Virus record (IMG/VR): IMGVR_UViG_3300045988_178965
Coordinates: 96,001 to 160,000 of that record
Strand: one strand, 5' to 3'
Length of the DNA: 64,000 nucleotides
Source of the DNA: a virus
Below the pieces are notes generated by a model. It was not told the DNA's origin. It saw only the letters and a list, made by a program, of their open reading frames with translations, and searched no databases. The position numbers and the translations under genes are program-made. Below, one piece after another: positions 1 to 64,000 of the stretch; position 1 is the stretch's first letter; each line of letters opens with the position of its first letter.

Positions 1-383
1 GCAAATGTCAAATCATATTCATGCGGCGGTAAAATGAAATCAATATTATTAAAATACTGATGAATTCCATCATCGCCATTTGAGCTAGGAATATACATAA
101 GATTTTCTTTGCCAAACCAATTGTCAGATTGAAGTTCGACTTTAATAACCTTACTATTAGGAATCAAATTGCCACTGCTCCATTTACTATTTTTGCTACC
201 GGAATAATCAACAGTGATAACTGCATCATGTTTAATATTACCTGAAGCAAAAGAAGTTTGCAATTTTTCTAAGCTTTTATTCGCATTAGCTATTGCTTTT
301 GGATTTGAAGGATTGGTAGTTTGATCGTTTAACATTGAAACAACCAATACGGATTTTCTTTTAGGTGTAGTTTGTTTTTTCAT
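1..383 (-). CDS. hypothetical protein (N-terminal part; gene runs off the window start)
   Basis: ATG at 383-381 (MKKQTTPKRKSVLVVSML...) with an open frame to position 1. Same strand and packing as neighbouring genes. Confidence 0.45.
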   Translation of the reverse strand, partial: MKKQTTPKRKSVLVVSMLNDQTTNPSNPKAIANANKSLEKLQTSFASGNIKHDAVITVDYSGSKNSKWSSGNLIPNSKVIKVELQSDNWFGKENLMYIPSSNGDDGIHQYFNNIDFILPPHEYDLTF

Positions 384-421
384 TTTGTTTCTTTTATTAT
401 TATAGTTGTAGAAACAAGGCA

Positions 422-748
422 TTATTTAAATGATACGAAAGAACAATCGAACGCTTTTTTCAAGAGCTTTTCAAAGTCTTTAATATTTAATTCCTCTTTA
501 CATGTACTAAAAGAGATTGATACTTTATTGTTTTCAGGGAAAGTATGCCAAGCCCAATGACTTGTACTTAACAAAAAGACCCCGGTAGACATAGTTCTGT
601 TTCCAAAAATGTAATCAGAATAGCCTACACATTGCATTCCAAGTTCGCATAATACAAACTCAGAACAACGTTTTATATATCCATATTCTAGATATATGTT
701 AGGACTCTTATTAAAAAAGAGTTCAAAGTTGTAATCGTGAATTTCCAT
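422..748 (-). CDS. hypothetical protein
   Basis: ORF track 422..817. I prefer the internal ATG (MEIHDYNF...) because the 5' extension runs through a structured intergenic element. Confidence 0.4.
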   Translation of the reverse strand: MEIHDYNFELFFNKSPNIYLEYGYIKRCSEFVLCELGMQCVGYSDYIFGNRTMSTGVFLLSTSHWAWHTFPENNKVSISFSTCKEELNIKDFEKLLKKAFDCSFVSFK

Positions 749-943
749 TTTTAAGCCTCGGGAATTTGCCGATAAAGGCGGTGTCATCATTTGTGATACA
801 AAGAACACATCCGACACCCTAGCTCCCAGCAGGGGCCATTAAATATACAAGAGCCTTAACCCTATCGTCAGCCTAATACACAGACCCTCTAAGGCGCAAA
901 GCCATTAGTTTGATCCCTAGTCACCAGACTGATAATAAGAGAA

Positions 944-1189
944 TTACTTCTCTTTTACCATTAGCTTCACACTCTCTTCGTGAGTGAGCATCGAAGCTTC
1001 CAGTTCATTTAAGAAGACTTTTGTTCTATTTTCAAAATCTTCTTTACCAATATTAGCACGCAAATCTGCAATCATATTTCTGATTTTACTTTCATCAACA
1101 ACTGCAAATCTGGCGTCATGAAGCATCGCCATTTGGTATACTTTATAAAGAATATAAGCAATAGCTATAAAAATAATAATATAACTCAT
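944..1189 (-). CDS. small membrane-anchored protein
   Basis: 81-aa ORF with an N-terminal hydrophobic helix (IIIFIAIAYILY) followed by a charged helix. Confidence 0.5.
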   Translation of the reverse strand: MSYIIIFIAIAYILYKVYQMAMLHDARFAVVDESKIRNMIADLRANIGKEDFENRTKVFLNELEASMLTHEESVKLMVKEK

Positions 1190-1197
1190 ATTTGCCC

Positions 1198-1626
1198 TTA
1201 ACCAATTCTATACTGCATCCAATTAGATAAATCAACCGGCGAATCAAAATTTATAAAATAAGATTCTTTATTGACTCTAATCCCAGACATATGGGCATAG
1301 ATTAAAATATTCTGAATTAGATTTGTAATATCATCAATAGCGGCCATTAGCATATTGGTATTTACAGATCCATTCTCGGATACAGTAATATAGCATTTAA
1401 CAGATCTAAGGATAACTTCGGAATTGTTTTTAATTCCAATCAAGCTTACCGTAACTGGAAACGAAGGAACCATCATCTCTGGTATATCCGAATCTATATG
1501 AAAAGATTCGGGTTCACCAAGTTCAAGTTGATTATTCCAAAGAAGAGATTTAACCTTGAATACTTTTTGATCTTTAAAATAAAGTGTGGTTAAATTATTT
1601 CCATTTTTAAGATTCAACAACTTCAT
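1198..1626 (-). CDS. hypothetical protein
   Basis: ORF 1198..1671 trimmed to the ATG at 1626 (MKLLNLKNG...), which sits just after the upstream stop at 1632. Confidence 0.45.
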   Translation of the reverse strand: MKLLNLKNGNNLTTLYFKDQKVFKVKSLLWNNQLELGEPESFHIDSDIPEMMVPSFPVTVSLIGIKNNSEVILRSVKCYITVSENGSVNTNMLMAAIDDITNLIQNILIYAHMSGIRVNKESYFINFDSPVDLSNWMQYRIG

Positions 1627-1631
1627 TGTTT

Positions 1632-2126
1632 TTACAATCCCATCAATCCAAATTGACTTCCATAGTAACATTCATCGAATACATCCATAAAGAAGTCAAA
1701 GGCCTCGTTAACTTTATTTTCTTTTAAAAGGCCATACAATTTTGTTATAATAAAATAATTTAATACAAGCTTAGAAATACACGCTTGATCAGAAGTATTG
1801 ATTATATAACCAGATGCAGGATCTCTTCCATTGTAGTTATCAAGTTCAAATTTAACTCTTTTACCCATACGAGCTAAAACAAAGCTATCTAATAGTTTGC
1901 CATTTAAATTATATGGCAAATGTATTTCAAATCTATATCCAGCTTTTTTAACTTTAATTGAATCCGGATAAATATGATCATACTTTATAGAGTGAAAGCT
2001 TAAACCTTTTATTTTCAAACATTTTTTTAAAAAAGTATCAAGGCTACCATAAAGAATTTTATTTTTGCAATGAACATCCAGTCCATGTAAATCGGCTTTA
2101 ATCCAATCTTTTCTTTTGTTTTTCAT
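1632..2126 (-). CDS. hypothetical protein
   Basis: 164-aa ORF packed tightly with its neighbours. Confidence 0.5.
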   Translation of the reverse strand: MKNKRKDWIKADLHGLDVHCKNKILYGSLDTFLKKCLKIKGLSFHSIKYDHIYPDSIKVKKAGYRFEIHLPYNLNGKLLDSFVLARMGKRVKFELDNYNGRDPASGYIINTSDQACISKLVLNYFIITKLYGLLKENKVNEAFDFFMDVFDECYYGSQFGLMGL

Positions 2127-2229
2127 ATTACCCTTTCCAATAAAAGATAATTAAAGATGGGCAAAATATATAATGGGTATGCTACAAAAGATGTAGTTCT
2201 TTATTTTGCCCTGCAATTAATATTGCATA

Positions 2230-2427
2230 TTATCTCATTTCAAGTCCACGCATTTTTGCACTCAATGGAACTTTTGGGAGTGGATACCAGGCGACATCAA
2301 ATCCTTCACAGAACACGTCTTTTCGGCCAACTCCAAATTTGCTTACAACCCATACCACTTTGTTTTTTGGAGGTGGAACTTCTTTGGCATCATAGCAATA
2401 GACTTCAGGAGTTGTTAGTACATCCAT
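2230..2427 (-). CDS. hypothetical small protein
   Basis: 65-aa ORF on the coding strand with no recognisable motif. Confidence 0.3.
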   Translation of the reverse strand: MDVLTTPEVYCYDAKEVPPPKNKVVWVVSKFGVGRKDVFCEGFDVAWYPLPKVPLSAKMRGLEMR

Positions 2428-2438
2428 GTTTGTCTGCC

Positions 2439-3668
2439 TTATCTAAAAGTCATTCTACTTAATTCACCAGTTTCTCTGGAATAAATAATTACGTTTGTAC
2501 CAGACTCTGATGTCCAACCATGAGAGCTACTGTAAGCATCATTAGGGATTAATGTTTGATGTTGCTCAACAATAATTCCAAGACTTTCAACTACACGACG
2601 ATGATGCTTATCGCCCATATGTGCATATCGATATTTGGTTCGTCCCCAAATTTCAGGGAACAATGATGGAATTACTCCGGCCATTTTGGCAAACTGAACT
2701 TTATCGCCATGATGATAAGCAAGCATAGTTTTACCGAATTCAATTGCATAGAACGGATAAGAGCTTTTAATTACTGCTATATTAGGATCATTCTCAAAAT
2801 AATATGAGAACAACTCTTGCAGCCATAAAGATCCAATAGGGTCATGGTTGCCTTGGGCAATCAACAGTGTAACATTAGTTGCTTTGGTTCGGGCACGTTG
2901 TACAAAATATGCAATGATTCTAACTGCAATAGAAATTAAATCAGAATAGCGAGAATCCTGATCAAGAATATGTCGTGACGCAGGAGTAACGGCAAGCTGA
3001 GAATCACTATGCAGGAAGTCACCAAGAATATTAACAATAGCATGTTCAGTATGGGGAGTTGCCTCTACCATAGAGTCAATCACTTTGTAGATTTTTTCTG
3101 TAGCAATTTTTGTAGACCACTCTTCACCAGATTCGTCTTTAGATGCAAACATGCCCAAATGATAATCTGTGATCGTGTATTGTGCTAACAAGCCCTCTCC
3201 GCTAATCGCTCTAGGGACAAGATTAAATGGCGCAGGCTGAATGATATCTTTAAATGATTCCATTGCACGATAAATAGTTTCTGCAATAGGATTTGCCTTG
3301 CCATCTTTTTTCACCCATTGTAATTTAACATTACCTTTAGCATCATATAAGGTTGATGTACTATCAGCAGGAGAAATTTTAACAGGCTCTTCAACAATGC
3401 CTGATTCTGCATTAGAAATAGGAAGAGTGAGAACTGCAGTAGTGTCAGTTACAGTATCCTTTTTAATATCACTTTGCTGACTTACGACACCATTTGCAAG
3501 TCGCCCACTCAAAAAGGTCAATACATTTCCAATTGTGCCTGTTGAGACACCTAATTTTTTGGCAGCTTTTCGAACGCTACCAGTTTCAATAATTGCTTTA
3601 AGTTTTTCACGTTGCGCTTCGGTTGTCGCAACTGTTAGTAATTTTTCAAAGTCGTATTTAGAAGACAT
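2439..3668 (-). CDS. HTH domain + calcineurin-like metallophosphoesterase
   Basis: N-terminal HTH-like segment (GSVRKAAKKLGVSTGTIGNVL). Phosphoesterase motifs GDFLHSD, GNHD, HHGD and GDKHH. Start moved to the ATG at 3668, which has an AAGGG RBS; the annotated 5' end overlaps an intergenic hairpin. Confidence 0.7.
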   Translation of the reverse strand: MSSKYDFEKLLTVATTEAQREKLKAIIETGSVRKAAKKLGVSTGTIGNVLTFLSGRLANGVVSQQSDIKKDTVTDTTAVLTLPISNAESGIVEEPVKISPADSTSTLYDAKGNVKLQWVKKDGKANPIAETIYRAMESFKDIIQPAPFNLVPRAISGEGLLAQYTITDYHLGMFASKDESGEEWSTKIATEKIYKVIDSMVEATPHTEHAIVNILGDFLHSDSQLAVTPASRHILDQDSRYSDLISIAVRIIAYFVQRARTKATNVTLLIAQGNHDPIGSLWLQELFSYYFENDPNIAVIKSSYPFYAIEFGKTMLAYHHGDKVQFAKMAGVIPSLFPEIWGRTKYRYAHMGDKHHRRVVESLGIIVEQHQTLIPNDAYSSSHGWTSESGTNVIIYSRETGELSRMTFR

Positions 3669-3696
3669 TAATTTGCCCTTATTATTATTATTAAAA

Positions 3697-3733
3697 TAAA
3701 AAAGAACCGACACATGTAAAACATATGCCGGTT
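3697..3733 (-). promoter_or_regulatory. GTGTCGG-type intergenic hairpin + U-tract
   Basis: Minus sense reads AACCGGCATATG-loop-CATGTGTCGGTT followed by CTTTTTT. Two G.U pairs exist only in the minus-sense RNA. It lies 38 nt upstream of the ATG at 3668. Confidence 0.6.
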
Positions 3734-3781
3734 TTAATTTAATACAAGTATTAAGCGGAATTAAACCGCACTTAAATTGTT

Positions 3782-3931
3782 TTAAATATCTTCGCCGCGG
3801 AAACGTAGTTCTTTTTCGGCTTTGATACGATATTTAACATCCAATTTTGGAAGCATTTCTTTGAGATTCTTAGTAGAAATACTTTTAACAGATACAGGTT
3901 TTTCTTTACGTTTTGAAATCAAGCTTTTCAT
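3782..3931 (-). CDS. small basic protein (49 aa, below the ORF-track cutoff)
   Basis: ATGA start/stop overlap with the upstream gene. Sequence begins MKSLISKRKEKPVSVK... Confidence 0.3.
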   Translation of the reverse strand: MKSLISKRKEKPVSVKSISTKNLKEMLPKLDVKYRIKAEKELRFRGEDI

Positions 3932-4284
3932 TTTGTTTCCTTTTGAATTAAAGGTAAGGACAAAAGTCTTTTAATGTCCTCTGGTTTATGTCCATCATAT
4001 TCTGGTGCATTTGGTAATTCTTTTACATTAAATTCATACCAATACTTAGAATTATAATGATAAGTATATTGACCTTCGGGTGTATTTATGCCTACAATAA
4101 ATGATTCTTCAAACATTGTACCATCGCTGTGCTTCCACGACTTCCAGGCCAAATCTCTGTTGTTGTGACATATAATCGAGAAGAGTATTCTTCTATGTTC
4201 ATAAAGCTCTCCAAAGGTATGGTATCCATCGGATATATCTTTAGTGGAAAGCCCCTTTGAATATGCAAATTGTCTAATATCCAT
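3928..4284 (-). CDS. conserved-looking phage protein (GYHTFGELYEHR motif)
   Basis: ORF trimmed to the ATG at 4284, directly after the thyA stop. Confidence 0.45.
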   Translation of the reverse strand: MDIRQFAYSKGLSTKDISDGYHTFGELYEHRRILFSIICHNNRDLAWKSWKHSDGTMFEESFIVGINTPEGQYTYHYNSKYWYEFNVKELPNAPEYDGHKPEDIKRLLSLPLIQKETK

Positions 4285-4285
4285 A

Positions 4286-5155
4286 TTAGACCGCCATTTT
4301 AGCTTTAAGTGGACCATGACTTTGATAGTCAATCAGTTTTACATCATCAACAGTATAATGGAAAATGTCTTTTTCTGGATTTAGCCATAATTTAGGCAAT
4401 GGCAATGGTTCGCGTGACAATTGTTCTTTTAAATTGTCAACAGCATTCTCATAAATATGAACATCACCCAATGAGCCAATAAGTTCACCAACCTCTAGGC
4501 CTACTTCTTTAGCAAGCATATGGGTAAGAATAGCATAAGACATAATATTAAATGGAAGACCTAAAAACAGGTCAACACTTGCTTGTGTCCACATACAATT
4601 TAGTTTACCATTTTGAACTTGGAATTGAACTTGCGTATGACAAGCAGTTAATGCTGCGTGACTAATTTGAGCAGGGCTATAAGACAGCATAATTAATTTA
4701 CGGCTATTTGGATTCGATTTAAGCTCATTAATTAACCATTCCAGCTGATCAAATCCGTCTACATATCCATAGTATCCTTCTACGATAAAATCTCGCCATT
4801 GTGTTCCATACACGCATCCAAGATTTGCGTAAGGAACTTCGCTAACTTTTTTACCAGTCCAGGCTTCATAATTATCGGACCAAATCGTTCGCTTGTCTTT
4901 TAACTCTTCACGGGATTTACCGTATTGAATTTCTGCTAATTCGCGCTCATTTGGGCTCCCACTAATAAACCATAGCAGCTCAGCCACACAAGCTTTAATA
5001 GCCATCTTCTTGGTGGTTAAAACAGGTAGCCCTTCCGATAAATCAAATCGAATCTGACGGCCAAATACGGTGTATGGTGTAGGGATTTCTGTTCGGTTCG
5101 GTTTAGGTGTTCCATCTTCAAAGACATCCTTAACCAAATCTAAATATTGTTTCAT
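4286..5155 (-). CDS. thyA: thymidylate synthase (ThyA family)
   Basis: MKQYLDLV... N-terminus, ELLWFISG, active-site CH (LTACHTQVQF), DLFLGLPFNIMSYAILTHM and GDVHIYEN all match ThyA hallmarks. Confidence 0.9.
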   Translation of the reverse strand: MKQYLDLVKDVFEDGTPKPNRTEIPTPYTVFGRQIRFDLSEGLPVLTTKKMAIKACVAELLWFISGSPNERELAEIQYGKSREELKDKRTIWSDNYEAWTGKKVSEVPYANLGCVYGTQWRDFIVEGYYGYVDGFDQLEWLINELKSNPNSRKLIMLSYSPAQISHAALTACHTQVQFQVQNGKLNCMWTQASVDLFLGLPFNIMSYAILTHMLAKEVGLEVGELIGSLGDVHIYENAVDNLKEQLSREPLPLPKLWLNPEKDIFHYTVDDVKLIDYQSHGPLKAKMAV

Positions 5156-6202
5156 TTAGCTATCCTTTTCTTTTTGGTTCATATATCGCTCTTGATAGAC
5201 TCGACATTGCTGAATGCCTCGATACTCTCTCAGACCTTCCATTGGAAGATATTTAAAATCAATGCCATCAACTTTATGCCCGAAATAGCAGATATGCATA
5301 TCAAGCTCAGCCTTATCGCTTAAAGGTCTTTGGATCTGAGAACTTCTATCGTTAAAATAGGACATAATTGTGGTTCTTAAATATCCCTTAAGAAGATTAT
5401 ACTCATGGGCAATTTCTCTTGGATTCAAATCCGGACATTTACTCTTAAAGTCCTCATAGGAATAATGAGTTTTTACCAATGCACTTAGACACGCATTAGA
5501 TTTAATAGTGATGTCCTCGCATTGTAATCGGCGAATAAAATCTCTATCTTCAAAGAAATGAATTAGAATATCCGAAGTAATGCCAATATCTTTAACATCT
5601 TTGATGTATTCCAGAAATCTGCAATACATAGGATGCTTCATCGCTCTAGCAAGTTTCTTTTCAGGAATATCAGTAAAAATCTTTTTAACAAAGAACGGCG
5701 ATTTAGATATAGCTGCAAATGCCTCTTCTTCTCTTGTAAATTCGTGTTTGTATATACCAATTACGCCTAGAATTTTATGCCAATTGTTAGTAACAAAAAC
5801 TTCATTGCTATTGTACATATAGTACAGTCCATTCGGATTCAACTTAAATCCTTGAGATTTAAATATTTTTCCAATAATTGGACAGAACATACCATAGGAA
5901 TAGTAATTCAAAGCGTACGGCATATTGTTGGTTTCTATTAAATCAACTTGAATTTGTTTGCCTTTGTGCTGAATCAATACGGAAGTGCCATTTATTTCCA
6001 ATACAAGGCCGTGCTTGTAGAGAAGCTCTTTGGCAAAATTTGTACAGCTGACAAGAATATCAATATCACCAAAACTGTTCTTATCTAAGAAGGATTTCGT
6101 AAAAGCATAATTCATTGGTGCAAGAGCTGTAGAGATAGACAAACAGGCCTCTTCATATTCCTCTCTGCTCATTCTTTCTGTTTCAAATAGATTGCCACCC
6201 AT
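5156..6202 (-). CDS. Pol-beta-superfamily nucleotidyltransferase-like protein
   Basis: An hG[GS]...DhD-like motif (NSFGDIDILVS) lies near the N-terminus. No further assignment is possible. Confidence 0.4.
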   Translation of the reverse strand: MGGNLFETERMSREEYEEACLSISTALAPMNYAFTKSFLDKNSFGDIDILVSCTNFAKELLYKHGLVLEINGTSVLIQHKGKQIQVDLIETNNMPYALNYYSYGMFCPIIGKIFKSQGFKLNPNGLYYMYNSNEVFVTNNWHKILGVIGIYKHEFTREEEAFAAISKSPFFVKKIFTDIPEKKLARAMKHPMYCRFLEYIKDVKDIGITSDILIHFFEDRDFIRRLQCEDITIKSNACLSALVKTHYSYEDFKSKCPDLNPREIAHEYNLLKGYLRTTIMSYFNDRSSQIQRPLSDKAELDMHICYFGHKVDGIDFKYLPMEGLREYRGIQQCRVYQERYMNQKEKDS

Positions 6203-6203
6203 A

Positions 6204-6662
6204 TTACTCCTCTCCGGATTCTTTTGATTTTAAATAATAGCGCCACAATTGGTATTGTTTTCTAATGGCCTCTTCGCCTACACTATTCTCCCTATCTGCG
6301 TCTCTTTTGATCGCATCTTCTAAAGAGATTGGAAATTCTTTAATTTCAAAATCATATCTATTATCACGAGCAAAATTTTTCCAAAAGTTACGAGTATTTG
6401 GATTAAGATTTGTATCAGAGATAACAATATTTTCTCTAGACGAGACTGCAGATTTAGCAAGTGCAACTTGGAACTGAATGACTTTTGTTTCATTACCTTT
6501 CGGATTATATGTCTTCCAATTTGCACCAGGCTTAATGATATTAAATCTAATATCGTCTTTATTGATGTTTACTGTATTAAAAAATTCTACTTCATCTAAG
6601 CTTTCTACCCAGGTTGTTTTACCAGAAGCAGAAACACCAACTGTAATTGTAAGCTTAGGCAT
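6204..6662 (-). CDS. pnk: polynucleotide 5'-kinase, kinase domain only (T4 Pnk N-domain-like)
   Basis: P-loop GVSASGKTT followed by INKDDIR, as in the T4 Pnk kinase domain. No DxDxT phosphatase domain is present. Confidence 0.7.
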   Translation of the reverse strand: MPKLTITVGVSASGKTTWVESLDEVEFFNTVNINKDDIRFNIIKPGANWKTYNPKGNETKVIQFQVALAKSAVSSRENIVISDTNLNPNTRNFWKNFARDNRYDFEIKEFPISLEDAIKRDADRENSVGEEAIRKQYQLWRYYLKSKESGEE

Positions 6663-6663
6663 A

Positions 6664-7248
6664 TTAAATCCATCCCTTATCTAAGTCTATGTTATTATCA
6701 AAGATACAACATTCGTACTGGTGTTTAATAATTTTAAATTTGGCAGGCATATCTTTAATTAAAGATTCCGTTTTATTTAGAAAATCATCCATATCAGAAT
6801 AGCTTCTAATGGTTATAAACCTAGTATTCTCTTCGCCTCTTAAAGAGTTTCTAGACAAATGCGAATCTTTGCTTTTGCAGTAATCTTCAAGTTCTTTCAT
6901 ATCAATATTATTGAATCTTACTTTGGTATGATATTCAAAATATTTATGTTTGAATAAAGGATAATCTTCTCTCAAAGCATTGAATTCGAATAATGGAATT
7001 TCAATTTTGCTTCTAGACACCTTAAAACCAGATTCTTTCAATGCATTATTTAGACCTCTTACATAAATTTTCATATCTTCCATAAGGTCAAAATCTATCA
7101 CTTTTGACAACATTGGCTGAATAGTATGATCTCCATTTGGCAATTCTATTACCAAAGGCTTACAATAGAGCTCTTTGCATTTGTCTTCAAATTCTTTGAG
7201 TTTTTCTTTAGACGGTAAGTCTACTGTTATATGAATTTCATATTTCAT
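6664..7248 (-). CDS. putative 2H phosphoesterase (LigT/CPDase/Acb1-like)
   Basis: Two H-x-[TS]-x motifs (HITV near the N-terminus and HLSR about 130 aa later). The size of ~190 aa fits. Confidence 0.4.
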   Translation of the reverse strand: MKYEIHITVDLPSKEKLKEFEDKCKELYCKPLVIELPNGDHTIQPMLSKVIDFDLMEDMKIYVRGLNNALKESGFKVSRSKIEIPLFEFNALREDYPLFKHKYFEYHTKVRFNNIDMKELEDYCKSKDSHLSRNSLRGEENTRFITIRSYSDMDDFLNKTESLIKDMPAKFKIIKHQYECCIFDNNIDLDKGWI

Positions 7249-7277
7249 ACGTATCTCCGATATTTAATTTATATAAG

Positions 7278-7310
7278 AAAATAACCGCCCCGTATCTAAC
7301 AGGGCGGCTT
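7278..7310 (-). terminator. hairpin + U-tract (variant ending GGGGCGGTTATTTT)
   Basis: GCCGCCC/GGGGCGG stem followed by TTATTTTCTT in minus sense, between the SPFH gene and the 2H gene. Confidence 0.6.
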
Positions 7311-7317
7311 TTATTTT

Positions 7318-8103
7318 TCAGTTAATTTGTTTCATTAATGTGATCGGCGCGTTCCCATAAAGAGGGGTTTTGCCATCCCATTTTTCAATAAATTGTTGTT
7401 GCAAAAGTTTTTCAGTAATACCTTCTGATTTCAATTTATTGGTTTCCGCTTCAAGACGAGCAAGCTCTAAACGCTTTTTCTGTTCTTCAATTTGCTGATC
7501 AATTACAGCAATATTCTGATTAACTTCATTGCGTTTATCAATACGTTCAGTGACAGATTTAGAGAATGTCAATTGCGAACTGAATGTCATCAATTCAAGA
7601 CCGCGTTTTTTAAATTCTGTTTTGACAATTTCTTGAACCTTTTGTTCAAATGACAAGCTACCGCCTTTTGCCATCAATTCTTCTGTCGTATATTTTCGAC
7701 TTTCTTCTTTCATCAGGTCTAGAATTTTTGGCTCAAGAATATTGTCTTGCAATGATTGAATAAACTCAGAACCATAGCCAAGTTGCTTGTTGTCAAACAC
7801 AACATCAACAGCACGATCCTTGGTGACACGGAAGGTATAGACAGGTGTTGCGGAAAAATCTGTATTATCAGATGCCTTCAATGTAATAGCATCTTCAAAT
7901 TTACCACGTTGTTCCCATAATGGAACTTGATACAATTCTGTGCCGGGAGCAACAGTCCATACCAGACCTGAAACAACGGAAAAGTCGGATTTGCCATTGC
8001 GACCATAATTTTCCATAAGGACACCGGCCTGATTTGGTTCAACACGAGAGCATGCGGCAATTGATAATGTTGCCAACAGGGCAATAAAAACCTTTTTAAT
8101 CAT
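7318..8103 (-). CDS. SPFH/band-7 (prohibitin-like) lipoprotein
   Basis: Signal peptide with lipobox (LSIAAC). SPFH-type body followed by a C-terminal coiled coil (QQIEEQKKRLELARLEAE). Confidence 0.75.
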   Translation of the reverse strand: MIKKVFIALLATLSIAACSRVEPNQAGVLMENYGRNGKSDFSVVSGLVWTVAPGTELYQVPLWEQRGKFEDAITLKASDNTDFSATPVYTFRVTKDRAVDVVFDNKQLGYGSEFIQSLQDNILEPKILDLMKEESRKYTTEELMAKGGSLSFEQKVQEIVKTEFKKRGLELMTFSSQLTFSKSVTERIDKRNEVNQNIAVIDQQIEEQKKRLELARLEAETNKLKSEGITEKLLQQQFIEKWDGKTPLYGNAPITLMKQIN

Positions 8104-8261
8104 TTTGAAATATTCTCCAAAAATTTAATAACAGATATAGGAATAATGAATGAAATTAAAATTCCTAAAAATGGATATGGTGTATGATTGAAAGTCCAGA
8201 TGGCAACAAAACCAATTATAAACATACATAAAACAAAGGCAAGTACTCGGTATAGCTTCAT
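8100..8261 (-). CDS. small membrane protein
   Basis: ORF trimmed to the ATG at 8261 (ATGA overlap with the upstream stop). Two hydrophobic segments. Confidence 0.4.
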   Translation of the reverse strand: MKLYRVLAFVLCMFIIGFVAIWTFNHTPYPFLGILISFIIPISVIKFLENISK

Positions 8262-8479
8262 TCTTCTTCGTTTCCTCTGGTAATAATCAATCCGATAAAA
8301 ACAACGATTTCTACCGGAAGAGTTATGAGCCACGCAATACATGTGCCAAGAATCATGAGAATAACTATGCTATTGTCGACTCTGTCGTATCCTGGCAGTT
8401 CGATTTTCTTTTTGCGGACGATAAAACAAACCAGTAAAAATAACAGAAGCCCAATAACTGCAATCATAATTGGATTCAT
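8258..8479 (-). CDS. small 2-TM membrane protein (paralog of 45204..45425)
   Basis: 73 aa, the same length and layout as the 45204..45425 ORF (CFIVRKKKIELPG vs CFVIRVKDIDLSG; GLIITRG vs GLLITGK). Confidence 0.55.
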   Translation of the reverse strand: MNPIMIAVIGLLLFLLVCFIVRKKKIELPGYDRVDNSIVILMILGTCIAWLITLPVEIVVFIGLIITRGNEEE

Positions 8480-8838
8480 TTAGTTTCCTTCTCTCTAGAC
8501 TTAGGGCCAAAATATTTTTCATAAAAGCCCTTCATTGAATCATAAAACCTGTTTTTATCTCCACGACTTCTATGTCTGCCATATTTGGCAAGAACTGAAT
8601 TTGTATAAGAAGTAACGGCGTCTTTTGTAATACCATAAAGTGTAAGATATTCAGGGTTACTAATTTTTACAGGCTTATTGTTTAAAATACAATAATATCC
8701 TTCAAGGTCGGCGTATTCCCGATGCCGATTTGAATTTAATGTTAGAATCGACACTGTTGGATTTTCGCTGATAGAGCAGATAGTAATATACTCATGTTCT
8801 AAGCGCTCATCCTTTACAGCACCACTTGTATAAAACAA
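8476..8838 (-). CDS. hypothetical protein
   Basis: 120-aa ORF whose end overlaps the next start by 4 nt. Confidence 0.5.
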   Translation of the reverse strand: MFYTSGAVKDERLEHEYITICSISENPTVSILTLNSNRHREYADLEGYYCILNNKPVKISNPEYLTLYGITKDAVTSYTNSVLAKYGRHRSRGDKNRFYDSMKGFYEKYFGPKSREKETK

Positions 8839-9027
8839 ATCACCATCTTCCAGGCCTATCTATCCTTTTCTTTCACTAAGGAGAAGATGTCTATACTTCC
8901 AATTGGGACTACGCTCAATCATATTGAATGTAAAACCAGAAGATGAAAATTCTCGATAATATTCTACAAATCTTCCATCTTCACCCAAGCCAGAAATAAA
9001 ATCATAAATAAATAGCATACTATTCCT

Positions 9028-9603
9028 TCAAATACAACGATTGCTAATTCCAGCAAACATCTTACGATATATTTCCTCGGCTTGATTCAAGCTAGTTTCA
9101 CAGGTATACCTATGGACGTCTTCTTTATGGACTCTATTATATAGATAGCCGATATTCAGATACACATCTTTAATGTTGGGTTTGTCAGCAATAAACATCG
9201 ATTCGTCTAATGGGATCATCTTTCCATCTTTAAATATACAAAAGGTATCTAATACGATATCTTTTAAAGGTGAAAATAATCTTTTTTCACAATAGATAAT
9301 CTCTGCACTCTTACCTTGCTTATATACGACAATAACTAAAGAACCGTTATTTATAAAACCGGACTCATAGTCATATCTTTCAACTTTAGATACATAGAGA
9401 ACATCACTATTTTCTATATTGAAATGCTTATCAATTGTAGGAACTTCATCGTGTCTATTATCCCAATAGGTATTTTCGTACTTCTCTCTAGCAACAGTAT
9501 TTTTGTTTATAACACAATCGATGTTATCAATAATTGTTTTGAGAAAACGAAGTTCAACACCATCTTCATTTTCTTTTATATGAAAGAAATTGGAATAAGC
9601 CAT
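9028..9603 (-). CDS. hypothetical protein
   Basis: 191-aa ORF. Confidence 0.5.
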   Translation of the reverse strand: MAYSNFFHIKENEDGVELRFLKTIIDNIDCVINKNTVAREKYENTYWDNRHDEVPTIDKHFNIENSDVLYVSKVERYDYESGFINNGSLVIVVYKQGKSAEIIYCEKRLFSPLKDIVLDTFCIFKDGKMIPLDESMFIADKPNIKDVYLNIGYLYNRVHKEDVHRYTCETSLNQAEEIYRKMFAGISNRCI

Positions 9604-9611
9604 AAGAACTC

Positions 9612-10232
9612 CTATTTGCCAAAAATTGAAAACGAGATATCCTGCATTGAACGAAGAACCTTTTTCATATCGCTTGAAGAATTCTTAAGATTAATAATAT
9701 GACTTAAATTGCAGCGATAATTTAATTTCGACTTCAAATCTTCGATCGGATCTTGAAAATATTTATCTGTGATTTCAAGAGGTTTATGGTTTTTAAATGT
9801 ATACCATCCTGCGCTTTCTGAATTAAGCTTTCCGTCACTATATCCAAGTATCGTGAAAAGCATATGTTTTTTCTCTGGGATAATAAAACAAATGCAACTC
9901 AAACCTTTAGAAACAGAAATATAAACCGGAGAATTATCTATTAATATGTCCTCGATCTTTTTAGATTCTTCTAAAGAAGCCCTAATGTCTCCATAAGAAA
10001 ATATCCAATAATGTATTGCCATAAAAATAATTGTAACTAAAATTACAAATAACAATTCAGCGCCTAGAAGTATCCAAAACAAAAATCCAATTATAGGATA
10101 GAGTAACGATATTATTGTATCTGAAGTTTTAATCCCAGTCTTAATGCGATACCATTTGCCATTTGGGCAAGAAGTATCTTCCCAGTAGCATTTAGGTTTT
10201 CTGCCACTAGCATCTACAAATAACGTTGTCAT
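9612..10232 (-). CDS. hypothetical membrane protein
   Basis: 206-aa ORF with two adjacent TM helices (IISLLYPIIGFLFWILLGAELLFVILVTIIFMAI). Confidence 0.5.
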   Translation of the reverse strand: MTTLFVDASGRKPKCYWEDTSCPNGKWYRIKTGIKTSDTIISLLYPIIGFLFWILLGAELLFVILVTIIFMAIHYWIFSYGDIRASLEESKKIEDILIDNSPVYISVSKGLSCICFIIPEKKHMLFTILGYSDGKLNSESAGWYTFKNHKPLEITDKYFQDPIEDLKSKLNYRCNLSHIINLKNSSSDMKKVLRSMQDISFSIFGK

Positions 10233-10235
10233 AAA

Positions 10236-11123
10236 CTACTCCTTATCAAATCGCATATACATCAATTTTGGCAGGCGAATTGACTTACCTGTGCTACTAG
10301 GCTGCAAACCTTTAACCGTCCATATAGTACCAATAAGAGATTGGCGATCGGATTCATATTCTTTGGTCAAAGCAATTCTTTTAGAGTCATCCCAATTTAA
10401 ACCAAAATCTGCCCAAAAGGCAATTTCAGGATTATCAACAGATCTACAATACATCGAACCTATCTGTCCTTCACGTTTGCCAATACCGTATTTAACCTGC
10501 TCAACTTTTACATCTTCTAGATGTTCACGGACACGCTTAATTTGTGTATTGACGCGTTTACCCATACGGTAAATACCATTAGGGTCTTTAAGTACAATAC
10601 CCTCTCCGCCAGTTTTTACATTGGCCATAAAAACTTTGTCAATAAAATCATGACAATCATTATCAGGACAAGTTCTATGATAAACAGATGAGGCAAAAGG
10701 CAGATAAAGACCAGAAGAAGCTTTTAAATAACGAGTAACATAGGATTCTTTGTCTTCATTATTCCCGTCCAAAAGAATAGAGTCATGAATACCAATATTA
10801 AATTGAAAATTAAGCTCTTCATCGCTCCAAGCTTCTTTTCTGTTTGGACTAACTAATCCTGATAGTCTTTCCAAGGAGGCATTTGGTAAACACAATTCAA
10901 ACAGAATAAAATCAGATTTATCCTTATTATAAACGGATCTAAATTCAGACATATTTTGGAACAATACAGATTCAGGCGGTACGAACAAAGGTCGTTGAGT
11001 CCGACTGTATACAACTCCGTCTTTAAGATTTAAAGCTGCAAATACACCGTCAAATTTTTTCTGTACAATCCATCCAGAGTAATTACTAGATTCTTTGTAT
11101 TTTCCAAGCTTCATAAAATCCAT
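10236..11123 (-). CDS. lig: ATP-dependent DNA ligase (minimal, ~295 aa)
   Basis: Motif I KFDG (QKKFDGV), motif IV EGIVLK, motif V-like GKRVNTQIKRV, and a C-terminal OB-like region. Confidence 0.75.
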   Translation of the reverse strand: MDFMKLGKYKESSNYSGWIVQKKFDGVFAALNLKDGVVYSRTQRPLFVPPESVLFQNMSEFRSVYNKDKSDFILFELCLPNASLERLSGLVSPNRKEAWSDEELNFQFNIGIHDSILLDGNNEDKESYVTRYLKASSGLYLPFASSVYHRTCPDNDCHDFIDKVFMANVKTGGEGIVLKDPNGIYRMGKRVNTQIKRVREHLEDVKVEQVKYGIGKREGQIGSMYCRSVDNPEIAFWADFGLNWDDSKRIALTKEYESDRQSLIGTIWTVKGLQPSSTGKSIRLPKLMYMRFDKE

Positions 11124-11124
11124 A

Positions 11125-11781
11125 TCAACATTCCTTTAAAATCTTTTTCAAAATCTTTTTACCGGTCCTTTCTTTTTTGATTGGCCCGCCAATTACATCA
11201 TCTATGATTCCTGATCGTTCAACAATATTAAGTACCATCTCTGAATTTATAATATCAACAGAAAAACTTCTCTTGATAGAATTATTCTTTATAAGAAGGG
11301 TTGAATCTTTAGCCCTTTCGGCAGCACCATAGGGAACAAGTTCTATGATGCCACGAAGTGATTGACCGGTATTGTCAATAACGATCCCTCTACCATCTTC
11401 CCATTGGATATAATACACAGTATAAAGACACATTCCGTCTGTTAAACGCCCACAATTCTTAAGGAAATAAAGTTCTCTAGAGGCTAGAACCTTTTCTGGT
11501 CTTGTATCTTTGTCTCTAACTAGAATATTATCTCCGCTGAGAAATTGTGGGACAAGGAATATAGCGCCTAAGGTTTCAAAAAGGACAGCACATCCTTTTA
11601 ACCATTCTGGAAATGTACTAAGATATCCAAAAATAAAGATGGTTGAAATTATAAAGGCAACACCAAGTGAATAGAGTATCTTATTCGCATTAGAGGTTTT
11701 TGCAACATCTACCCACTCATAAAGGTTAAACTGATACATTTCAAATTTATTATTTGATTCGTATATAAAGAATGATTGCAT
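11125..11781 (-). CDS. hypothetical membrane protein
   Basis: 218-aa ORF with two TM helices in the N-terminal half. Confidence 0.5.
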   Translation of the reverse strand: MQSFFIYESNNKFEMYQFNLYEWVDVAKTSNANKILYSLGVAFIISTIFIFGYLSTFPEWLKGCAVLFETLGAIFLVPQFLSGDNILVRDKDTRPEKVLASRELYFLKNCGRLTDGMCLYTVYYIQWEDGRGIVIDNTGQSLRGIIELVPYGAAERAKDSTLLIKNNSIKRSFSVDIINSEMVLNIVERSGIIDDVIGGPIKKERTGKKILKKILKEC

Positions 11782-11799
11782 GTTGCCTCCATTTAAATA

Positions 11800-12000
11800 T
11801 TACCAGCGTTTACCGATGCTTACTTTTCCGGAACTAGAAAAAGCCGCCATAATGACGATTACAAACAATGCAATAACGCCAATTGACAATGGGGCTAATG
11901 CAAGCCCTACCAGCCAAATCCAAGAGATCGCCAAATAGCCGAATAACTTTGCAGCAATAGCAATCAAAATAGCCAAATAATAGAATGTAGCAAAATTCAT
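11800..12000 (-). CDS. small 2-TM membrane protein
   Basis: 66 aa, almost entirely hydrophobic. Confidence 0.45.
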   Translation of the reverse strand: MNFATFYYLAILIAIAAKLFGYLAISWIWLVGLALAPLSIGVIALFVIVIMAAFSSSGKVSIGKRW

Positions 12001-12020
12001 ATATACCTCACAAAAACAAT

Positions 12021-12043
12021 AGCCCTAGAATAACTCTAGGGCT
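12021..12043 (-). terminator. intrinsic terminator-like hairpin
   Basis: AGCCCTAGA/TCTAGGGCT stem followed by ATTGTTTTTG in minus sense. Confidence 0.6.
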
Positions 12044-12051
12044 TATTATAC

Positions 12052-12660
12052 TTACTCTTTATTTCCAGACTTCAGGGAGTCAAAGAACTCATCGAAGCCC
12101 GCATCGGAAACACCGGTTTGACCGCCAGACAGAATCTTAGCAGCTTCGGCTTTACCTTTGGTATTGACTTTGATTTCACGGAGGAATTCATCAGCATCAA
12201 TATCAACGATAAACGTTTTACCCAAAGAAACATTCAGGGCAACTTCGTTTTTCTTCATTTGTAATTTTTCACGCTGCAAGCTCAGGTTAAAACAGAGTCG
12301 CTCATATTCAGCTTCCTGTTCAATATAATTAGCATGCATCTTTTTCTTTTCTTCCAGAATTTGCTTACGCATAAATACACGATAGGCAGCATTGCGGTCT
12401 GTTTTACCGGCGGCAACATCTTCACGCAGAGCTTCTTCTTCTTTTCGCAGCTTCGGCTCTTCGCTATTGATTTCTTTTTCAATGTCTTCAATAGACTGTT
12501 GAACAGAAGCGCGGTTAACACAAGCTTGGTTAATCGCTTTGCCTACATCAGAAACCTTTTGGTTAATGTATTCTTTGGCACGCTCAGGATCATTGAAGAT
12601 CAATTCATTCGTTTTGCCTTTAAAAAAGGACATAAAAATTGCTTTTAATTTTTCCAACAT
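12052..12660 (-). CDS. PspA/IM30 (Vipp1/ESCRT-III-like) family protein
   Basis: ~200-aa all-helical coiled coil. The N-terminal layout (…ELIFNDPERAKEYINQKVSDV…) parallels PspA (…[23 protein letters not shown]…). Confidence 0.5.
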   Translation of the reverse strand: MLEKLKAIFMSFFKGKTNELIFNDPERAKEYINQKVSDVGKAINQACVNRASVQQSIEDIEKEINSEEPKLRKEEEALREDVAAGKTDRNAAYRVFMRKQILEEKKKMHANYIEQEAEYERLCFNLSLQREKLQMKKNEVALNVSLGKTFIVDIDADEFLREIKVNTKGKAEAAKILSGGQTGVSDAGFDEFFDSLKSGNKE

Positions 12661-12670
12661 TGCAGTCTCC

Positions 12671-13165
12671 TTACTTAAGGGATAATTTATAAATCTTTAA
12701 TTCGTAATCTTCTGTCGAAATAGAACGAATTTCTTCCTTATCAAACTCATCGAAAGAGTAATCAAGGAATGTATCACACTCATAATCCTTGTTTTTAAAT
12801 TCGATTTCTGATAAGTAAACAGCATCTACAAGACCAGCAGACAGGAAGTGTTTGTATAATTCCGCGCCGCCGATTAAAAACAATTCTTCATCATTAGAGG
12901 TACACAAATATAAATATTCCTCTAATGTTTCCATTGTATAAGAACCATTTCTCCCATCTCTAGTTACAGGGATAACAGTTCTTCTATTTAATGGAGGCAT
13001 ATCTTTAAAGGTCTTATATCCGCAAATACAAACATTCCCAAGAGTCATTTCTTTAAAAAATTTTAAATCATCAGGACAACGCCAAGGAAGCTTTCCTTTA
13101 TAACCAATACCGCCAGTCTTTTTATCGACCGCAACAATCATATTTAATTTTGAGTCAGCAAACAT
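12671..13165 (-). CDS. folA: dihydrofolate reductase
   Basis: MIVAVD..GGIGYKGKLPW..PDDLKFFKEMT...CGYKTF...L..R..IPVTRD, and LIGGAELY matches the DHFR fingerprint. Confidence 0.85.
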   Translation of the reverse strand: MFADSKLNMIVAVDKKTGGIGYKGKLPWRCPDDLKFFKEMTLGNVCICGYKTFKDMPPLNRRTVIPVTRDGRNGSYTMETLEEYLYLCTSNDEELFLIGGAELYKHFLSAGLVDAVYLSEIEFKNKDYECDTFLDYSFDEFDKEEIRSISTEDYELKIYKLSLK

Positions 13166-13317
13166 TATAGCTCCTCTTCTTGAAAACGAAGTTCAATACT
13201 CCGTTTAATACGAGCCGCGGCAGTCTTTTTGCTTTGCTCAGTTGGCTTATTGTATACCACACCAAGATTCTTAGCTTGTTTACTCAAAATCCAATCTTTA
13301 ATCCAAGGCTTACTCAT
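13165..13317 (-). CDS. small protein (50 aa, below the ORF-track cutoff)
   Basis: ATG at 13317. The TAATG junction overlaps the folA start. Confidence 0.3.
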   Translation of the reverse strand: MSKPWIKDWILSKQAKNLGVVYNKPTEQSKKTAAARIKRSIELRFQEEEL

Positions 13318-13399
13318 TAAATACTCCGATACAAATAATAAAACAAAAGCCCCACAGGGCAGATAAAAATCTACTCTATGGGGCTTTCTAAATATAGGG

Positions 13400-13478
13400 T
13401 AGGAGACTAGCAGGTGCGATAAAGTGTTATTTCTTCAACAATCATAAATGTTAAAAGATAAATAATGCTAGTCTCCTA
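13400..13478 (-). repeat. 13-bp perfect inverted repeat (long hairpin) abutting the tRNA-Ser 3' end
   Basis: TAGGAGACTAGCA (13400-13412) pairs with TGCTAGTCTCCTA (13466-13478), leaving a 53-nt loop. Confidence 0.7.
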
Positions 13479-13480
13479 AT

Positions 13481-13568
13481 TGGAGGAGAAGGTGGGATTC
13501 GAACCCACGGACCGTTTCCGATCGGCTGATTTCAAGTCAGGTGCAATAGTCCACTCTGCCACTTCTCC
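13481..13568 (-). tRNA. tRNA-Ser(UGA), class II, CCA encoded
   Basis: Acceptor GGAGAAG/CTTCTCC, loop CTTGAAA, long variable arm, T-loop GGTTCGAATCC. Confidence 0.9.
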
Positions 13569-13573
13569 ATTTT

Positions 13574-14014
13574 TCAACGTTCTCTATGATAAGTTTTACT
13601 CATGCATAAAGAACCTAAAAGCTTACTTTCAATATACCCCATTTTTTCAAGGGTACGTTTATAAACTTTATAGCGTCTAGTATCAGCACCCTGTACTGAT
13701 AGAATAACACTATTAAAACTTAATTCATCAAAGAAATCTTTAATAAATAAGTCAAAACTTTGTTTTGCTAACAATAATCCTGAAACTCCAATGGTTCCTG
13801 TTACAGAGCGAGCACTAAATTCAATATCTACGCGTTTGCGCTTCCTATATATTGATAAGCATACAGAATAAACAGGTAGGCCATTATATTTCTTTACCGG
13901 CCCAAATTGGATAAGGATAGTATTGTCAATATGCTTAATACGATAACAGAAAGTAGGGAGAGAGTCACCTTCTGCAATAAAAGATTGATAACTCCAGTCT
14001 GACATTTCTATCAC
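13574..14014 (-). CDS. hypothetical protein (possibly GNAT-like)
   Basis: 146-aa ORF. The C-terminal ...YKVYKRTLEKMGY resembles the end of a GNAT domain, but only weakly. Confidence 0.4.
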   Translation of the reverse strand: MIEMSDWSYQSFIAEGDSLPTFCYRIKHIDNTILIQFGPVKKYNGLPVYSVCLSIYRKRKRVDIEFSARSVTGTIGVSGLLLAKQSFDLFIKDFFDELSFNSVILSVQGADTRRYKVYKRTLEKMGYIESKLLGSLCMSKTYHRER

Positions 14015-14191
14015 CTTTTATAAGGAGTCCCGACAAAAGTAGCACGACACTTAATGTCCGATAAAAAGTCAGATGTAGTCGTAGCAAGCATTCAGGACAT
14101 AAAAGTTAGACAGGGCGGATGCGTGGAGGCTGTATGTACACGGGGCCTGATATGGCTTCCCTCAAACTTGCAAACGCCTGTCTTAAATCGA

Positions 14192-14266
14192 TGGAGCGGG
14201 TGGCGAGACTCGAACTCGACTTCATTGGCTTGGAAGGCCAAGGCACAACCCTTATACCACACCCGC
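14192..14266 (-). tRNA. tRNA-Gly(UCC), CCA encoded
   Basis: Acceptor GCGGGTG/CACCCGC, anticodon arm TTGGC-CTTCCAA-GCCAA, T-loop TTCGAGT. One mismatch in the T-stem. Confidence 0.8.
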
Positions 14267-14283
14267 ATTAAATTTTATTCGAG

Positions 14284-14484
14284 CTAAACAGAAGCAATAA
14301 CTTTGAAGTCCAGAATCAATATATAGCCATACATATCTCTATATAAATTGGATATTAGATCCGAAACATGACTCTCCAAAGATCTAAACAGAGGGCCAGT
14401 GATATATGAATCATCAACTTCAATAAAGGCTGAACTTCTTTTCCCATTGCGCTCATAAAGAGCGAAACATCTCTTCTTGGACAT
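14284..14484 (-). CDS. hypothetical small protein
   Basis: ORF 14284..14586 trimmed to the ATG at 14484, because the 5' extension overlaps the tRNA-Leu gene. Confidence 0.35.
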   Translation of the reverse strand: MSKKRCFALYERNGKRSSAFIEVDDSYITGPLFRSLESHVSDLISNLYRDMYGYILILDFKVIASV

Positions 14485-14505
14485 GTTTAAATCTCCATTA
14501 TAGAT

Positions 14506-14592
14506 TGCAACCAGCAGGATTTGAACCTGCACGCCACTCTCTGGCTTCGGCACATTAAGTACCGATACGTCTACCAATTCCGTCATGGTTGC
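14506..14592 (-). tRNA. tRNA-Leu(UAA)-like, class II, no encoded CCA
   Basis: Acceptor GCAACCA/TGGTTGC, Leu-type D-arm (AATTGGTAGAC), loop CTTAATG (position 37 is a pyrimidine, which is unusual), long variable arm. Confidence 0.7.
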
Positions 14593-14713
14593 GATATTCC
14601 CATTAGCTTTGGCTGTTAGCTGGAACTAGTAGCCAAAATATTTTTTAACATTGTACTGGACTGTGGAAAGGAAAGCCTTAATAATTGAAATATATGGGAA
14701 ATGGGAAACTTAG

Positions 14714-14864
14714 TATGTGCACCCGGAATCGAACCGGAACCTTCATGCTCGCGCCGCCGCTCTACTAATAAGCTAATGGACGTCAGTTAATTTATGGTCG
14801 CCCATTCTGGAATTGCACCAGATTCTCTCGACTCGCAAGTGTTCTACCATTAAACTATACACAT
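14714..14864 (-). ncRNA. nested double tRNA-like RNA: outer tRNA-like scaffold with a circularly permuted tRNA-like domain in place of the anticodon loop
   Basis: Outer acceptor ATGTGTA/TGCACAT pairs 7/7 and inner acceptor ATGGGCG/CGTCCAT pairs 7/7. Each has its own D- and T-arm. A 10-bp connecting helix carries a GA bulge. See finding. Confidence 0.6.
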
Positions 14865-14984
14865 ATATTATTTTAATGTTACTTATTAGAAATTGTATCA
14901 ATTAACTTATTGGTAAGCTTTTTAATTTCTAACGAATTTTGTTCTAACTCTTCCAAGAGTTGTCTTACTCTCATTTCTATAAAA

Positions 14985-15335
14985 TCAGCAAACGATGGAA
15001 CATTCTTGACTTCTGCCGTAGATACTATGGTTACAATTTCTTTCATCTAATTTCACCAGTATATCATATATCTCCTCATCCAAATGAGGATATTCTTCTA
15101 TTTTAAATGTTAGCCTACAGTATAAATCTTTTAATGTAAAATACCCAGAATTGATAAGAAAACCAAACAGTCCTTCTAGAAACGCATAAGAAATGCCATA
15201 TGTATTATCAAAATCAATCCTTAAGGTAAATTCAGTTTTATAAAGTTCAGGGAAAACTTTCGATCTAGCAAAATCTTCGCCATCTTCTTTGCCTTTGGGG
15301 AACTTTGAATATTCTGATAATTTAACTGTTTTCAT
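14985..15335 (-). CDS. hypothetical protein
   Basis: The annotated start at 15344 is TTG; the ATG at 15335 (MKTVKLSEY...) is preferred. Confidence 0.45.
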   Translation of the reverse strand: MKTVKLSEYSKFPKGKEDGEDFARSKVFPELYKTEFTLRIDFDNTYGISYAFLEGLFGFLINSGYFTLKDLYCRLTFKIEEYPHLDEEIYDILVKLDERNCNHSIYGRSQECSIVC

Positions 15336-15368
15336 ATATACCAATACTGTATTAATGTAGCTGCATTA

Positions 15369-15458
15369 TGGTCCGCGAGGTGGGACTCGAACCCACACGA
15401 CCATTACAGTCCTCGGATTTTAAGTCCGATATGTGCTACCCAATTTCATCACTCGCGG
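15369..15458 (-). tRNA. tRNA-Leu(UAA), class II, CCA encoded
   Basis: Acceptor CCGCGAG/CTCGCGG, arm TCGGA-CTTAAAA-TCCGA, long variable arm, T-loop TTCGAGT. Confidence 0.85.
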
Positions 15459-15462
15459 TGTT

Positions 15463-15537
15463 TGGCATAGCCTGAAAGATTCGAACTCTCACTTTTGGAT
15501 TTGGAATCCAACGTGCTACCATTAACACTAAAGCCAT
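15463..15537 (-). tRNA. tRNA-Trp(CCA), CCA encoded
   Basis: Arm TTGGA-TTCCAAA-TCCAA, T-loop TTCGAAT, acceptor with two G.U pairs. Confidence 0.85.
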
Positions 15538-15544
15538 ATTATTC

Positions 15545-15635
15545 TGGTGGAGGGAGTAGGAGTCGAACCTACAATGTTTACCTTTCGGAACAGATTTACA
15601 GTCTGCTGCAACACCACCGTCGTTGCCGTCCCTCC
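15545..15635 (-). tRNA. tRNA-Tyr(GUA), class II, CCA encoded
   Basis: Acceptor GGAGGGA/TCCCTCC, arm GCAGA-CTGTAAA-TCTGT, long variable arm. Confidence 0.9.
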
Positions 15636-15794
15636 ATTGTTGTTGTTAGCTGTCACGGTATTCTGCTAACACCCTGCGAGCATTTTGGTGTATACACGTT
15701 TAAATGCTTCCCGAACCATTCCATGTGTGCAGGATAATTTGTGCACTAACTAGAACAGATTTTTTCTGGGATGAATAGTGCACTAGTATAAAAT

Positions 15795-15880
15795 TGGTGC
15801 GGGTGGAGAGACTCGAACTCTCACGCACTAAGGCACCGGAACCTAAATCCGGCGTGTCTGCCCAATTTCACCACACCCGC
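15795..15880 (-). tRNA. tRNA-Leu(UAG), class II, CCA encoded
   Basis: Acceptor GCGGGTG/CACCCGC, arm CCGGA-TTTAGGT-TCCGG, long variable arm. Confidence 0.9.
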
Positions 15881-16683
15881 ATTAAAAAATCCTTTTCGGA
15901 CATCACTCCCTAGAAGGATTCACTCTAGCTAGATATTCCACATTACTAGTTCGACGTATTTATCATCACGGCTGAATCTACGCAAAACGCCCAACAGTCT
16001 CAAGGGTTGACTGATAACCCAGCATATTTACACAATGCCCGGCGTCCAATTTGCTCTTATTGGCATACCTTATTGGAAAGGTGAACCATTAACCGAAGGC
16101 TCGCGGGATTCTTGAAACATACATAGCAGTAGACTCTCGAGCGCCCACCACTTTGCATGCTTTTAATAGTGCAAATACTTTTATTATTTCAAAGGCATCA
16201 CCCTTCATGGATAAAAAGTTAAAATCCACCCGATCATTAGTTCATTATCGGTTCGGCCGTTATTTATTAGGGAATTAAACGAACAAAAAGACCAGAGATT
16301 TTTCGAAACCTCCTAACGCACAGAATACCCCTGTGGAGGGATTGATTTCTTTGAACCAATCTAAGTCGTGCCGTTTCACCCAGCGGCAGTCGGGGATTTT
16401 TAAAAACATATAGCAATAGGAACATAATAAAAATGGACCTATTACTCTGTATTCTACAGAAGATGAGATTTTAGTATAAATCTCAAAAATTGCCTTTTAT
16501 TAAGCCCAAAGGTGGACCCCTTTATCGTATCGCTTCGAGGGGCAGCGCCACGTCTAACGCTTAGTGGAGAGCGCTATGAGATCCGGCCCACAGCCCCGTC
16601 TCATTTTCGTATGAGTCAACGAAGTGTTTTCCTGTTCAAAACAAATAAAAGGCACCAGTGGTTATCCTCACTAGGAAAGGATC
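15881..16683 (-). ncRNA. ~800-nt ORF-free, relatively GC-rich structured spacer inside the tRNA array (candidate large ncRNA)
   Basis: No credible ORF on either strand. Many nested helices, for example GGGGC...GCCCC enclosing AGCGC/GCGCT and CCAC/GTGG around 16520-16600. Flanked by tRNAs. Confidence 0.3.
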
Positions 16684-16758
16684 TGGAAGCGAACATAGGA
16701 CTCGAACCTATAACTCAGGGTTATGAGCCCTGTGTGTTACCAATTACACCAACTCGCT
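16684..16758 (-). tRNA. tRNA-Met/Ile2(CAU), CCA encoded
   Basis: Arm CAGGG-CTCATAA-CCCTG, T-loop TTCGAGT. Confidence 0.85.
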
Positions 16759-16787
16759 ATAATCTTTATTATTGCCCATTGTTCACA

Positions 16788-16857
16788 AATACAGGTGGGG
16801 CTCGAACCCACGCCCTCGGCGTTCTCGGCCTTGCTCTAACCAACTGAGCTACTGATT
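16788..16857 (-). ncRNA. tRNA-like element with a defective anticodon arm
   Basis: Canonical D-arm (GCTCAGTTGGTTAGAGC) and T-arm (GTGGGTTCGAGCCCCAC). The anticodon region is the direct repeat GCCGAG-AAC-GCCGAG (only 3 bp) and the acceptor has a bulge. Confidence 0.5.
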
Positions 16858-17215
16858 ATTAAAACAATGGGGCTTAAAGCTTTTTAAAATTTATTAGGAT
16901 GGAAACCCGCGACTCTCATAGACAATATCAATAAGCATCTTTAGCCGCTTTCAGAATCGGGGTTTCCTAAATTGTGCCTGCCAGAGGGTTTTAAATGGTG
17001 ACACTAATTATAATATTTAGCCTATAACTTATTATAATTTGGACACCAGAAATGGTATTATAGATCAACAGATATAATGTAAATAATTGCATCTGGCAAG
17101 GCTTAAACTTTAGACATAAATTTGTTTTGATAGCCCCTACCCTTGTTGTTCCTAACACGCAGATAGGCAAAGATAGGGGAGTTATTAAACTTAACTATCA
17201 AAAGCTCGCCACATC

Positions 17216-17287
17216 GAATAAAGGACGGAATCGAACCGTCTACGTTCTGCCATCCGCGCAGACATTCCACCATTGAATTACATTACT
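17216..17287 (-). ncRNA. tRNA-like gene with a non-canonical anticodon loop (GCGGATG)
   Basis: Good cloverleaf (D ATTC/GAAT, anticodon stem TCTGC/GCAGA, T GACGG-TTCGATT-CCGTC). However, loop position 33 is C and position 37 is T, and the acceptor has one mismatch. Confidence 0.5.
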
Positions 17288-17504
17288 CGTTTTGTGGCAA
17301 GGCTTAAAACCAATCAGTCCAGCTTACAGTGTACTGGGTCAACTAAATTGACTGCTAGGATTTTTAAAACTTAATAAGGAGATTCCTATGAAATTACTCT
17401 CAAAATACAACCACACTCGCCAAAGTGCTAAATTGAAAATAATTCAAGTATATTAAGATATTTTAAACCACATATACTTGATGGTTTATGTCACAAAACT
17501 TAAT

Positions 17505-17714
17505 TTAATCGTCTTTTTCACAACGACCAAGAATTACAATATTCTCAATTATAACTCTTTCTGAAGTCTGAAGAGATCTTTTCAGTTCTTCATAAATAGC
17601 CTCTTCGACTATATAATCAAATTCAGAATTTAAATGCTTTTCTTTAACTTGGATAACCGCACTTCCATGGACACATGGATGCGTATATTTTACGAATAGA
17701 TTTAAATATACCAT
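17505..17714 (-). CDS. hypothetical small protein
   Basis: Trimmed to the ATG at 17714 (AAAGGA RBS). The upstream extension crosses a GC-rich hairpin. Confidence 0.4.
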   Translation of the reverse strand: MVYLNLFVKYTHPCVHGSAVIQVKEKHLNSEFDYIVEEAIYEELKRSLQTSERVIIENIVILGRCEKDD

Positions 17715-17764
17715 ATTAAATCCTTTAAATATTTGGCACGCCCGGCGGCCGGAGTGGGCTAAGA

Positions 17765-18229
17765 TTATAACACTGCCTTCCATCTTTTTGATGTAACGCA
17801 TCCAGCTCTGTAAGCATCTATATCGAACTCTCTTGTATTCGGATCTGTATGTCTATTAAGAGCACCCATAGAAATGCCGGTTGCTCTTTTAGCAATTCTC
17901 ATGCTTCTATAGTATACACCCTGAATAATATATCCTTTGCCGGCATTATAATGAGATTGCCTATGGAGTTCTTCCGAATCTTTCCAATTATCTTTGTAGC
18001 TTCCTAAAGCAAGATGATCAGGATTACAACATCTGGGATTGTGACAAAGATGCCTTACAAGAACTTTGTCCGGAATAGTTCCAAACTTTTGTGTTGCTAC
18101 AAATTTATGAGTGGTCCAATATTTGCCATCTCTTTTGAATTGACCATAACCTGCACTTGTTACAGATTTATTCCAATTCCAACATCCAGTTATTTTATCA
18201 ATAGTAACATTATTTTTAATGAAATCCAT
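17765..18229 (-). CDS. HNH homing endonuclease
   Basis: GCWNWNKSVTSAGYGQF...HKF......VRHLCHNPRCCNPDHL..G...DN is the classic phage HNH signature. It is free-standing within the tRNA array. Confidence 0.8.
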   Translation of the reverse strand: MDFIKNNVTIDKITGCWNWNKSVTSAGYGQFKRDGKYWTTHKFVATQKFGTIPDKVLVRHLCHNPRCCNPDHLALGSYKDNWKDSEELHRQSHYNAGKGYIIQGVYYRSMRIAKRATGISMGALNRHTDPNTREFDIDAYRAGCVTSKRWKAVL

Positions 18230-18251
18230 AATAATATAGATTGTGGTATTT

Positions 18252-18344
18252 TGGCACTCCCGGCAGGACTCGAACCCGCATACTCGCCTTCGTTTGGCTT
18301 ACTGATTAGAAGTCAGTTCCATTATCCTTTTATGGTACGGGAGC
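18252..18344 (-). tRNA. class II (long variable arm) tRNA with anticodon UCU, CCA encoded
   Basis: Acceptor GCTCCCG/CGGGAGT, arm ACTGA-CTTCTAA-TCAGT, a 21-nt variable arm with a GCC/GGC stem, T-loop TTCGAGT. Confidence 0.75.
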
Positions 18345-18358
18345 GCATAAACTTAAAC

Positions 18359-18559
18359 TTATGCCTTAAACTTCGACAAGATAGATTTGACAAAATTATA
18401 CGGCTTTGTAGCATTTATCTTGCACACAATTTCGCCGCAATATTGGCCATTTTCTTTTAAAGCCCAGAACTTTCTCTTAGCTTCTTCTTCGCTGTTTGCA
18501 TAAATACTGACAGACCACTCTTTATTATCAAACCTATATGAGAATGTGTACTCTTTCAT
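18359..18559 (-). CDS. hypothetical small protein
   Basis: Trimmed to the ATG at 18559 (MKEYTFSYRF...), downstream of the preceding stop. Confidence 0.4.
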   Translation of the reverse strand: MKEYTFSYRFDNKEWSVSIYANSEEEAKRKFWALKENGQYCGEIVCKINATKPYNFVKSILSKFKA

Positions 18560-18572
18560 GTCGTACCTATTC

Positions 18573-19100
18573 CTATTCTTGTTTTGCAAAATTTAATATA
18601 TGTTCAGATGCCTGATTTTCAACAGCATCTAAGATTAAATATCCATCGCAATATTTTTCAAGAGATTCGAATATTTCTTTTGCAAATTCATTGGATTCTT
18701 CTTCACTTTGATTTCTGCCATTTTGAACATATGGTTTTGTTCGATTCAGAAATACATTGATATTTTGGAACTTATTTGTTTCTTCCAATACAAGCTGTCG
18801 GAATGTTTTGCTACCATTTCCATATTTTTGATTATAAAAAATAGATAAGATTAATGGTCGGTCCGTAATGATATACTTCACCTTGCCATTTAGTCTAAAC
18901 ATTCTATGATGCTGTTTCGCAAATAGATACAATTCGTTTTTAAAAGTTTCGTTTCTTTGCTCCCAAACTAATTCTTTTGCATACTCAGAAACCAACTCAA
19001 CATCGTATCCAAGCCATTTCATTTTGGCAAAGAGTTCAGATGCTATTGTGCTTTTACCCGTTCCGGGTGCACCTATTAGGTTTATTGCAATTGTTTGCAT
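18573..19100 (-). CDS. P-loop NTPase/kinase (AAA_28/NadR-kinase-like)
   Basis: Walker A GAPGTGKST at the N-terminus, ~175 aa, small-kinase architecture. Confidence 0.55.
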   Translation of the reverse strand: MQTIAINLIGAPGTGKSTIASELFAKMKWLGYDVELVSEYAKELVWEQRNETFKNELYLFAKQHHRMFRLNGKVKYIITDRPLILSIFYNQKYGNGSKTFRQLVLEETNKFQNINVFLNRTKPYVQNGRNQSEEESNEFAKEIFESLEKYCDGYLILDAVENQASEHILNFAKQE

Positions 19101-19136
19101 CTTAAATCCTTTGGATATCTATTAATTTAAATTCGG

Positions 19137-19257
19137 CGCGGAGAGCAGGACTCGAACCTGCAACACTTCTTAACCATAGAAATGTAAACCTTACAGCATT
19201 CCTTCCAGACAAAAACGCAAAGTTACTATAGCATTTTACCGATTAAACTATCTCCGC
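19137..19257 (-). ncRNA. tRNA-like RNA 1 with a conserved ~50-nt insertion between the D-arm and the anticodon-like arm
   Basis: Acceptor GCGGAGA/TCTCCGC, D-arm GTTT-AATCGGTA-AAAT, T-arm GCAGG-TTCGAGT-CCTGC. Inserted bulged helix GTAACTTTGC/GTAAGG(T)TTAC. Loop ATGGTTA. Confidence 0.65.
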
Positions 19258-19268
19258 ATAAAAAGGGG

Positions 19269-19406
19269 CAGGCTGTGCAGGATTCGAACCTGCAAAAAGG
19301 GTGTCCTTAAATTTTCAATTAAAAATGTAAACCTATCGGCATTCCTATCGGACAAGTTTGATAGGTTATAAATGACCCTTGCGTCTACCAATTTCGCCAA
19401 CAGCCC
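19269..19406 (-). ncRNA. tRNA-like RNA 2 (class II-like) with the same conserved insertion
   Basis: Acceptor GGGCTGT/ACAGCCT, Leu-type D-arm, inserted helix TAACCTATC/GATAGG(T)TTA, 6-nt anticodon-like loop, variable arm AAGG-ACAC-CCTT. Confidence 0.65.
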
Positions 19407-19412
19407 ATAAGA

Positions 19413-19536
19413 TGGAGGGCGGTACAGGACTCGAACCTGTATCTTTTCATTAGCCGTGAAATGTAAATCTCTCAAGCATTCTTTTCAGACAAAAGTAGAA
19501 AGATTACTTAATGTTTTCCCATTAAACTAACCGCCC
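19413..19536 (-). ncRNA. tRNA-like RNA 3 with the same conserved insertion, CCA encoded
   Basis: Acceptor GGGCGGT/ACCGCCC, inserted helix GTAATCTTTC/GAGAGA(T)TTAC, loop CGGCTAA (G at position 33). Confidence 0.65.
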
Positions 19537-19549
19537 GTAAATTGTAATA

Positions 19550-19626
19550 TGGTCTAAGTGGCAGGACTTGAACCTGCGACCCTCTGCTCCCAAAGCAGAT
19601 GCGCTACCGGACTGCGCCACACTTAG
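19550..19626 (-). tRNA. tRNA-Pro(UGG), CCA encoded
   Basis: Acceptor CTAAGTG/CACTTAG, arm TCTGC-TTTGGGA-GCAGA, T-loop TTCAAGT. Confidence 0.9.
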
Positions 19627-19742
19627 ATCATGTAAAGCAAATATAGCAATAGGTACCACGAAAACGAGAAATGAGATACCTATTACTCTACTTACTTAGT
19701 AGAAGTGACTAAACCACACATTTTTGTTTTGTAAATCTAAAA

Positions 19743-21320
19743 TTAGATTTCTACTTTATTAATTTCAGAAATCCAAAAGTCTTTATCACCTTTAGAATTA
19801 AAGAACAGTGATGCGATTTGGAATACTGCGTCATTAAAGCCGCCGATATTCAATACGTATTCTTCAGGAACTGTTTGTGAACTTGAACCTGGAGTTACGT
19901 CAATGTTGATCATTCGGGTGTTAGGATTTGAACGACGAATTAATTTCAGTTCTTCTACTGTTCCTGTGGATGACCAGAAGCTCTTTTTCATACCTAACCA
20001 TGATTCATTGTCTGAAATCATGATGATATTATCCGGCATGCCTTTATTGGCATATCGTTCTTTGATGAACTTCATTGCAGCACCACAATCTGTTCCGCCG
20101 TTTGCCATTCGAGAAAGCTCTTCGCTGATACCAAAAAGAGTTTTACCTTTTGGTTCATAAATGGATGCCCTATCATTAAATAAAACAATTTCCAGATCTG
20201 GATTTTTGTTTTTCAAAGCCGCAACAAGAACTGCTGCAACATCCATTGCGCGAACAGTTGAGCGACTATTGATTAGACCGGACATAGATCCAGAACGGTC
20301 AACAGCAACAACTGTCTTACCTTCCAATGCAGGAACATTTTGCAGAGAAATTTCTGCAGCTTCATTCAAAGCCTTGCGGATATTATAGCTAATATCACCC
20401 GCCTTTTTAAAAGCAGAGAAAATAGCAAATGGCATAGCTTTACTTCGGATAATATCACGTTCAGATGTCAGCTTCTCAGCAATTCTATCGGCAAAACCTT
20501 TATCGCTAAATACACCATGACGTTCGAATGTTGCCAAATTCATACGGGTTTGATTCCATGTTGCATTATTAGCAATATGCTTCCAACCTTCTGTTGTTAA
20601 ACCCATAGAGGTATACATTTGAAATGGTAAATCTGGCAGTTGTTCTGCTTCTTCTGGATTACGTTTTAATTTCAAATACAGCTGAAGCTGTTCAGGAAGT
20701 TTATCTTCCTGGTAATCCATATCGCAAACCCAACGATAAAGCTGATTGCGATTTTCATTTGGCGCTTTTGGATGAACCATTTTGATAATGTCTTTTAAAG
20801 ACGGATCATTACCAATAGAAGCATTAATAATTGTTTTGTCTGTTGCAGAATTTAGCCAATCTTGAATTTGTCGTTTGGCATTCGTACCAAAACTGCGATT
20901 ACCAAAAGTACCGGAACGAATGATTTGAACAAAGGTTCTTAACATTCGGCCATTTGTAATGATACGCTTAAAAATTGCGTTAAACAAATCGCGGTCTTTT
21001 TTCATCAGATATCCCAGCAACAAGGCAGGAGTATCCTTAATGAAACCTTTTTCATGGGCATAAATTGCAACTTGTGCAACATATTTATTGCTACATTTTT
21101 TGGCCAGCTCAATAATACGAGACAGCTGAGTTTGACCATCAACATGAAGATAGCCATCAAGCATACCAGTTACAGCATATTGTGCAAGAGCATGCTGGTG
21201 TGTCATAGCATAAGCAGTGCCGCCGGATTCATTTGTTGTATTGACCTTATTGGACTGTACAGATACAGATGCTCCAGTAGGGACATTGATACGAGAAGTT
21301 TTAAATAATGGTGATGCCAT
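19743..21320 (-). CDS. rsr: Ro60 ortholog (TROVE domain + vWA domain; Rsr-like)
   Basis: N-terminal TROVE-like N.SGGTAY....HALAQYAVTG. C-terminal vWA with MIDAS DRSGSM (VVAVDRSGSMSG). ~525 aa, as for bacterial Rsr. The ATG at 21320 has an AAAGGAAAT RBS; the annotated 21338 start is TTG. Confidence 0.8.
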   Translation of the reverse strand: MASPLFKTSRINVPTGASVSVQSNKVNTTNESGGTAYAMTHQHALAQYAVTGMLDGYLHVDGQTQLSRIIELAKKCSNKYVAQVAIYAHEKGFIKDTPALLLGYLMKKDRDLFNAIFKRIITNGRMLRTFVQIIRSGTFGNRSFGTNAKRQIQDWLNSATDKTIINASIGNDPSLKDIIKMVHPKAPNENRNQLYRWVCDMDYQEDKLPEQLQLYLKLKRNPEEAEQLPDLPFQMYTSMGLTTEGWKHIANNATWNQTRMNLATFERHGVFSDKGFADRIAEKLTSERDIIRSKAMPFAIFSAFKKAGDISYNIRKALNEAAEISLQNVPALEGKTVVAVDRSGSMSGLINSRSTVRAMDVAAVLVAALKNKNPDLEIVLFNDRASIYEPKGKTLFGISEELSRMANGGTDCGAAMKFIKERYANKGMPDNIIMISDNESWLGMKKSFWSSTGTVEELKLIRRSNPNTRMINIDVTPGSSSQTVPEEYVLNIGGFNDAVFQIASLFFNSKGDKDFWISEINKVEI

Positions 21321-21465
21321 TTTATTTCCTTTAGACAAAAATTCTAAGACAAGGTTTATGATTTAACTTTCAATTTCTTCATAAAAGAAAAAGTTAAAAC
21401 AAGAATCCCAACGAGGATGCCGACAAATATGCTGGCTAATATAAATCCAAAAGCATAAGCCATAC

Positions 21466-21663
21466 TTATTTTATAACCCTAATGCAAACAGTATCCACAT
21501 GTCCGACAGGGCTGGGGCATCTTTCAGCTAAACCTTCTTTGCATAATTTACGCATAATCGTTCTGGCCTTGTCGTGTGAATACTTATATTTATGACAGAA
21601 GAAATACCCTTTCTTTTCGAGTATTTCTTTAATTTGTACCTTTTTAATTTTCCAGATTTTCAT
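21466..21663 (-). CDS. hypothetical small protein
   Basis: 65-aa basic ORF. Confidence 0.4.
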   Translation of the reverse strand: MKIWKIKKVQIKEILEKKGYFFCHKYKYSHDKARTIMRKLCKEGLAERCPSPVGHVDTVCIRVIK

Positions 21664-21743
21664 AATTCAATACTTTAAATCCATATTTTTTAAAAGGCAG
21701 CATCAAGGGTACATTCTTCTTACTGCCCAATTTGGAGTAACTA

Positions 21744-21819
21744 TGGTGGGAGGAACGGGATTCGAACCCGTGACCAAAGGTTTATGAGACCTCTGCTCTT
21801 ACCGCTGAGCTACCCTCCC
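21744..21819 (-). tRNA. tRNA-Met/Ile2(CAU), CCA encoded
   Basis: Acceptor GGGAGGG/TCCTCCC, D-arm GCTCAGCGGTAAGAGC, arm GAGGT-CTCATAA-ACCTT, T-loop TTCGAAT. Confidence 0.9.
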
Positions 21820-21998
21820 ATATACAGGAATTCAAATTTATCTTCGAATTCTTTCAATGGTCTTACGAAAGCTCTATCATTGGTGATACTTTTATAGACA
21901 ACAACCTGAGATAAGTCGTGTTCAAGTTCACCAATAGTCATAAGAATGTATTCACCGCCTTTATAATGGCGATAAACTCCGTTTTCTTTTAATTCCAT
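21810..21998 (-). CDS. DUF1653-like small protein
   Basis: GVYRHYKGGEYIL......VVYKS......FVRPLKEF pattern. ATG at 21998 with an AAAGGA RBS. The 3' end overlaps the tRNA by 10 nt. Confidence 0.5.
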   Translation of the reverse strand: MELKENGVYRHYKGGEYILMTIGELEHDLSQVVVYKSITNDRAFVRPLKEFEDKFEFLYMGG

Positions 21999-22032
21999 TT
22001 TAATTCCTTTTTGCACAAATTTGTTTTATTAA

Positions 22033-22488
22033 TCACATAGTTTTTGCTTCATCTCTTCCGCGGCAGGCCAATTTGTCTGCGCGTTCATTTTCAATATGTC
22101 CATTATGACCAAGAACCCAGATGAAACGAACATCATGTTTTTTAACAGCCTCATCAAGCTGCATCCAAAGATCAGCATTCTTAACCGGTTTATTGGCAGC
22201 AGTTTTCCAATTATTTGCCTTCCAGTTGCTAATCCATTCGCAAATACCATTACGAACATATTTAGAATCAGTACAAAGAACAACGTTCCATCGGCCGGAT
22301 TCTTTTGGCCTAATAGAATTCAAACCATAAATAGCAGCCATCAATTCCATCCTGTTATTGGTGGTTTCTTTCGCACTGCCATACATTTCTTTTTCTTTGT
22401 TACCATATTTCATCAATACGCCCCAGCCACCAGGACCAGGATTACCGCTACATGCACCATCAGTATAAATATAAACTTGTTCAGACAT
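22033..22488 (-). CDS. rnhA: ribonuclease HI
   Basis: [31 protein letters not shown] and [15 protein letters not shown] match RNase HI. Confidence 0.9.
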
Positions 22489-22509
22489 AATGGACTCCTT
22501 ATTCACTAA

Positions 22510-22686
22510 TTACTTCTTAACAAGAGAAGATACAACTTTTTCCCAGCCGTCTTCTACATCTTCAAATGTAGATAGAACATAGTTGCAGAGTAGGCCATAA
22601 ATTTGGCCAGTTGTTTTTGCAAATTCGCCATGTTCTTCGGTTTTGGCTAATTCGTCAATCTTCTTTTCAAATTCTTCACGTGTCAT
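22510..22686 (-). CDS. hypothetical small protein
   Basis: ATG at 22686 (GGAGAAATCAA RBS, ATGA overlap with the upstream stop). Confidence 0.4.
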   Translation of the reverse strand: MTREEFEKKIDELAKTEEHGEFAKTTGQIYGLLCNYVLSTFEDVEDGWEKVVSSLVKK

Positions 22687-22982
22687 TTGATTTCTCCACA
22701 AGGTTTATTGAGATTTACAATTTCCATGTCGTCTACATAAAAGGCAAACATCATTTCAGTTCCATTAAAACATACTGTTGTGGTTTTGAGATTGTAACCA
22801 TTAATAGATAATTTTTGTTTTTTACCTTCAAAGTGTTCTCTTTCGGAAACTTGATTACTGATGACTTTATATTCGCTCGAGTTTGGAATTAAAATAAACC
22901 GAAAAAATAAAAGTGCAGCAAGAAAACCGGCAAGGAATATTAAGATAAAAATCCCCACAACGTCAGATGGATAGCTTTTCAT
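22683..22982 (-). CDS. membrane-anchored hypothetical protein
   Basis: 99 aa with an N-terminal TM helix. Confidence 0.45.
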   Translation of the reverse strand: MKSYPSDVVGIFILIFLAGFLAALLFFRFILIPNSSEYKVISNQVSEREHFEGKKQKLSINGYNLKTTTVCFNGTEMMFAFYVDDMEIVNLNKPCGEIK

Positions 22983-23018
22983 TCCTCATCTCCAATATTG
23001 CAAGCCTTAATACAGTCA

Positions 23019-23672
23019 TTAAGACTCGGGTTGTTTATATCTATTTTTCTTCGTAAATTCTTTTGTAGTTAAAAATTTATTTTGATATCTATCATCCGGA
23101 AATGGAATATACATTGTTGAATATGTATCAAAAATAATACCATTGGCACCAATAAATTCGCCCTTATATTTAACAGTAAGGCCTTCGTTATTTCTACCAA
23201 TGACTATATATTCTTTACCAGATTTATCAACAAGAATATCATCAAGTCTTGTATTATGTTTTGTCGGATAGCTTAAATTGTCAGAGATACGTAAGTCTCT
23301 TAATGTCACTTTAATTTTTCCAATTGCTGTAGAATTACCAATTAGAAATCTTTTATCAATATCATTTGATGATACTGTAATATATTCTAGATCATCAAAA
23401 TCCCAATTGGCATTTGGGTAAAAGTGTCTTTGTAAAAAAGCACCAACGGTACCATCAACCATCAGTAGTCTTGAATAATCTTTTAAAACCCAAGCACGAG
23501 AGCCGACCTTGCTAATAACATTATATCCAGCACCGAAATGAACTTTTGCTTGGAACTCTATGCATTCTACATGCACCGGTAAGAAATTATCGTCATCGAT
23601 TTCCAGTACTCTATATTTATTTCCATAGATGTCTTCCAAGACTTGATCAATTTTTACGTCTTCTAATTTCAT
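23019..23672 (-). CDS. paralog family A member (two repeats of the D-x-YGN-x-Y-x-V module)
   Basis: MKLEDVKIDQVLEDIYGNKYRVLEI... and LDDILVDKSGKEYIVIGR... Confidence 0.55.
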   Translation of the reverse strand: MKLEDVKIDQVLEDIYGNKYRVLEIDDDNFLPVHVECIEFQAKVHFGAGYNVISKVGSRAWVLKDYSRLLMVDGTVGAFLQRHFYPNANWDFDDLEYITVSSNDIDKRFLIGNSTAIGKIKVTLRDLRISDNLSYPTKHNTRLDDILVDKSGKEYIVIGRNNEGLTVKYKGEFIGANGIIFDTYSTMYIPFPDDRYQNKFLTTKEFTKKNRYKQPES

Positions 23673-23673
23673 A

Positions 23674-24114
23674 TCAATCACCATGTTGCAATAATTTTAT
23701 AGCATCAAGCAAAGAGTCTTTAAAATCGCATAATGCCTTTCTAAGATAGAAAGCATTTTCACAACTATTATGTCGCTCTAAATTAGACACTTTATCAAAA
23801 ATTTTATCCATATTATTTTCGATGTAATGTTTATCTAATATGTATTCAGATTTATGTTTCAGTGATTGAGTAGTAATATATTTCGTTTCATCCGATTTCA
23901 GATTATATTTTTCATTAAGATATTCTGTGTTAATAGCAAAAATAATATCCCGAATATTTGTAACATACACATCTTTACAAATTTCAGCTCGCTTAACATA
24001 TTTTGTGCATCTGAGTTGTACATAATATTCCAAAGGGTCCAAACCCAATACCTCATATTCATTGCCGTACTGATCTAAAACCAATTGACCAATTTCAAAA
24101 TCTTTCAGTTTCAT
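23674..24114 (-). CDS. paralog family A member
   Basis: MKLKDFEIGQLVLDQYGNEYEVLGL... Confidence 0.55.
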   Translation of the reverse strand: MKLKDFEIGQLVLDQYGNEYEVLGLDPLEYYVQLRCTKYVKRAEICKDVYVTNIRDIIFAINTEYLNEKYNLKSDETKYITTQSLKHKSEYILDKHYIENNMDKIFDKVSNLERHNSCENAFYLRKALCDFKDSLLDAIKLLQHGD

Positions 24115-24119
24115 TTTTA

Positions 24120-24404
24120 CTATTCCTCAGGTTTTGGTCTAAGTGATTTTACAGTAATAATCCTTGCAGTGTTTTCAAGGAAATATTTTCTGGCCGCTCC
24201 CTTAGATTTATATACCCAAAGTCTTTGGCCGACTTCTGAAAAGGCAAAATCATCATCAACTCTAATATCCTTAACATGCTTAATACATTCCAATTTGATA
24301 GGCATGCCTCTATCATCTTCGGCACGATCTATTGTATGTACCCTGTATTCATTGCCATATCTATCGACTACTAGCATATTTTCTCTAATATCATTAAGAT
24401 CCAT
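24120..24404 (-). CDS. paralog family A member (single module)
   Basis: MDLNDIRENMLVVDRYGNEYRVHTI...; ATG at 24404 with a GGAG RBS. Confidence 0.55.
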   Translation of the reverse strand: MDLNDIRENMLVVDRYGNEYRVHTIDRAEDDRGMPIKLECIKHVKDIRVDDDFAFSEVGQRLWVYKSKGAARKYFLENTARIITVKSLRPKPEE

Positions 24405-24405
24405 T

Positions 24406-24819
24406 TTATACTCCAAAATAAATTTTATTCAAGGTATTAACATGCTCTTGAGCATTTTCTTTTGTTGTATGAACCACTATTGGAGGTTCGCCAAAAATGG
24501 AACTCACCTTAATGCTTACAACATTAAAACGACACTTATCATAATCGAAAGATGGATAATGAACAAATTGTTCAGGATCTCTAAATTTGATATCAGTTAC
24601 CTTTAATGGCTTCATAAACATTACATTAATACTAATCAATTCGTTTTGCTCAATTGGCTTACGGCGATATTTTGTATTAAAATCCCATTCAGGATGCCTA
24701 TTCAAATCATGCCATTCGCCAGTGATATTATATTGCCATAATATATATGGAAATTCGTGCTTCATAGCATCTTCTGCATATTGCATCATTAATTCAGCAT
24801 GCTTATGTTTTGATTCCAT
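24406..24819 (-). CDS. hypothetical protein
   Basis: 137-aa ORF lying between family A genes. Confidence 0.5.
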   Translation of the reverse strand: MESKHKHAELMMQYAEDAMKHEFPYILWQYNITGEWHDLNRHPEWDFNTKYRRKPIEQNELISINVMFMKPLKVTDIKFRDPEQFVHYPSFDYDKCRFNVVSIKVSSIFGEPPIVVHTTKENAQEHVNTLNKIYFGV

Positions 24820-24836
24820 TTTAGTTTCCTTTTAAA

Positions 24837-25451
24837 CTAGACAATACTAAAATCCTTGGCCGATAGACCATCATTAGAGTCATATGGAACCCATATGTAT
24901 GTATTAAAATCACCAGATTTACCATTAATGCCAGTGATTTGCTTTTTAAACATCAATTGAATGTTATCACTGTTGTAATAAATAATGGTATACTTGTTGC
25001 CAACGCCATCCGAAACAATCATATCATTTCTAACATTATCTATTGTTAGATAATTATCTTTAACAGGCTCCATATCGGATAGCGTCAATGTAACATTATC
25101 GACAGTAGACTGACGACCTAGTACATAATGACGTTTTGAGCCATTGGATGCAGTAAGAGAAAATGTTTGAAGTGTATTAGATAATGCTAAACTAGAATAA
25201 AAGTTTTCTTTGATATATTTACCAAGACCATCGTCAATCGATAATAGCATTGAGCGGTCTTTTAAAACGTATAATATCTGATTTTTATTTTTGAAAGAGT
25301 TATGAGAGTCAATTTTAACAGGGTTTTTGAATTCAATACATTTTACTCTTACTGGATAGTATTCATTGCCATATATTATATCCAATACTTGAAATCGATT
25401 GCCATAAGTATCCTCTAAGATTTGGCCGACTTTTACATCCTCAAATTTCAT
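24837..25451 (-). CDS. paralog family A member (two modules)
   Basis: MKFEDVKVGQILEDTYGNRFQVLDI... and VRNDMIVSDGVGNKYTIIYY... Confidence 0.55.
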   Translation of the reverse strand: MKFEDVKVGQILEDTYGNRFQVLDIIYGNEYYPVRVKCIEFKNPVKIDSHNSFKNKNQILYVLKDRSMLLSIDDGLGKYIKENFYSSLALSNTLQTFSLTASNGSKRHYVLGRQSTVDNVTLTLSDMEPVKDNYLTIDNVRNDMIVSDGVGNKYTIIYYNSDNIQLMFKKQITGINGKSGDFNTYIWVPYDSNDGLSAKDFSIV

Positions 25452-25474
25452 CCTTAAGCTCCATAATTAATAAT

Positions 25475-25502
25475 GGCGGACTGACAAATGCGTCAGCCCG
25501 CC
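25475..25502 (-). terminator. intrinsic terminator-like hairpin
   Basis: GGCGGGCTGACG/TGTCAGTCCGCC stem. The G.U pair forms only in minus sense. Confidence 0.55.
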
Positions 25503-25507
25503 TAAGT

Positions 25508-26992
25508 TTAAAATGCTACATCAATGGCCGTATTCATACGAACATCATCAATACTTATTGTTTTAACAATCCCATCTTCAAAGACAGTTTGCAAACGATC
25601 ATATTGAAAGTCGCTACCAGCAGTCAGTCCATCAATATAGGTGTCGCCTACAACTTTAACACGTCCACGAGGAGACTTTTTGCCGCTATCTGTTTTAGGA
25701 TCCTTCATAATGGAGAATTCTTCGCCATCTTGAATAATCGAAGTGGCTTTAATGGCAAAACCTAACGAATCACGCGTATTGCCTTGGTATGAATATGATC
25801 CAATACCAAATACAATGTTTGATGACGCAAAACCTTTAGCTGCTAAACCGGCAAAGATTTGTTCCGCGCGTTCAAGCGTAATAGAATCGCCATAGATTGC
25901 ACCAATATGTGGATCGAGAACCTTATATCCCTTCTCATTAATGGTACCGCCAAAGAGATCCCAAAGGGCTTGAATGAGGCCTTTTTCTTCTACATTGGAA
26001 TTTTCACTTTCCGGAATGCCACAAATAATTTGAACAGGATCACCAGAATCTGGACGTATTACTACACGACCATTGCGAGACATAATGTCATCTTTGATTT
26101 TTGGTAATACATGTTCAATATTGTGCCAGAAGTCATAGGTGTCTGAAACAATCGATACGAATCCTTCTGGATAAACATCTTTAATAAGATGTCGATAAGA
26201 TTCAGTTTCGTCACGACTGCCGGTAGTGGCTTCCTGTTTAGCAATTAATGCACACATAACGCTATGTTCTGTTGCCGGAATAGATGTAGGGTTAAAGCCT
26301 TTAGCGGTTTCACCTTTGTAGTATTCATCCACATAGGTAATAGCCGGAATTGTGTCTGTGCCATCAAAATACATCAAATGTCCGAGACCGGAAATTTGGG
26401 CAGATTCCAAACTACTCATGCCGCGCATAGAGAAATCATGAAATTGGAATTTCAAATGATCGTCATTGTCACATGTCAAATCCGAAAATTCAAAACCAAG
26501 TTTATAATATTTGCGAGCAATAGAGGCAGAAGTCATTGGTTGCCACAAACTACAAGAAATCAAAGTTTCAAAGTAGTTTGTCAGCCATGCAAACTTGCTA
26601 TGAGTATTCTCAACAGTTAAGATCGGCATACCAATAGGCACAGATTCACCTTCTGGGATGGCCTTAATTCTTAATGGCAAATATCCCAATTGATGCAATT
26701 CACGAATGTGTGAACCGTCATCATCAATGCACAATGTGCGTTTGATAAAATCGGAATATTCTTTAACCACATCTTCTTCTAAACGAGCAAAGAATGCCTG
26801 CTGAAAGAAGTCGACCAAATACTTGATCACGAATCCGGAAACACCAGCAGATACAACTCGGTCCACTTTGTTTAAATATTTATTGCTACGAGGAACCATG
26901 ATTGAATAAATATTTTCGGTGCCTGCTGGATATTGATTACGATGAGAAGTTTTATAGAAATCACATACCAATGATGGAATGAGTGAATACAT
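25508..26992 (-). CDS. nicotinamide phosphoribosyltransferase family protein (Nampt/NadV, or NARP1 Namat)
   Basis: N-terminal DFYKTSHRNQYP motif and ~490 aa length typical of NAPRTase-family Nampt. Confidence 0.8.
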   Translation of the reverse strand: MYSLIPSLVCDFYKTSHRNQYPAGTENIYSIMVPRSNKYLNKVDRVVSAGVSGFVIKYLVDFFQQAFFARLEEDVVKEYSDFIKRTLCIDDDGSHIRELHQLGYLPLRIKAIPEGESVPIGMPILTVENTHSKFAWLTNYFETLISCSLWQPMTSASIARKYYKLGFEFSDLTCDNDDHLKFQFHDFSMRGMSSLESAQISGLGHLMYFDGTDTIPAITYVDEYYKGETAKGFNPTSIPATEHSVMCALIAKQEATTGSRDETESYRHLIKDVYPEGFVSIVSDTYDFWHNIEHVLPKIKDDIMSRNGRVVIRPDSGDPVQIICGIPESENSNVEEKGLIQALWDLFGGTINEKGYKVLDPHIGAIYGDSITLERAEQIFAGLAAKGFASSNIVFGIGSYSYQGNTRDSLGFAIKATSIIQDGEEFSIMKDPKTDSGKKSPRGRVKVVGDTYIDGLTAGSDFQYDRLQTVFEDGIVKTISIDDVRMNTAIDVAF

Positions 26993-27003
26993 TTTATTTC
27001 CTT

Positions 27004-27894
27004 TTAAATTTTGGTCAATACAATTCGTTGTGATACTGGCTGTAACAATTCTTTTAGGTCATATAGTTTTTTAACCATTGCCTGCATACTATCCGTGCAA
27101 TAAACCTTACCATTGAAAGGACTATCATCTTTTAAAAGCTCGCCTTTAAAAATTGCAGCTTCACAATGGGCAACGACCAAATTGATAGTATAATTCTTAT
27201 GGCCGATACTTTCTGCAATTAGTTTAGACGCCAATAAGAATGTGCCGCCCTTAGAGCAAATATCATCTACAATAACAACGTTCTTAAGATCCCAGAAGAA
27301 TTTATCAGAAGTATTGTCATTTTTGACCAATGCTGAAGAGACAATATTGCCAGTTTGAAAATCACGTTCTTTGATTATTGATACACTTTGATATTCTGGG
27401 AAAAGCTTTTTATACCGCTTAACAGCAGTTGCATCTGGGAATACCAAAAGAGTATCTGTATGGCTAAAATTGTTTTTAACCATATCAACTTGAGGAATGT
27501 AATTAGTTACCGGCGCATCAAATAAAGCTAACGCCACATCAGAGTGTGCATCTAAACATTTAATACTTTTAGGTTTAATCACATTATTTACAAAATTTGC
27601 AAAAGATTTCAAAGAGAATGAATCGGATTCTCTTTCTACACGATCCATACGAGAGTATGGAATATACGGCAAATTTAATGTTAATGCAACATAAGGGTTG
27701 TTCCGGCGGATAGTATCAAATGTACAAAGTAAATCAAAGAATTCGGAGTCATCTTCATACATCATCTGAATTTCCGCAATTCCAGTTTTAGGAATTTCAG
27801 GAAATACATACATCTTTTCTCCATTCGGAAACTTTTCAATCAATGGGCGAAAATATAAACCATTAATTGTAGTATTCAATTTAATTGAAATCAT
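27004..27894 (-). CDS. ribose-phosphate pyrophosphokinase family protein (Prs, or NARP1 Adps)
   Basis: PRPP/ribose-5-P loop VVIVDDICSKGGTF. ~296 aa. ATG at 27894 with an AGAAAGG RBS; the annotated 27918 start is TTG. Confidence 0.75.
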   Translation of the reverse strand: MISIKLNTTINGLYFRPLIEKFPNGEKMYVFPEIPKTGIAEIQMMYEDDSEFFDLLCTFDTIRRNNPYVALTLNLPYIPYSRMDRVERESDSFSLKSFANFVNNVIKPKSIKCLDAHSDVALALFDAPVTNYIPQVDMVKNNFSHTDTLLVFPDATAVKRYKKLFPEYQSVSIIKERDFQTGNIVSSALVKNDNTSDKFFWDLKNVVIVDDICSKGGTFLLASKLIAESIGHKNYTINLVVAHCEAAIFKGELLKDDSPFNGKVYCTDSMQAMVKKLYDLKELLQPVSQRIVLTKI

Positions 27895-27914
27895 TTTGAA
27901 CCTTTCTAAATCAA

Positions 27915-29174
27915 TCAAAATACTTTAAATTTTGTATTTGTAATCGGTTTGCTTACTAATTTTACATCATCTGAAGATAGAAGTGTAAGTATAACTTCAA
28001 ATGCAGATTCTGGGATATCTTTGTCAGCACGACGCATAAAAGAGTAAATACTACTTGCAATATTTTCAATTTCATCATCTGCGACTCGAAGATTACTAAT
28101 AGTAGAACATCTACCTTTAATATCCAATTCCATTTCTGAAATATCAAAATACATATACATTTGTGTGCCAATAGAATTGCCGTCTTTATTTGCACGTAGC
28201 GAAAAGTCCATCAAATTTAATGATGTTTTTGATGCACCTGGTTTAATAGATATTCCCTTAAGCTCAATAGCAGAGTAATTGGTTATATTGTTTGGAATGC
28301 AATACTGAAGTTTTAATCCATATTTATCAAATACATCTTCCAATACAGAAGGAAAATCGCGGCCATTTATAAACAATATACAATCAGTATATTCTAAAGA
28401 AGAGGAATATACTTCAGAATTATAACCATCCATCAATTGTTGTACAGTAAAGTCTGGGTAAAGATTTGCTTCCTTAGCAATACTACAAACTACATCAAAT
28501 GAGGGTTCTTTTAAAAATGAAATCACAGATGCAATTTCTTGAACACGTTCTTTATTGTCAAGCAAATCTTCTAAAACTTGAAGCACAATAGAATCTGACA
28601 AAGACTCATATTCATAAGCATAACGAATACGGCTAGGTCGATTGAAAAAGTATCTATTAATTTGACCCTTTTCATTTGCTGTAAACATAAATAAATTCTT
28701 TTTAGAACTTGTCCCATCTACAACGCTCAATAGTCCACTTTGATCTAAAGGACGTTCAAACATCTTTTCAAATTCATCAATAAAGAATACGCAGCGATCA
28801 TCGATATTTTCAATGAATTTATCAATGATATTCACATGCTCTGGCAACACAATAATAATAGGATATTCTTTTGATAGTTCAACACAAACCTGCTTGGCCA
28901 ATAAAGATTTTCCAGAACCTGATTCGCCGTATAATAATACGCCAAGATTCTTATCAGTAGCTTTAAATGAATTGATAATTCGATTCATTCGTTCGGTTGA
29001 ATCGCCATAAATTTTGGAAGGAATTGTTAATGGTTCTGTAGTATTCAAAAACAATTTGCCTGGAATTGCAGCTGTTGTATAAAATCCAGCTGGCAAATTC
29101 TTTTTACAAATATTAAAATCAATATCTTTTCCAAACTCTACAACACCATTCGTTACCTGATAAATATTTTGCAT
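27915..29174 (-). CDS. AAA+ ATPase
   Basis: Walker A GESGSGKS and Walker B VFFIDEFE, followed by a long C-terminal domain of unknown function. Confidence 0.7.
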   Translation of the reverse strand: MQNIYQVTNGVVEFGKDIDFNICKKNLPAGFYTTAAIPGKLFLNTTEPLTIPSKIYGDSTERMNRIINSFKATDKNLGVLLYGESGSGKSLLAKQVCVELSKEYPIIIVLPEHVNIIDKFIENIDDRCVFFIDEFEKMFERPLDQSGLLSVVDGTSSKKNLFMFTANEKGQINRYFFNRPSRIRYAYEYESLSDSIVLQVLEDLLDNKERVQEIASVISFLKEPSFDVVCSIAKEANLYPDFTVQQLMDGYNSEVYSSSLEYTDCILFINGRDFPSVLEDVFDKYGLKLQYCIPNNITNYSAIELKGISIKPGASKTSLNLMDFSLRANKDGNSIGTQMYMYFDISEMELDIKGRCSTISNLRVADDEIENIASSIYSFMRRADKDIPESAFEVILTLLSSDDVKLVSKPITNTKFKVF

Positions 29175-29264
29175 ATTATTTCCTTTATTAATGTTTAAAA
29201 ATTAATCCAAAAAACTTGGATTTTACGTCAGAAAGTATGAGTCTTATAAGTGAATATTACTACT

Positions 29265-29690
29265 TTAACATTTTAACTTATGATTTGCAGCCTTAATAAT
29301 AGCTTCTATGTTAATAAGAGTAGAGCCCTTTGACTCTAAATACCTTTTTATAATATAATATTTTTCAAAAGAAATGTCATCGAGAATTTTATTAAGCATT
29401 TCTGACAATTTAATTTCATACAAAATTGGGGTCTTTATAAAGCAATCAGCCATTTTAACCTTGACGAAATTATTAAAATCTTGTGTAAAATATTTGCAAA
29501 AATGAGAAGCGTCAACAGGAGCAGATGGAATACCTAAAGTTCTTCTAATGCCATTCATTATATCTACTGCATTTAAAAAACTAATATCTTTATTATCTTC
29601 TAAGAGACTTTCAATCTTTTCTTTAATATTAGAATCAGGATTATCTTTGATAAAGCTCGAAATACTTCTTAGTATATCTGTTTCATTCAT
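29265..29690 (-). CDS. hypothetical protein
   Basis: ATG at 29690; the annotated 29702 start is TTG. Confidence 0.45.
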   Translation of the reverse strand: MNETDILRSISSFIKDNPDSNIKEKIESLLEDNKDISFLNAVDIMNGIRRTLGIPSAPVDASHFCKYFTQDFNNFVKVKMADCFIKTPILYEIKLSEMLNKILDDISFEKYYIIKRYLESKGSTLINIEAIIKAANHKLKC

Positions 29691-29702
29691 TTTAATTTCC
29701 AA

Positions 29703-30431
29703 TTAATATGTGATTTGGCCTGGAGGCACTTCTACAAAAGAACCTTTTTCATAACCAAATCTATACCAAGTGTTAAACTTTAAATCTTTTACAAATTTTG
29801 GATTATGGACTTTACCTACTTCATATTGTGATTCGTCATCATTAATAAAGATTACATCTGAACTAGACAGTCCTTTGAATTTAGAATTGCCTTTAATAAT
29901 CAGTGTATTATCTATGCCGGAAAATATTGCTTTCGAATTATTACCAACAATATTTACAAGATTGTTATCTCCTGCAATATATACAAAACAATTATCGCCA
30001 TTTACTGTTACTGTACAATCAGACTCAAGAACGAATACGAAGCAACCTTCACCAACAGATGTAATGGTAGAATCATCTGATTCTGAAACTATGATATTTT
30101 TATATGAAGACGAAAGAATAACTTGATTCCGAGATAAACTATGAGCCATAGAAAATGGTTCTGATAAAAATATATCACGATTATCTATATTATTTTCACG
30201 ATATTCAATATCTTCAACGTCTGTATTGAAAAATAATGACTTAATAGCATTTCTAATACAGATAGATAAGCTATTAAGAGATTCTGTAGTTTGATTATTC
30301 TTCACATATGCTTTAAGTAGCTTATCAAGATTTATATATTCTTGTGATTCAACCAAATCAACAATAAGCATTTCCAAAGAATGTTCATCTTCGATTTTAT
30401 ATCCCAACTCGAGGAAGATATCTTTATTCAT
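29703..30431 (-). CDS. hypothetical protein with a beta-helix-like repeat region
   Basis: Repetitive VNGDNCFVYIAGDNNLVNIVGNNSKAIFSGIDNTLIIKGNS segment. Confidence 0.45.
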   Translation of the reverse strand: MNKDIFLELGYKIEDEHSLEMLIVDLVESQEYINLDKLLKAYVKNNQTTESLNSLSICIRNAIKSLFFNTDVEDIEYRENNIDNRDIFLSEPFSMAHSLSRNQVILSSSYKNIIVSESDDSTITSVGEGCFVFVLESDCTVTVNGDNCFVYIAGDNNLVNIVGNNSKAIFSGIDNTLIIKGNSKFKGLSSSDVIFINDDESQYEVGKVHNPKFVKDLKFNTWYRFGYEKGSFVEVPPGQITY

Positions 30432-30439
30432 ATATTTAC

Positions 30440-30646
30440 CTATTTCAAAACTTTAACTTGTTGCTGCTCTACGTTATGTTTTGTTTGTCTATCTGCAATT
30501 TCAATTGACAAAACTGTTATAAACACAAAGAATGCGCCGCTGTATAATACAGCTTTGTATGGGGTTTTACGATAATAACCAAATACAATACCGGCAATTA
30601 ATCCAGCAATACCCTTACCAATCATTACAATCACATCTGGAGTCAT
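30440..30646 (-). CDS. small 2-TM membrane protein
   Basis: 68 aa with two hydrophobic helices. Confidence 0.45.
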   Translation of the reverse strand: MTPDVIVMIGKGIAGLIAGIVFGYYRKTPYKAVLYSGAFFVFITVLSIEIADRQTKHNVEQQQVKVLK

Positions 30647-30665
30647 TATATCTTCCTTATTTAGG

Positions 30666-30690
30666 AAAGGGGCGATATTACTGCCCCTTT
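30666..30690 (-). terminator. intrinsic terminator-like hairpin
   Basis: AAAGGGGC/GCCCCTTT stem. Confidence 0.5.
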
Positions 30691-30696
30691 TAGAAG

Positions 30697-31110
30697 TTAG
30701 TCTTTATATTTAATTTTAATGCAAAACTTTTCAGCTTTTGCTTTAATTGGGTTTAAGCGTTTAGCAACTTCTTTAAATAGTTTAGGCTTTTGCATTTTAC
30801 TATAATCCAATTTATCAAACACCCAATCAATGATAAACATTATAGTAAGCGTAAAAACACCTATTGCAAGGATAAGAAAACTTATAGCTGAAAGGAAGGG
30901 AAAGAAAAAATGAATTCCATGCGTTTTTTCAATTGGCACATCATATAGCCCTAAATAAACAGAAACGCCAAATCCTATTGTTCCCAATAGAACAATCAAA
31001 AGCACAATAAACAAAGGAATCAATTGTCGGCTAAATCGACAAATATCTTCTGCCGGAGTGCAATAAAAACACATCAATTTATACAACCAACTTTTACGAC
31101 TTAATTCCAT
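30697..31110 (-). CDS. membrane protein
   Basis: 137 aa with 2-3 TM helices. Confidence 0.45.
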   Translation of the reverse strand: MELSRKSWLYKLMCFYCTPAEDICRFSRQLIPLFIVLLIVLLGTIGFGVSVYLGLYDVPIEKTHGIHFFFPFLSAISFLILAIGVFTLTIMFIIDWVFDKLDYSKMQKPKLFKEVAKRLNPIKAKAEKFCIKIKYKD

Positions 31111-31122
31111 TTTAATACTCCT

Positions 31123-31581
31123 TTAAATTCTTAAATATTTATCAGCTTGATCGAGGTTTTCGTCTAAAATAGATAAATGATTAATATCATTGATAATATC
31201 CGACTGTTCAACTTTTAATTCATTTTTATCAAGGTAAAGATTAATGTATCTTATCGGCATATTATTTGAGTGGGCTAAAAGATCTAATTGCCGCATCATA
31301 AATAGGGAATCCGTAAATACGATTGCCTGAAAGCCATTAGATACGTTCTCTATTAAATGTCCTGCTTCCATTTTTAAATGATATGGATGCATACTGTATG
31401 CAAATGAATCAGACCATATACAGATTTCGTTATTTTCATCTAATCCCATCATGTATGAGGCATGAGAATGTATTCTTGAATAAAAATCGCCAGTAACAAT
31501 ATTCAGGCCATCCGAAAACAATACTTCGTCTTCGCATTTAGGGAATTTAGTCTTTTTTATCTTGAAATAATTATTACTCAT
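31123..31581 (-). CDS. hypothetical protein
   Basis: 152-aa ORF. Confidence 0.45.
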   Translation of the reverse strand: MSNNYFKIKKTKFPKCEDEVLFSDGLNIVTGDFYSRIHSHASYMMGLDENNEICIWSDSFAYSMHPYHLKMEAGHLIENVSNGFQAIVFTDSLFMMRQLDLLAHSNNMPIRYINLYLDKNELKVEQSDIINDINHLSILDENLDQADKYLRI

Positions 31582-31592
31582 TACTCATCCTT

Positions 31593-31907
31593 TTAATCTT
31601 CATACCCAAAATAGCTAATCAAACTATCCATTTTGGAAATAATATTTCTAGCACCTATTGGATTTTGACTATGGACAGTATAAATAAAGCCTTTAGGGAA
31701 TTTTAATCCATGATCAATCATCTCATCTTCAAGATGATTAATAAATACAATAGCAGTATCATGGTTGCCTAGATCATGATCAAATGCAATTTCCTTAGGC
31801 ATTCCATAAAGCTCTAAGGCCTTAATTGCTTGAAAGCTATTTCGAGCAATAAACCAATTAGGAGTAACAGGAAAACGCTCATCATCAATAAAAAGACGAT
31901 AATTCAT
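31593..31907 (-). CDS. hypothetical protein (receiver-like, FIDDER...DHDLG motifs)
   Basis: 104 aa. LFIDDERFP ... AFDHDLG resembles a small phage-borne receiver-like domain. Assignment is tentative. Confidence 0.4.
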   Translation of the reverse strand: MNYRLFIDDERFPVTPNWFIARNSFQAIKALELYGMPKEIAFDHDLGNHDTAIVFINHLEDEMIDHGLKFPKGFIYTVHSQNPIGARNIISKMDSLISYFGYED

Positions 31908-31920
31908 ATAGTCTCCAAAG

Positions 31921-32880
31921 TTAATTATTGTCTACAAAGATGTCAGGCACCAGGCATTTGAAGTAAAGTTCAATTTTCTTTTGAATCTTAATAATCTTCT
32001 CTGCGGTTTCATCATAACCATCATAACTATGAAACTTAAAATAACGATACCTGTCTAAATGGCGATTGTTACTATCAATTGCTATTTTGTCTGATCTAAG
32101 TATGATTGCCTGTCCAGGGGTTTCAAGTTCTTTAGGGATTGACCCATTAACCGAATATTTAAACCCCTCTTTAATTGTAGAAATATTGTAATAATAGAAT
32201 TCTTCCGATGCATAGGATGGGAGCATTTTAAGATCAATGTCCAATCGATCCGCGGAAATGTTAGGGAAACCGGAACTTTTAATATCAAATAGCTTCATGC
32301 TAAATTTAGAATCTTTTTCTCTTCCTATTCTTCCGGCAAGTGATAGATATAAATGTGAAATCAAGTAGTGAAGAAGTTCTACGGGACTATTTACATCAAA
32401 TTCAAAGCCCTTAAACTCATGAAAAATATCATAATCAACCAGTTCGTCCATTGTAATCTCAATGGCACTTTCTATTGTCATCGGATCTTTACGTACCATG
32501 TTAGAATCATGAATCCCAATCATATAGGGAAGATACATATTCAAATATCCAGAGATAGAATCTTTGCCCCATATGGACTTCGCGATCTCTTGGATATTGG
32601 ACTCAAAGGTCAGTTTTCCTGTGTATGCTCTTTTTCTTAAGCCCTCTTCTATGCGTTTAAAAATTTCAGATCTTGGATCTTTCACCTTAGAAAGCTCGTA
32701 TCTAGATTTTAGAGTAATAAGATGATTTTCTTCAAAGCTACCTAATTTAATCCCGGCTTTTTCAAGAAAATTCAAATATCCTTCCATGGTATCAAACTTA
32801 ATTTTTAACTCAGGCCCTTGCCATTCTTTTAATTCCATTGCGTTCGACTCAATTTTCCCGAACTCTAAATATTTATCCAT
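31921..32880 (-). CDS. hypothetical protein
   Basis: ATG at 32880 with a GGAG RBS. Confidence 0.5.
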   Translation of the reverse strand: MDKYLEFGKIESNAMELKEWQGPELKIKFDTMEGYLNFLEKAGIKLGSFEENHLITLKSRYELSKVKDPRSEIFKRIEEGLRKRAYTGKLTFESNIQEIAKSIWGKDSISGYLNMYLPYMIGIHDSNMVRKDPMTIESAIEITMDELVDYDIFHEFKGFEFDVNSPVELLHYLISHLYLSLAGRIGREKDSKFSMKLFDIKSSGFPNISADRLDIDLKMLPSYASEEFYYYNISTIKEGFKYSVNGSIPKELETPGQAIILRSDKIAIDSNNRHLDRYRYFKFHSYDGYDETAEKIIKIQKKIELYFKCLVPDIFVDNN

Positions 32881-32996
32881 ACACACTCCAATAATAAAAT
32901 ATATTTTTCAATATATTGTTTATTACACTAATAAGTATCACTAATATCAAAAGCCTTTCATATTTATAAACCTTTGGCATTAATAACCTTAAAATA

Positions 32997-33022
32997 GAAA
33001 AGCCCCGACTACAAGTCGGGAC
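32997..33022 (-). terminator. hairpin + U-tract (TCCCGAC/GTCGGGG CTTTTC)
   Basis: The stem ends in GTCGGGG followed by CTTTTCTATTTT, related to the GTGTCGG family. Confidence 0.5.
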
Positions 33023-33035
33023 CTCTTAATTTACA

Positions 33036-33524
33036 TTATTGACGTACTTTAGCTTGTGCAGGAACAGAAACAACTTCGCGTACAATTACTTCTTTTACAA
33101 CTTCACGTTCTTTATCTTTGGCACAAACATCAACTTCAGTAGAAATTTTGTCTTCAGCAACGTTTCGGAAATACATTTTTTCAACCACACCTTTTTTGAA
33201 GTCAAAATGAACTTGACAAACATTATGTTCACCATCAACTTCAAAGTGTGTATTGTATTCCCATTTGTTTGCTCGGAAACCACTTGTCCATTGAGGGAAT
33301 TCACCTAACTTTTCACGAACAGCTGCCTTAGTCATACCAATATGCAATCCACGATATGCCGGCAAATGTGCTTCATCGTGTCGACCTGAAGTGCCAAACA
33401 TACTTTCACGATTGTACATTTGAGAAGCACCTTTTGCATCTTTCAATGCGTGAAATTTTGGCTCGTTGGCATACACATTAGCAGAAATGGCAATCGCTGC
33501 TGCAATCATAAACAATTTTTTCAT
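33036..33524 (-). CDS. secreted protein of unknown function
   Basis: Sec signal peptide MKKLFMIAAAIAISANVYA. Confidence 0.55.
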   Translation of the reverse strand: MKKLFMIAAAIAISANVYANEPKFHALKDAKGASQMYNRESMFGTSGRHDEAHLPAYRGLHIGMTKAAVREKLGEFPQWTSGFRANKWEYNTHFEVDGEHNVCQVHFDFKKGVVEKMYFRNVAEDKISTEVDVCAKDKEREVVKEVIVREVVSVPAQAKVRQ

Positions 33525-33540
33525 ATTTTAAAACCTTTCA

Positions 33541-33744
33541 TTAACTTTCGTAATGCTTCAAAACTTTAACATCTGTACAAGAACCATATCTTGAAAAATA
33601 CAATTGTTGCAATTCTCTTTTCTTTTCAACGGCTTTGTCATATCCATAACATAAACAAATTGTTTTATTGTCAAAGCCGTTTTTACATACGACTACTCTG
33701 TACAGATTATCTTCAAAATTAGAAGAAGTAACCAATTGAAGCAC
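33541..33744 (-). CDS. hypothetical small protein
   Basis: 67-aa ORF whose start overlaps the adhesin 3' end by 26 nt. Confidence 0.3.
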
Positions 33745-35512
33745 CTACACCAATTTTTTCTTGAGTGTTATAGTTAACATGAGCTTTGAATCCCCATTTG
33801 CCCATATCAGACAAAGCACTCACACCAACTGCAACGGCTGCTTCATTACCATAATAACCAACTGCTGCTGAAACTGCTGATTGTCCAGCATGATGCACTT
33901 GCATCAAAGCTGCTGCAGCATTTGCTGTTGCACCAATGGCATTTTGTCGATCTTCAACTTTATCAAATTTACGTTCCAAAGCAGCAATACTTTGAGTATT
34001 CTTCTCAACCGCACCATTCAAACGTTCAATGTTTTGTGTATTTACACCTACTTGGTTCAATGTTGCTTTGGTTTGATTAGACAGACCAACATTGTAAATT
34101 GTGTTCAAACCATTGACTGTTTTGGTAACAGCAATACCATCAACACCTGTTACAACAGCCTGTTTAGAATCAACAGTATAAATGCTTTGACCATTTGAAC
34201 CTTTTGTTTCTGTCACAAAAGTATTTTGACCAGCTTTTACTTCTGTTTTAGCTTTTGCAATTTCAACGTCTTGCTGTTGATTTTTAGCTTTCAGGCCAAC
34301 AATTTCAGCGTCTTGTTGTTCGTTTTTCACTTTCAAACCAACAATATCTGCTTTGTTAACATTTACTTGGTTCAATGTCGCTTTGGTTTCGTTTGACAAA
34401 TCAACTACATAGTCTTGAACAGAATTTGTCAATTTACCCTTGTTAACAGAGACAGCATTTGAACCTGCTGAAACTGAAGCAGAATCATCTTTTGCAGACA
34501 ATGTGTAAACGCTTTGGCCATTTGCACCTTTTGTTTCATTAATGGTGACATTTTGACCAGCTTTTACTTCGGTTTTAGCTGCTTTTGCTGTTGCTGACAA
34601 TTGAGCTACGTTTACAACATCGGTATCTTTTGTACCTGCTGAAACATTGGTAATTTGACGTGTAATACCATTTTCAACATCACCAACAGAAACAGAAGCA
34701 TAAGTAGAGGTCCAAGGCAAATCTTTAACATTTTTAATTGGTGCATTCAATGGATTAGCACCAGAAACGCCTTTATCAACAGTTGCTTTTGAATATGAGC
34801 CAATAGCAGTTGAGCCTTCAACAGCTGCTTCTGAGTAAGAACCAATCGCTTGAGCTTCTTTTGCTGAAGCGTTTGCTAAGGTACCTAAAGCAAAAGCGCT
34901 TTCATTGGAAGTTTTGGCATAAGAACCAACAGCAATGGAATAATCGGAATTTTCTGAAGTGTTAGCACCACGACCAAATGCAATGGATTGAATACCATGT
35001 GCTTGAGAATTTACTTGCAATGCTGTTGCATATTTTGCAGTTGCAACAGAACCATTACCAATTGCAATGGATGCTTCACCATCACCTTTTACACCTGAAC
35101 CAATCGCAACAGAACCACTACCAGCTGCTGTTGCTTTTGAACCAATTGCAACAACTCGTGATGCTTCAGTAGAAGAGCGTTCACCAATCACGATTGATGT
35201 ATCCGCATCTTTACCTGCTGTTGCTTGTGTACCAAAGACAATGGAAGAACTACCATGTGATTCTGTACCTGAGCCGATAGCCATAGCATTCAGACCGTTT
35301 ACAACAACGTCCTGACCAATTGCAACAGTCCCTTGGTTATTTGCCTGTACACTGTTATCATGATTGAATGTATTTACACAAATGTTGCCTTCTACGCCAC
35401 ACTTTTGCATGGCGATTGTTTCGGCATCACCTGAATAATTAGTATGCGGATTTGTATCGGCAAAAACGTTAGTAGCTGCCAGAATAGACATCAGAATAAT
35501 TGATTTTTTCAT
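33719..35512 (-). CDS. trimeric autotransporter adhesin (YadA/Hia-like)
   Basis: Signal peptide [18 protein letters not shown]. Repeated head motifs (AIGS/AIGN/AFGR/AVGS every ~14 aa). A repetitive stalk. A YadA-type C-terminal anchor ending [10 protein letters not shown]. Confidence 0.85.
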
Positions 35513-35576
35513 AAATATAATCCCTTTAAATTAAATTGGCAATTATGCCGGTTAAATAAACATCAACTACGGTGTT

Positions 35577-36344
35577 TTAAAGCAATAAAGATTTATCGCA
35601 TTCTTCGATGACTTCGTATTCACATACACGAGCCTTAGAGCCATCATAATCAATAGGCACTGATACGAAATTTCTTGGGTTGACGCGAAGTTTGACTAGT
35701 CGCCATTTACCATCAGGTGACTGTCCATAACCGCTACTGCGCAAATATCGCAATGAGGCAGCATGGAGACCTTTAGAGCATGTTCTATTGTCATCGTCAT
35801 CAATTTGGTTTCGCGGCATCTTAATCAGGGAACCAATTGAATTATTAATGGTTCCTGTATAAGAATCGGTCCAGTCTTCACGAATAACCTTATAACAGAT
35901 AACATAGCCATCTTTATCAATTTCGATATCATTGTGACCAATGAACGAATAGAGATTGTTAATTGTTTTTCGTGACGGATTTTCTTCCAAATTCTCAAGG
36001 AATTTAAGGAATGATTCTGGGGCAATTTCATTGTCACCAATTCTACAGGCGCGACTTACAAATTCTGAAATTTCCTTTTTTACCAATTCAGGTAAATCAG
36101 AATCACAAAGTTTGCCTACCAAAATGTCAACTTTATATTTGCCAATATAGACATAACGGACTTCTGAAATTTTCAAAAAGGTACGAGCCGCATTTTGGTT
36201 TTGATACCAGTCTCTAAGAATTTCATCAAAGTCATTCTTAATAACCGGAGAGTTGAAGAGTTTTGCTGTCAAAATATTTCCATTATTTTCAACAGCAGTT
36301 GCAACAATAAATTTGTCAGGATTGACTGTTACGTTGTAATTCAT
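35577..36344 (-). CDS. hypothetical protein
   Basis: 255-aa ORF. Its start overlaps the upstream gene end. Confidence 0.5.
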   Translation of the reverse strand: MNYNVTVNPDKFIVATAVENNGNILTAKLFNSPVIKNDFDEILRDWYQNQNAARTFLKISEVRYVYIGKYKVDILVGKLCDSDLPELVKKEISEFVSRACRIGDNEIAPESFLKFLENLEENPSRKTINNLYSFIGHNDIEIDKDGYVICYKVIREDWTDSYTGTINNSIGSLIKMPRNQIDDDDNRTCSKGLHAASLRYLRSSGYGQSPDGKWRLVKLRVNPRNFVSVPIDYDGSKARVCEYEVIEECDKSLLL

Positions 36345-38325
36345 TATCTAAACTTTCTATATATTTCAAGAAAACTGAATTTGGATCATTCCACATCGGA
36401 TACATCTGATCAAGGACTTTCTCAATTTCCATTTTTATCAGAGTCGCCCCAATCACAATTAATGGATGACTATTATCACCTAGATCGATAGAATCTCCAT
36501 TGTTAATTACCGAAAGTACAATATCTTTCATACGTTCTTTTAAAAGGGGCGATATAGTATATATAAAACTGCCCGGGCAAATTGATTCCGAACCAATTGT
36601 AGAGGAAAAATTGAATATAGTTTTACCTGGATTTTTACGCATTACAAATTTAGCAGCTGCGATAGCTTTTTCTTTCTCTTCATCAGTCATAACTTTAAAA
36701 AGTTTCACATAATGTATCTCATGCGGATCTGATGAGTAGAAAGTAAAAACATTTTTTAAATTGGAAACTTTAGCAGCAATAAAACCTTTAGGAGTTCCTC
36801 TACCAATATAGATATTTCTATCGGGAAAGATCTTTTTAAGAGCCTCCATCTTTCTTACATAATGGACACTCTTTGTATTTGGATCCCCAACAATAAAAAT
36901 ATCATTCTCACCGATTTCATCCAATTCATAAACAATCTTATTGGAATTGTTTGAAGAGTAGAAAACATCTGCTGAGAATTTGATAGGATCACCCTTTTTG
37001 ACAGGAATCGGTTCTCTATTCTTGCGGTTCAAATATTTTCGAATTTTAGGATCATCCGGAGTCAAGATATTACATTTCTTACCAATAGACTCCGCAAACT
37101 CCTTCAATTCTTTTTCAGGCATATCGATAAAGAATGTGACACCAGGAGGCATACAGCCTTTTGAAACTGTAATTGCACCATCATCAACCATACTTGTAGG
37201 GGCGAAATTTAAAGACTCCTCTTTAATTATCTCGATTAAATGCCCTACCATGTATTTCTTGGTATCATTCCATACTCTACTACAATATTTACCGCCATAT
37301 GTCTGATTCGAAAATGCCCACTTAACACCTTTAAGGAAACCAAAATTAAATTTATCAAATATGGTTTCAAAAATAGGTCTTGTATCTGACGTAAGCAATA
37401 ATTTGTATATCCAAGGGGTAGACAAAATTTCTTCTCTAGTCATTGCTTTGACTTTTGAATCAATTTCGTTTATTTTTTCCTTAAAGATACGAGAAAGTGT
37501 TTGTCTTAAAGCATCATCATATGTAACGGTCTCTCTGGACAAGGAGACTTTAACATCCTTAATTGGAACATCCATAATAAATATAGTATTGAACGCTATA
37601 TGTAAATGAGATATTACATAATTCGGTCCACCCACTGACATTCTAAATCTTGGAGAGCGATTAGTTTTAGATTTAATCAACCGTAAGCCGTCAACAACCT
37701 CAATAGCTTTAGCTGAAACATCTTCGCCATTTAAGTCCGTTAATTTTGGCAATGGCCAGAATCCGATTAATTCCTCATAACAAACAGGCTCTATTTTACC
37801 AACATCGTTCTGCTCAATAGGAATACGAATAGTAGTACCATTTGCGTCATCTGTATCTACATTTTCCAGCATAACCTGATAGCTAGGAATGTCGTTATTT
37901 TTAGAGGTCATAATGACATTCTTCTTGCTATCTTTTACAGATGTAGCGATGAAATAATCGGCATATGCTAACGGGCTTTTAGAGCCAATGCCAAAGCCGC
38001 CGATGCTATCATTACTGTCATTTTTAGTAGACTTAAAGAACGTAGTATAGATATTTACCATATCATCATATGTCATTCCGACGCCATGATCTTTAATTTC
38101 GATATAGTATTCTACACCGTCTTTATGAATAGAAATTTCAACTGGGCCATTGTATCCAGATTGACGATTAGCATCATGTGCATTTGCCACAATTTCACGA
38201 ATCATAGATCTAAATGGATTTGCATACAAATCACCAAATAGACTTCTAAAAGTTTTTGAGGTTACTTCAATATTATATTTATTCTCAGCTGTTGTTTCAG
38301 TCTTATTTTCAGTTTCAATAATCAT
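36316..38325 (-). CDS. GHKL-superfamily ATPase (Hsp90/MORC-like)
   Basis: Bergerat-fold motifs EIVANAHDAN (N-box), IKDHGVGM (G1) and GGFGIGSKS (G2). Confidence 0.7.
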   Translation of the reverse strand: MIIETENKTETTAENKYNIEVTSKTFRSLFGDLYANPFRSMIREIVANAHDANRQSGYNGPVEISIHKDGVEYYIEIKDHGVGMTYDDMVNIYTTFFKSTKNDSNDSIGGFGIGSKSPLAYADYFIATSVKDSKKNVIMTSKNNDIPSYQVMLENVDTDDANGTTIRIPIEQNDVGKIEPVCYEELIGFWPLPKLTDLNGEDVSAKAIEVVDGLRLIKSKTNRSPRFRMSVGGPNYVISHLHIAFNTIFIMDVPIKDVKVSLSRETVTYDDALRQTLSRIFKEKINEIDSKVKAMTREEILSTPWIYKLLLTSDTRPIFETIFDKFNFGFLKGVKWAFSNQTYGGKYCSRVWNDTKKYMVGHLIEIIKEESLNFAPTSMVDDGAITVSKGCMPPGVTFFIDMPEKELKEFAESIGKKCNILTPDDPKIRKYLNRKNREPIPVKKGDPIKFSADVFYSSNNSNKIVYELDEIGENDIFIVGDPNTKSVHYVRKMEALKKIFPDRNIYIGRGTPKGFIAAKVSNLKNVFTFYSSDPHEIHYVKLFKVMTDEEKEKAIAAAKFVMRKNPGKTIFNFSSTIGSESICPGSFIYTISPLLKERMKDIVLSVINNGDSIDLGDNSHPLIVIGATLIKMEIEKVLDQMYPMWNDPNSVFLKYIESLDNELQRNSQS

Positions 38326-38371
38326 AATTTCACTCCATTAAAAAATAAATATAGTATTAAAATAAGATTAA

Positions 38372-38396
38372 GCGGACAGGAATATATCCTGCCCGC
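38372..38396 (-). terminator. intrinsic terminator-like hairpin
   Basis: GCGGGCAGGA/TCCTGTCCGC stem between the RNAP-like gene and the GHKL gene. Confidence 0.5.
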
Positions 38397-38409
38397 CGAT
38401 TAACGCATC

Positions 38410-41400
38410 TTACAGAAAATCGATATCAATTTCCTTAGCTTCTGTCACATTGTTTTCAGAGCTCGAATCAACTTCTTCGATGCTAAGTTGACCAATACAT
38501 TGATTGTATACATCAAAAGCAGGCTTAATCATTTTGCCTACGAATGTTTTGTCTACAATCAAATTGAACCACTTAGACACTTCAGGGTCTTTCAAGTCAA
38601 TAGGCTCGCCATTGTTATCAACGGTTTGACCCTTATTATGCATACGCAGGAAATCACCAGTAAGCTTAATAAGGTTATGCTGATCGGCCCAAATAGCAAT
38701 ATTAATAATGGTCATAGCTGTTTCACGACTATATCCCATTTCATTCACAATTGCCTCTACTACTTCTTTATGAACCGTTTGGTCAGAGCCTAATGTGCCC
38801 AACATGAATTTCTGATGTTGAGTTGCACCACCTTTAATATGCTTAATTGCATTGATAACGTAACGCTCATTGGTTTCAGTGTAGACATGGTCACACTCTT
38901 GAGCAAGTTTATCATTAAGTGGGATTTTTACAAACTCTTTGCCAGTTTTGCCGGAAATGGCACGATAAGCCAAATCGGAATCTTCATTCAGCAATGCCAA
39001 ATAAAGCTCAATAAGCATACCGAACTGCCAAGAGTTATTAGTGCCGGGACCCACAGCTTTCTTCGCATTGGCAGAGTTTGTAATTAAATCAATATAGCTT
39101 TCATCACCAGGACGTTTACAATAGGTCGGAGTATAATGCAACTTATACTTTTTGGTCCAATCCAATTTCTTAATGCTGTCATATTCTGATTGCAAGAAAT
39201 CTTCGTCCCATTGATACATCTTATCGGTAATGTTGCTAAGAGTGAACTCTTTCATCATTTGCTGAGCTTCTTCTGGCAATACAGTAATCTGTAGTAAGTC
39301 ACCGTCAATATCAGAGTGGCTACCTTTGATTACATCTTTGCCAATCAATGCACAATGCAAATTGGATTTGACATCCAGATAATCTTCTAATGCAAAGCCA
39401 TATTCCTGTTTGAGATAAGTGTCAAACTTGTTTACGTCCCACAATTCTTTAATCAGCAACTGTGTTTTCCACAAAAACGGTGAACGCAATGTGAAAGCAT
39501 AGAGCTTCTTAAAGGCCTGAACAATGCCTTGTTCAACCGGCAAATTCTTGGTTGGATAGACATATTCATGCAAATCGGTATAAATACGATTATTCAATAC
39601 AACGACAACGCCATCAGGGACGTATACATCGTGCATCTGTTTCATATTTACGCCGCGCAATCGTGGTGTAATCATGGTTTGAATTAATGTCTGTCCTGAA
39701 ATCTCTGAAGAATACAGCATAGACTTCAAAGATGCCATGTAATTGCCATAAGCGCTTACACGATTTTGGTTGCTCTCATTACGACTCGGAATAATCCGGT
39801 AGTAATAAGGTTTACCAAGCAAAGCATTCTGAATAATCTTACAAACTTCAATCAGAATACCAGGATAAACATACTCGCCATTCGTTTGCTTACTACAGAA
39901 CATACCCAAAGTTTTAGCATCTGGAATACGGACTAACGTATTTTGACGCTGTTCGCTTAAATTAATATAGAAGCCTTTATTAAAGTCTTCATCAAGAAGC
40001 TTAGAATACAATGGGAAGATAGAGCTATGTTCCAGAATCAAATCTTTTTCAGAGAAATGATTCTTTAAACTGCTTAATGTATAAACAGGTTTATGCTCAG
40101 CAGACACAAAACGGCGCGTCTTATCATTCAAACATTTCATCAACTCAATTACAGCTGACTTTTCATCCGGATCAATACAATTGTCCAGAATATATTGTGC
40201 CAAACCGGAATCTTTTGTTTGAGAAATATAACGTAAAGCATTAAAGCTCATCTTTTGGTTTCGAACAACCGTAAAATGGCTACCAATTTCAGTATAGTTA
40301 ATCTGAATCACACCATACAGACGAGTCTTAAACTCAACTTCCTTACCTTCACGAATCATCTTAAAGGTTACTTCCGGAATGGATTTAGCAGCAGCGTTAA
40401 TTTCTTCCTCATCCATAGATGATAAAAGCTTATCGCCAGAGGCTGGAGTATAATAGCCATATTTCAATGCAAAAGCTGCTTGCATTAAACGTACAGTATT
40501 CTCTTTAGCCTTGATACTATTGACACCTGTAAAGATGTCAACTTCCATTTCGAAATCATCGGAATAGATATGACCACAAGTCATCATGGTTTTGGTTACA
40601 CCTTTCAGACCTGTATGAGAAGTGATTCGAGAATTGCCTACTTTGTAATAGGCTACGAAATCAATTCGAGCAGAGTTGTTGTAACCATTCTGAGAAACTT
40701 TAGTTACCTCAATTTTGACAACATTATCTACTGCAATCGGACGACGATCAAATACGCCCAATGTTACAGAGCCATTTCGCGCTGTATATGTTTCGCCTTC
40801 TTTAACGAGAATTTCATCGAATTCCGTTTCTTTATGGCGATTCATAAATACAATTTGGTTACCAATACGGCGATTGACCTCTAAGTCACCGCCAACTTGA
40901 TGGTAACTCTCAAAGTCAATATCCTGATAGACAACGATTGCATCTAAGCCACCATTATCCAAAGGAATATGATCACCGTTTTCGTCGAAAGCAAATGAAC
41001 CATCAGGGTTAATGGCTGCGTCCTCAATAAACAAAGGTTTATCGGGTTGCAACACACCAAAATGGTTGCCATTTACGTGAGTTTTCAAACGAGCAGGCAA
41101 CGCTGAGGCTCTAGGAAAGATAGACGAGAATCCAACAATACGATCTTCATTATCATATTCAAAGCCAAATCCAGCGCAAGAAATTTCTGCTTCACCATTA
41201 GAGACAACAATTTTGTTGCTTTCAGAAAGCATAGTTTCTGAACCTGGCATCAGGTTAAAGCAGTTAGCCATAGCTGTAATGGCTTCCTTGTCGGGGCTTG
41301 TAATTACACGTTGATGAACCAAATCACCAATAGGCAAATCACGATTCTTATAAACCAAAGATGTTCCAGTATTAGTGCTGTAAGGCGCCCACAAAACAAG

Positions 41401-41850
41401 AAGATTTGATGATTTCAGATTCGCATTGAAAGCATTCGGGCTTACATATTCAACGAAGTTCGTAATCAGCTTAATGTCACGACGAATATAAGTCGTAAAG
41501 ATTTCGTTGTTCTTCAGAGCATCTTCAAATCGTTCAGCCAGGAAGAAGTACAACATTTCAAAGTGATTGATCACTTCAATTGGTGCCCGTTTATTAATAT
41601 GGCGCGAGCAAAATGCAAAATGAGGCCAATGATTCTTTGGATTGAAGAATGATTCAGGAATAACAAATTCTGTTTCAACCGTTTTATCATTAATCACATT
41701 GATGACTTTAAAGCCGAATGTATCAGACTTAAGTTCAAACTCAATTCGACCCTCAGCAGTCAAATGTTCACGGAAAATCGAAAACACTTCTGCTGGTGTA
41801 GAGTTTTTGTTGATTACAGGAATTTGTCCATTTGAAATTCTTAAATGCAT
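38410..41850 (-). CDS. single-chain two-barrel RNA polymerase-like protein 1 (YonO/QDE-1/crAss-vRNAP class)
   Basis: Beta-like SHTGLKGVTK (nt 40591-40620), LRSPFLW, then DIDGD (nt 39298-39312). Confidence 0.65.
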   Translation of the reverse strand: MHLRISNGQIPVINKNSTPAEVFSIFREHLTAEGRIEFELKSDTFGFKVINVINDKTVETEFVIPESFFNPKNHWPHFAFCSRHINKRAPIEVINHFEMLYFFLAERFEDALKNNEIFTTYIRRDIKLITNFVEYVSPNAFNANLKSSNLLVLWAPYSTNTGTSLVYKNRDLPIGDLVHQRVITSPDKEAITAMANCFNLMPGSETMLSESNKIVVSNGEAEISCAGFGFEYDNEDRIVGFSSIFPRASALPARLKTHVNGNHFGVLQPDKPLFIEDAAINPDGSFAFDENGDHIPLDNGGLDAIVVYQDIDFESYHQVGGDLEVNRRIGNQIVFMNRHKETEFDEILVKEGETYTARNGSVTLGVFDRRPIAVDNVVKIEVTKVSQNGYNNSARIDFVAYYKVGNSRITSHTGLKGVTKTMMTCGHIYSDDFEMEVDIFTGVNSIKAKENTVRLMQAAFALKYGYYTPASGDKLLSSMDEEEINAAAKSIPEVTFKMIREGKEVEFKTRLYGVIQINYTEIGSHFTVVRNQKMSFNALRYISQTKDSGLAQYILDNCIDPDEKSAVIELMKCLNDKTRRFVSAEHKPVYTLSSLKNHFSEKDLILEHSSIFPLYSKLLDEDFNKGFYINLSEQRQNTLVRIPDAKTLGMFCSKQTNGEYVYPGILIEVCKIIQNALLGKPYYYRIIPSRNESNQNRVSAYGNYMASLKSMLYSSEISGQTLIQTMITPRLRGVNMKQMHDVYVPDGVVVVLNNRIYTDLHEYVYPTKNLPVEQGIVQAFKKLYAFTLRSPFLWKTQLLIKELWDVNKFDTYLKQEYGFALEDYLDVKSNLHCALIGKDVIKGSHSDIDGDLLQITVLPEEAQQMMKEFTLSNITDKMYQWDEDFLQSEYDSIKKLDWTKKYKLHYTPTYCKRPGDESYIDLITNSANAKKAVGPGTNNSWQFGMLIELYLALLNEDSDLAYRAISGKTGKEFVKIPLNDKLAQECDHVYTETNERYVINAIKHIKGGATQHQKFMLGTLGSDQTVHKEVVEAIVNEMGYSRETAMTIINIAIWADQHNLIKLTGDFLRMHNKGQTVDNNGEPIDLKDPEVSKWFNLIVDKTFVGKMIKPAFDVYNQCIGQLSIEEVDSSSENNVTEAKEIDIDFL

Positions 41851-41886
41851 CTTTATACCTTTCTAGGGTTAATTACTTACATCCAT

Positions 41887-41917
41887 GAAAAGACCGACAC
41901 TCAATCGAGTGCCGGTC
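41887..41917 (-). promoter_or_regulatory. GTGTCGG-type intergenic hairpin + U-tract
   Basis: Minus sense reads GACCGGCACTC-loop-GAGTGTCGGTC followed by TTTTC. It lies 43 nt upstream of the ATG at 41850. Confidence 0.6.
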
Positions 41918-41920
41918 AGC

Positions 41921-42040
41921 TTATTTTTCCTTCATTTTATCGATCCGATTTTGAATGGATTTCATTACCCATTTCAAACGGCCCGTAAGAAACTTTATCT
42001 TTGCGTAGCTATAGCTTCTTCTTCCTCTATTTGAACGCAT
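41921..42040 (-). CDS. small basic protein (39 aa)
   Basis: MRSNRGRRSYSYAKIKF...; the start lies 1 nt after the bfd-like stop. Below the ORF-track cutoff. Confidence 0.25.
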   Translation of the reverse strand: MRSNRGRRSYSYAKIKFLTGRLKWVMKSIQNRIDKMKEK

Positions 42041-42041
42041 T

Positions 42042-42221
42042 TTATTTCCCTTCCTTTGCTGCTTCTTTGTGCTTTGAAATCAATGAGCAAACCATTTCGT
42101 GACAACAGCCACAACAAGTAGTCGCGCCGGTCTCTTTTTGTATTGTTTCAAGTTCTGCACCATTAACAGCCATAGCGGTAATAGTTTTATCATTAATATT
42201 ATTGCAAATACAAATAACCAT
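42042..42221 (-). CDS. bfd: BFD-like [2Fe-2S]-binding domain protein (bacterioferritin-associated ferredoxin-like), 59 aa
   Basis: My own translation is MVICICNNINDKTITAMAVNGAELETIQKETGATTCCGCCHEMVCSLI... It matches the Bfd pattern C-x-C-N-x-[IV]-x-D-x-x-I ... C-G-x-C. Confidence 0.7.
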   Translation of the reverse strand: MVICICNNINDKTITAMAVNGAELETIQKETGATTCCGCCHEMVCSLISKHKEAAKEGK

Positions 42222-42250
42222 AAATAACCTTTCCTTAATTAATTATTAAC

Positions 42251-42286
42251 AAAAGAATTGGCCCCGACACCTTTCGATGCGGGGCC
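42251..42286 (-). promoter_or_regulatory. GTGTCGG-type hairpin + U-tract
   Basis: GGCCCCGCA-loop-TGTCGGGGCC followed by AATTCTTTTG. It lies 42 nt upstream of the bfd-like ATG. Confidence 0.55.
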
Positions 42287-42340
42287 TTTTCTATCACTAA
42301 TAAAGGAGTATTAGGGTGCCGTCTTTCCGTCGTCCCTGCG

Positions 42341-42369
42341 ATTGCAAACCGTCGCCTACAAGCTGTCAA
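42341..42369 (-). promoter_or_regulatory. sigma70-like promoter (TTGACA-17-TGCAAT) facing the bfd-like gene
   Basis: Read on the minus strand, TTGACA (42369-42364), a 17-nt spacer, then TGCAAT (42346-42341). Confidence 0.35.
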
Positions 42370-42718
42370 GAAAGGTATTATAGCAGGATTTTTCGGAGTC
42401 ATGGATGATCCTGAACCATGTGCATAAAACTTTATACACTTAATAATGGGGGGCCCCGATCCAAATACCTTATTGCCGAAAGGAGGTCAATAAGAAATAT
42501 GGTATTCGGTCTGCGGGGCGGGGAAAGGCTACAGGCGATACTGATATATCCGACAGTATATAAAAATAGTCTGATTTATCGCCTGCCACTTTGGGCATAT
42601 CGAGTAGTCAACACGAACAGAGCCACTGTTATTTAACGACTTACGATTAATGCGCCAAGTATTGTTCCTCCGGTCACTCCGACCAGAACACACTTGCCAC
42701 ACAAACTTGTTTTATTAA
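42370..42718 (-). ncRNA. structured ORF-free region (3'UTR or ncRNA)
   Basis: GC-richer than its surroundings. Long nested helices (CAGGCGATA/TATCGCCTG, CCGAATACC/GGTATTTGG, TTATTG/CAATAA) and an apical loop ACCUCCUUUCGG. Confidence 0.3.
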
Positions 42719-43102
42719 TCAGAAGGCATTTTCGCCATTCAAGAATACGCCGGTAATTTTAAATTCGCGTTTGCCAAATTCTTCGTCTTCGATTTCGATT
42801 GTGCCAACATCATAAATTGTATCAGATTCAGCAAGGCGGCGAATATGCGAAGGAAGTTCAGCAATACGTTTACCTTCTTTTGTCAGAAGAATATTACAAC
42901 CCAAATCTTTCAAGTCTTCGTCATCCATATTGGCAATAGACTTGATATCTTCGGAGGTTAAGACCATGCGGTCAACTTGGGCACATTCCAATTCTGCAAA
43001 TTCACGGAATTCTTTATCAGTTGGGGCTGAAAATGTCAGTTCCTGTGCAATGGCCAAACCAAGTTTAGCATATGCTTTATACAATACATTAGGTGATTTC
43101 AT
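42719..43102 (-). CDS. hypothetical protein
   Basis: 127-aa acidic ORF. Confidence 0.5.
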   Translation of the reverse strand: MKSPNVLYKAYAKLGLAIAQELTFSAPTDKEFREFAELECAQVDRMVLTSEDIKSIANMDDEDLKDLGCNILLTKEGKRIAELPSHIRRLAESDTIYDVGTIEIEDEEFGKREFKITGVFLNGENAF

Positions 43103-43119
43103 TGTTTAACCTTTAAAAT

Positions 43120-43584
43120 TTATTTTGATTTAGATTTCAGTTTATAAAACACATGCTTACCAATACGGTGCGGTTTAACAGCTCGTGGCGCTGGTCGTTT
43201 TCCATTAGAGGAAAAGAAAATAGCTCCCCGGGTATTGTCAGCATGATGTTTCGCCTTATGAGCTAAATAAACTTCTTGTGCAATTTTTTCAGTCTCTTTA
43301 TCGTAGCCGGTTTTGGAACGTAGCTTTTTATTACGATACCATTGAAACTGTCCACGTTGGGCAATAACACCATTTACCGTATTCGGAAATTCTTTGTGTT
43401 TTACACGATTCATGATTACGTGAGCAACTGCTTTCTTTCCTGCTATGGATTCGCCGCGAGCTTCGTTATGAATAGCAGTCGCTAAAGCTTTTACTTCGGA
43501 AGAAGCTGACTTCTGTTTATTCTCGGCTTTTACATTAAAACTTGCAGCCAGTAAAATAGCTACAATAAGAAATCGTTTATTCAT
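43120..43584 (-). CDS. secreted cell-wall hydrolase (SleB/CwlJ Hydrolase_2 family)
   Basis: Signal peptide MNKRFLIVAILLAASFNVKA, then LATAIHNEARGES..GKKAVAHVIMNRV.....FPNTV.GVI.QRGQF. Confidence 0.7.
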   Translation of the reverse strand: MNKRFLIVAILLAASFNVKAENKQKSASSEVKALATAIHNEARGESIAGKKAVAHVIMNRVKHKEFPNTVNGVIAQRGQFQWYRNKKLRSKTGYDKETEKIAQEVYLAHKAKHHADNTRGAIFFSSNGKRPAPRAVKPHRIGKHVFYKLKSKSK

Positions 43585-43765
43585 CTTTGGGCTCTCCATA
43601 TACAACAATATAGCTCCCACCTGAATGCTGCTCAAGAGCTACAGTCACATTGTTAAACTCATTCTTGATGTTATTTATAACAGTGATAAGTTCATCTGCA
43701 CTGTAATAAACATCTTCGGAAAGAAACTGTTCAAGGAGACCAATTTCTTTTGATTTATTAGGCAT
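43577..43765 (-). CDS. hypothetical small protein
   Basis: 62-aa ORF. Confidence 0.4.
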   Translation of the reverse strand: MPNKSKEIGLLEQFLSEDVYYSADELITVINNIKNEFNNVTVALEQHSGGSYIVVYGEPKDE

Positions 43766-43906
43766 AATAAGCCGCCTCTTATTGTTTGTAGATTTAAATC
43801 CCTACAAGATTATTTTAATTTTCTATTTAACGGAAGGCAAAAAGTGCTAATAATTTCCGTACTGATAATACAATTAAAAATAGCATAATTGCCTCCGTTA
43901 TATTAG

Positions 43907-44305
43907 TTACGAACCTTCTGCAATATCAATAATTGCAGATATTTCTTTCATGATGCGGACATAATACTTAAGCCGTCCAAGAAAGCGTTTTGTAGCTTCA
44001 CAATCAGGATAGATATTAGTAATAATATCGCTAACACTGTACAAACGAATATGATGTTCATATGCTTGATAATAATAATCAAGCAAAATCTTTTCATTGA
44101 TTCTCGTGTTTTCTTCAATATCACCTTTATGGCCGCAGATAATGCTAGGACGAATCAAGTCTTTAACCTTGATATCTTCCTTAATGCCAACTGCGCGTCT
44201 ATTTAACATTCTGATTTTATTGAATTTCATATCTCTGAGAAGCTCTTCAAATGAATGAATATGCTTAAAGAACTTCTCATTGAATGCACGATTTACAGAC
44301 TTCAT
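43907..44305 (-). CDS. hypothetical protein
   Basis: 132-aa ORF. Confidence 0.45.
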   Translation of the reverse strand: MKSVNRAFNEKFFKHIHSFEELLRDMKFNKIRMLNRRAVGIKEDIKVKDLIRPSIICGHKGDIEENTRINEKILLDYYYQAYEHHIRLYSVSDIITNIYPDCEATKRFLGRLKYYVRIMKEISAIIDIAEGS

Positions 44306-44652
44306 TACTCTGATGCCTTTAAATCAGGCAATTGTTCCAAAGCTGTAACCGCTTTTACAGCTTTCGCTTCTTTTGGTTTGGAAGCTTCAATTGCCTTATT
44401 CATGTGCTGAAACTGCATATCTTCATAGGCAGATTTTGTAATTGCACGGCACAAAACCTTTGGCTCTTTGCCAGGAACGAGGTCGTTTACACATTCTTCA
44501 TAAACGGCGCCACCTTTAGAATAGCTGAGCTGAATCCAATGGTCCGTATTCAAATAGATGCGTGATGGATCATCGATTTTGTTGCAGGCCGAGAGGCTAG
44601 AAATAGCAATAGCGGCTGCCAATACAGCGGATACTTTTTTATTTACTTGCAT
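44305..44652 (-). CDS. lipoprotein
   Basis: Signal peptide with lipobox (AISSLSAC). Confidence 0.6.
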   Translation of the reverse strand: MQVNKKVSAVLAAAIAISSLSACNKIDDPSRIYLNTDHWIQLSYSKGGAVYEECVNDLVPGKEPKVLCRAITKSAYEDMQFQHMNKAIEASKPKEAKAVKAVTALEQLPDLKASE

Positions 44653-44664
44653 AATTTACTCCAT

Positions 44665-45180
44665 TTAAAGTTGATTACGGTAATATTCTCTGACTTCCAT
44701 CAGAGCCTTACCAAGAAGATTGCGGCCACGCCAATTTCGACGGTCAAGGATTTCATTACTCATCCAATCCAATTTGACGCCCCAAATTGCATCATACGGC
44801 GAACCTTCAACCAATTCGAGGTTATTGGTCCGTAAAAGGATTTCTTTCAGTGTAGGATTTTGGAATTTGATTTTCAGAATATCAACCATAACTCCATAAC
44901 GCTTTTCGTCCCATACCTTAGGATCGAAATTTTGTACCGCCCGGCCTACCCTTTTGACTTCTGACGCTGATCTAGCCTGAACAATGAGTCTAATTTTGCT
45001 CTCATCGCCAAATGTAATAGCTTTCTCAATCATAAACGCCTGCTCAGCAGTCTTTACATTGTAGCCTTTATACACAAGTGGGCTAAAGTAAAAATTACTA
45101 AACGGTGCACCGCCGGTAAAGAACGTTACCATTTTATCAGTATAACGCATATTGTTTTTAAGTTGCACAATTTGCTCCAA
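44665..45180 (-). CDS. NADAR (YbiA/DUF1768) family protein
   Basis: FF.GG.PFSNFY......Y...EQAFM..KA......VKR.GR......W......VM...L..KF.QN..L...LL.T....LVEGSP.D..WG. Confidence 0.75.
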   Translation of the reverse strand: MEQIVQLKNNMRYTDKMVTFFTGGAPFSNFYFSPLVYKGYNVKTAEQAFMIEKAITFGDESKIRLIVQARSASEVKRVGRAVQNFDPKVWDEKRYGVMVDILKIKFQNPTLKEILLRTNNLELVEGSPYDAIWGVKLDWMSNEILDRRNWRGRNLLGKALMEVREYYRNQL

Positions 45181-45203
45181 TGTTTATTAATGAACGGCAA
45201 AGA

Positions 45204-45425
45204 CTATTGTTTCTTGTGCTTTCCTGTGATTAATAATCCTACTGCAGCAATACTGAAGATAGGGAACAATACTGGCCACATTAAACATCCTAGGAAAGCA
45301 AACAGTATAACCATAAACTTTTCAAAGGGTTCACTTCCAGATAAATCAATGTCTTTGACTCGTATCACAAAACATAGAGCCAAAAAGATTACGCAGCCAA
45401 TTAAAATGATAAACAATGGGTCCAT
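45204..45425 (-). CDS. small 2-TM membrane protein (paralog of 8258..8479)
   Basis: 73 aa with shared layout and motifs. Confidence 0.55.
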   Translation of the reverse strand: MDPLFIILIGCVIFLALCFVIRVKDIDLSGSEPFEKFMVILFAFLGCLMWPVLFPIFSIAAVGLLITGKHKKQ

Positions 45426-45475
45426 TTTGATCTCCTAAAAATTTAATATTCATTTTACCGACAATTTGCCGACAC

Positions 45476-45724
45476 TTAATCTCTTATGATTTTCTTAATT
45501 CCAAATACCAGTGGCTTAAATAAGCCATATGAAATGATCACAGTAAGTAATACCGGCCAAGCTACAGAAGCCAACATAGACAACCAGATATATTTTTCGA
45601 TCAGGTCTTCAACATCTTCGCAGCCTTCTTTATTCGCTAATCCATTTTTATAGGAAACAATAAGTATCCCAATGAAAACAACAAATAAAATAGCTACGAT
45701 CAGCAGATATATTTTTAAAGCCAT
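45476..45724 (-). CDS. small 2-TM membrane protein
   Basis: 82 aa with the same TM-loop-TM architecture. Confidence 0.5.
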   Translation of the reverse strand: MALKIYLLIVAILFVVFIGILIVSYKNGLANKEGCEDVEDLIEKYIWLSMLASVAWPVLLTVIISYGLFKPLVFGIKKIIRD

Positions 45725-45926
45725 TTTATGTACCTTATTTTAATCTCCGTTAATAATGAATGCCTGCGTTTATACTCCGCAGGCAAGAGTCAGACACATT
45801 CACAGGAGCAGGTCGTCATCCCAAGTCAGGAATAGCATTTCAGCTACTAGCCTTTGTGACTAAATCATCGGCTCCATTCAACATCTAGTGTTGAATCATA
45901 CTAGGAAGGAGCTTTTATTACTCCAT

Positions 45927-45959
45927 AAATAAACCGACACCAATATAATGGCGTCGGCT
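45927..45959 (-). promoter_or_regulatory. GTGTCGG-type hairpin + U-tract
   Basis: AGCCGACGC-loop-GTGTCGGTT followed by TATTTAT. Two G.U pairs form only in minus sense. A ~200-nt structured leader follows. Confidence 0.55.
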
Positions 45960-45971
45960 ATATTTAAGGTT

Positions 45972-46250
45972 TTAGTAAAGTGAGAATTTTTCGATCAAAT
46001 AGACCACAAACTTTCCAGTATGGATCGTTGCAATATGGCCTAAAATGACGGAAATAACAAACAATAGTACATTAAACGGCCCATTGTTTCTCAATTTGGA
46101 AAAAGCTTTGATGTTGAAAACGCTTTTATGCAAATTCGAAAGAATGAAACCGATATATACAGCCAGGAAAATAACATACAGTATGCCTGTGGGGTTATTC
46201 ACTACGGCATTGTAAATGAAATAATCCCATATATTTGTAAAAACAAACAT
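45972..46250 (-). CDS. membrane protein
   Basis: 92 aa with 3 TM helices. Confidence 0.45.
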   Translation of the reverse strand: MFVFTNIWDYFIYNAVVNNPTGILYVIFLAVYIGFILSNLHKSVFNIKAFSKLRNNGPFNVLLFVISVILGHIATIHTGKFVVYLIEKFSLY

Positions 46251-46271
46251 GATAAATCCTTATTAGTTGTC

Positions 46272-46436
46272 TTATGACCTAATTTTAGCAATTAAATCGT
46301 TGACTAAACAGAAAACAATAACCGGCAAATTCAGAATAAAGGCAATAAGAACATAAAAAATAGTACACACGATAATTACTAAAAATACCGGTATAAACGC
46401 CAATAATTGAGCAAAGCCAAGCAGGAAGTTCATCAT
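46272..46436 (-). CDS. small membrane protein
   Basis: Trimmed to the ATG at 46436, downstream of the preceding stop. Confidence 0.4.
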   Translation of the reverse strand: MMNFLLGFAQLLAFIPVFLVIIVCTIFYVLIAFILNLPVIVFCLVNDLIAKIRS

Positions 46437-46441
46437 AGGGG

Positions 46442-46900
46442 CTATTCCTTCACAATAATACCATTTCGGCAAATATTTATTTCTACGCCTTCTACAATTT
46501 TAGGTGTATAAATGCCTACATACAGTCGACCTTGGAAGTTTCGTACCCAAGATACAATATATTTCGTTTTAGGAGACATAAACGTATACCGAATATAAGG
46601 ATCACCATTATTATCCGACACTCTATCAATATGCAACGGGACTTTAAAATTCTGCTCAAGATCAGATAAGAACCAATTCAGATTGCCATAAAGAGTTTTG
46701 GCATCATAGTTCTTAGAAGCATATTCCATAATAGAATCAAAAATAGGGTTGCCGCGGAGAGATTTGATATAATCCGCATTGGACAATTCATCAATAAAAT
46801 TCTCAATAGCGGAAATATATTCTTTACCTACACCAGAGCTCCAGTCAATAGGCTTAGAATTAGGGTCGAACATGGTAGAAAACAAGTTTAAAGGAATCAT
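46442..46900 (-). CDS. hypothetical protein
   Basis: 152-aa ORF. Confidence 0.5.
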   Translation of the reverse strand: MIPLNLFSTMFDPNSKPIDWSSGVGKEYISAIENFIDELSNADYIKSLRGNPIFDSIMEYASKNYDAKTLYGNLNWFLSDLEQNFKVPLHIDRVSDNNGDPYIRYTFMSPKTKYIVSWVRNFQGRLYVGIYTPKIVEGVEINICRNGIIVKE

Positions 46901-46952
46901 TTAAAGCCTCCATAGGGCCTTATATAAAGACCCTATAACTTATTATTTGTAA

Positions 46953-47228
46953 TTACTGCAAATGAACTTCTTCGCCATCACATTCTACACACTCTTCGTC
47001 ATTACTACCAAACGAAGAGAATAATGATGTAACAGCAGGTGTAATAATCCAGATACAGCCAATAAATATTGCAAGTCCAGTAACTAAGGATGCAAATGTA
47101 GAGTTGTAGATAAAGCAAATTAAGGAAATACCTAATACTGCGCAAACCTTAAATATTGAAAGGCGCCCCTGTTGATTGTAGAACAGACGCGCCGCAATAA
47201 GATTGAAACGAGATTTCAAAAAGCCCAT
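46953..47228 (-). CDS. membrane protein
   Basis: 91 aa with 2 TM helices and an acidic Cys-containing tail. Confidence 0.45.
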   Translation of the reverse strand: MGFLKSRFNLIAARLFYNQQGRLSIFKVCAVLGISLICFIYNSTFASLVTGLAIFIGCIWIITPAVTSLFSSFGSNDEECVECDGEEVHLQ

Positions 47229-47366
47229 AATATAGCTCCAAATGTAATAACTGTAATCAATTTTAGCTATTTAAATACAAATAACAATAGCAAAAAATGA
47301 TATAAATATAAATGCCCGCGTAATAAGCCTTTAAATAATAGCACTTTACAACGGGCCTTTTAATTA

Positions 47367-47708
47367 TTAGATATATTCGTATTTAGAATACAATTTCTTG
47401 AACATATCACCAATCGGCCATTGAGCAGGATGATAGACCCATTTCTTATTTTCATACTTTTTATAGCCAATCAGTTTCTTCATAATGAACAAAGAACAGC
47501 CGAAAATAAGGCCGGTAGCAGCACCAATCACAAAACCAGACATTGTTCCCGAAACGCCACAAGCAAGGCCAATTAACAAGGAAAAACAAAGGTCTACGTA
47601 AGCTTCATAGCCTAAAACCTTATACAAAAGCTCCACATTAGTCTTGGCCAAGATAGACAATATAGCCAAAGAAGTAATAGCGGAGCCAAACAATATCATA
47701 GAAATCAT
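47367..47708 (-). CDS. membrane protein
   Basis: Trimmed to the ATG at 47708 (GGAG RBS). The annotated extension overlaps the intergenic motif. Confidence 0.45.
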   Translation of the reverse strand: MISMILFGSAITSLAILSILAKTNVELLYKVLGYEAYVDLCFSLLIGLACGVSGTMSGFVIGAATGLIFGCSLFIMKKLIGYKKYENKKWVYHPAQWPIGDMFKKLYSKYEYI

Positions 47709-47734
47709 GATAACTCCATATATAATATTTACCA

Positions 47735-47757
47735 CAAAAAACCGACACAATATCGAT
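47735..47757 (-). promoter_or_regulatory. GTGTCGG-type element
   Basis: ATCGATA-TTG-TGTCGGT followed by TTTTTG. It lies 33 nt upstream of the ATG at 47708. Confidence 0.5.
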
Positions 47758-47822
47758 TTTATAAATATTCAAAAACTAGTAGCGTAAGAGCTAAAAGAAG
47801 GGCCCGCCGGCCCCTTTACCTT

Positions 47823-48500
47823 TTATTGGCGTAAAAACCAAAAATAAAAAACTTCAAAAACAAAGATAGATGCAAAAATTAAACATCCATAAAAGCAAAT
47901 ACAAGCATAAAAAATACAACAACCAAAAAATAAACAACAAACCAAAACAAAATAGAATAAACCATAATAAACAAATACACTCCCAAATATAAAATAGAAC
48001 TTATACATCTACATAATACAAAATAGAATCATGTACAAGTATAAATACTAATACATCTGTACTTCAATACAATACAGATAAACTTAAATACGAACTGCAT
48101 TACAATGTACTCTAATATAGACTACATTATATGAGTACGGTCTACATTATTGTACAAGCAGAGACTAAATTATACTGAACTCTTCAATACGGACTGCATT
48201 ACCTATATTGGCTAAATATACATCTTAATACCTATTTATAGGTCTGTGCACCTACAGGTACATTTTGACACCTGTATAGCCTACAAATAGACTCTGTGCA
48301 CCTGGTAGTCCAGTCCATTAAAACCCTTGCAAATACTAGCCTTACGGCTATTGGTTGCATTCTTATTATTCTTAGTATACTTATATCTCTTATGTATTGT
48401 ATTAGTATTATTTATGCTTTTAATCAATACAAGGACGCGCCCGTCCTGCCTATATTAACCGTCTATTGACGTCTATATTGACTGCTTATTAGCACTTTTA
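47823..48500. repeat. ORF-free strand-asymmetric region with degenerate direct repeats (possible origin or ncRNA locus)
   Basis: The plus strand is nearly G-free from ~47823 to 48050. Repeats follow: CTTCAATAC x2, CTGCATTAC x2, CTACATTAT x2 and CTGTGCACCT x2. Confidence 0.5.
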
Positions 48501-48505
48501 CCACA

Positions 48506-48537
48506 AAATAACCGACACTTTTCAGACGTCGGTATCC
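48506..48537 (-). promoter_or_regulatory. GTGTCGG-type hairpin + U-tract
   Basis: ACCGACGT-loop-AGTGTCGGT followed by TATTTTG. Confidence 0.55.
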
Positions 48538-48946
48538 GCTAAAGGAGAAAATGATACTTTAGGAATTATTCTCATTTAGGCCTGTTTTCTGCCTAAAACA
48601 GTCCATTTTTGCTGATATACACTGTATTTCTGCAAGAATTTAGCCATTTTACTACTGATTTTACTATATCATTTATTTCTGAACGAAAAACCTGTATCTA
48701 TATAAATCAACAACTTAGATAACTTCGCTCCCTTAGCCATATAAAACAAAATTAATCACTCATTTATTCTTGAACGATATCAACAATTCAACCATTCAAA
48801 AGAATAAAATCATAAGAAAGGTACCGACACAACACGTCAACCAGTCAAAAAAGACAAAAATACTGGTGCACAAATACATGCACACCAGCATTCAATGGAC
48901 TATAGATTGATAGGGGCTCGCTTACGCTCGCCCGTATCAGACTCTA

Positions 48947-50335
48947 TTAGAACGGACCGTCTTCGTCGTCTGCTTGAGGTTTGGTTTCAGTAGGTTGGGC
49001 TTGACCACGACGTGGACGTTTGGTTTCTTTGGTTTGAGCAGGTTTCTCGCCTTCTACTTTAGCAGTATCAGAAAAGATATCTACATCACCCAAGTCCAGA
49101 CCGTCAACGTTCAGAGCGTCCAAATCAACGTCTGCGGCAACAGTAGTAGAGCCGGTTTCATTACGGTTGATGATATAACCGTCCATAGTAACGCGTGCTG
49201 TAACTACCCATGGTTGACCAGTTTCGTCGTCTTCACGTGGGGTGCGGCTTTCGAAACCGAGGACGTTATTCTCGGTGAACATGATTTCATCGGCATTGCT
49301 GCTTACGAAATCGAATGCTTCGGCGCGAGTTTGTCCACGGCCATTGTTGCCATTGCTGTACATAACTGCACGTACAGTAACGTCATTACCACGGCTGTCT
49401 TTGAAGTTAACGAACTTACGGCAATATTGAGTCGGATTGGTACCTTCTGTTACTTGAACACCAGCCAGATAGCCATCATGCAATTCGTCTTGCTCCAGGT
49501 TTGTCATTTCAGCTTGACCAGTAATAGTCAGACAGAAGTTAGGGGCAATACGGCCATATGCACGTGGGGTAGTGCGGACATCAATTTGTTTGCCGTTGCT
49601 GGTGGTTTTGTAACTTGCTGCTGCAATCGGTACAATGCAAGGGCTCAGGCCATTTGCACCAACGTAGATTACAGTAGAAGTCGCAATTGCACCTGCGTCA
49701 ACCAAGCGTTTGATTTCGGCTTTGTAACCTGCAACGATTTTGGCCATCATTTCAGACAGCTGTTGTTCGTTATAGGTTGCGCGTTCACCGTTCTTTTCAT
49801 AGGCGGTAACGATGCCTTTATCGTGGCTGACGAACGCAGAGCCGGACAGCAATGCTTCATAACCTTTGGTCAGGCTCAAAGCCTTCAACGCCAGGCCATT
49901 TGCCTTCTCATACCATTCGGAACCAAATGCTGGACCTACAGGAACAGGGAAGTTTGCCAATTTGCCATTTTGAATGCTCAAACCATTGAAGCCTGCATCC
50001 AGGAATTCCATAGCATTTGCATTGCTATTACGGACAGACGCAACGATTTGGTTAGTAGTCATACCTTCAACGTATTGCACACCGTCGTCGGCATTAGTAG
50101 CAACCCAGCAGGCACGGCCATTACTACGGCTCATTGGGGTATTTGCAATCATGTGCACCAGTTTGTACACGGAAATGCGGTAACCCAGGGCTTCATTCTC
50201 GTCTTGGCGAGCGTCCAATACATAGAATGTACGGCGAGATGCTGCCATTGGTGTTGCAACCTGACCGCTAACGCTGTGGAATTTGTTACGGCCAGTGTTC
50301 AGGGCGCCAGTGTCGATTTGATTCAGTTCGTTCAT
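48947..50335 (-). CDS. abundant-looking protein with an SSB-like acidic C-terminal tip (function uncertain)
   Basis: 462 aa. Strong codon bias, shown by a stop-free antisense frame. C-terminus ...KPQADDEDGPF resembles the SSB/gp2.5 acidic tails (DDDIPF, DGDF). Confidence 0.5.
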   Translation of the reverse strand: MNELNQIDTGALNTGRNKFHSVSGQVATPMAASRRTFYVLDARQDENEALGYRISVYKLVHMIANTPMSRSNGRACWVATNADDGVQYVEGMTTNQIVASVRNSNANAMEFLDAGFNGLSIQNGKLANFPVPVGPAFGSEWYEKANGLALKALSLTKGYEALLSGSAFVSHDKGIVTAYEKNGERATYNEQQLSEMMAKIVAGYKAEIKRLVDAGAIATSTVIYVGANGLSPCIVPIAAASYKTTSNGKQIDVRTTPRAYGRIAPNFCLTITGQAEMTNLEQDELHDGYLAGVQVTEGTNPTQYCRKFVNFKDSRGNDVTVRAVMYSNGNNGRGQTRAEAFDFVSSNADEIMFTENNVLGFESRTPREDDETGQPWVVTARVTMDGYIINRNETGSTTVAADVDLDALNVDGLDLGDVDIFSDTAKVEGEKPAQTKETKRPRRGQAQPTETKPQADDEDGPF

Positions 50336-50435
50336 GATGATTTTTCCTTTTTAGGTTGATTGAAATAAAAGATTCTTTCGGTCAAGATTCAGACCATAGA
50401 GCTGTTTTGGATTGAGGTCAGCTCTGTTACCTCAT

Positions 50436-50470
50436 AAAAATACCGACACGACAATTTCTGCCGCGCCGAT
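50436..50470 (-). promoter_or_regulatory. GTGTCGG-type hairpin + U-tract
   Basis: ATCGGCGCG-loop-CGTGTCGGT followed by ATTTTTAT. Three G.U pairs form only in minus sense. It sits directly after the stop at 50477. Confidence 0.6.
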
Positions 50471-50476
50471 ATCTTA

Positions 50477-50773
50477 TTATCTCACCTTAATATTTCGCAA
50501 ATAGGAATCTGCAAAGTTTAGTGAGCGTTCAATGTAAGCTACACTAGGATTATTTAGCGCAGTTACATTATTCAGGCTATCAGACAATATCAAGGCACCT
50601 GGATTAGACTGTTTAGCGAAAAGAATTGCTTCCAGTTCTGCCGTATTGTTATCTGATGCAAGAATAGTTTTATGACCATTTACTGCCATATTCAGTGAGC
50701 AGTAACCAATTTTCCATCGATTGCCGCCCACTAAACGAGCGTCGCAGTAAATCTTATCAGGCTGCGGCCGCAT
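50477..50773 (-). CDS. mini RNase H-like protein
   Basis: IYCDA...AELEAILFA...ILSDS gives D/E/D spacing. ATG at 50773 with a GAGGAAG RBS. Confidence 0.5.
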   Translation of the reverse strand: MRPQPDKIYCDARLVGGNRWKIGYCSLNMAVNGHKTILASDNNTAELEAILFAKQSNPGALILSDSLNNVTALNNPSVAYIERSLNFADSYLRNIKVR

Positions 50774-51734
50774 TTGCTTCCTCAATATGTTCTTTCATTG
50801 CACGCATAATTACACCTTCTTTAGACTTGCGTCCAAAGTCTTTGGTAGTTGCTGCGTCCAAGATAGACAGCATTTTACCTAAGGTATAACCGGCAATATC
50901 ACGAACTGTGCCAAGAATCTTAATTACACCGCCATAGACGTACATAACCAAACCTTTGGCCAAGTCCAATACGAACGAGCCGCCAGTTTTACAGCCAACC
51001 CAAATCTTATGGGTCCAGCCTTCTTTGTCTTCATCGTCAGTGTTCTTGACAATATCAGACAGCAGTTTGCTGAATTTTGCGGATGTTTCTTCGTCAACAC
51101 CCTCCAATCCTTCATAGAATTGGTTTGCCGCTTCATTCAACACGGCCTTTTCGGCGGTCAGTGTAGAAACACCAGTTGCGTCAGTAGTACGGTTGTATTT
51201 AACCAACGCAGTGAGGTATTCTCCCACATTCTTCAACAGCTCTGGGGTCACTTCGTCACCCTCAAATGCTAACATTTCGGACTTAATGTCCTCCACGGCG
51301 ACATTGAACTTGTCGATGTTAGCGAATTTGGCTTCTGCACCGGCGATAATTTGGGCGATTGTTTGGGTTTGGGTATTTTGAGTCATGATTTCATTTCCTT
51401 TAGCTAAAGTTTCAGATTGGGTTTCAGTTTTCACTTCGGTTTTGGACAATTCTTCTGCCCGTTTGAATACAGACAGAGTAACAGGCCCAATTTGCTCCGG
51501 ATTTTTGAGCTCGGTTCCAGAGATGGTGACCGTAACACCATTATTCTCAACAAAGCCTTTATGTGTGGCTTCACCTAAGACCGACATCCATAGAACAGCG
51601 GTCTCTGTAATTTTCTTTTCAACGGCATTTTTATGAACGCCGGTAAGTTTTTGATATTGAAGCTCCAATTTATGAAGCTCACCTTGCAATTGAAGCAGGA
51701 CTTTCTTTGCCTGCTTTTGGTTTTTGATTTCCAT
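50757..51734 (-). CDS. acidic coiled-coil protein
   Basis: Trimmed to the ATG at 51734 (GGAG RBS). The annotated 5' end lies inside the intergenic hairpin. Confidence 0.5.
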   Translation of the reverse strand: MEIKNQKQAKKVLLQLQGELHKLELQYQKLTGVHKNAVEKKITETAVLWMSVLGEATHKGFVENNGVTVTISGTELKNPEQIGPVTLSVFKRAEELSKTEVKTETQSETLAKGNEIMTQNTQTQTIAQIIAGAEAKFANIDKFNVAVEDIKSEMLAFEGDEVTPELLKNVGEYLTALVKYNRTTDATGVSTLTAEKAVLNEAANQFYEGLEGVDEETSAKFSKLLSDIVKNTDDEDKEGWTHKIWVGCKTGGSFVLDLAKGLVMYVYGGVIKILGTVRDIAGYTLGKMLSILDAATTKDFGRKSKEGVIMRAMKEHIEEANAAAA

Positions 51735-51766
51735 TTCGGACTCCAATAAAGCAACATGCCTTTCCA

Positions 51767-51800
51767 CAAAAGAACCGACACCAAAACTAATCGGTGCCGG
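51767..51800 (-). promoter_or_regulatory. GTGTCGG-type hairpin + U-tract
   Basis: GCCGGCACC-loop-GGTGTCGGT followed by TCTTTTG. It lies 40 nt upstream of the ATG at 51734. Confidence 0.6.
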
Positions 51801-51810
51801 CAACTTTTAT

Positions 51811-52107
51811 TCAGATGAGCTCAAAGTAAGGGTCATAAGTAGTACCCTTATGGACATATTTTCCATCCTCGAGCTCATATACTGTAACGTTCTGCCCCAT
51901 AGGAAGAGAAGTGTCACAAACATAGATTTTAGTAAAACCCAAAGAGCTCAAACTTTCGTCCATCTTTTTGTCAGACGAATGTTCGAACATGTCGATCCAC
52001 TCTGCTTCTAATTTGCCGACGCTGGATTTCAATACGACAGTTTTGCCGTATGCCCAGTGGCGGATTTGTTTCAGAAAACGGTTGATAGAAGGGTTCTTTT
52101 TAGCCAT
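51811..52107 (-). CDS. hypothetical protein
   Basis: ATG at 52107 preceded by GGAGATAATC. Confidence 0.5.
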   Translation of the reverse strand: MAKKNPSINRFLKQIRHWAYGKTVVLKSSVGKLEAEWIDMFEHSSDKKMDESLSSLGFTKIYVCDTSLPMGQNVTVYELEDGKYVHKGTTYDPYFELI

Positions 52108-52144
52108 GATTATCTCCATAAAAGGCTGTTAAAATGTTTACCGC

Positions 52145-52172
52145 AAAAGAACCGACACTAATTATATCGGTT
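52145..52172 (-). promoter_or_regulatory. GTGTCGG-type hairpin + U-tract
   Basis: AACCGATAT-loop-AGTGTCGGTT followed by CTTTTG. Confidence 0.6.
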
Positions 52173-52220
52173 CAGATACTAGGGTTTAAACCAAGTTACT
52201 ATTGGCCTTAATTAAAAAAC

Positions 52221-52251
52221 AAAATGACCGACACCTCCTCAGATGCCGGCC
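52221..52251 (-). promoter_or_regulatory. GTGTCGG-type hairpin + U-tract
   Basis: GGCCGGCA-loop-TGTCGGTC followed by ATTTTGTTTTTT. It is in tandem with the previous element. Confidence 0.6.
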
Positions 52252-52259
52252 ACTACAAA

Positions 52260-52625
52260 TTATTCAATACCAATCAGGTCTTTTGCGAGCTCATTCAGCT
52301 CTTTGTCAGATTCATTCATACGAACCATGAATAGACGTAAAGCTGGTGCAACTGTCAATACAAAGTTCATGATTGTATTGAACTTAGAGGTCCAAACGCG
52401 GATTGCTTTGCACGCCCAATCTTTGTTAATTTCGATTGAGACTTCAGCGCTACCATCTTCATTACCGGATTTCTCCCAATACAGGGTATCCTTGTTGATT
52501 TTGGTAGGATTTTTGCCGCTAATGCCTACCATGCTGTTGAATTCGCCCTCACGAGCAAAATACTCTGCGCCGGCTTCTTGCAAGGCTTTAACTTCTTTCT
52601 TAGCAAATTCGATTTTGATTTTCAT
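52260..52625 (-). CDS. hypothetical protein
   Basis: 121-aa ORF. Confidence 0.5.
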   Translation of the reverse strand: MKIKIEFAKKEVKALQEAGAEYFAREGEFNSMVGISGKNPTKINKDTLYWEKSGNEDGSAEVSIEINKDWACKAIRVWTSKFNTIMNFVLTVAPALRLFMVRMNESDKELNELAKDLIGIE

Positions 52626-52664
52626 ACAATTTCCTTTATATTAGTGATTGGGGTTATTCCCATA

Positions 52665-52690
52665 AAAAGACCGACACAAAAATATCGGCC
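52665..52690 (-). promoter_or_regulatory. GTGTCGG-type hairpin + U-tract
   Basis: GGCCGATAT-TTTT-GTGTCGGTC followed by TTTTTAT. Confidence 0.6.
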
Positions 52691-52697
52691 CCTTAGG

Positions 52698-53012
52698 TTA
52701 CAAAATTTCTACCTCAACATCATGAGCTAGAAACGGCATATTCTGTTTGGCAATCAAGATTGGATTTTGGCCTTCTGTCACATAAATCACATCAGACTCT
52801 GTTCGGCCATCAATTAATTCATATGTCACATAATATTGCCAGTCTTGACCAATATGGAATGTTGCAACAACTTCACCATTAGAATAGGCCTTTACCATTG
52901 CGGCCTCATCCTCTGAGAACTCTATCTCTTTCTTGATCGCATCGATGTCGAGGCTGGAAACTTCATATTCCTCGTTAAAGAGATTACTTCCAAATACCTT
53001 AATGCTATACAT
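52698..53012 (-). CDS. hypothetical protein
   Basis: 104-aa ORF. Confidence 0.5.
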   Translation of the reverse strand: MYSIKVFGSNLFNEEYEVSSLDIDAIKKEIEFSEDEAAMVKAYSNGEVVATFHIGQDWQYYVTYELIDGRTESDVIYVTEGQNPILIAKQNMPFLAHDVEVEIL

Positions 53013-53252
53013 TTTGGATTACTCCATTTATTTATATCGTTAAAATACCGACACAAAAACCGTTGATGTTATGCAACCTATATTCAATACGGAGTTTATA
53101 AATGTCCTAGCGTATTTATATGCGTGGTTGCAACATGTTGATACCCTGTTACCTGTCCAGCGGGTGAAAAAAGGTGGGCCGCCACTGTATTGTAAAAACA
53201 ACAAAGTAGGGCCCAAAGTTTTTATGGAGGTAAAAAGGATTCAAATGTTTCC

Positions 53253-53296
53253 AAAAAGAAACCGATACCAAGTGCAACAACGCTCAAGGTATCGGC
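53253..53296 (-). promoter_or_regulatory. variant hairpin (GGTATCGGTTTCTTTTT)
   Basis: Perfect 8-bp CCGATACC/GGTATCGG stem followed by TTTCTTTTT, within a 310-nt ORF-free gap. Confidence 0.5.
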
Positions 53297-53326
53297 AAAA
53301 CTTACAGGGAAATCATATATGTCATA

Positions 53327-53358
53327 AAATAACCGACATCCTTTTACAGATGCCGGCC
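53327..53358 (-). promoter_or_regulatory. GTGTCGG-type hairpin (GATGTCGGTT variant)
   Basis: GGCCGGCATC-loop-GATGTCGGTT followed by ATTTTAT, directly after the stop at 53369. Confidence 0.55.
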
Positions 53359-53368
53359 ATTGTACTGT

Positions 53369-53572
53369 TCAGATAAACGAAAACTCTTCGAATCTAGAAA
53401 ACCTCAAAGAATTATCATCTTGAATCTCAAAGATTACCATATCATCATCTTCTGAATGACTTACAATTACATCCAAGAAGTGCTTCCATATGGAAACCTC
53501 TTTATTGTTTCCTAAATCGGCCCTAAGTTCGTCAATAGAGCCGTAGGCCAATTTAAATTCGAAAGATACCAT
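53369..53572 (-). CDS. hypothetical small protein
   Basis: Trimmed to the ATG at 53572 (GGAGG RBS, TGATG overlap). Confidence 0.45.
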   Translation of the reverse strand: MVSFEFKLAYGSIDELRADLGNNKEVSIWKHFLDVIVSHSEDDDMVIFEIQDDNSLRFSRFEEFSFI

Positions 53573-53751
53573 CAAACCTCCAGCCCTTTGACTTCGATAT
53601 CGACGGCACCAACATCTTCCATACATGTGGAGATGCAAACTTGCTCATATACATCATCCCAGTCCATAGGGACTTCATACGAACGAAGGAAATCCTTACG
53701 GCTGCCATCTTCCATTGTAAATGTAACCAAAAAATCTGTATATTTTTTCAT
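53572..53751 (-). CDS. hypothetical small protein
   Basis: Trimmed to the ATG at 53751 (GGAGG RBS). Confidence 0.45.
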   Translation of the reverse strand: MKKYTDFLVTFTMEDGSRKDFLRSYEVPMDWDDVYEQVCISTCMEDVGAVDIEVKGLEV

Positions 53752-53781
53752 GATGAAACCTCCATTAAAATTATTATCAGT

Positions 53782-53810
53782 AAAAGACCGACACATTCAC
53801 GCATCGGTCC
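53782..53810 (-). promoter_or_regulatory. GTGTCGG-type hairpin + U-tract
   Basis: GACCGATGC-loop-GTGTCGGTC followed by TTTTAC. It lies 36 nt upstream of the ATG at 53751. Confidence 0.6.
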
Positions 53811-53819
53811 GAAATTCTA

Positions 53820-54116
53820 TCAGAACGGGTGATCTTCACTCGCGTTCTCTTTATGAAACTTCTCTGCATATTGAGAAGCCCACTTATTAGGATTCATGCA
53901 ACCTTTACCTGGGGTTGCAAACTCATGAACGGCGGAGCAGTAAACTGCCATACCATCCTGAGTCGGAATCCTACGGAACCAGCCGGGGATGTCCTTTTCA
54001 GGCATCTCAACGCCGACTGGCATAATGAAACTTGCGCCACGATACGCAGCGCTTGCAACATCGCCGGCACAAAGTTGTGCAAACGGTGAATCTGGGGTAA
54101 TGACGAATTGTCGCAT
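53820..54116 (-). CDS. hypothetical protein
   Basis: 98-aa ORF with a GGAGGG RBS. Confidence 0.5.
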   Translation of the reverse strand: MRQFVITPDSPFAQLCAGDVASAAYRGASFIMPVGVEMPEKDIPGWFRRIPTQDGMAVYCSAVHEFATPGKGCMNPNKWASQYAEKFHKENASEDHPF

Positions 54117-54133
54117 ACCCTACCCTCCGAGAA

Positions 54134-54182
54134 AGAAAAGAAAACGGTAGGACGAATCCTACCACCGTTGAAAGACCGACAC
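54134..54182 (-). terminator. GTGTCGGTCTTTC motif followed by a canonical strong terminator hairpin
   Basis: GGTAGGA-TTCG-TCCTACC stem (extended by AACGG/CCGTT) followed by TTTTCTTTTCTTTC, between the RNAP-like gene 2 and the next gene. Confidence 0.6.
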
Positions 54183-54272
54183 CAGAACCGCTCTACGTGA
54201 ATACAGCCCCATATCGCTACGGAGCCGTATCCAGCGAGCAGTAACCTTTGCCAGTTTTTATTGGGTACGGAG

Positions 54273-57200
54273 TTACAGCATGTCGATAGCTTCGTCCATA
54301 TCAACATCAACTTCATGATAAGACTCAGCTTCAACAGTCTCACCATTAGCCAAGGCTTCAGCCTCAGCCAATTTAACTTCCGCTACAACCTGAATTTGGG
54401 CAATCACTTCACGGCTTAAAGCTTTCAAGATGAAGCTAAATGGAGACTTGCCGTCCATATCCAAGAGGGCATTAACACCTTTGACATCATCCAGACCAAA
54501 GAAGAATGATGTGTTATAAATCTCGGATACATCCTTAGTGTACACATCAAAGTGTACATTCTTCCAGGTTGCGGTATGAGCCATGCGGACTGCATTGGTT
54601 TTATTCCAACGGTAACCTTGCTGACCGCGGCTACGTTTGTCCTCTTCGAACAGTTCTACAAATGTCTTGGCAATTTCAAACGCCATAGAATCATCCTGAA
54701 TGAACATCAGTTCGAATGCTTTTTCAAACGCCTCAGTCATGCAGTCAATGTCAGTTTCTTTATTGCGAAGGTTCAGATATTCGCAGAAACGCACCATGCC
54801 GTTTGAGTGTTTCATGTTCTCAACGACTTCTTTTTGCAACAAGATACCCATAGCATCAATAGCCAAGTTGGCCATGTCACTATAACCCAGTTTGTTGCGG
54901 ATCAGATGTGTCAGAGTAATGAGATTATTAGTCTCACTGCCCACACCTGTCTTAGCCGCAACGATTTCCTCTACCGCTGGTTGAACGTCTTCTTTTCCCC
55001 ATACCATAACGGATTTCTCACCAATCTCCTTGGTATTCAGAGAAGATAACTCATCTTCAACATAAGAGAGTTGCTGTTTGGCAGAGTTGCAGGCCAACAG
55101 CTTAGACTCGCTCCATTGCTCTTGGCCTTCATAACCTTTGGCCCAGAACAAGGTGAGGCGGTCGCCGTCAGCATCGTCCCTATTGGCCATATGAGAAAGG
55201 GCATCAACAAAGACTACTGATTCGCAGATGAAGCGATTCAGCTCCAATTCTGCTTCAGAGTCAAAAGACATCAGGGTTTTAACCTTAGCTTCATAGAGGC
55301 GGAAGTTATTTTCCATCAAGATTGGAAACTTAATAGCACCCACTTCGCCTTTCTTAGCAGCCTCTTTGTATTGGCGGTCAGCGGTAATAACCTTAAAGCC
55401 GCTTTCAAAGTGATAGCTAACTGGCAGGCTACGACCTTTTGGCAAGCTGAATTTCAAGCCCTTGTGAGAGCCGAAAGTTTCCTCGATAGCCAGCAGATGT
55501 TTGGCATGAGTTTTAACTACTCCTGCAGCTTCCCAAGTTTTAGTGCCACGGGTTTTGGCCATCAGCACAATAGAGGCAAGTGACTTGAAGAAATCACCAC
55601 CAGTAAATTGCAAACCGGAGATATGATCTCCAGTGATTGTTTCCTGTTTGTCCCAGAATGATGCACCTGGGAATACGAAACTGTGATCACCGGCAATCAC
55701 CTCGAAGCCACGAGGCATATTTAACAGACCAGGGAAACGACCACAGCCGTTGAATAAATTAACCAGGAATGTCTTCATCACTGATTGTGAAGATTCATCA
55801 CCAACAAGTGTGGTGTATTTAACTTGTTCAACTGACAATGAACCATTGCCAGCAAACATGACAGCAAATCTATCCGCCCACCATGCACGAGTCATAGCCA
55901 AGAATTCGTTAGCGGTGCAAGACCAATCTACGTTTTTGGCAGCCGCAACAGCTTTAGCTGTTTTACGACCAGTACGGCCAGAAATGAAGGACTTAAATAG
56001 TCCCTCACCATATTGACGAATCATTTGATCCGCCAAAAGAACACCGCCTTCAGCAGAATGAGATACTGCTTCTACAACACCAGCACGCTTCATCTCCAGC
56101 AAGCGAACCACTGGAGAGTAAGTAGTATCACCAGCCTTTAACTCAGACAGAAGTTCATTCATCAGTGTCATTTCAGGAGACTCAATCTCAATCCCCTCGA
56201 TCTTATCATTGATGCTTACTTCAGTACCAACGCGACGGTGGCCTTGCAAAGTGTAAAAGTCGGAGACATAAATCTCTTCTTCGATAACCGCAAAGCTGTA
56301 CACCAGACCATCTACATTTACGGTCTTAGTGTTCATTGTAATCGCAGTATTCGCTGTTTCTCGGAAGTCTGCATCATTCAACAAACGAAGCATAAATTGA
56401 CTTAAATCGCCACCCATAATTGCATGGGCGACTCCGACCATTTTGGACTTCAGCATTGGGCTGATAATATCTACACCCAAATAGTCCACCAAAGCGTCGA
56501 TGTCGCGGACATTTGTAACAACGCCTTTGGCATGGTGGAACGATACAATACGCATAGTGCCGTACTGCTGGACAAGTTCCTTGCGGCCATAACAAGCACC
56601 GCCAGCCAAATTCATAGCCAAAGGATGATCTTTGATATCAGCCAAGCTATTAACTTTCTCACCATTCTCATTGGTTACAGATAAGAGCACAGCCACCTTG
56701 CGAACACCAATGGATACTTTGGTGTCTAAATCCGGATTCAGAATGCCCCTTGCAATTGCCTTTTTGCAATCATACACCGAAATGTATTTACCAGATTCCT
56801 CTGGGTGATTGACGGCAACCATGGTATCAGCCGCCTTGCGAGAGATAAACATAGCGTCACCAACTGGCATACCTAATTTCCAGCTGGTGTCAGGACTAGT
56901 ATTCAGCAAATCGCCTTGCTGAACCTTAACACCTTTAGGAGCAGGCTTCTCGGACTTAACTACTACAACACCTCCAGGTTTGCGCTTAAGGGCGTCCACC
57001 AATTTTACGCCTTCTGTGCCAATACCGGCCAGCCAGTCGATCAAGACGTCGATGCTTTCGGTAACGGATACAATTCCGTCTTTGTAAGAAACGAAACCGT
57101 GACGTGCAACTGTTTCACGGCCAAGCGGGGAATTTACCAAAGATGTAGCCAAAGTTCCTCTCTGTGCAACTACGCGAACAGAGCCCTTTGACGGACGACG

Positions 57201-57686
57201 AATATTAATCTCAACCTTGCCCACAATAGGCAGGGATTCACCAGCCTTAATCTTGCAAATAGTACGAGCCCATTCTTTAAGGTTAGTTAATTCCTCCTGA
57301 GTGGGAGTTTTGCCGGCCTTCACCGACTCCACTCTTTGTACCATAGTTGGCACACCTTCCACTTCAAAACTATAACTCATTTCATTCTCCTTAGTTTCAT
57401 TCAAAACGATAGCCTCTACTTCTGCATTGGCCCAAGACAGGGCCTCAGAACGAGAACCCACTTCCTTGATTGCTACAACAGCCCCGTCTTTAACAACGGC
57501 CACGATTTCAGGACGCATAGCAGCGGCTTTGCTATTGCTCAGGGCAACAACCTCAATACCAGCTGCGGTACGAATACCAGCTTTGATATGAGCTTTATGC
57601 TCGTATTGTTCTACAGCAGCTTCATAAGCTTTGGCAGCAGCAGCGTTTACAGTAGTAGTGAAAGTAGAGAATTTAATAGTTGACAT
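54273..57686 (-). CDS. single-chain two-barrel RNA polymerase-like protein 2 (paralog of 38410..41850)
   Basis: Beta-like FHHAKGVV (nt 56517-56537), IKFPILM, then DDADGD (nt 55161-55178). Motif order and spacing match protein 1. ATG at 57686 with an AAAGGAAAT RBS. Confidence 0.6.
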   Translation of the reverse strand: MSTIKFSTFTTTVNAAAAKAYEAAVEQYEHKAHIKAGIRTAAGIEVVALSNSKAAAMRPEIVAVVKDGAVVAIKEVGSRSEALSWANAEVEAIVLNETKENEMSYSFEVEGVPTMVQRVESVKAGKTPTQEELTNLKEWARTICKIKAGESLPIVGKVEINIRRPSKGSVRVVAQRGTLATSLVNSPLGRETVARHGFVSYKDGIVSVTESIDVLIDWLAGIGTEGVKLVDALKRKPGGVVVVKSEKPAPKGVKVQQGDLLNTSPDTSWKLGMPVGDAMFISRKAADTMVAVNHPEESGKYISVYDCKKAIARGILNPDLDTKVSIGVRKVAVLLSVTNENGEKVNSLADIKDHPLAMNLAGGACYGRKELVQQYGTMRIVSFHHAKGVVTNVRDIDALVDYLGVDIISPMLKSKMVGVAHAIMGGDLSQFMLRLLNDADFRETANTAITMNTKTVNVDGLVYSFAVIEEEIYVSDFYTLQGHRRVGTEVSINDKIEGIEIESPEMTLMNELLSELKAGDTTYSPVVRLLEMKRAGVVEAVSHSAEGGVLLADQMIRQYGEGLFKSFISGRTGRKTAKAVAAAKNVDWSCTANEFLAMTRAWWADRFAVMFAGNGSLSVEQVKYTTLVGDESSQSVMKTFLVNLFNGCGRFPGLLNMPRGFEVIAGDHSFVFPGASFWDKQETITGDHISGLQFTGGDFFKSLASIVLMAKTRGTKTWEAAGVVKTHAKHLLAIEETFGSHKGLKFSLPKGRSLPVSYHFESGFKVITADRQYKEAAKKGEVGAIKFPILMENNFRLYEAKVKTLMSFDSEAELELNRFICESVVFVDALSHMANRDDADGDRLTLFWAKGYEGQEQWSESKLLACNSAKQQLSYVEDELSSLNTKEIGEKSVMVWGKEDVQPAVEEIVAAKTGVGSETNNLITLTHLIRNKLGYSDMANLAIDAMGILLQKEVVENMKHSNGMVRFCEYLNLRNKETDIDCMTEAFEKAFELMFIQDDSMAFEIAKTFVELFEEDKRSRGQQGYRWNKTNAVRMAHTATWKNVHFDVYTKDVSEIYNTSFFFGLDDVKGVNALLDMDGKSPFSFILKALSREVIAQIQVVAEVKLAEAEALANGETVEAESYHEVDVDMDEAIDML

Positions 57687-57717
57687 AATGATTTCCTTTT
57701 TAAAGATAGCCGTATAT

Positions 57718-57755
57718 AAAAGAACCATATAAGAGACCCGGCTATATCTCTTATA
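57718..57755 (-). promoter_or_regulatory. variant hairpin ending ...TATGGTTCTTTT
   Basis: TATAAGAGA/TCTCTTATA stem followed by TGGTTCTTTTAT. It lies ~30 nt upstream of the ATG at 57686. Confidence 0.5.
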
Positions 57756-57769
57756 GGCTAGTTTATTTT

Positions 57770-58117
57770 TTATAGGCCTGCTAATTTTGCAGACCCATGA
57801 ATGTTTTTACCATCCACTTTATGGACGGTAACGACCAGATTATGGCCATTAGTGTGCCATGTTCTTGGTCTATTCTTCTTAGCATCGGTAGAACCTTTTG
57901 ACTTCCACCATTGCTTAGAAGTTTCTGTTTCCAGAAAGAAGATAGTCTTACTTCCTCCTGCTTCATAGCAAGAGTCAGAAGCTCTCTCGTCAGGTATATC
58001 TTCAGAAAGATACACACCTTTTCCCTGAGCGTTTTGTTTGCCAGGGAATAGGACGATTTCTTCGCCCTCTTTGACATTAAATATAGACGAAGAACAATGA
58101 CAAAGGAGGCGTTTCAT
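57770..58117 (-). CDS. hypothetical protein
   Basis: Trimmed to the ATG at 58117 (AAGGAGAG RBS). Confidence 0.45.
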   Translation of the reverse strand: MKRLLCHCSSSIFNVKEGEEIVLFPGKQNAQGKGVYLSEDIPDERASDSCYEAGGSKTIFFLETETSKQWWKSKGSTDAKKNRPRTWHTNGHNLVVTVHKVDGKNIHGSAKLAGL

Positions 58118-58119
58118 GC

Positions 58120-58287
58120 TTACTCTCCTTCGTATTGAGTAAGGATACGACACTCTTTCTCAGAGTGTTTTGTTGTAACCTTACAGTGTTGATAATCGCT
58201 TCTTCTCATTGCATTGCTAATACCACCGAAAGCGGCATTAATGGAGATAATAGCGACGATAGCAATCAGGACATAACGGATTTTCAT
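58120..58287 (-). CDS. small secreted Cys-containing protein (55 aa, below the ORF-track cutoff)
   Basis: MKIRYVLIAIVAIISINA signal-like N-terminus. GGAAATCATT precedes the ATG. Confidence 0.4.
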   Translation of the reverse strand: MKIRYVLIAIVAIISINAAFGGISNAMRRSDYQHCKVTTKHSEKECRILTQYEGE

Positions 58288-58438
58288 AATGATTTCCTTT
58301 CAGAAGAAATAAATAATAAACAAAATAATGAGACAGAATTATCTCATTTATAATAACACTCTGTATTGAATGCCATTATAGATAAGATAAAAGGATGTGC
58401 AGGACTGATATCCCACACGCCCTTAAACATTATTATTA

Positions 58439-58603
58439 TCAGAGATCACACTCTCCTTTTTGTTGCTTACAGTATCTGTCTACCGATGTGATAGATGTTT
58501 TCTTTACCACATTCTCAGCGGCGTCTTTGGCACCACTGAACATGAAAGAATAAAAAGAAAAGCAGAAGAATACAGCCGTGATTGCAATGATAAAGTTTTT
58601 CAT
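58439..58603 (-). CDS. small secreted/membrane Cys-containing protein (54 aa, below the ORF-track cutoff)
   Basis: MKNFIIAITAVFFCFSFYSF... with a C-terminal DRYCKQQKGECDL, similar in layout to 58120..58287. Confidence 0.35.
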   Translation of the reverse strand: MKNFIIAITAVFFCFSFYSFMFSGAKDAAENVVKKTSITSVDRYCKQQKGECDL

Positions 58604-59117
58604 GGTTAAGTCCTTTCTTAGACTAAAGAGTAAAATAAAAGATGTAGATGAGAGCAGTCCAGTTCACCCCAGGGGGCAAATTCCGGACATACCCCCATCC
58701 ACAGGAATATCATTAATAGACACCAGGTGATCCCACTCGTTTTATCTCATATTTTCCCTCATATTTACCCAGTCAGGTAATATTTTGTAGGCTTAGCTAC
58801 CCACACGCATTACATCCACATTCCTCATTCATATATCACTCAATATTTTTAAAATATATTCACACACCAATTACACTCACATCTTCACACACCTCAAGTT
58901 TCACACCTTATCATCAACTCATTCTCATTTTTCTTCCAACCAACCCCCAATCAGTCTTTGCCTATCGGCAAAATGATGGGTCCGCCGCGCCGGGCCATTC
59001 TGTGTTTTGGGTCAATCAACCCCCTTGTTTGCCCCAGGGGGCTCAGATCAATGGGGTGGGTTTGTTTTTGGGGGCGCCAGCCATTTTAAAATTTTTCTAT
59101 TTTCAAGGGACAGTTAG

Positions 59118-59146
59118 TTGACTTTTTCTATTGTTTCTGTTCTAAT
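59118..59146 (+). promoter_or_regulatory. sigma70-like promoter (TTGACT-17-TCTAAT) for the plus-strand block
   Basis: TTGACT at 59118-59123, a 17-nt spacer, then TCTAAT at 59141-59146. Confidence 0.35.
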
Positions 59147-59226
59147 TATTTCTACAGGGAGGGTCGCTCCCTCTTTCTGTCTATTGATCAAGATTTTTTA
59201 AAAAGCTTTTTAGAAAGTGATTTGTT

Positions 59227-59733
59227 ATGGCAAATTTGCGACAATCTATTTACAGTGGAATGTCTGAGTTTTTGATGCGATCAGAAAAGCAGGCACAATT
59301 CACTGCTGCTGCAACTGTTGGGGCTGCTGCCTTCGGCGGATATGGTGTTGCTAAAGGTGCTGTCTCTGATAACACCACTATGTTTGGTGGTGCTGTCGGT
59401 GGTGCAACTTTTGGTGGTGCTGTTGGTGCTGGTTTGGCATATGCTGCATCAGGTGCTCATGGGAAGGGTCTTAGGAATGTTCTAAGAAGCCTGAACAACA
59501 AAGCTTCAGGGGCTGAGTATGCTGCTGAAGATATGCTTCGACGTACAAAAGCTTCTAGTATGTCCCCATCCGACTGGGAGGCTTCTGTATTGGCGAAAAA
59601 GAACTATCAGTTCGGAGATATGAATTACAACACTGGTGACCTTGTTCATTCTGTTAAAGCGAATCGCGGATTCCAAAACGTTTCCATGACAGGAAAGAAA
59701 GAATGGGAAGCTTGGTTTGACGGGGCTAAATAA
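59227..59733 (+). CDS. Gly/Ala-rich glycine-zipper-like protein
   Basis: AAATVGAAAFGGYGVAKGAV...FGGAVGGATFGGAVGAGLAYAASGA. Confidence 0.55.
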   Translation: MANLRQSIYSGMSEFLMRSEKQAQFTAAATVGAAAFGGYGVAKGAVSDNTTMFGGAVGGATFGGAVGAGLAYAASGAHGKGLRNVLRSLNNKASGAEYAAEDMLRRTKASSMSPSDWEASVLAKKNYQFGDMNYNTGDLVHSVKANRGFQNVSMTGKKEWEAWFDGAK

Positions 59734-60344
59734 TGGGACTATTTAACACATTTAACAGAGAAAGAGCTGCATATCGTTCTGCTATGAGGGCAGCAGACAA
59801 TTCTCTTCGTAACAAGAGGGCTATGACCAATGCAGGGTTCACACTTGCTTCTGATGTTAGGGGCAAGGTTGCATCTAAAGCCTTGGCAACTGGTGCTGCT
59901 TTTGGTGCGGTTGGATATGCTTATAACACTGCAACTGGTGGTGATCCGTTTAGTGGTGCAACTAGCGGAATGATGGCAGGTGCTCTTGTTGGTGGTGCAC
60001 GTGCCGCTGCTTCTCTATCGAGAGCAGGCAGGGATGGACGTATTATCAAATCGATTAGTCAATTTAATAATCGTGCCAAAAACCCAAGTGCAGCAATGGA
60101 AACATCTACATTTTCTCAGGCTCTATTTGGAGACATGAGTGCTTCTATTGGAAAATTCAATAATGCCTCAAGAAGTCCTGTTAACAGAACCGCAAACGCA
60201 GGTAAAGCTGCTAATATGTCCGGTGCCGGTAGTCGAAACACATATACCGGTTGGAATGCCAGAGTTGTTGGTGATAACATTACCAATTCCTATGGAAGAA
60301 GTCCAGGTAAAGATGGAATGTTTAAACAAACTTGGGGAAAATAA
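59733..60344 (+). CDS. Gly/Ala-rich glycine-zipper-like protein (paralog-like)
   Basis: ALATGAAFGAVGYAY...GMMAGALVGGARAAAS. ATGA-type junction with the upstream gene. Confidence 0.55.
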   Translation: MGLFNTFNRERAAYRSAMRAADNSLRNKRAMTNAGFTLASDVRGKVASKALATGAAFGAVGYAYNTATGGDPFSGATSGMMAGALVGGARAAASLSRAGRDGRIIKSISQFNNRAKNPSAAMETSTFSQALFGDMSASIGKFNNASRSPVNRTANAGKAANMSGAGSRNTYTGWNARVVGDNITNSYGRSPGKDGMFKQTWGK

Positions 60345-60347
60345 AAG

Positions 60348-60671
60348 ATGTCTGAACAAGATGAAAGTACCGTTCTTGGTATAAAAATACCAAAAAGCTT
60401 CGGTATTATCGGTGTGTTCTCCGCTCTATGTTCTATTGTTTATGGATCATGGATCGGTGCCACCACTATGGCAAGAATGGAGTCTCAACAGGCTGCTATG
60501 GCGTCTACGCTTGAGCAAATCAAATTAGATTTGGTCACCAAAAATGAATTCGAATCACGCGTTCAGCTTCTGACAAGCGTTATCGACCGGAATAAGGAAG
60601 ATATTCGTCGTCATGAAGACAGAATTTCGAATCTTGAGAACGTGCACCGTAGAGGCGATAGAGGCGAATAA
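60348..60671 (+). CDS. membrane-anchored coiled-coil protein (lysis-cassette accessory?)
   Basis: One TM helix (FGIIGVFSALCSIVYGSWIG) followed by a coiled coil. Confidence 0.5.
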   Translation: MSEQDESTVLGIKIPKSFGIIGVFSALCSIVYGSWIGATTMARMESQQAAMASTLEQIKLDLVTKNEFESRVQLLTSVIDRNKEDIRRHEDRISNLENVHRRGDRGE

Positions 60672-60688
60672 GATATAAGGGGATTTAT

Positions 60689-61003
60689 ATGGGGACCGTT
60701 AAAGGAAACCTTATTGCCTTTATATCAAGGAAACTATTCTTCTCATTGGTCATATTTGGAGTCTGTGCTTGGCTTCTCTCTGCGGGGAAGCTAAACTCAG
60801 ATTCCTTTGAGACCATAACTATTTCTATTATAGCTGTTTATTTAACTTCAAATATCGCAACTAGATATACTGTAACTAAAGGTAAACTTATGGCGGATTT
60901 GGCTCAGGTACAACAGTCTGAGCATCATAATAATAATGATGATGGTGAACAAACAGAATATGAGGAGTATGTAAAAGAATTAAATGAAGAACCGAAAGGT
61001 TAA
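60689..61003 (+). CDS. putative holin (2 TM + charged tail)
   Basis: Two TM helices and an acidic C-terminus, located upstream of the endolysin. Confidence 0.45.
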   Translation: MGTVKGNLIAFISRKLFFSLVIFGVCAWLLSAGKLNSDSFETITISIIAVYLTSNIATRYTVTKGKLMADLAQVQQSEHHNNNDDGEQTEYEEYVKELNEEPKG

Positions 61004-61042
61004 TTTATGACATTTCTTTGGTATAAAGGAATTTAGATTAAG

Positions 61043-61531
61043 ATGTTATTAGAGAGATTAAAACAAAATTCTTCAATTAGAAGGCAATTTGGAGTTCATG
61101 GTCGTATAAGGCTGCGCTTTAAGGATGGGAAAGAGGCGTTCATATATACTCTGGAATCTCCATGGGATTACAATCCTGATGAACCAAACGGGATTGTTGG
61201 TCTCAGTTGCATCAAAGATGGAAGTTATCAGATTGCAATTGAAGAGTCTCCGGTACATAAAATAAAATTGCCATTCCTTGTTAATCCTAAGAATGGCGTT
61301 CAATTAAGACAAAAGAGTGCCATAACAGATAGATGCGGGCATGCTTTTTGTCATATCGTTGATAAGGATATTTATAGTATATATGGCAGATACATACTAA
61401 TTGGAGCAGACACGAGATATAATACTCAGGGTTTCTATGAACCAATAGAGGGTTATAAAGCGTATTCATTGCTGATGAAATATCTGGAAGAGACTAATGA
61501 TATGGAGGTAAAAATAACGTGGGTGAACTAA
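61043..61531 (+). CDS. DUF5675-like protein
   Basis: FIYTLESPWDYN......SCIKDGSYQI pattern, adjacent to the endolysin. Confidence 0.45.
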   Translation: MLLERLKQNSSIRRQFGVHGRIRLRFKDGKEAFIYTLESPWDYNPDEPNGIVGLSCIKDGSYQIAIEESPVHKIKLPFLVNPKNGVQLRQKSAITDRCGHAFCHIVDKDIYSIYGRYILIGADTRYNTQGFYEPIEGYKAYSLLMKYLEETNDMEVKITWVN

Positions 61532-62016
61532 TTAGAGACTTTAGCCATAATTGCGTAAGGCTTACTGAGCACTTTGAAGGCACAGTATTACATAAGTATG
61601 ATGATGGTGTTGGTAAAATCACTATTGGTATAGGTCATATGATTAAACCTGGTGAGACATTTCCTGAAAAGATAACCGCAGAATTTGCGAAAGAGTTGTT
61701 GATGAAGGACTTGCAGGTTGCAAAGAATGCAATATTAAAGAACGTGAAAGTTCCATTGAATCAATGCCAATTCGATGCACTTGGTGTATTTATCTTTAAT
61801 GTTGGCGCAAATGCCTTTGCAAACTCCACACTATTGAAAAAATTAAACTCTAAGGATTACGATGGTGCATCCAAAGAGTTTATAAGATGGAATAAAGGAA
61901 GAGTAAAAGGTGTTCTCTCAGAGATGCCTGGACTTACAAGACGCAGAGTTGCAGAACAGAAATTATTTAGCGCTGACCCGTCTGCAACTGATCCATTAAA
62001 ATTTCTTGTTAAATAA
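61519..62016 (+). CDS. endolysin, GH24 (T4/lambda-type lysozyme)
   Basis: LTEHFEG..L.KY.D..GK.TIGIGH catalytic-region signature. GTG start overlaps the upstream gene. Confidence 0.8.
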   Translation: MGELIRDFSHNCVRLTEHFEGTVLHKYDDGVGKITIGIGHMIKPGETFPEKITAEFAKELLMKDLQVAKNAILKNVKVPLNQCQFDALGVFIFNVGANAFANSTLLKKLNSKDYDGASKEFIRWNKGRVKGVLSEMPGLTRRRVAEQKLFSADPSATDPLKFLVK

Positions 62017-62021
62017 AAATA

Positions 62022-62047
62022 AGCTCCAGGGTATTAATCCTGGAGCT
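62022..62047. terminator. bidirectional terminator between convergent genes
   Basis: AGCTCCAGG/CCTGGAGCT 9-bp stem flanked by A/T runs on both sides. Confidence 0.75.
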
Positions 62048-62056
62048 ATTTATTTA

Positions 62057-62920
62057 TTAACCAATAGGGTTTGAACGAAATGATGTTGAGAAGGAATCCA
62101 TAACCTCTCTATATACAAGAGGAAGATTTTTTACAACTCTAGACTCTGTTGAGTCGTCAATCTCTTTGATTACTAGATTTGACGCTGAGAACTTATTCTC
62201 TAGGTCTCTTATTGAGTCTTCGCCGAACTGTACAGCAAGGAACTTCATTAAGTCTGTCGATTCTTTAAATGGGTTTTCTTCGCCATTACCTAGATGATCA
62301 TCAATCTCTGCTATTAGAGATTTTGGCATACATAAATTGATTTTAATCTCTTTATGTGGAATCCATTTAATTCCTCTATTGTAATTAATCGCAGTGTTTA
62401 CTAGCATTGCAACCAACTCTTTAGGAGGAACTACATAACCATCAAGGCTTTGTTCTACTACAGCTGTATAGTTGGTTCTGTATTCACCAACAGCAATTTT
62501 TCGAAGGTAAGGAATCGGTTTGTCTTTAAGTTCATCGTATGGTTGTTTGTATGTGTAACGATAAACTGGGTATTCGATAATCACGGCGCTTAAGAAGTAT
62601 TTGTTTTCTAACTCTTCAATACCGCGCATTGAGGTTCTCTCTTCTTTGTTTACCATGTAGATCAATGGGTAAATATTCACTTCATTGCAAGAGAACAGAG
62701 GGTTGCGCATCTTTTGCTCATAGAAAATACGGCCGACCTCATTATTTACGGTCTCATTTGAAGCCCATACATCGCGGACACCGGTAACATCATTATAGGC
62801 GATACGTGGAGTTAGGCACATTGCACATGTTGCGCCAAGGTTGTAATAAGTGATACGTTCTGGTTGTGATTGAAAAAACTGGTCTTGAAGAAATTCGCTT
62901 TTACTCATGTTTAAATACAT
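62057..62920 (-). CDS. hypothetical protein
   Basis: 287-aa ORF. An alternative ATG lies at 62908. Confidence 0.5.
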   Translation of the reverse strand: MYLNMSKSEFLQDQFFQSQPERITYYNLGATCAMCLTPRIAYNDVTGVRDVWASNETVNNEVGRIFYEQKMRNPLFSCNEVNIYPLIYMVNKEERTSMRGIEELENKYFLSAVIIEYPVYRYTYKQPYDELKDKPIPYLRKIAVGEYRTNYTAVVEQSLDGYVVPPKELVAMLVNTAINYNRGIKWIPHKEIKINLCMPKSLIAEIDDHLGNGEENPFKESTDLMKFLAVQFGEDSIRDLENKFSASNLVIKEIDDSTESRVVKNLPLVYREVMDSFSTSFRSNPIG

Positions 62921-63131
62921 TCCATATTATTGTTATTATTATTTTGTATAGAAAAATGTTTCCGACTTCACCTTACTATAAGGACTGTATTATACTAAAA
63001 AATGAGGTAAAAGTCAAATTTTTTACAATCATTTATTTTATTAAAAATCAATTACTTATATAGATAATAAATATTTTACACTTTCTTTACACTTTATATG
63101 TGTTATAAAATGTAAATTTTACAAATAATGC

Positions 63132-63160
63132 TTGACATTTATACCCAAAATCCGTATAAT
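63132..63160 (+). promoter_or_regulatory. perfect sigma70 consensus promoter (TTGACA-17 nt-TATAAT)
   Basis: TTGACA at 63132-63137 and TATAAT at 63155-63160, separated by exactly 17 nt. A second TATAAT lies at 63167-63172. Confidence 0.75.
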
Positions 63161-63166
63161 ATAGCC

Positions 63167-63720
63167 TATAATATTTATGACGGAATGTGCTGAGTCGGGA
63201 TAATCTACGGCATCCGGCCTTCAAGAGATATTATCTTACTGTGAACTAGTCCTAGAGAAATCTAAATAACCTCGAGAGACGGGGTCGGATGAAGCAGTAA
63301 TGAAACTCCTAGATGTGGGCAAGCCTAACCGAAGGAGTCGATCGAAAACTCGTTGTTGAAGTAGCGTAAGCTCCCTGACACTAATCATAGTAATACGAGA
63401 GGTGGCGAGTATAAATAAATTTCCTGTTATGCAGTGGATTGTAACCGATATTAATCGGCCACATGGGAAGATGAAACATCTCTGGTCTTGTAGAGATAGC
63501 ATATTGAGCTACAAGATGATACCGAAAGGTATGACTATAAATGGAAGTATTAACGGTCCAAGGTATTCCTTGGAGGGTCAAAAAGGGTGAAGAAAAAGCC
63601 TAGGATATAGCTCTCTTACAATTAGGGTTATATCAGTAAGACATCTACGTTGTACAACATGGCTAGATCGGGTTATTTTATTAAGCCACTTGCTTTGGTT
63701 AGGCCTAACTGTATCTAAAT
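63167..63720 (+). ncRNA. candidate ~550-nt structured ncRNA downstream of the consensus promoter
   Basis: No RBS-preceded ORF. Many short perfect helices, several capped by GNRA-type loops (ATACC-GAAA-GGTAT, AGC-GTAA-GCT), plus CTTGTAG/CTACAAG, CCAAGG/CCTTGG and GTGGC/GCCAC. Confidence 0.4.
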
Positions 63721-63739
63721 ATATCATATGTCTAAAAAA

Positions 63740-63935
63740 TAATAGATGGCCGCTGCGATGCGGCCCTATATTAAAAATAATAGATCAAAATTACAGATAA
63801 TACATAGGCTGCGTGATGCAGCCCTAAGATCAATAGAGAAATGAACATAAGCTTAGGATACTTACTTAAGCTTGTTATAGTCTACAATTATATTTGATAA
63901 TATTTGGAGGTAGCTTGATGCTACCTCCTATTTTA
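63740..63935. repeat. series of hairpins with a conserved apical sequence (GC-nTGAT-GC)
   Basis: GGCCGC-TGCGAT-GCGGCC, GGCTGC-GTGAT-GCAGCC and GGAGGTAGC-TTGAT-GCTACCTCC. AAAAATAATAGAT is repeated twice. Confidence 0.55.
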
Positions 63936-64000
63936 TTTGCAAGAAAAACTTACTTAAGCAAATAATACTTACTGCTTCCTGTATTGGAAGTATTCTATGA

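Follow-up and report, generated by a model that had tools for sequence, protein, structure and literature searches.

A HOLDH-family RNA gene of a large uncultured phage, with a conserved 3' domain beyond its Rfam model

Introduction

What does a phage make from a perfect consensus promoter that opens onto several hundred nucleotides packed with short helices and devoid of convincing genes? The question is raised by positions 63132-63720 of the 64-kb window analysed here (the whole stretch of viral DNA, of which the locus is a small part), which the initial annotation, made from the letters of the sequence, took to encode a large structured non-coding RNA with its own promoter in a phage. An Rfam match and covariation among related phages bear this reading out: a large uncultured phage, with contigs of about 170-190 kb, here carries a gene for a non-coding RNA of the HOLDH family, one already catalogued in Rfam. 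HOLDH is among the few bacterial or phage RNAs of more than 350 nt without any known function, and it has barely been studied; the searchable literature holds a single mention, a table entry giving 10 sequences of the Rfam alignment. Its accession, RF02997, falls in the block of families that stem from the motifs published in 2017 by Weinberg et al., a paper whose main text does not mention HOLDH.

In this study, we draw on the Rfam match, on the conservation and covariation of the locus among its relatives and on the arrangement of promoter, terminator and neighbouring genes to define the boundaries and fold of the RNA, and we weigh the functions that these features suggest against what is known of other large phage and bacterial RNAs.

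Identity and relatives

Positions 63168-63532 of the window match the Rfam HOLDH model (RF02997) over its full length, on the plus strand only, scoring 374.6 bits where the gathering threshold is 319.4, with an E-value of 6e-103 (3.6e-101 for the whole 64-kb window). The match covers model positions 1-391 of 391 without truncation at a mean posterior of 0.99, the cmscan NC line flags zero non-canonical pairs, and of the 86 consensus pairs that the cmscan alignment shows, 84 occur in the window sequence. The Rfam scan proposed in the initial annotation has thus settled the identity of the RNA, and the families that had been suggested (ROOL, GOLLD, 6S and the group I/II introns) went unmatched. 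Between 62900 and 64000, at E <= 1, no Rfam model of group I/II introns, RNase P, tmRNA, 6S, phi29 pRNA or other large RNAs was matched; besides HOLDH, the only hits were sub-threshold chance matches to DapZ and mir-268 (21 bits each). The ROOL and GOLLD models gave no gathering-level match anywhere in the window and none at E <= 1 in 62900-64000. When 50,697 cultured-phage records were searched with BLAST for close and distant matches to the region, none turned up at blastn sensitivity.

HOLDH copies were found as about 20 distinct sequences that fall into six clades (A-F) of one phage lineage, with identical gene order, on contigs of roughly 107-189 kb, and these relatives fit the Rfam HOLDH structure and covary with it. 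Nucleotide conservation of the core between clade A and clades B, C and D is 92, 84 and 78%, compared with 79, 78 and 69% for the upstream gene; the downstream gene lies below the core against clades B and D (82 and 69%) and is about equal to it against clade C (85%). With a single lineage and a fixed gene order, this conservation is phylogenetically shallow, so that the covariation described below rests on about 5-6 independent clades. Several further pattern matches were discarded as chance: one on a Bacteroidetes MAG contig (L008), three to the 3' domain (L025-L027) and two looser matches to the core (L040, L041). In at least one related phage, L037, both flanking genes are present about 195 nt apart and the whole HOLDH cassette is absent, and since L037 keeps the flanking genes without HOLDH, the cassette is accessory. 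The 12 tRNAs of the window lie at 13481-21819, about 41 kb from HOLDH, and no tRNA occurs in any HOLDH locus examined.

The promoter and its upstream region

The promoter, TTGACA-17 nt-TATAAT on the plus strand (63132-63160, with the -35 box at 63132-63137 and the -10 box at 63155-63160), is present exactly as it had been annotated and matches the sigma70 consensus at 12 of 12 positions. It is the sole 12/12 site in the window, for which 0.05 are expected (3 of 60 shuffles had one); sites matching at 10/12 or better occur across the whole window at chance level (39 found versus 37.6 expected). The predicted transcription start, 63167-63168, falls on HOLDH position 1, and all six clades keep a distance of 7 nt between the end of the -10 box, which is TACAAT in L018, and HOLDH nt 1. 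The -35 box is TTGACA or TTGACT in clades A-C, TTGCAT in clade D and weak in clade F, and clade E has TTGACA, a 19-nt spacer and TGnTATAAT. "Host sigma70 holoenzyme" is used here in a generic sense, and the -35 box scores poorly in clades D and F.

With 17-nt spacing and at most one mismatch, the window holds only the HOLDH promoter and a divergent one in the same intergenic region, a sigma70-like promoter on the minus strand (TTGACT-17-TATAAT, 11/12, 62989-63017) that serves a 287-aa gene at 62057-62920. Between the two divergent promoters, reading the plus strand directly, stand two TTTACAC boxes 11 nt apart (TTTACACTTTCTTTACACTTTA, 63075-63096), the TTTACA-like boxes of the initial annotation; they recur in the clade A relatives, similar TTTACA boxes are found in clades E and F, and they may possibly mark a regulator site or DNA bending. 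A palindrome, TGTAAA-T-TTTACA (63112-63124), lies just 5' of the -35 box and is a candidate operator or UP-like element; it is imperfect in clade C and reads TGTAAAAATATTTTTACA in clade F.

The core fold and pseudoknot PK1

The HOLDH core comprises 365 nt (63168-63532, plus strand; RF02997 positions 1-391) and is defined by the Rfam match and by covariation, which was assessed on 20 distinct sequences from the six clades with slid alignments and 500 shuffles as controls. Across this set 94.8% of cells pair, and 39 of the 84 core pairs show compensatory changes (6-10 in slid alignments; 0 of 500 shuffles), so the covariation in related phages that had been called for is indeed there. The core also contains invariant G.U pairs (e.g., U-G in 20/20 and G-U in 20/20 sequences), which place the RNA on the plus strand because on the opposite strand they would be A.C mismatches. 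The folding energy of the single sequence is unremarkable, with an MFE z-score of -1.40 and 6 of 100 shuffles folding as well. The density of helices, which had been offered as the sign of structure, is by itself within chance, and the proof that the region is structured is comparative.

Five of the eight helices listed in the initial annotation are backed by covariation. Four of these are helices of the Rfam structure, namely ATACC-GAAA-GGTAT (63519-63532), CTTGTAG/CTACAAG, CCGAT/ATCGG and ACTCCT/AGGAGT, and the fifth, CCAAGG/CCTTGG, belongs to the 3' domain. The other three were wrong or had been given the wrong partner. In the proposed AGC-GTAA-GCT hairpin, GCT instead pairs with AGT at 63389-91, and the C-G pair it would have needed is lost without compensation in clades B, C and F; CCAC of the GTGGC/GCCAC pair (63459-62) pairs with GTGG at 63434-37; and CATCT of the AGATG/CATCT pair is part of a longer strand, CATCTCT, that pairs with AGAGGTG at 63398-404.

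This last pairing is a pseudoknot of 7 bp, PK1 (63398-63483, plus strand), in which AGAGGTG (63398-63404) meets CATCTCT (63477-63483). It emerged from an unbiased covariation scan, and both of its strands are unpaired in the Rfam consensus line. The pairing is AGAGGUG/CAUCUCU in clades A-D, AAAGUUG/CAACUUU in clade F and in the clade E members L001 and L004, and AGAGUUG/CAACUCU in the clade E member L017. Taken together with the second tertiary helix, PK2, described below, five pairs have changed on both sides, against 0-1 in slid alignments. Covariance models cannot encode pseudoknots, so the original HOLDH motif might already have shown PK1. The remaining stacks from the scan (GGAG/CTCC, ATGGGA/TCTTGT, TCTA/TGGA and the TTGT pairs) were not retained, since they reflect repeated similar sequence or low complexity or clash with better-supported helices. 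Likewise rejected was the idea that AAUACGAGAGG (63392-63402) resembles the sarcin-ricin loop of 23S rRNA, because clades E and F differ at key positions (UAUGAAAG) and PK1 takes up some of the same nucleotides.

Between P1 and P2 lies a candidate kink-turn (63176-63226, plus strand), formed by UAUGACG (63176-63182) and AAGA (63223-63226), in which tandem G.A pairs are possible. G58 and A59 of this loop are invariant, G12 and A13 are at least 90% conserved, and the UGA...GA needed for tandem G.A pairs is present. A kink-turn has been predicted for the HOLDH family by CaCoFold-R3D (PMC11702757), and we infer that the P1/P2 loop at 63176-82/63223-26 is the one meant there.

The 3' domain and the loop-loop helix PK2

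The Rfam model ends at position 63532, whereas the constrained RNA runs 184 nt further and pairs back onto the core via PK2. This additional stretch (63533-63716, plus strand) ends in TAGGCCTAACTGTATCT and is recognised as a conserved 3' domain by its conservation and by covarying helices at 63557-63/63568-74, 63576-79/63666-69, 63604-14/63624-34 and 63636-42/63649-55. Its end, 63716, is also where conservation stops, close to the 63720 chosen in the initial annotation. Pairing is kept in 96% of the cells of the domain, with compensatory changes at 9 of its 27 pairs (0-2 in slid alignments; 3 of 500 shuffles), and no Rfam family covers 63533-63716. The domain is kept in five of the six clades, namely A-D (nhmmer E-values of 1e-47 to 1e-65) and F (local alignment z = 11.5), and no 3' domain is recognisable in clade E by nhmmer or by local alignment (z = 0.4). 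The long tail of clade E looked by eye like a plausible homologue and was rejected on the same two measures.

PK2 joins an internal loop of the core (GATTGTAA, 63437-63444, plus strand) to a hairpin loop of the 3' domain (TTACAATT, 63616-63623, plus strand), and both strands were identified by covariation. Its pairs are GAUUGUAA/UUACAAUU in clades A-C, GAUUGCAA/UUGCAAUU in clade D and GAUUAUC/GAUAAUC in clade F; the core loop of clade E has no PK2 partner, the 3' domain being absent there. Read from these changes, PK2 is a predicted 8-bp loop-loop helix that docks the 3' domain on the core. By this comparative measure the constrained RNA spans some 549 nt, from 63168 to 63716, about 185 nt (about 50%) beyond the Rfam model, which is accordingly too short.

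Tail, terminator and neighbouring genes

Downstream of the 3' domain the plus strand carries two GC hairpins that are conserved in clades A-D and are each unique in the 64-kb window: GGCCGC-N6-GCGGCC (63748-63765), which in clade D has changed in a compensatory manner to GGCCAC/GTGGCC, and GGCTGC-N5-GCAGCC (63807-63823). A further hairpin, GCTTAGGATACTTACTTAAGC (63851-63871, plus strand), is found in clades A-C. The tail hairpins look like terminators on the minus strand; that at 63748-63765 has no T-run on the plus strand, is T-rich on the minus strand and was flagged by the scan as a minus-strand terminator. On the plus strand, the terminator scan identified an intrinsic terminator at 63906-63938 (stem 63906-63928) that reads GGAGGTAGC-TTGAT-GCTACCTCC followed by TATTTTATTT. 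Its stem is common to clades A-E, where it lies +739 to +1451 from nt 1 (the clade E version is AGGAGTAGC/GCTACTCCT), and was not found in clade F. Judged by its sequence, the primary transcript probably stops at this terminator, some 770 nt downstream of where it begins. The predicted transcription unit is a self-contained cassette made up of a sigma70-type promoter, the 365-nt core, the 184-nt 3' domain, a tail of two GC hairpins and the intrinsic terminator.

No ORF of the RNA region is common to the six clades. The longest on the plus strand (GTG start, 63402-63590, 62 aa) is confined to clades A-C and has a GAGAGG that abuts its start codon with zero spacing. Indels between clades are mostly not multiples of 3 (3 to 13 such indel runs per comparison), and the tails of clades D and E contain no credible ORF.

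The cassette is flanked by the divergently transcribed 287-aa gene (62057-62920) and by a rightward gene block. The 287-aa protein has no Pfam or PHROG match, and the idea that it is an obligate partner of the RNA is weakened by L037, which keeps the protein without the RNA. Towards the rightward block, the terminator and then a conserved leader of about 320 nt (317 nt; 90% conserved between clade A and clades B and C) separate the RNA from the next ORF, a 446-aa intein-containing gene. The sequences TAATACGAGTCTAT and CTATACTAAA, which clades A and E share in the leader that follows the terminator, were considered as a phage-specific promoter motif and dropped, as they do not recur above chance in the window. 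The concern raised in the initial annotation, that the region might simply be the 5' leader of a downstream gene, is answered by the intervening terminator and leader. On this comparative evidence the predicted RNA is a stand-alone accessory structured RNA, neither a leader nor an mRNA.

Proposed function and alternatives

We put at roughly 80% the probability that the locus is a stand-alone HOLDH gene cassette whose product, made by host RNA polymerase, is a folded RNA that acts in trans (an inferred mode of action) by binding a partner or itself. Judging from the promoter, the host RNA polymerase holoenzyme would transcribe the cassette strongly once the phage DNA enters the cell, giving a primary transcript of about 770 nt that would end at the terminator and might either be trimmed to the conserved body of about 550 nt or keep its GC hairpins to protect the 3' end. 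The RNA would then fold into a compact multi-domain particle and act in trans through its shape, neither by antisense pairing nor by controlling the next gene. By analogy to OLE, ROOL and GOLLD, it may bind a protein or associate with its own copies, and its benefit during infection would be accessory rather than an essential step.

RNA-only homo-oligomers have been shown for ROOL, GOLLD and OLE, three large RNAs from phages or bacteria (PMC12286853). ROOL is a multi-pseudoknotted RNA of about 580 nt, encoded by phages and prophages, non-essential and very abundant where measured, that forms an RNA-only cage (PMC5737381; PMC12286853). HOLDH resembles it in size class (with the 3' domain), in being phage-borne and in being accessory; ROOL is often found beside tRNA islands and spans several phyla, whereas HOLDH lies about 41 kb from the tRNA cluster of the window and was found here in one phage lineage. 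GOLLD is a giant, ornate phage or prophage RNA with one conserved and one variable half; its expression increases in the course of phage lysis, and it assembles into a 14-mer cage (PMC12286853). HOLDH shares with it a conserved core and a more variable 3' part and tail, but the conserved part is the 3' region in GOLLD and the 5' core in HOLDH, which has no embedded tRNAs, and the two are unrelated in sequence and structure (no Rfam match). OLE, likewise large but bacterial, has a kink-turn that it needs for its function and that binds a protein partner, and it appears as a homodimer in cryo-EM (PMC12286853, refs 17-21). The kink-turn is a point of likeness, although in HOLDH it is a candidate only; OLE is chromosomal, belongs to extremophilic Firmicutes and has dedicated Oap proteins encoded nearby, whereas no partner gene is evident near HOLDH and the adjacent 287-aa gene persists in L037 without the RNA.

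Two smaller kinds of RNA can also be compared. The phi29 pRNA is a structured phage RNA, made from an early host-type promoter, that multimerises by covarying intermolecular loop-loop pairing. Its ring structure is cited in PMC12286853 (reference 35). At about 170 nt it is essential for packaging, whereas HOLDH has about 550 nt and is absent from L037, gives no Rfam pRNA match and shows no link to portal or terminase. Protein-sponge RNAs, 6S among them, had been suggested in the initial annotation; they are abundant and stable and act in trans by binding protein. 6S itself is a rod of about 180 nt whose central bubble imitates the DNA of an open promoter, whereas HOLDH has a branched multi-domain fold and no 6S-family match at E <= 1.

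A specific version of the trans-acting reading, which we consider unlikely though worth stating, is that the RNA of about 550-620 nt assembles with itself by intermolecular loop-loop pairing, in the manner of the ROOL and GOLLD cages or the phi29 ring. PK2 (63437-44 with 63616-23) would then form between molecules as a domain swap, the clades with palindromic loops (D and E) or without the domain would make the same contact symmetrically, and the palindrome UAGGCCUA at the 3' end would be a second contact. PK2 is a loop-loop helix, and covariation cannot separate pairing within a molecule from pairing between molecules; both PK2 loops of clade D contain the palindrome UUGCAA, the core loop of clade E, which lacks the 3' domain, is an 8-nt palindrome (UUUGCAAA), and the conserved 3' end holds UAGGCCUA in clades A, B, C and F. 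HOLDH also reaches the size class of ROOL once the 3' domain is counted (PMC5737381; PMC12286853). Short palindromes are common, however, and that of UAGGCCUA is not intact in clade D (UAGGCCCA); the RNA lies far from the tRNA island of the phage, unlike many ROOL and GOLLD genes, and resembles ROOL, GOLLD and pRNA neither in sequence nor by model, and L037, in doing without the cassette, argues against an essential, pRNA-like role in packaging.

That the RNA is instead a ribozyme, cleaving or processing itself or acting on another substrate, seems to us improbable. Its size, its two pseudoknot-type contacts and its near-invariant, formally unpaired stretches (e.g., 63340-63370 and 63390-63420) are typical of catalytic RNAs, but they are also compatible with a structural or protein-binding RNA of the kind of OLE or ROOL. 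No Rfam ribozyme or intron family is matched even at E <= 1, the flanks provide no exon-like or repeat context, and there is no known reaction.

Very little weight falls on the view that the RNA is a cis-acting 5' leader, a riboswitch or attenuator, for the 446-aa intein-containing gene and the genes beyond it. It does lie on the same strand as those genes, which have no other consensus promoter before them, and the 317-nt stretch between terminator and ORF is itself highly conserved. Yet a strong, conserved intrinsic terminator stands between the RNA and the ORF, the distance between them ranges from about 0.3 kb in clade F to 1.6 kb in clade E, and in L037 these genes are arranged alike although the RNA is missing. 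Known leaders are far smaller than this RNA, with its 550 nt and two tertiary helices, and Rfam classes HOLDH as a gene, not as a cis-regulatory element.

A DNA-level element (replication origin, packaging site or recombination site), which the module boundary and the several hairpins and palindromes nearby might suggest, has next to no chance of being the explanation, given that compensatory changes keep G.U wobble on one strand only, that in five clades the region is flanked by a promoter and a terminator that point the same way, that the covariance-model match is strand-specific and that 48 covarying nested pairs and two tertiary helices have no DNA-level rationale.

Significance

For the HOLDH family, the analysis adds about 20 further distinct sequences that make up six clades, a single large-phage lineage as its home and a defined transcription unit with promoter, terminator and synteny, together with two predicted tertiary helices that would fix the global fold. 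Positions 63168-63716 would be the correct construct boundaries for work on HOLDH, and L037 offers a natural HOLDH-less comparison. The recovery of a genuine structured RNA gene and its boundaries from raw sequence alone also serves as a positive control for scanning genomes in this way. RNA-only cages are a recent finding among large, ornate phage RNAs, and HOLDH, as a third, unrelated RNA of similar size, would test how general they are; if it does assemble with itself, the present Rfam model would cover no more than some two thirds of the unit that assembles.

Identity, relatives and genomic context

The initial annotation, made from the sequence alone, had read 63132-63720 as a promoter-driven structured RNA that a covariance-model search might identify. 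An Rfam scan of the window names it as the HOLDH RNA (RF02997): the match at 63168-63532 (+), the only one other than tRNAs, clears the gathering score of 319.4 with 374.6 bits, spans the whole model (1-391) and has no flagged non-canonical pairs. The window copy is therefore a further member of an already known family. ROOL, GOLLD, 6S, introns, RNase P, tmRNA and pRNA were excluded as families, none having an Rfam match at E <= 1; other than HOLDH, 62900-64000 gave only two chance matches of ~21 bits at this cutoff. The RF02997 accession falls in a block of families that we take to derive from the 2017 motif set of Weinberg et al. In the searchable literature the only mention that we found of this orphan motif is a table listing an Rfam alignment of 10 sequences, with 6/95 pairs significantly covarying and a predicted kink-turn (PMC11702757). 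Apparently new here are how far the RNA really extends, its two tertiary helices, its transcription signals, the phage lineage with its fixed locus, and a relative that lacks the cassette.

Pattern scans using the most conserved core sequence gathered 7 IMG/VR and 16 metagenome contigs, each with a full-length HOLDH (367-409 bits), and a probe made from the neighbouring 287-aa protein recovered L035 (323 bits) and L036 (312 bits, under the Rfam threshold), a pair that has diverged further. In total there are 23 distinct HOLDH sequences in six clades (A-F, the window copy in clade A), a phylogenetically shallow sample; the larger contigs measure ~107-189 kb. Relaxing the patterns brought up no additional lineage in IMG/VR, and cultured-phage records gave no match. 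Gene order is identical across the five clades checked (A-E): a 162-aa gene (+), a GH24 endolysin (+), the 287-aa gene (-), HOLDH (+), a 446-aa intein-containing gene (+), a TnsA-N/‘head closure’-like gene (+) and an RNase-T-like 562-aa gene (+). The identity of flanking proteins falls to 40-60%. In clade F, HOLDH likewise lies directly between the 287-aa and intein genes.

At 62022-62047, where the endolysin gene (+) and the 287-aa gene (-) converge, a GC-rich hairpin of 9 bp without a mismatch, carrying T-runs on either strand, forms a bidirectional terminator. The first gene 3’ of HOLDH lies just past the window (orthologue at 4488-5828 of the related contig L016) and carries an intein (Pfam Intein_splicing, 2e-17) in a protein whose remainder has no assigned function; the second gene encodes the N-terminal domain of a TnsA-like endonuclease, and the third an exonuclease domain resembling RNase T.

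Structure of the core, the 3’ domain and their tertiary contacts

The Rfam consensus was transferred via the window sequence to an alignment in which 20 distinct cores represent six clades; here, as for the other structure alignments, MAFFT was used rather than a model-based method. In the core, 94.8% of cells pair, compared with 36-47% when partners are slid, and 39 of the 84 pairs have changed on both sides (6-10 when slid; 0/500 shuffles as high), the comparative covariation that had been suggested as a check on the initial annotation. Invariant G.U pairs fix the RNA strand, and the P1/P2 internal loop retains the UGA...GA required of a kink-turn, making it a candidate for that motif. The ‘helix-dense’ description could not be established from the single window sequence, whose folding energy by itself falls short of significance (z = -1.40); it is covariation among the relatives that bears it out.

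Five of the individual helices first listed are real (ATACC-GAAA-GGTAT, CTTGTAG/CTACAAG, CCGAT/ATCGG, ACTCCT/AGGAGT and CCAAGG/CCTTGG), with the GAAA tetraloop not kept in clades B and D. Three are not. The GCT of AGC-GTAA-GCT instead pairs with AGT at 63389-91, covarying through AU, GU, GC and UA, and the C-G pair proposed for it is missing in clades B, C and F; PK1, a tertiary helix within the core, takes the place of AGATG/CATCT; and the partner of GCCAC is GTGG at 63434-37, not GTGGC at 63402-06.

Conservation extends beyond the Rfam model up to ...TAGGCCTAACTGTATCT at 63716 and then falls, the tail of clade A being 76/58/26% identical to those of clades B/C/D. No Rfam family covers this 3’ domain (63533-63716), which nhmmer detects in every member of clades A-D; similarity is significant in clade F (z = 11.5) and not in clade E (z = 0.4). 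Its four-helix structure has 96% paired cells and 9/27 pairs with double changes (0-2 when slid; 3/500 shuffles), including a whole-stem swap from TCCAAGG/CCTTGGA to TGATACC/GGTATCA, and covariation is also seen in hairpins inserted in particular clades (GAGAC/GTCTC in L012 and L015, GGAAC/GTTCC in L013).

An unbiased scan for covarying antiparallel stacks regained the Rfam helices together with two that are missing from the consensus line. PK1 joins 63398-404 (AGAGGTG) to 63477-83 (CATCTCT), with variants AAAGUUG/CAACUUU and AGAGUUG/CAACUCU. PK2 joins a core internal loop at 63437-44 (GATTGTAA) to the loop of the long 3’-domain hairpin at 63616-23 (TTACAATT); clade D has the variant GAUUGCAA/UUGCAAUU and clade F the variant GAUUAUC/GAUAAUC. 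Together, 98.6% of their cells pair and 5 pairs are double-changed (0-1 when slid), counts that come from hand-registered segments, in registers that we chose, with only six distinct haplotypes. Covariance models cannot show pseudoknots, so PK1 may already figure in the original HOLDH motif. The predicted PK2 helix shows the 3’ domain to lie in the same fold, or the same assembly, as the core.

Transcription signals

Every string quoted in the initial annotation occurs in the window, and its promoter holds up: TTGACA (63132-37), a 17-nt spacer and TATAAT (63155-60) match the sigma70 consensus at 12/12 positions. It is the only perfect site in the 64 kb window (0.05 expected per window; present in 3/60 dinucleotide shuffles), and the only other site with <=1 mismatch and 17-nt spacing is a divergent promoter at 63017-62989 in the same intergenic region. 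Sites of >=10/12 are at chance level (39 observed, 37.6 expected), which makes the HOLDH promoter an outlier rather than one among many; by the same count, most genes of the window are probably not transcribed from consensus host promoters. In all clades the -10 hexamer, TATAAT (TACAAT in L018), ends 7 nt upstream of HOLDH position 1, which puts the predicted start at the nucleotide where pairing in the RNA begins. The -35 box varies: clades A-C have TTGACA or TTGACT, clade D has TTGCAT, clade E combines TTGACA and a 19-nt spacer with an extended -10 (TGnTATAAT), and the box of clade F is poor. Between the two divergent promoters lie a palindrome, TGTAAA-T-TTTACA (63112-63124), and two TTTACAC boxes 11 nt apart (63075-63096), a possible regulator-binding site for the HOLDH gene; the corresponding palindrome of clade F, TGTAAAAATATTTTTACA, is longer.

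The tail contains two GC hairpins, GGCCGC-N6-GCGGCC (63748-65) and GGCTGC-N5-GCAGCC (63807-23), both occurring once in the window and retained in clades A-D; the change to GGCCAC/GTGGCC in clade D is compensatory. A third hairpin (63851-71) precedes an intrinsic terminator at 63906-63938, GGAGGTAGC-loop-GCTACCTCC followed by a T-run, whose stem recurs in each of clades A-E, between +739 and +1451 relative to position 1. Together with the promoter start, its position predicts a primary transcript of ~770 nt in the window with a conserved body of ~549 nt. As initially annotated, the plus strand lacks an ORF with a ribosome-binding site: the longest (GTG, 63402-63590, 62 aa) has no suitably spaced one. 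Clades D and E have long tails that hold no credible ORF, and the next ORF begins ~320 nt past the terminator. The ~317-nt leader from the terminator to the 446-aa gene (63929-64000 onward, mostly past the window end; 4171-4487 in L016) is 90% identical between clade A and clades B and C, compared with 78-85% for the flanking coding genes, and short motifs within it recur even in clade E; this leader may itself be a further regulatory or RNA element.

Other features of the window

Twelve tRNA genes, among them two for tRNA-Met and three for tRNA-Leu, cluster at 13481-21819 (-) with small ORFs between them; the cluster also contains an HNH homing endonuclease (17765-18229) and a 531-aa Ro60-like protein (19743-21338, -; Pfam vWA_Ro60 1e-11; PHROG 850 ‘RNA-binding protein’ 2e-37). 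Past tRNA-Pro, downstream of the Ro60-like gene on the same strand, are two 121-nt tRNA-like elements (19416-19536 and 19137-19257, both -) with intact acceptor, D and T arms and a 62-63-nt insertion replacing the anticodon arm; they score 47 and 46 bits with the Rfam tRNA model, and ARAGORN calls neither. These elements may be insert-bearing tRNAs, or they may partner the Ro60 protein in the manner of Y RNAs.

Large lytic phages carry NAD-salvage gene pairs, and here nicotinamide phosphoribosyltransferase (25508-26992, -) lies beside ribose-phosphate pyrophosphokinase (27004-27918, -). A 597-aa protein (33719-35512, -) has the YadA head, stalk and membrane-anchor domains of a trimeric autotransporter adhesin, which is unusual in a phage and suggests a diderm host. 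An rIIA-like gene is found at 36316-38325. Pfam and PHROG returned no match for 38410-41850 (-) and 54273-57728 (-), of ~1150 aa each, or for 48947-50335 (-), of 462 aa.

Probable mode of action and place in the phage lineage

HOLDH is an RNA gene that stands alone: it is non-coding and strongly constrained, and it has a promoter and a terminator of its own. A host sigma70-type holoenzyme would transcribe it at high level from DNA entry on, and the ~770-nt primary transcript would either retain the GC hairpins for 3’ protection or be cut back to the ~550-nt body. Once folded, the particle would work in trans through its shape, by binding protein or by contact with its own copies. Homo-oligomerisation through PK2 and the palindromic loops, in the manner of ROOL, GOLLD or pRNA, is an attractive idea that we hold to be unlikely, the proposed likeness coming solely from the symmetry of these sequences, and a ribozyme is somewhat less probable still. 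A cis-acting leader is not preferred to a trans-acting RNA because of the terminator, the variable spacing and the related contig L037 (IMGVR_UViG_3300015601_000310, oriented 2772-2970), in which the 287-aa and intein genes lie ~195 nt apart without HOLDH. Nor do we favour a DNA element, given the strand-specific G.U covariation, and a coding role is set aside for want of a conserved ORF.

The arrangement in L037 indicates that the cassette, from promoter to terminator, is an accessory insertion at the junction of the 287-aa and intein genes, and that the 287-aa protein, which L037 keeps, is independent of it. The HOLDH gene is accessory to its phage lineage, and L037 offers a natural cassette-less phage for comparison.
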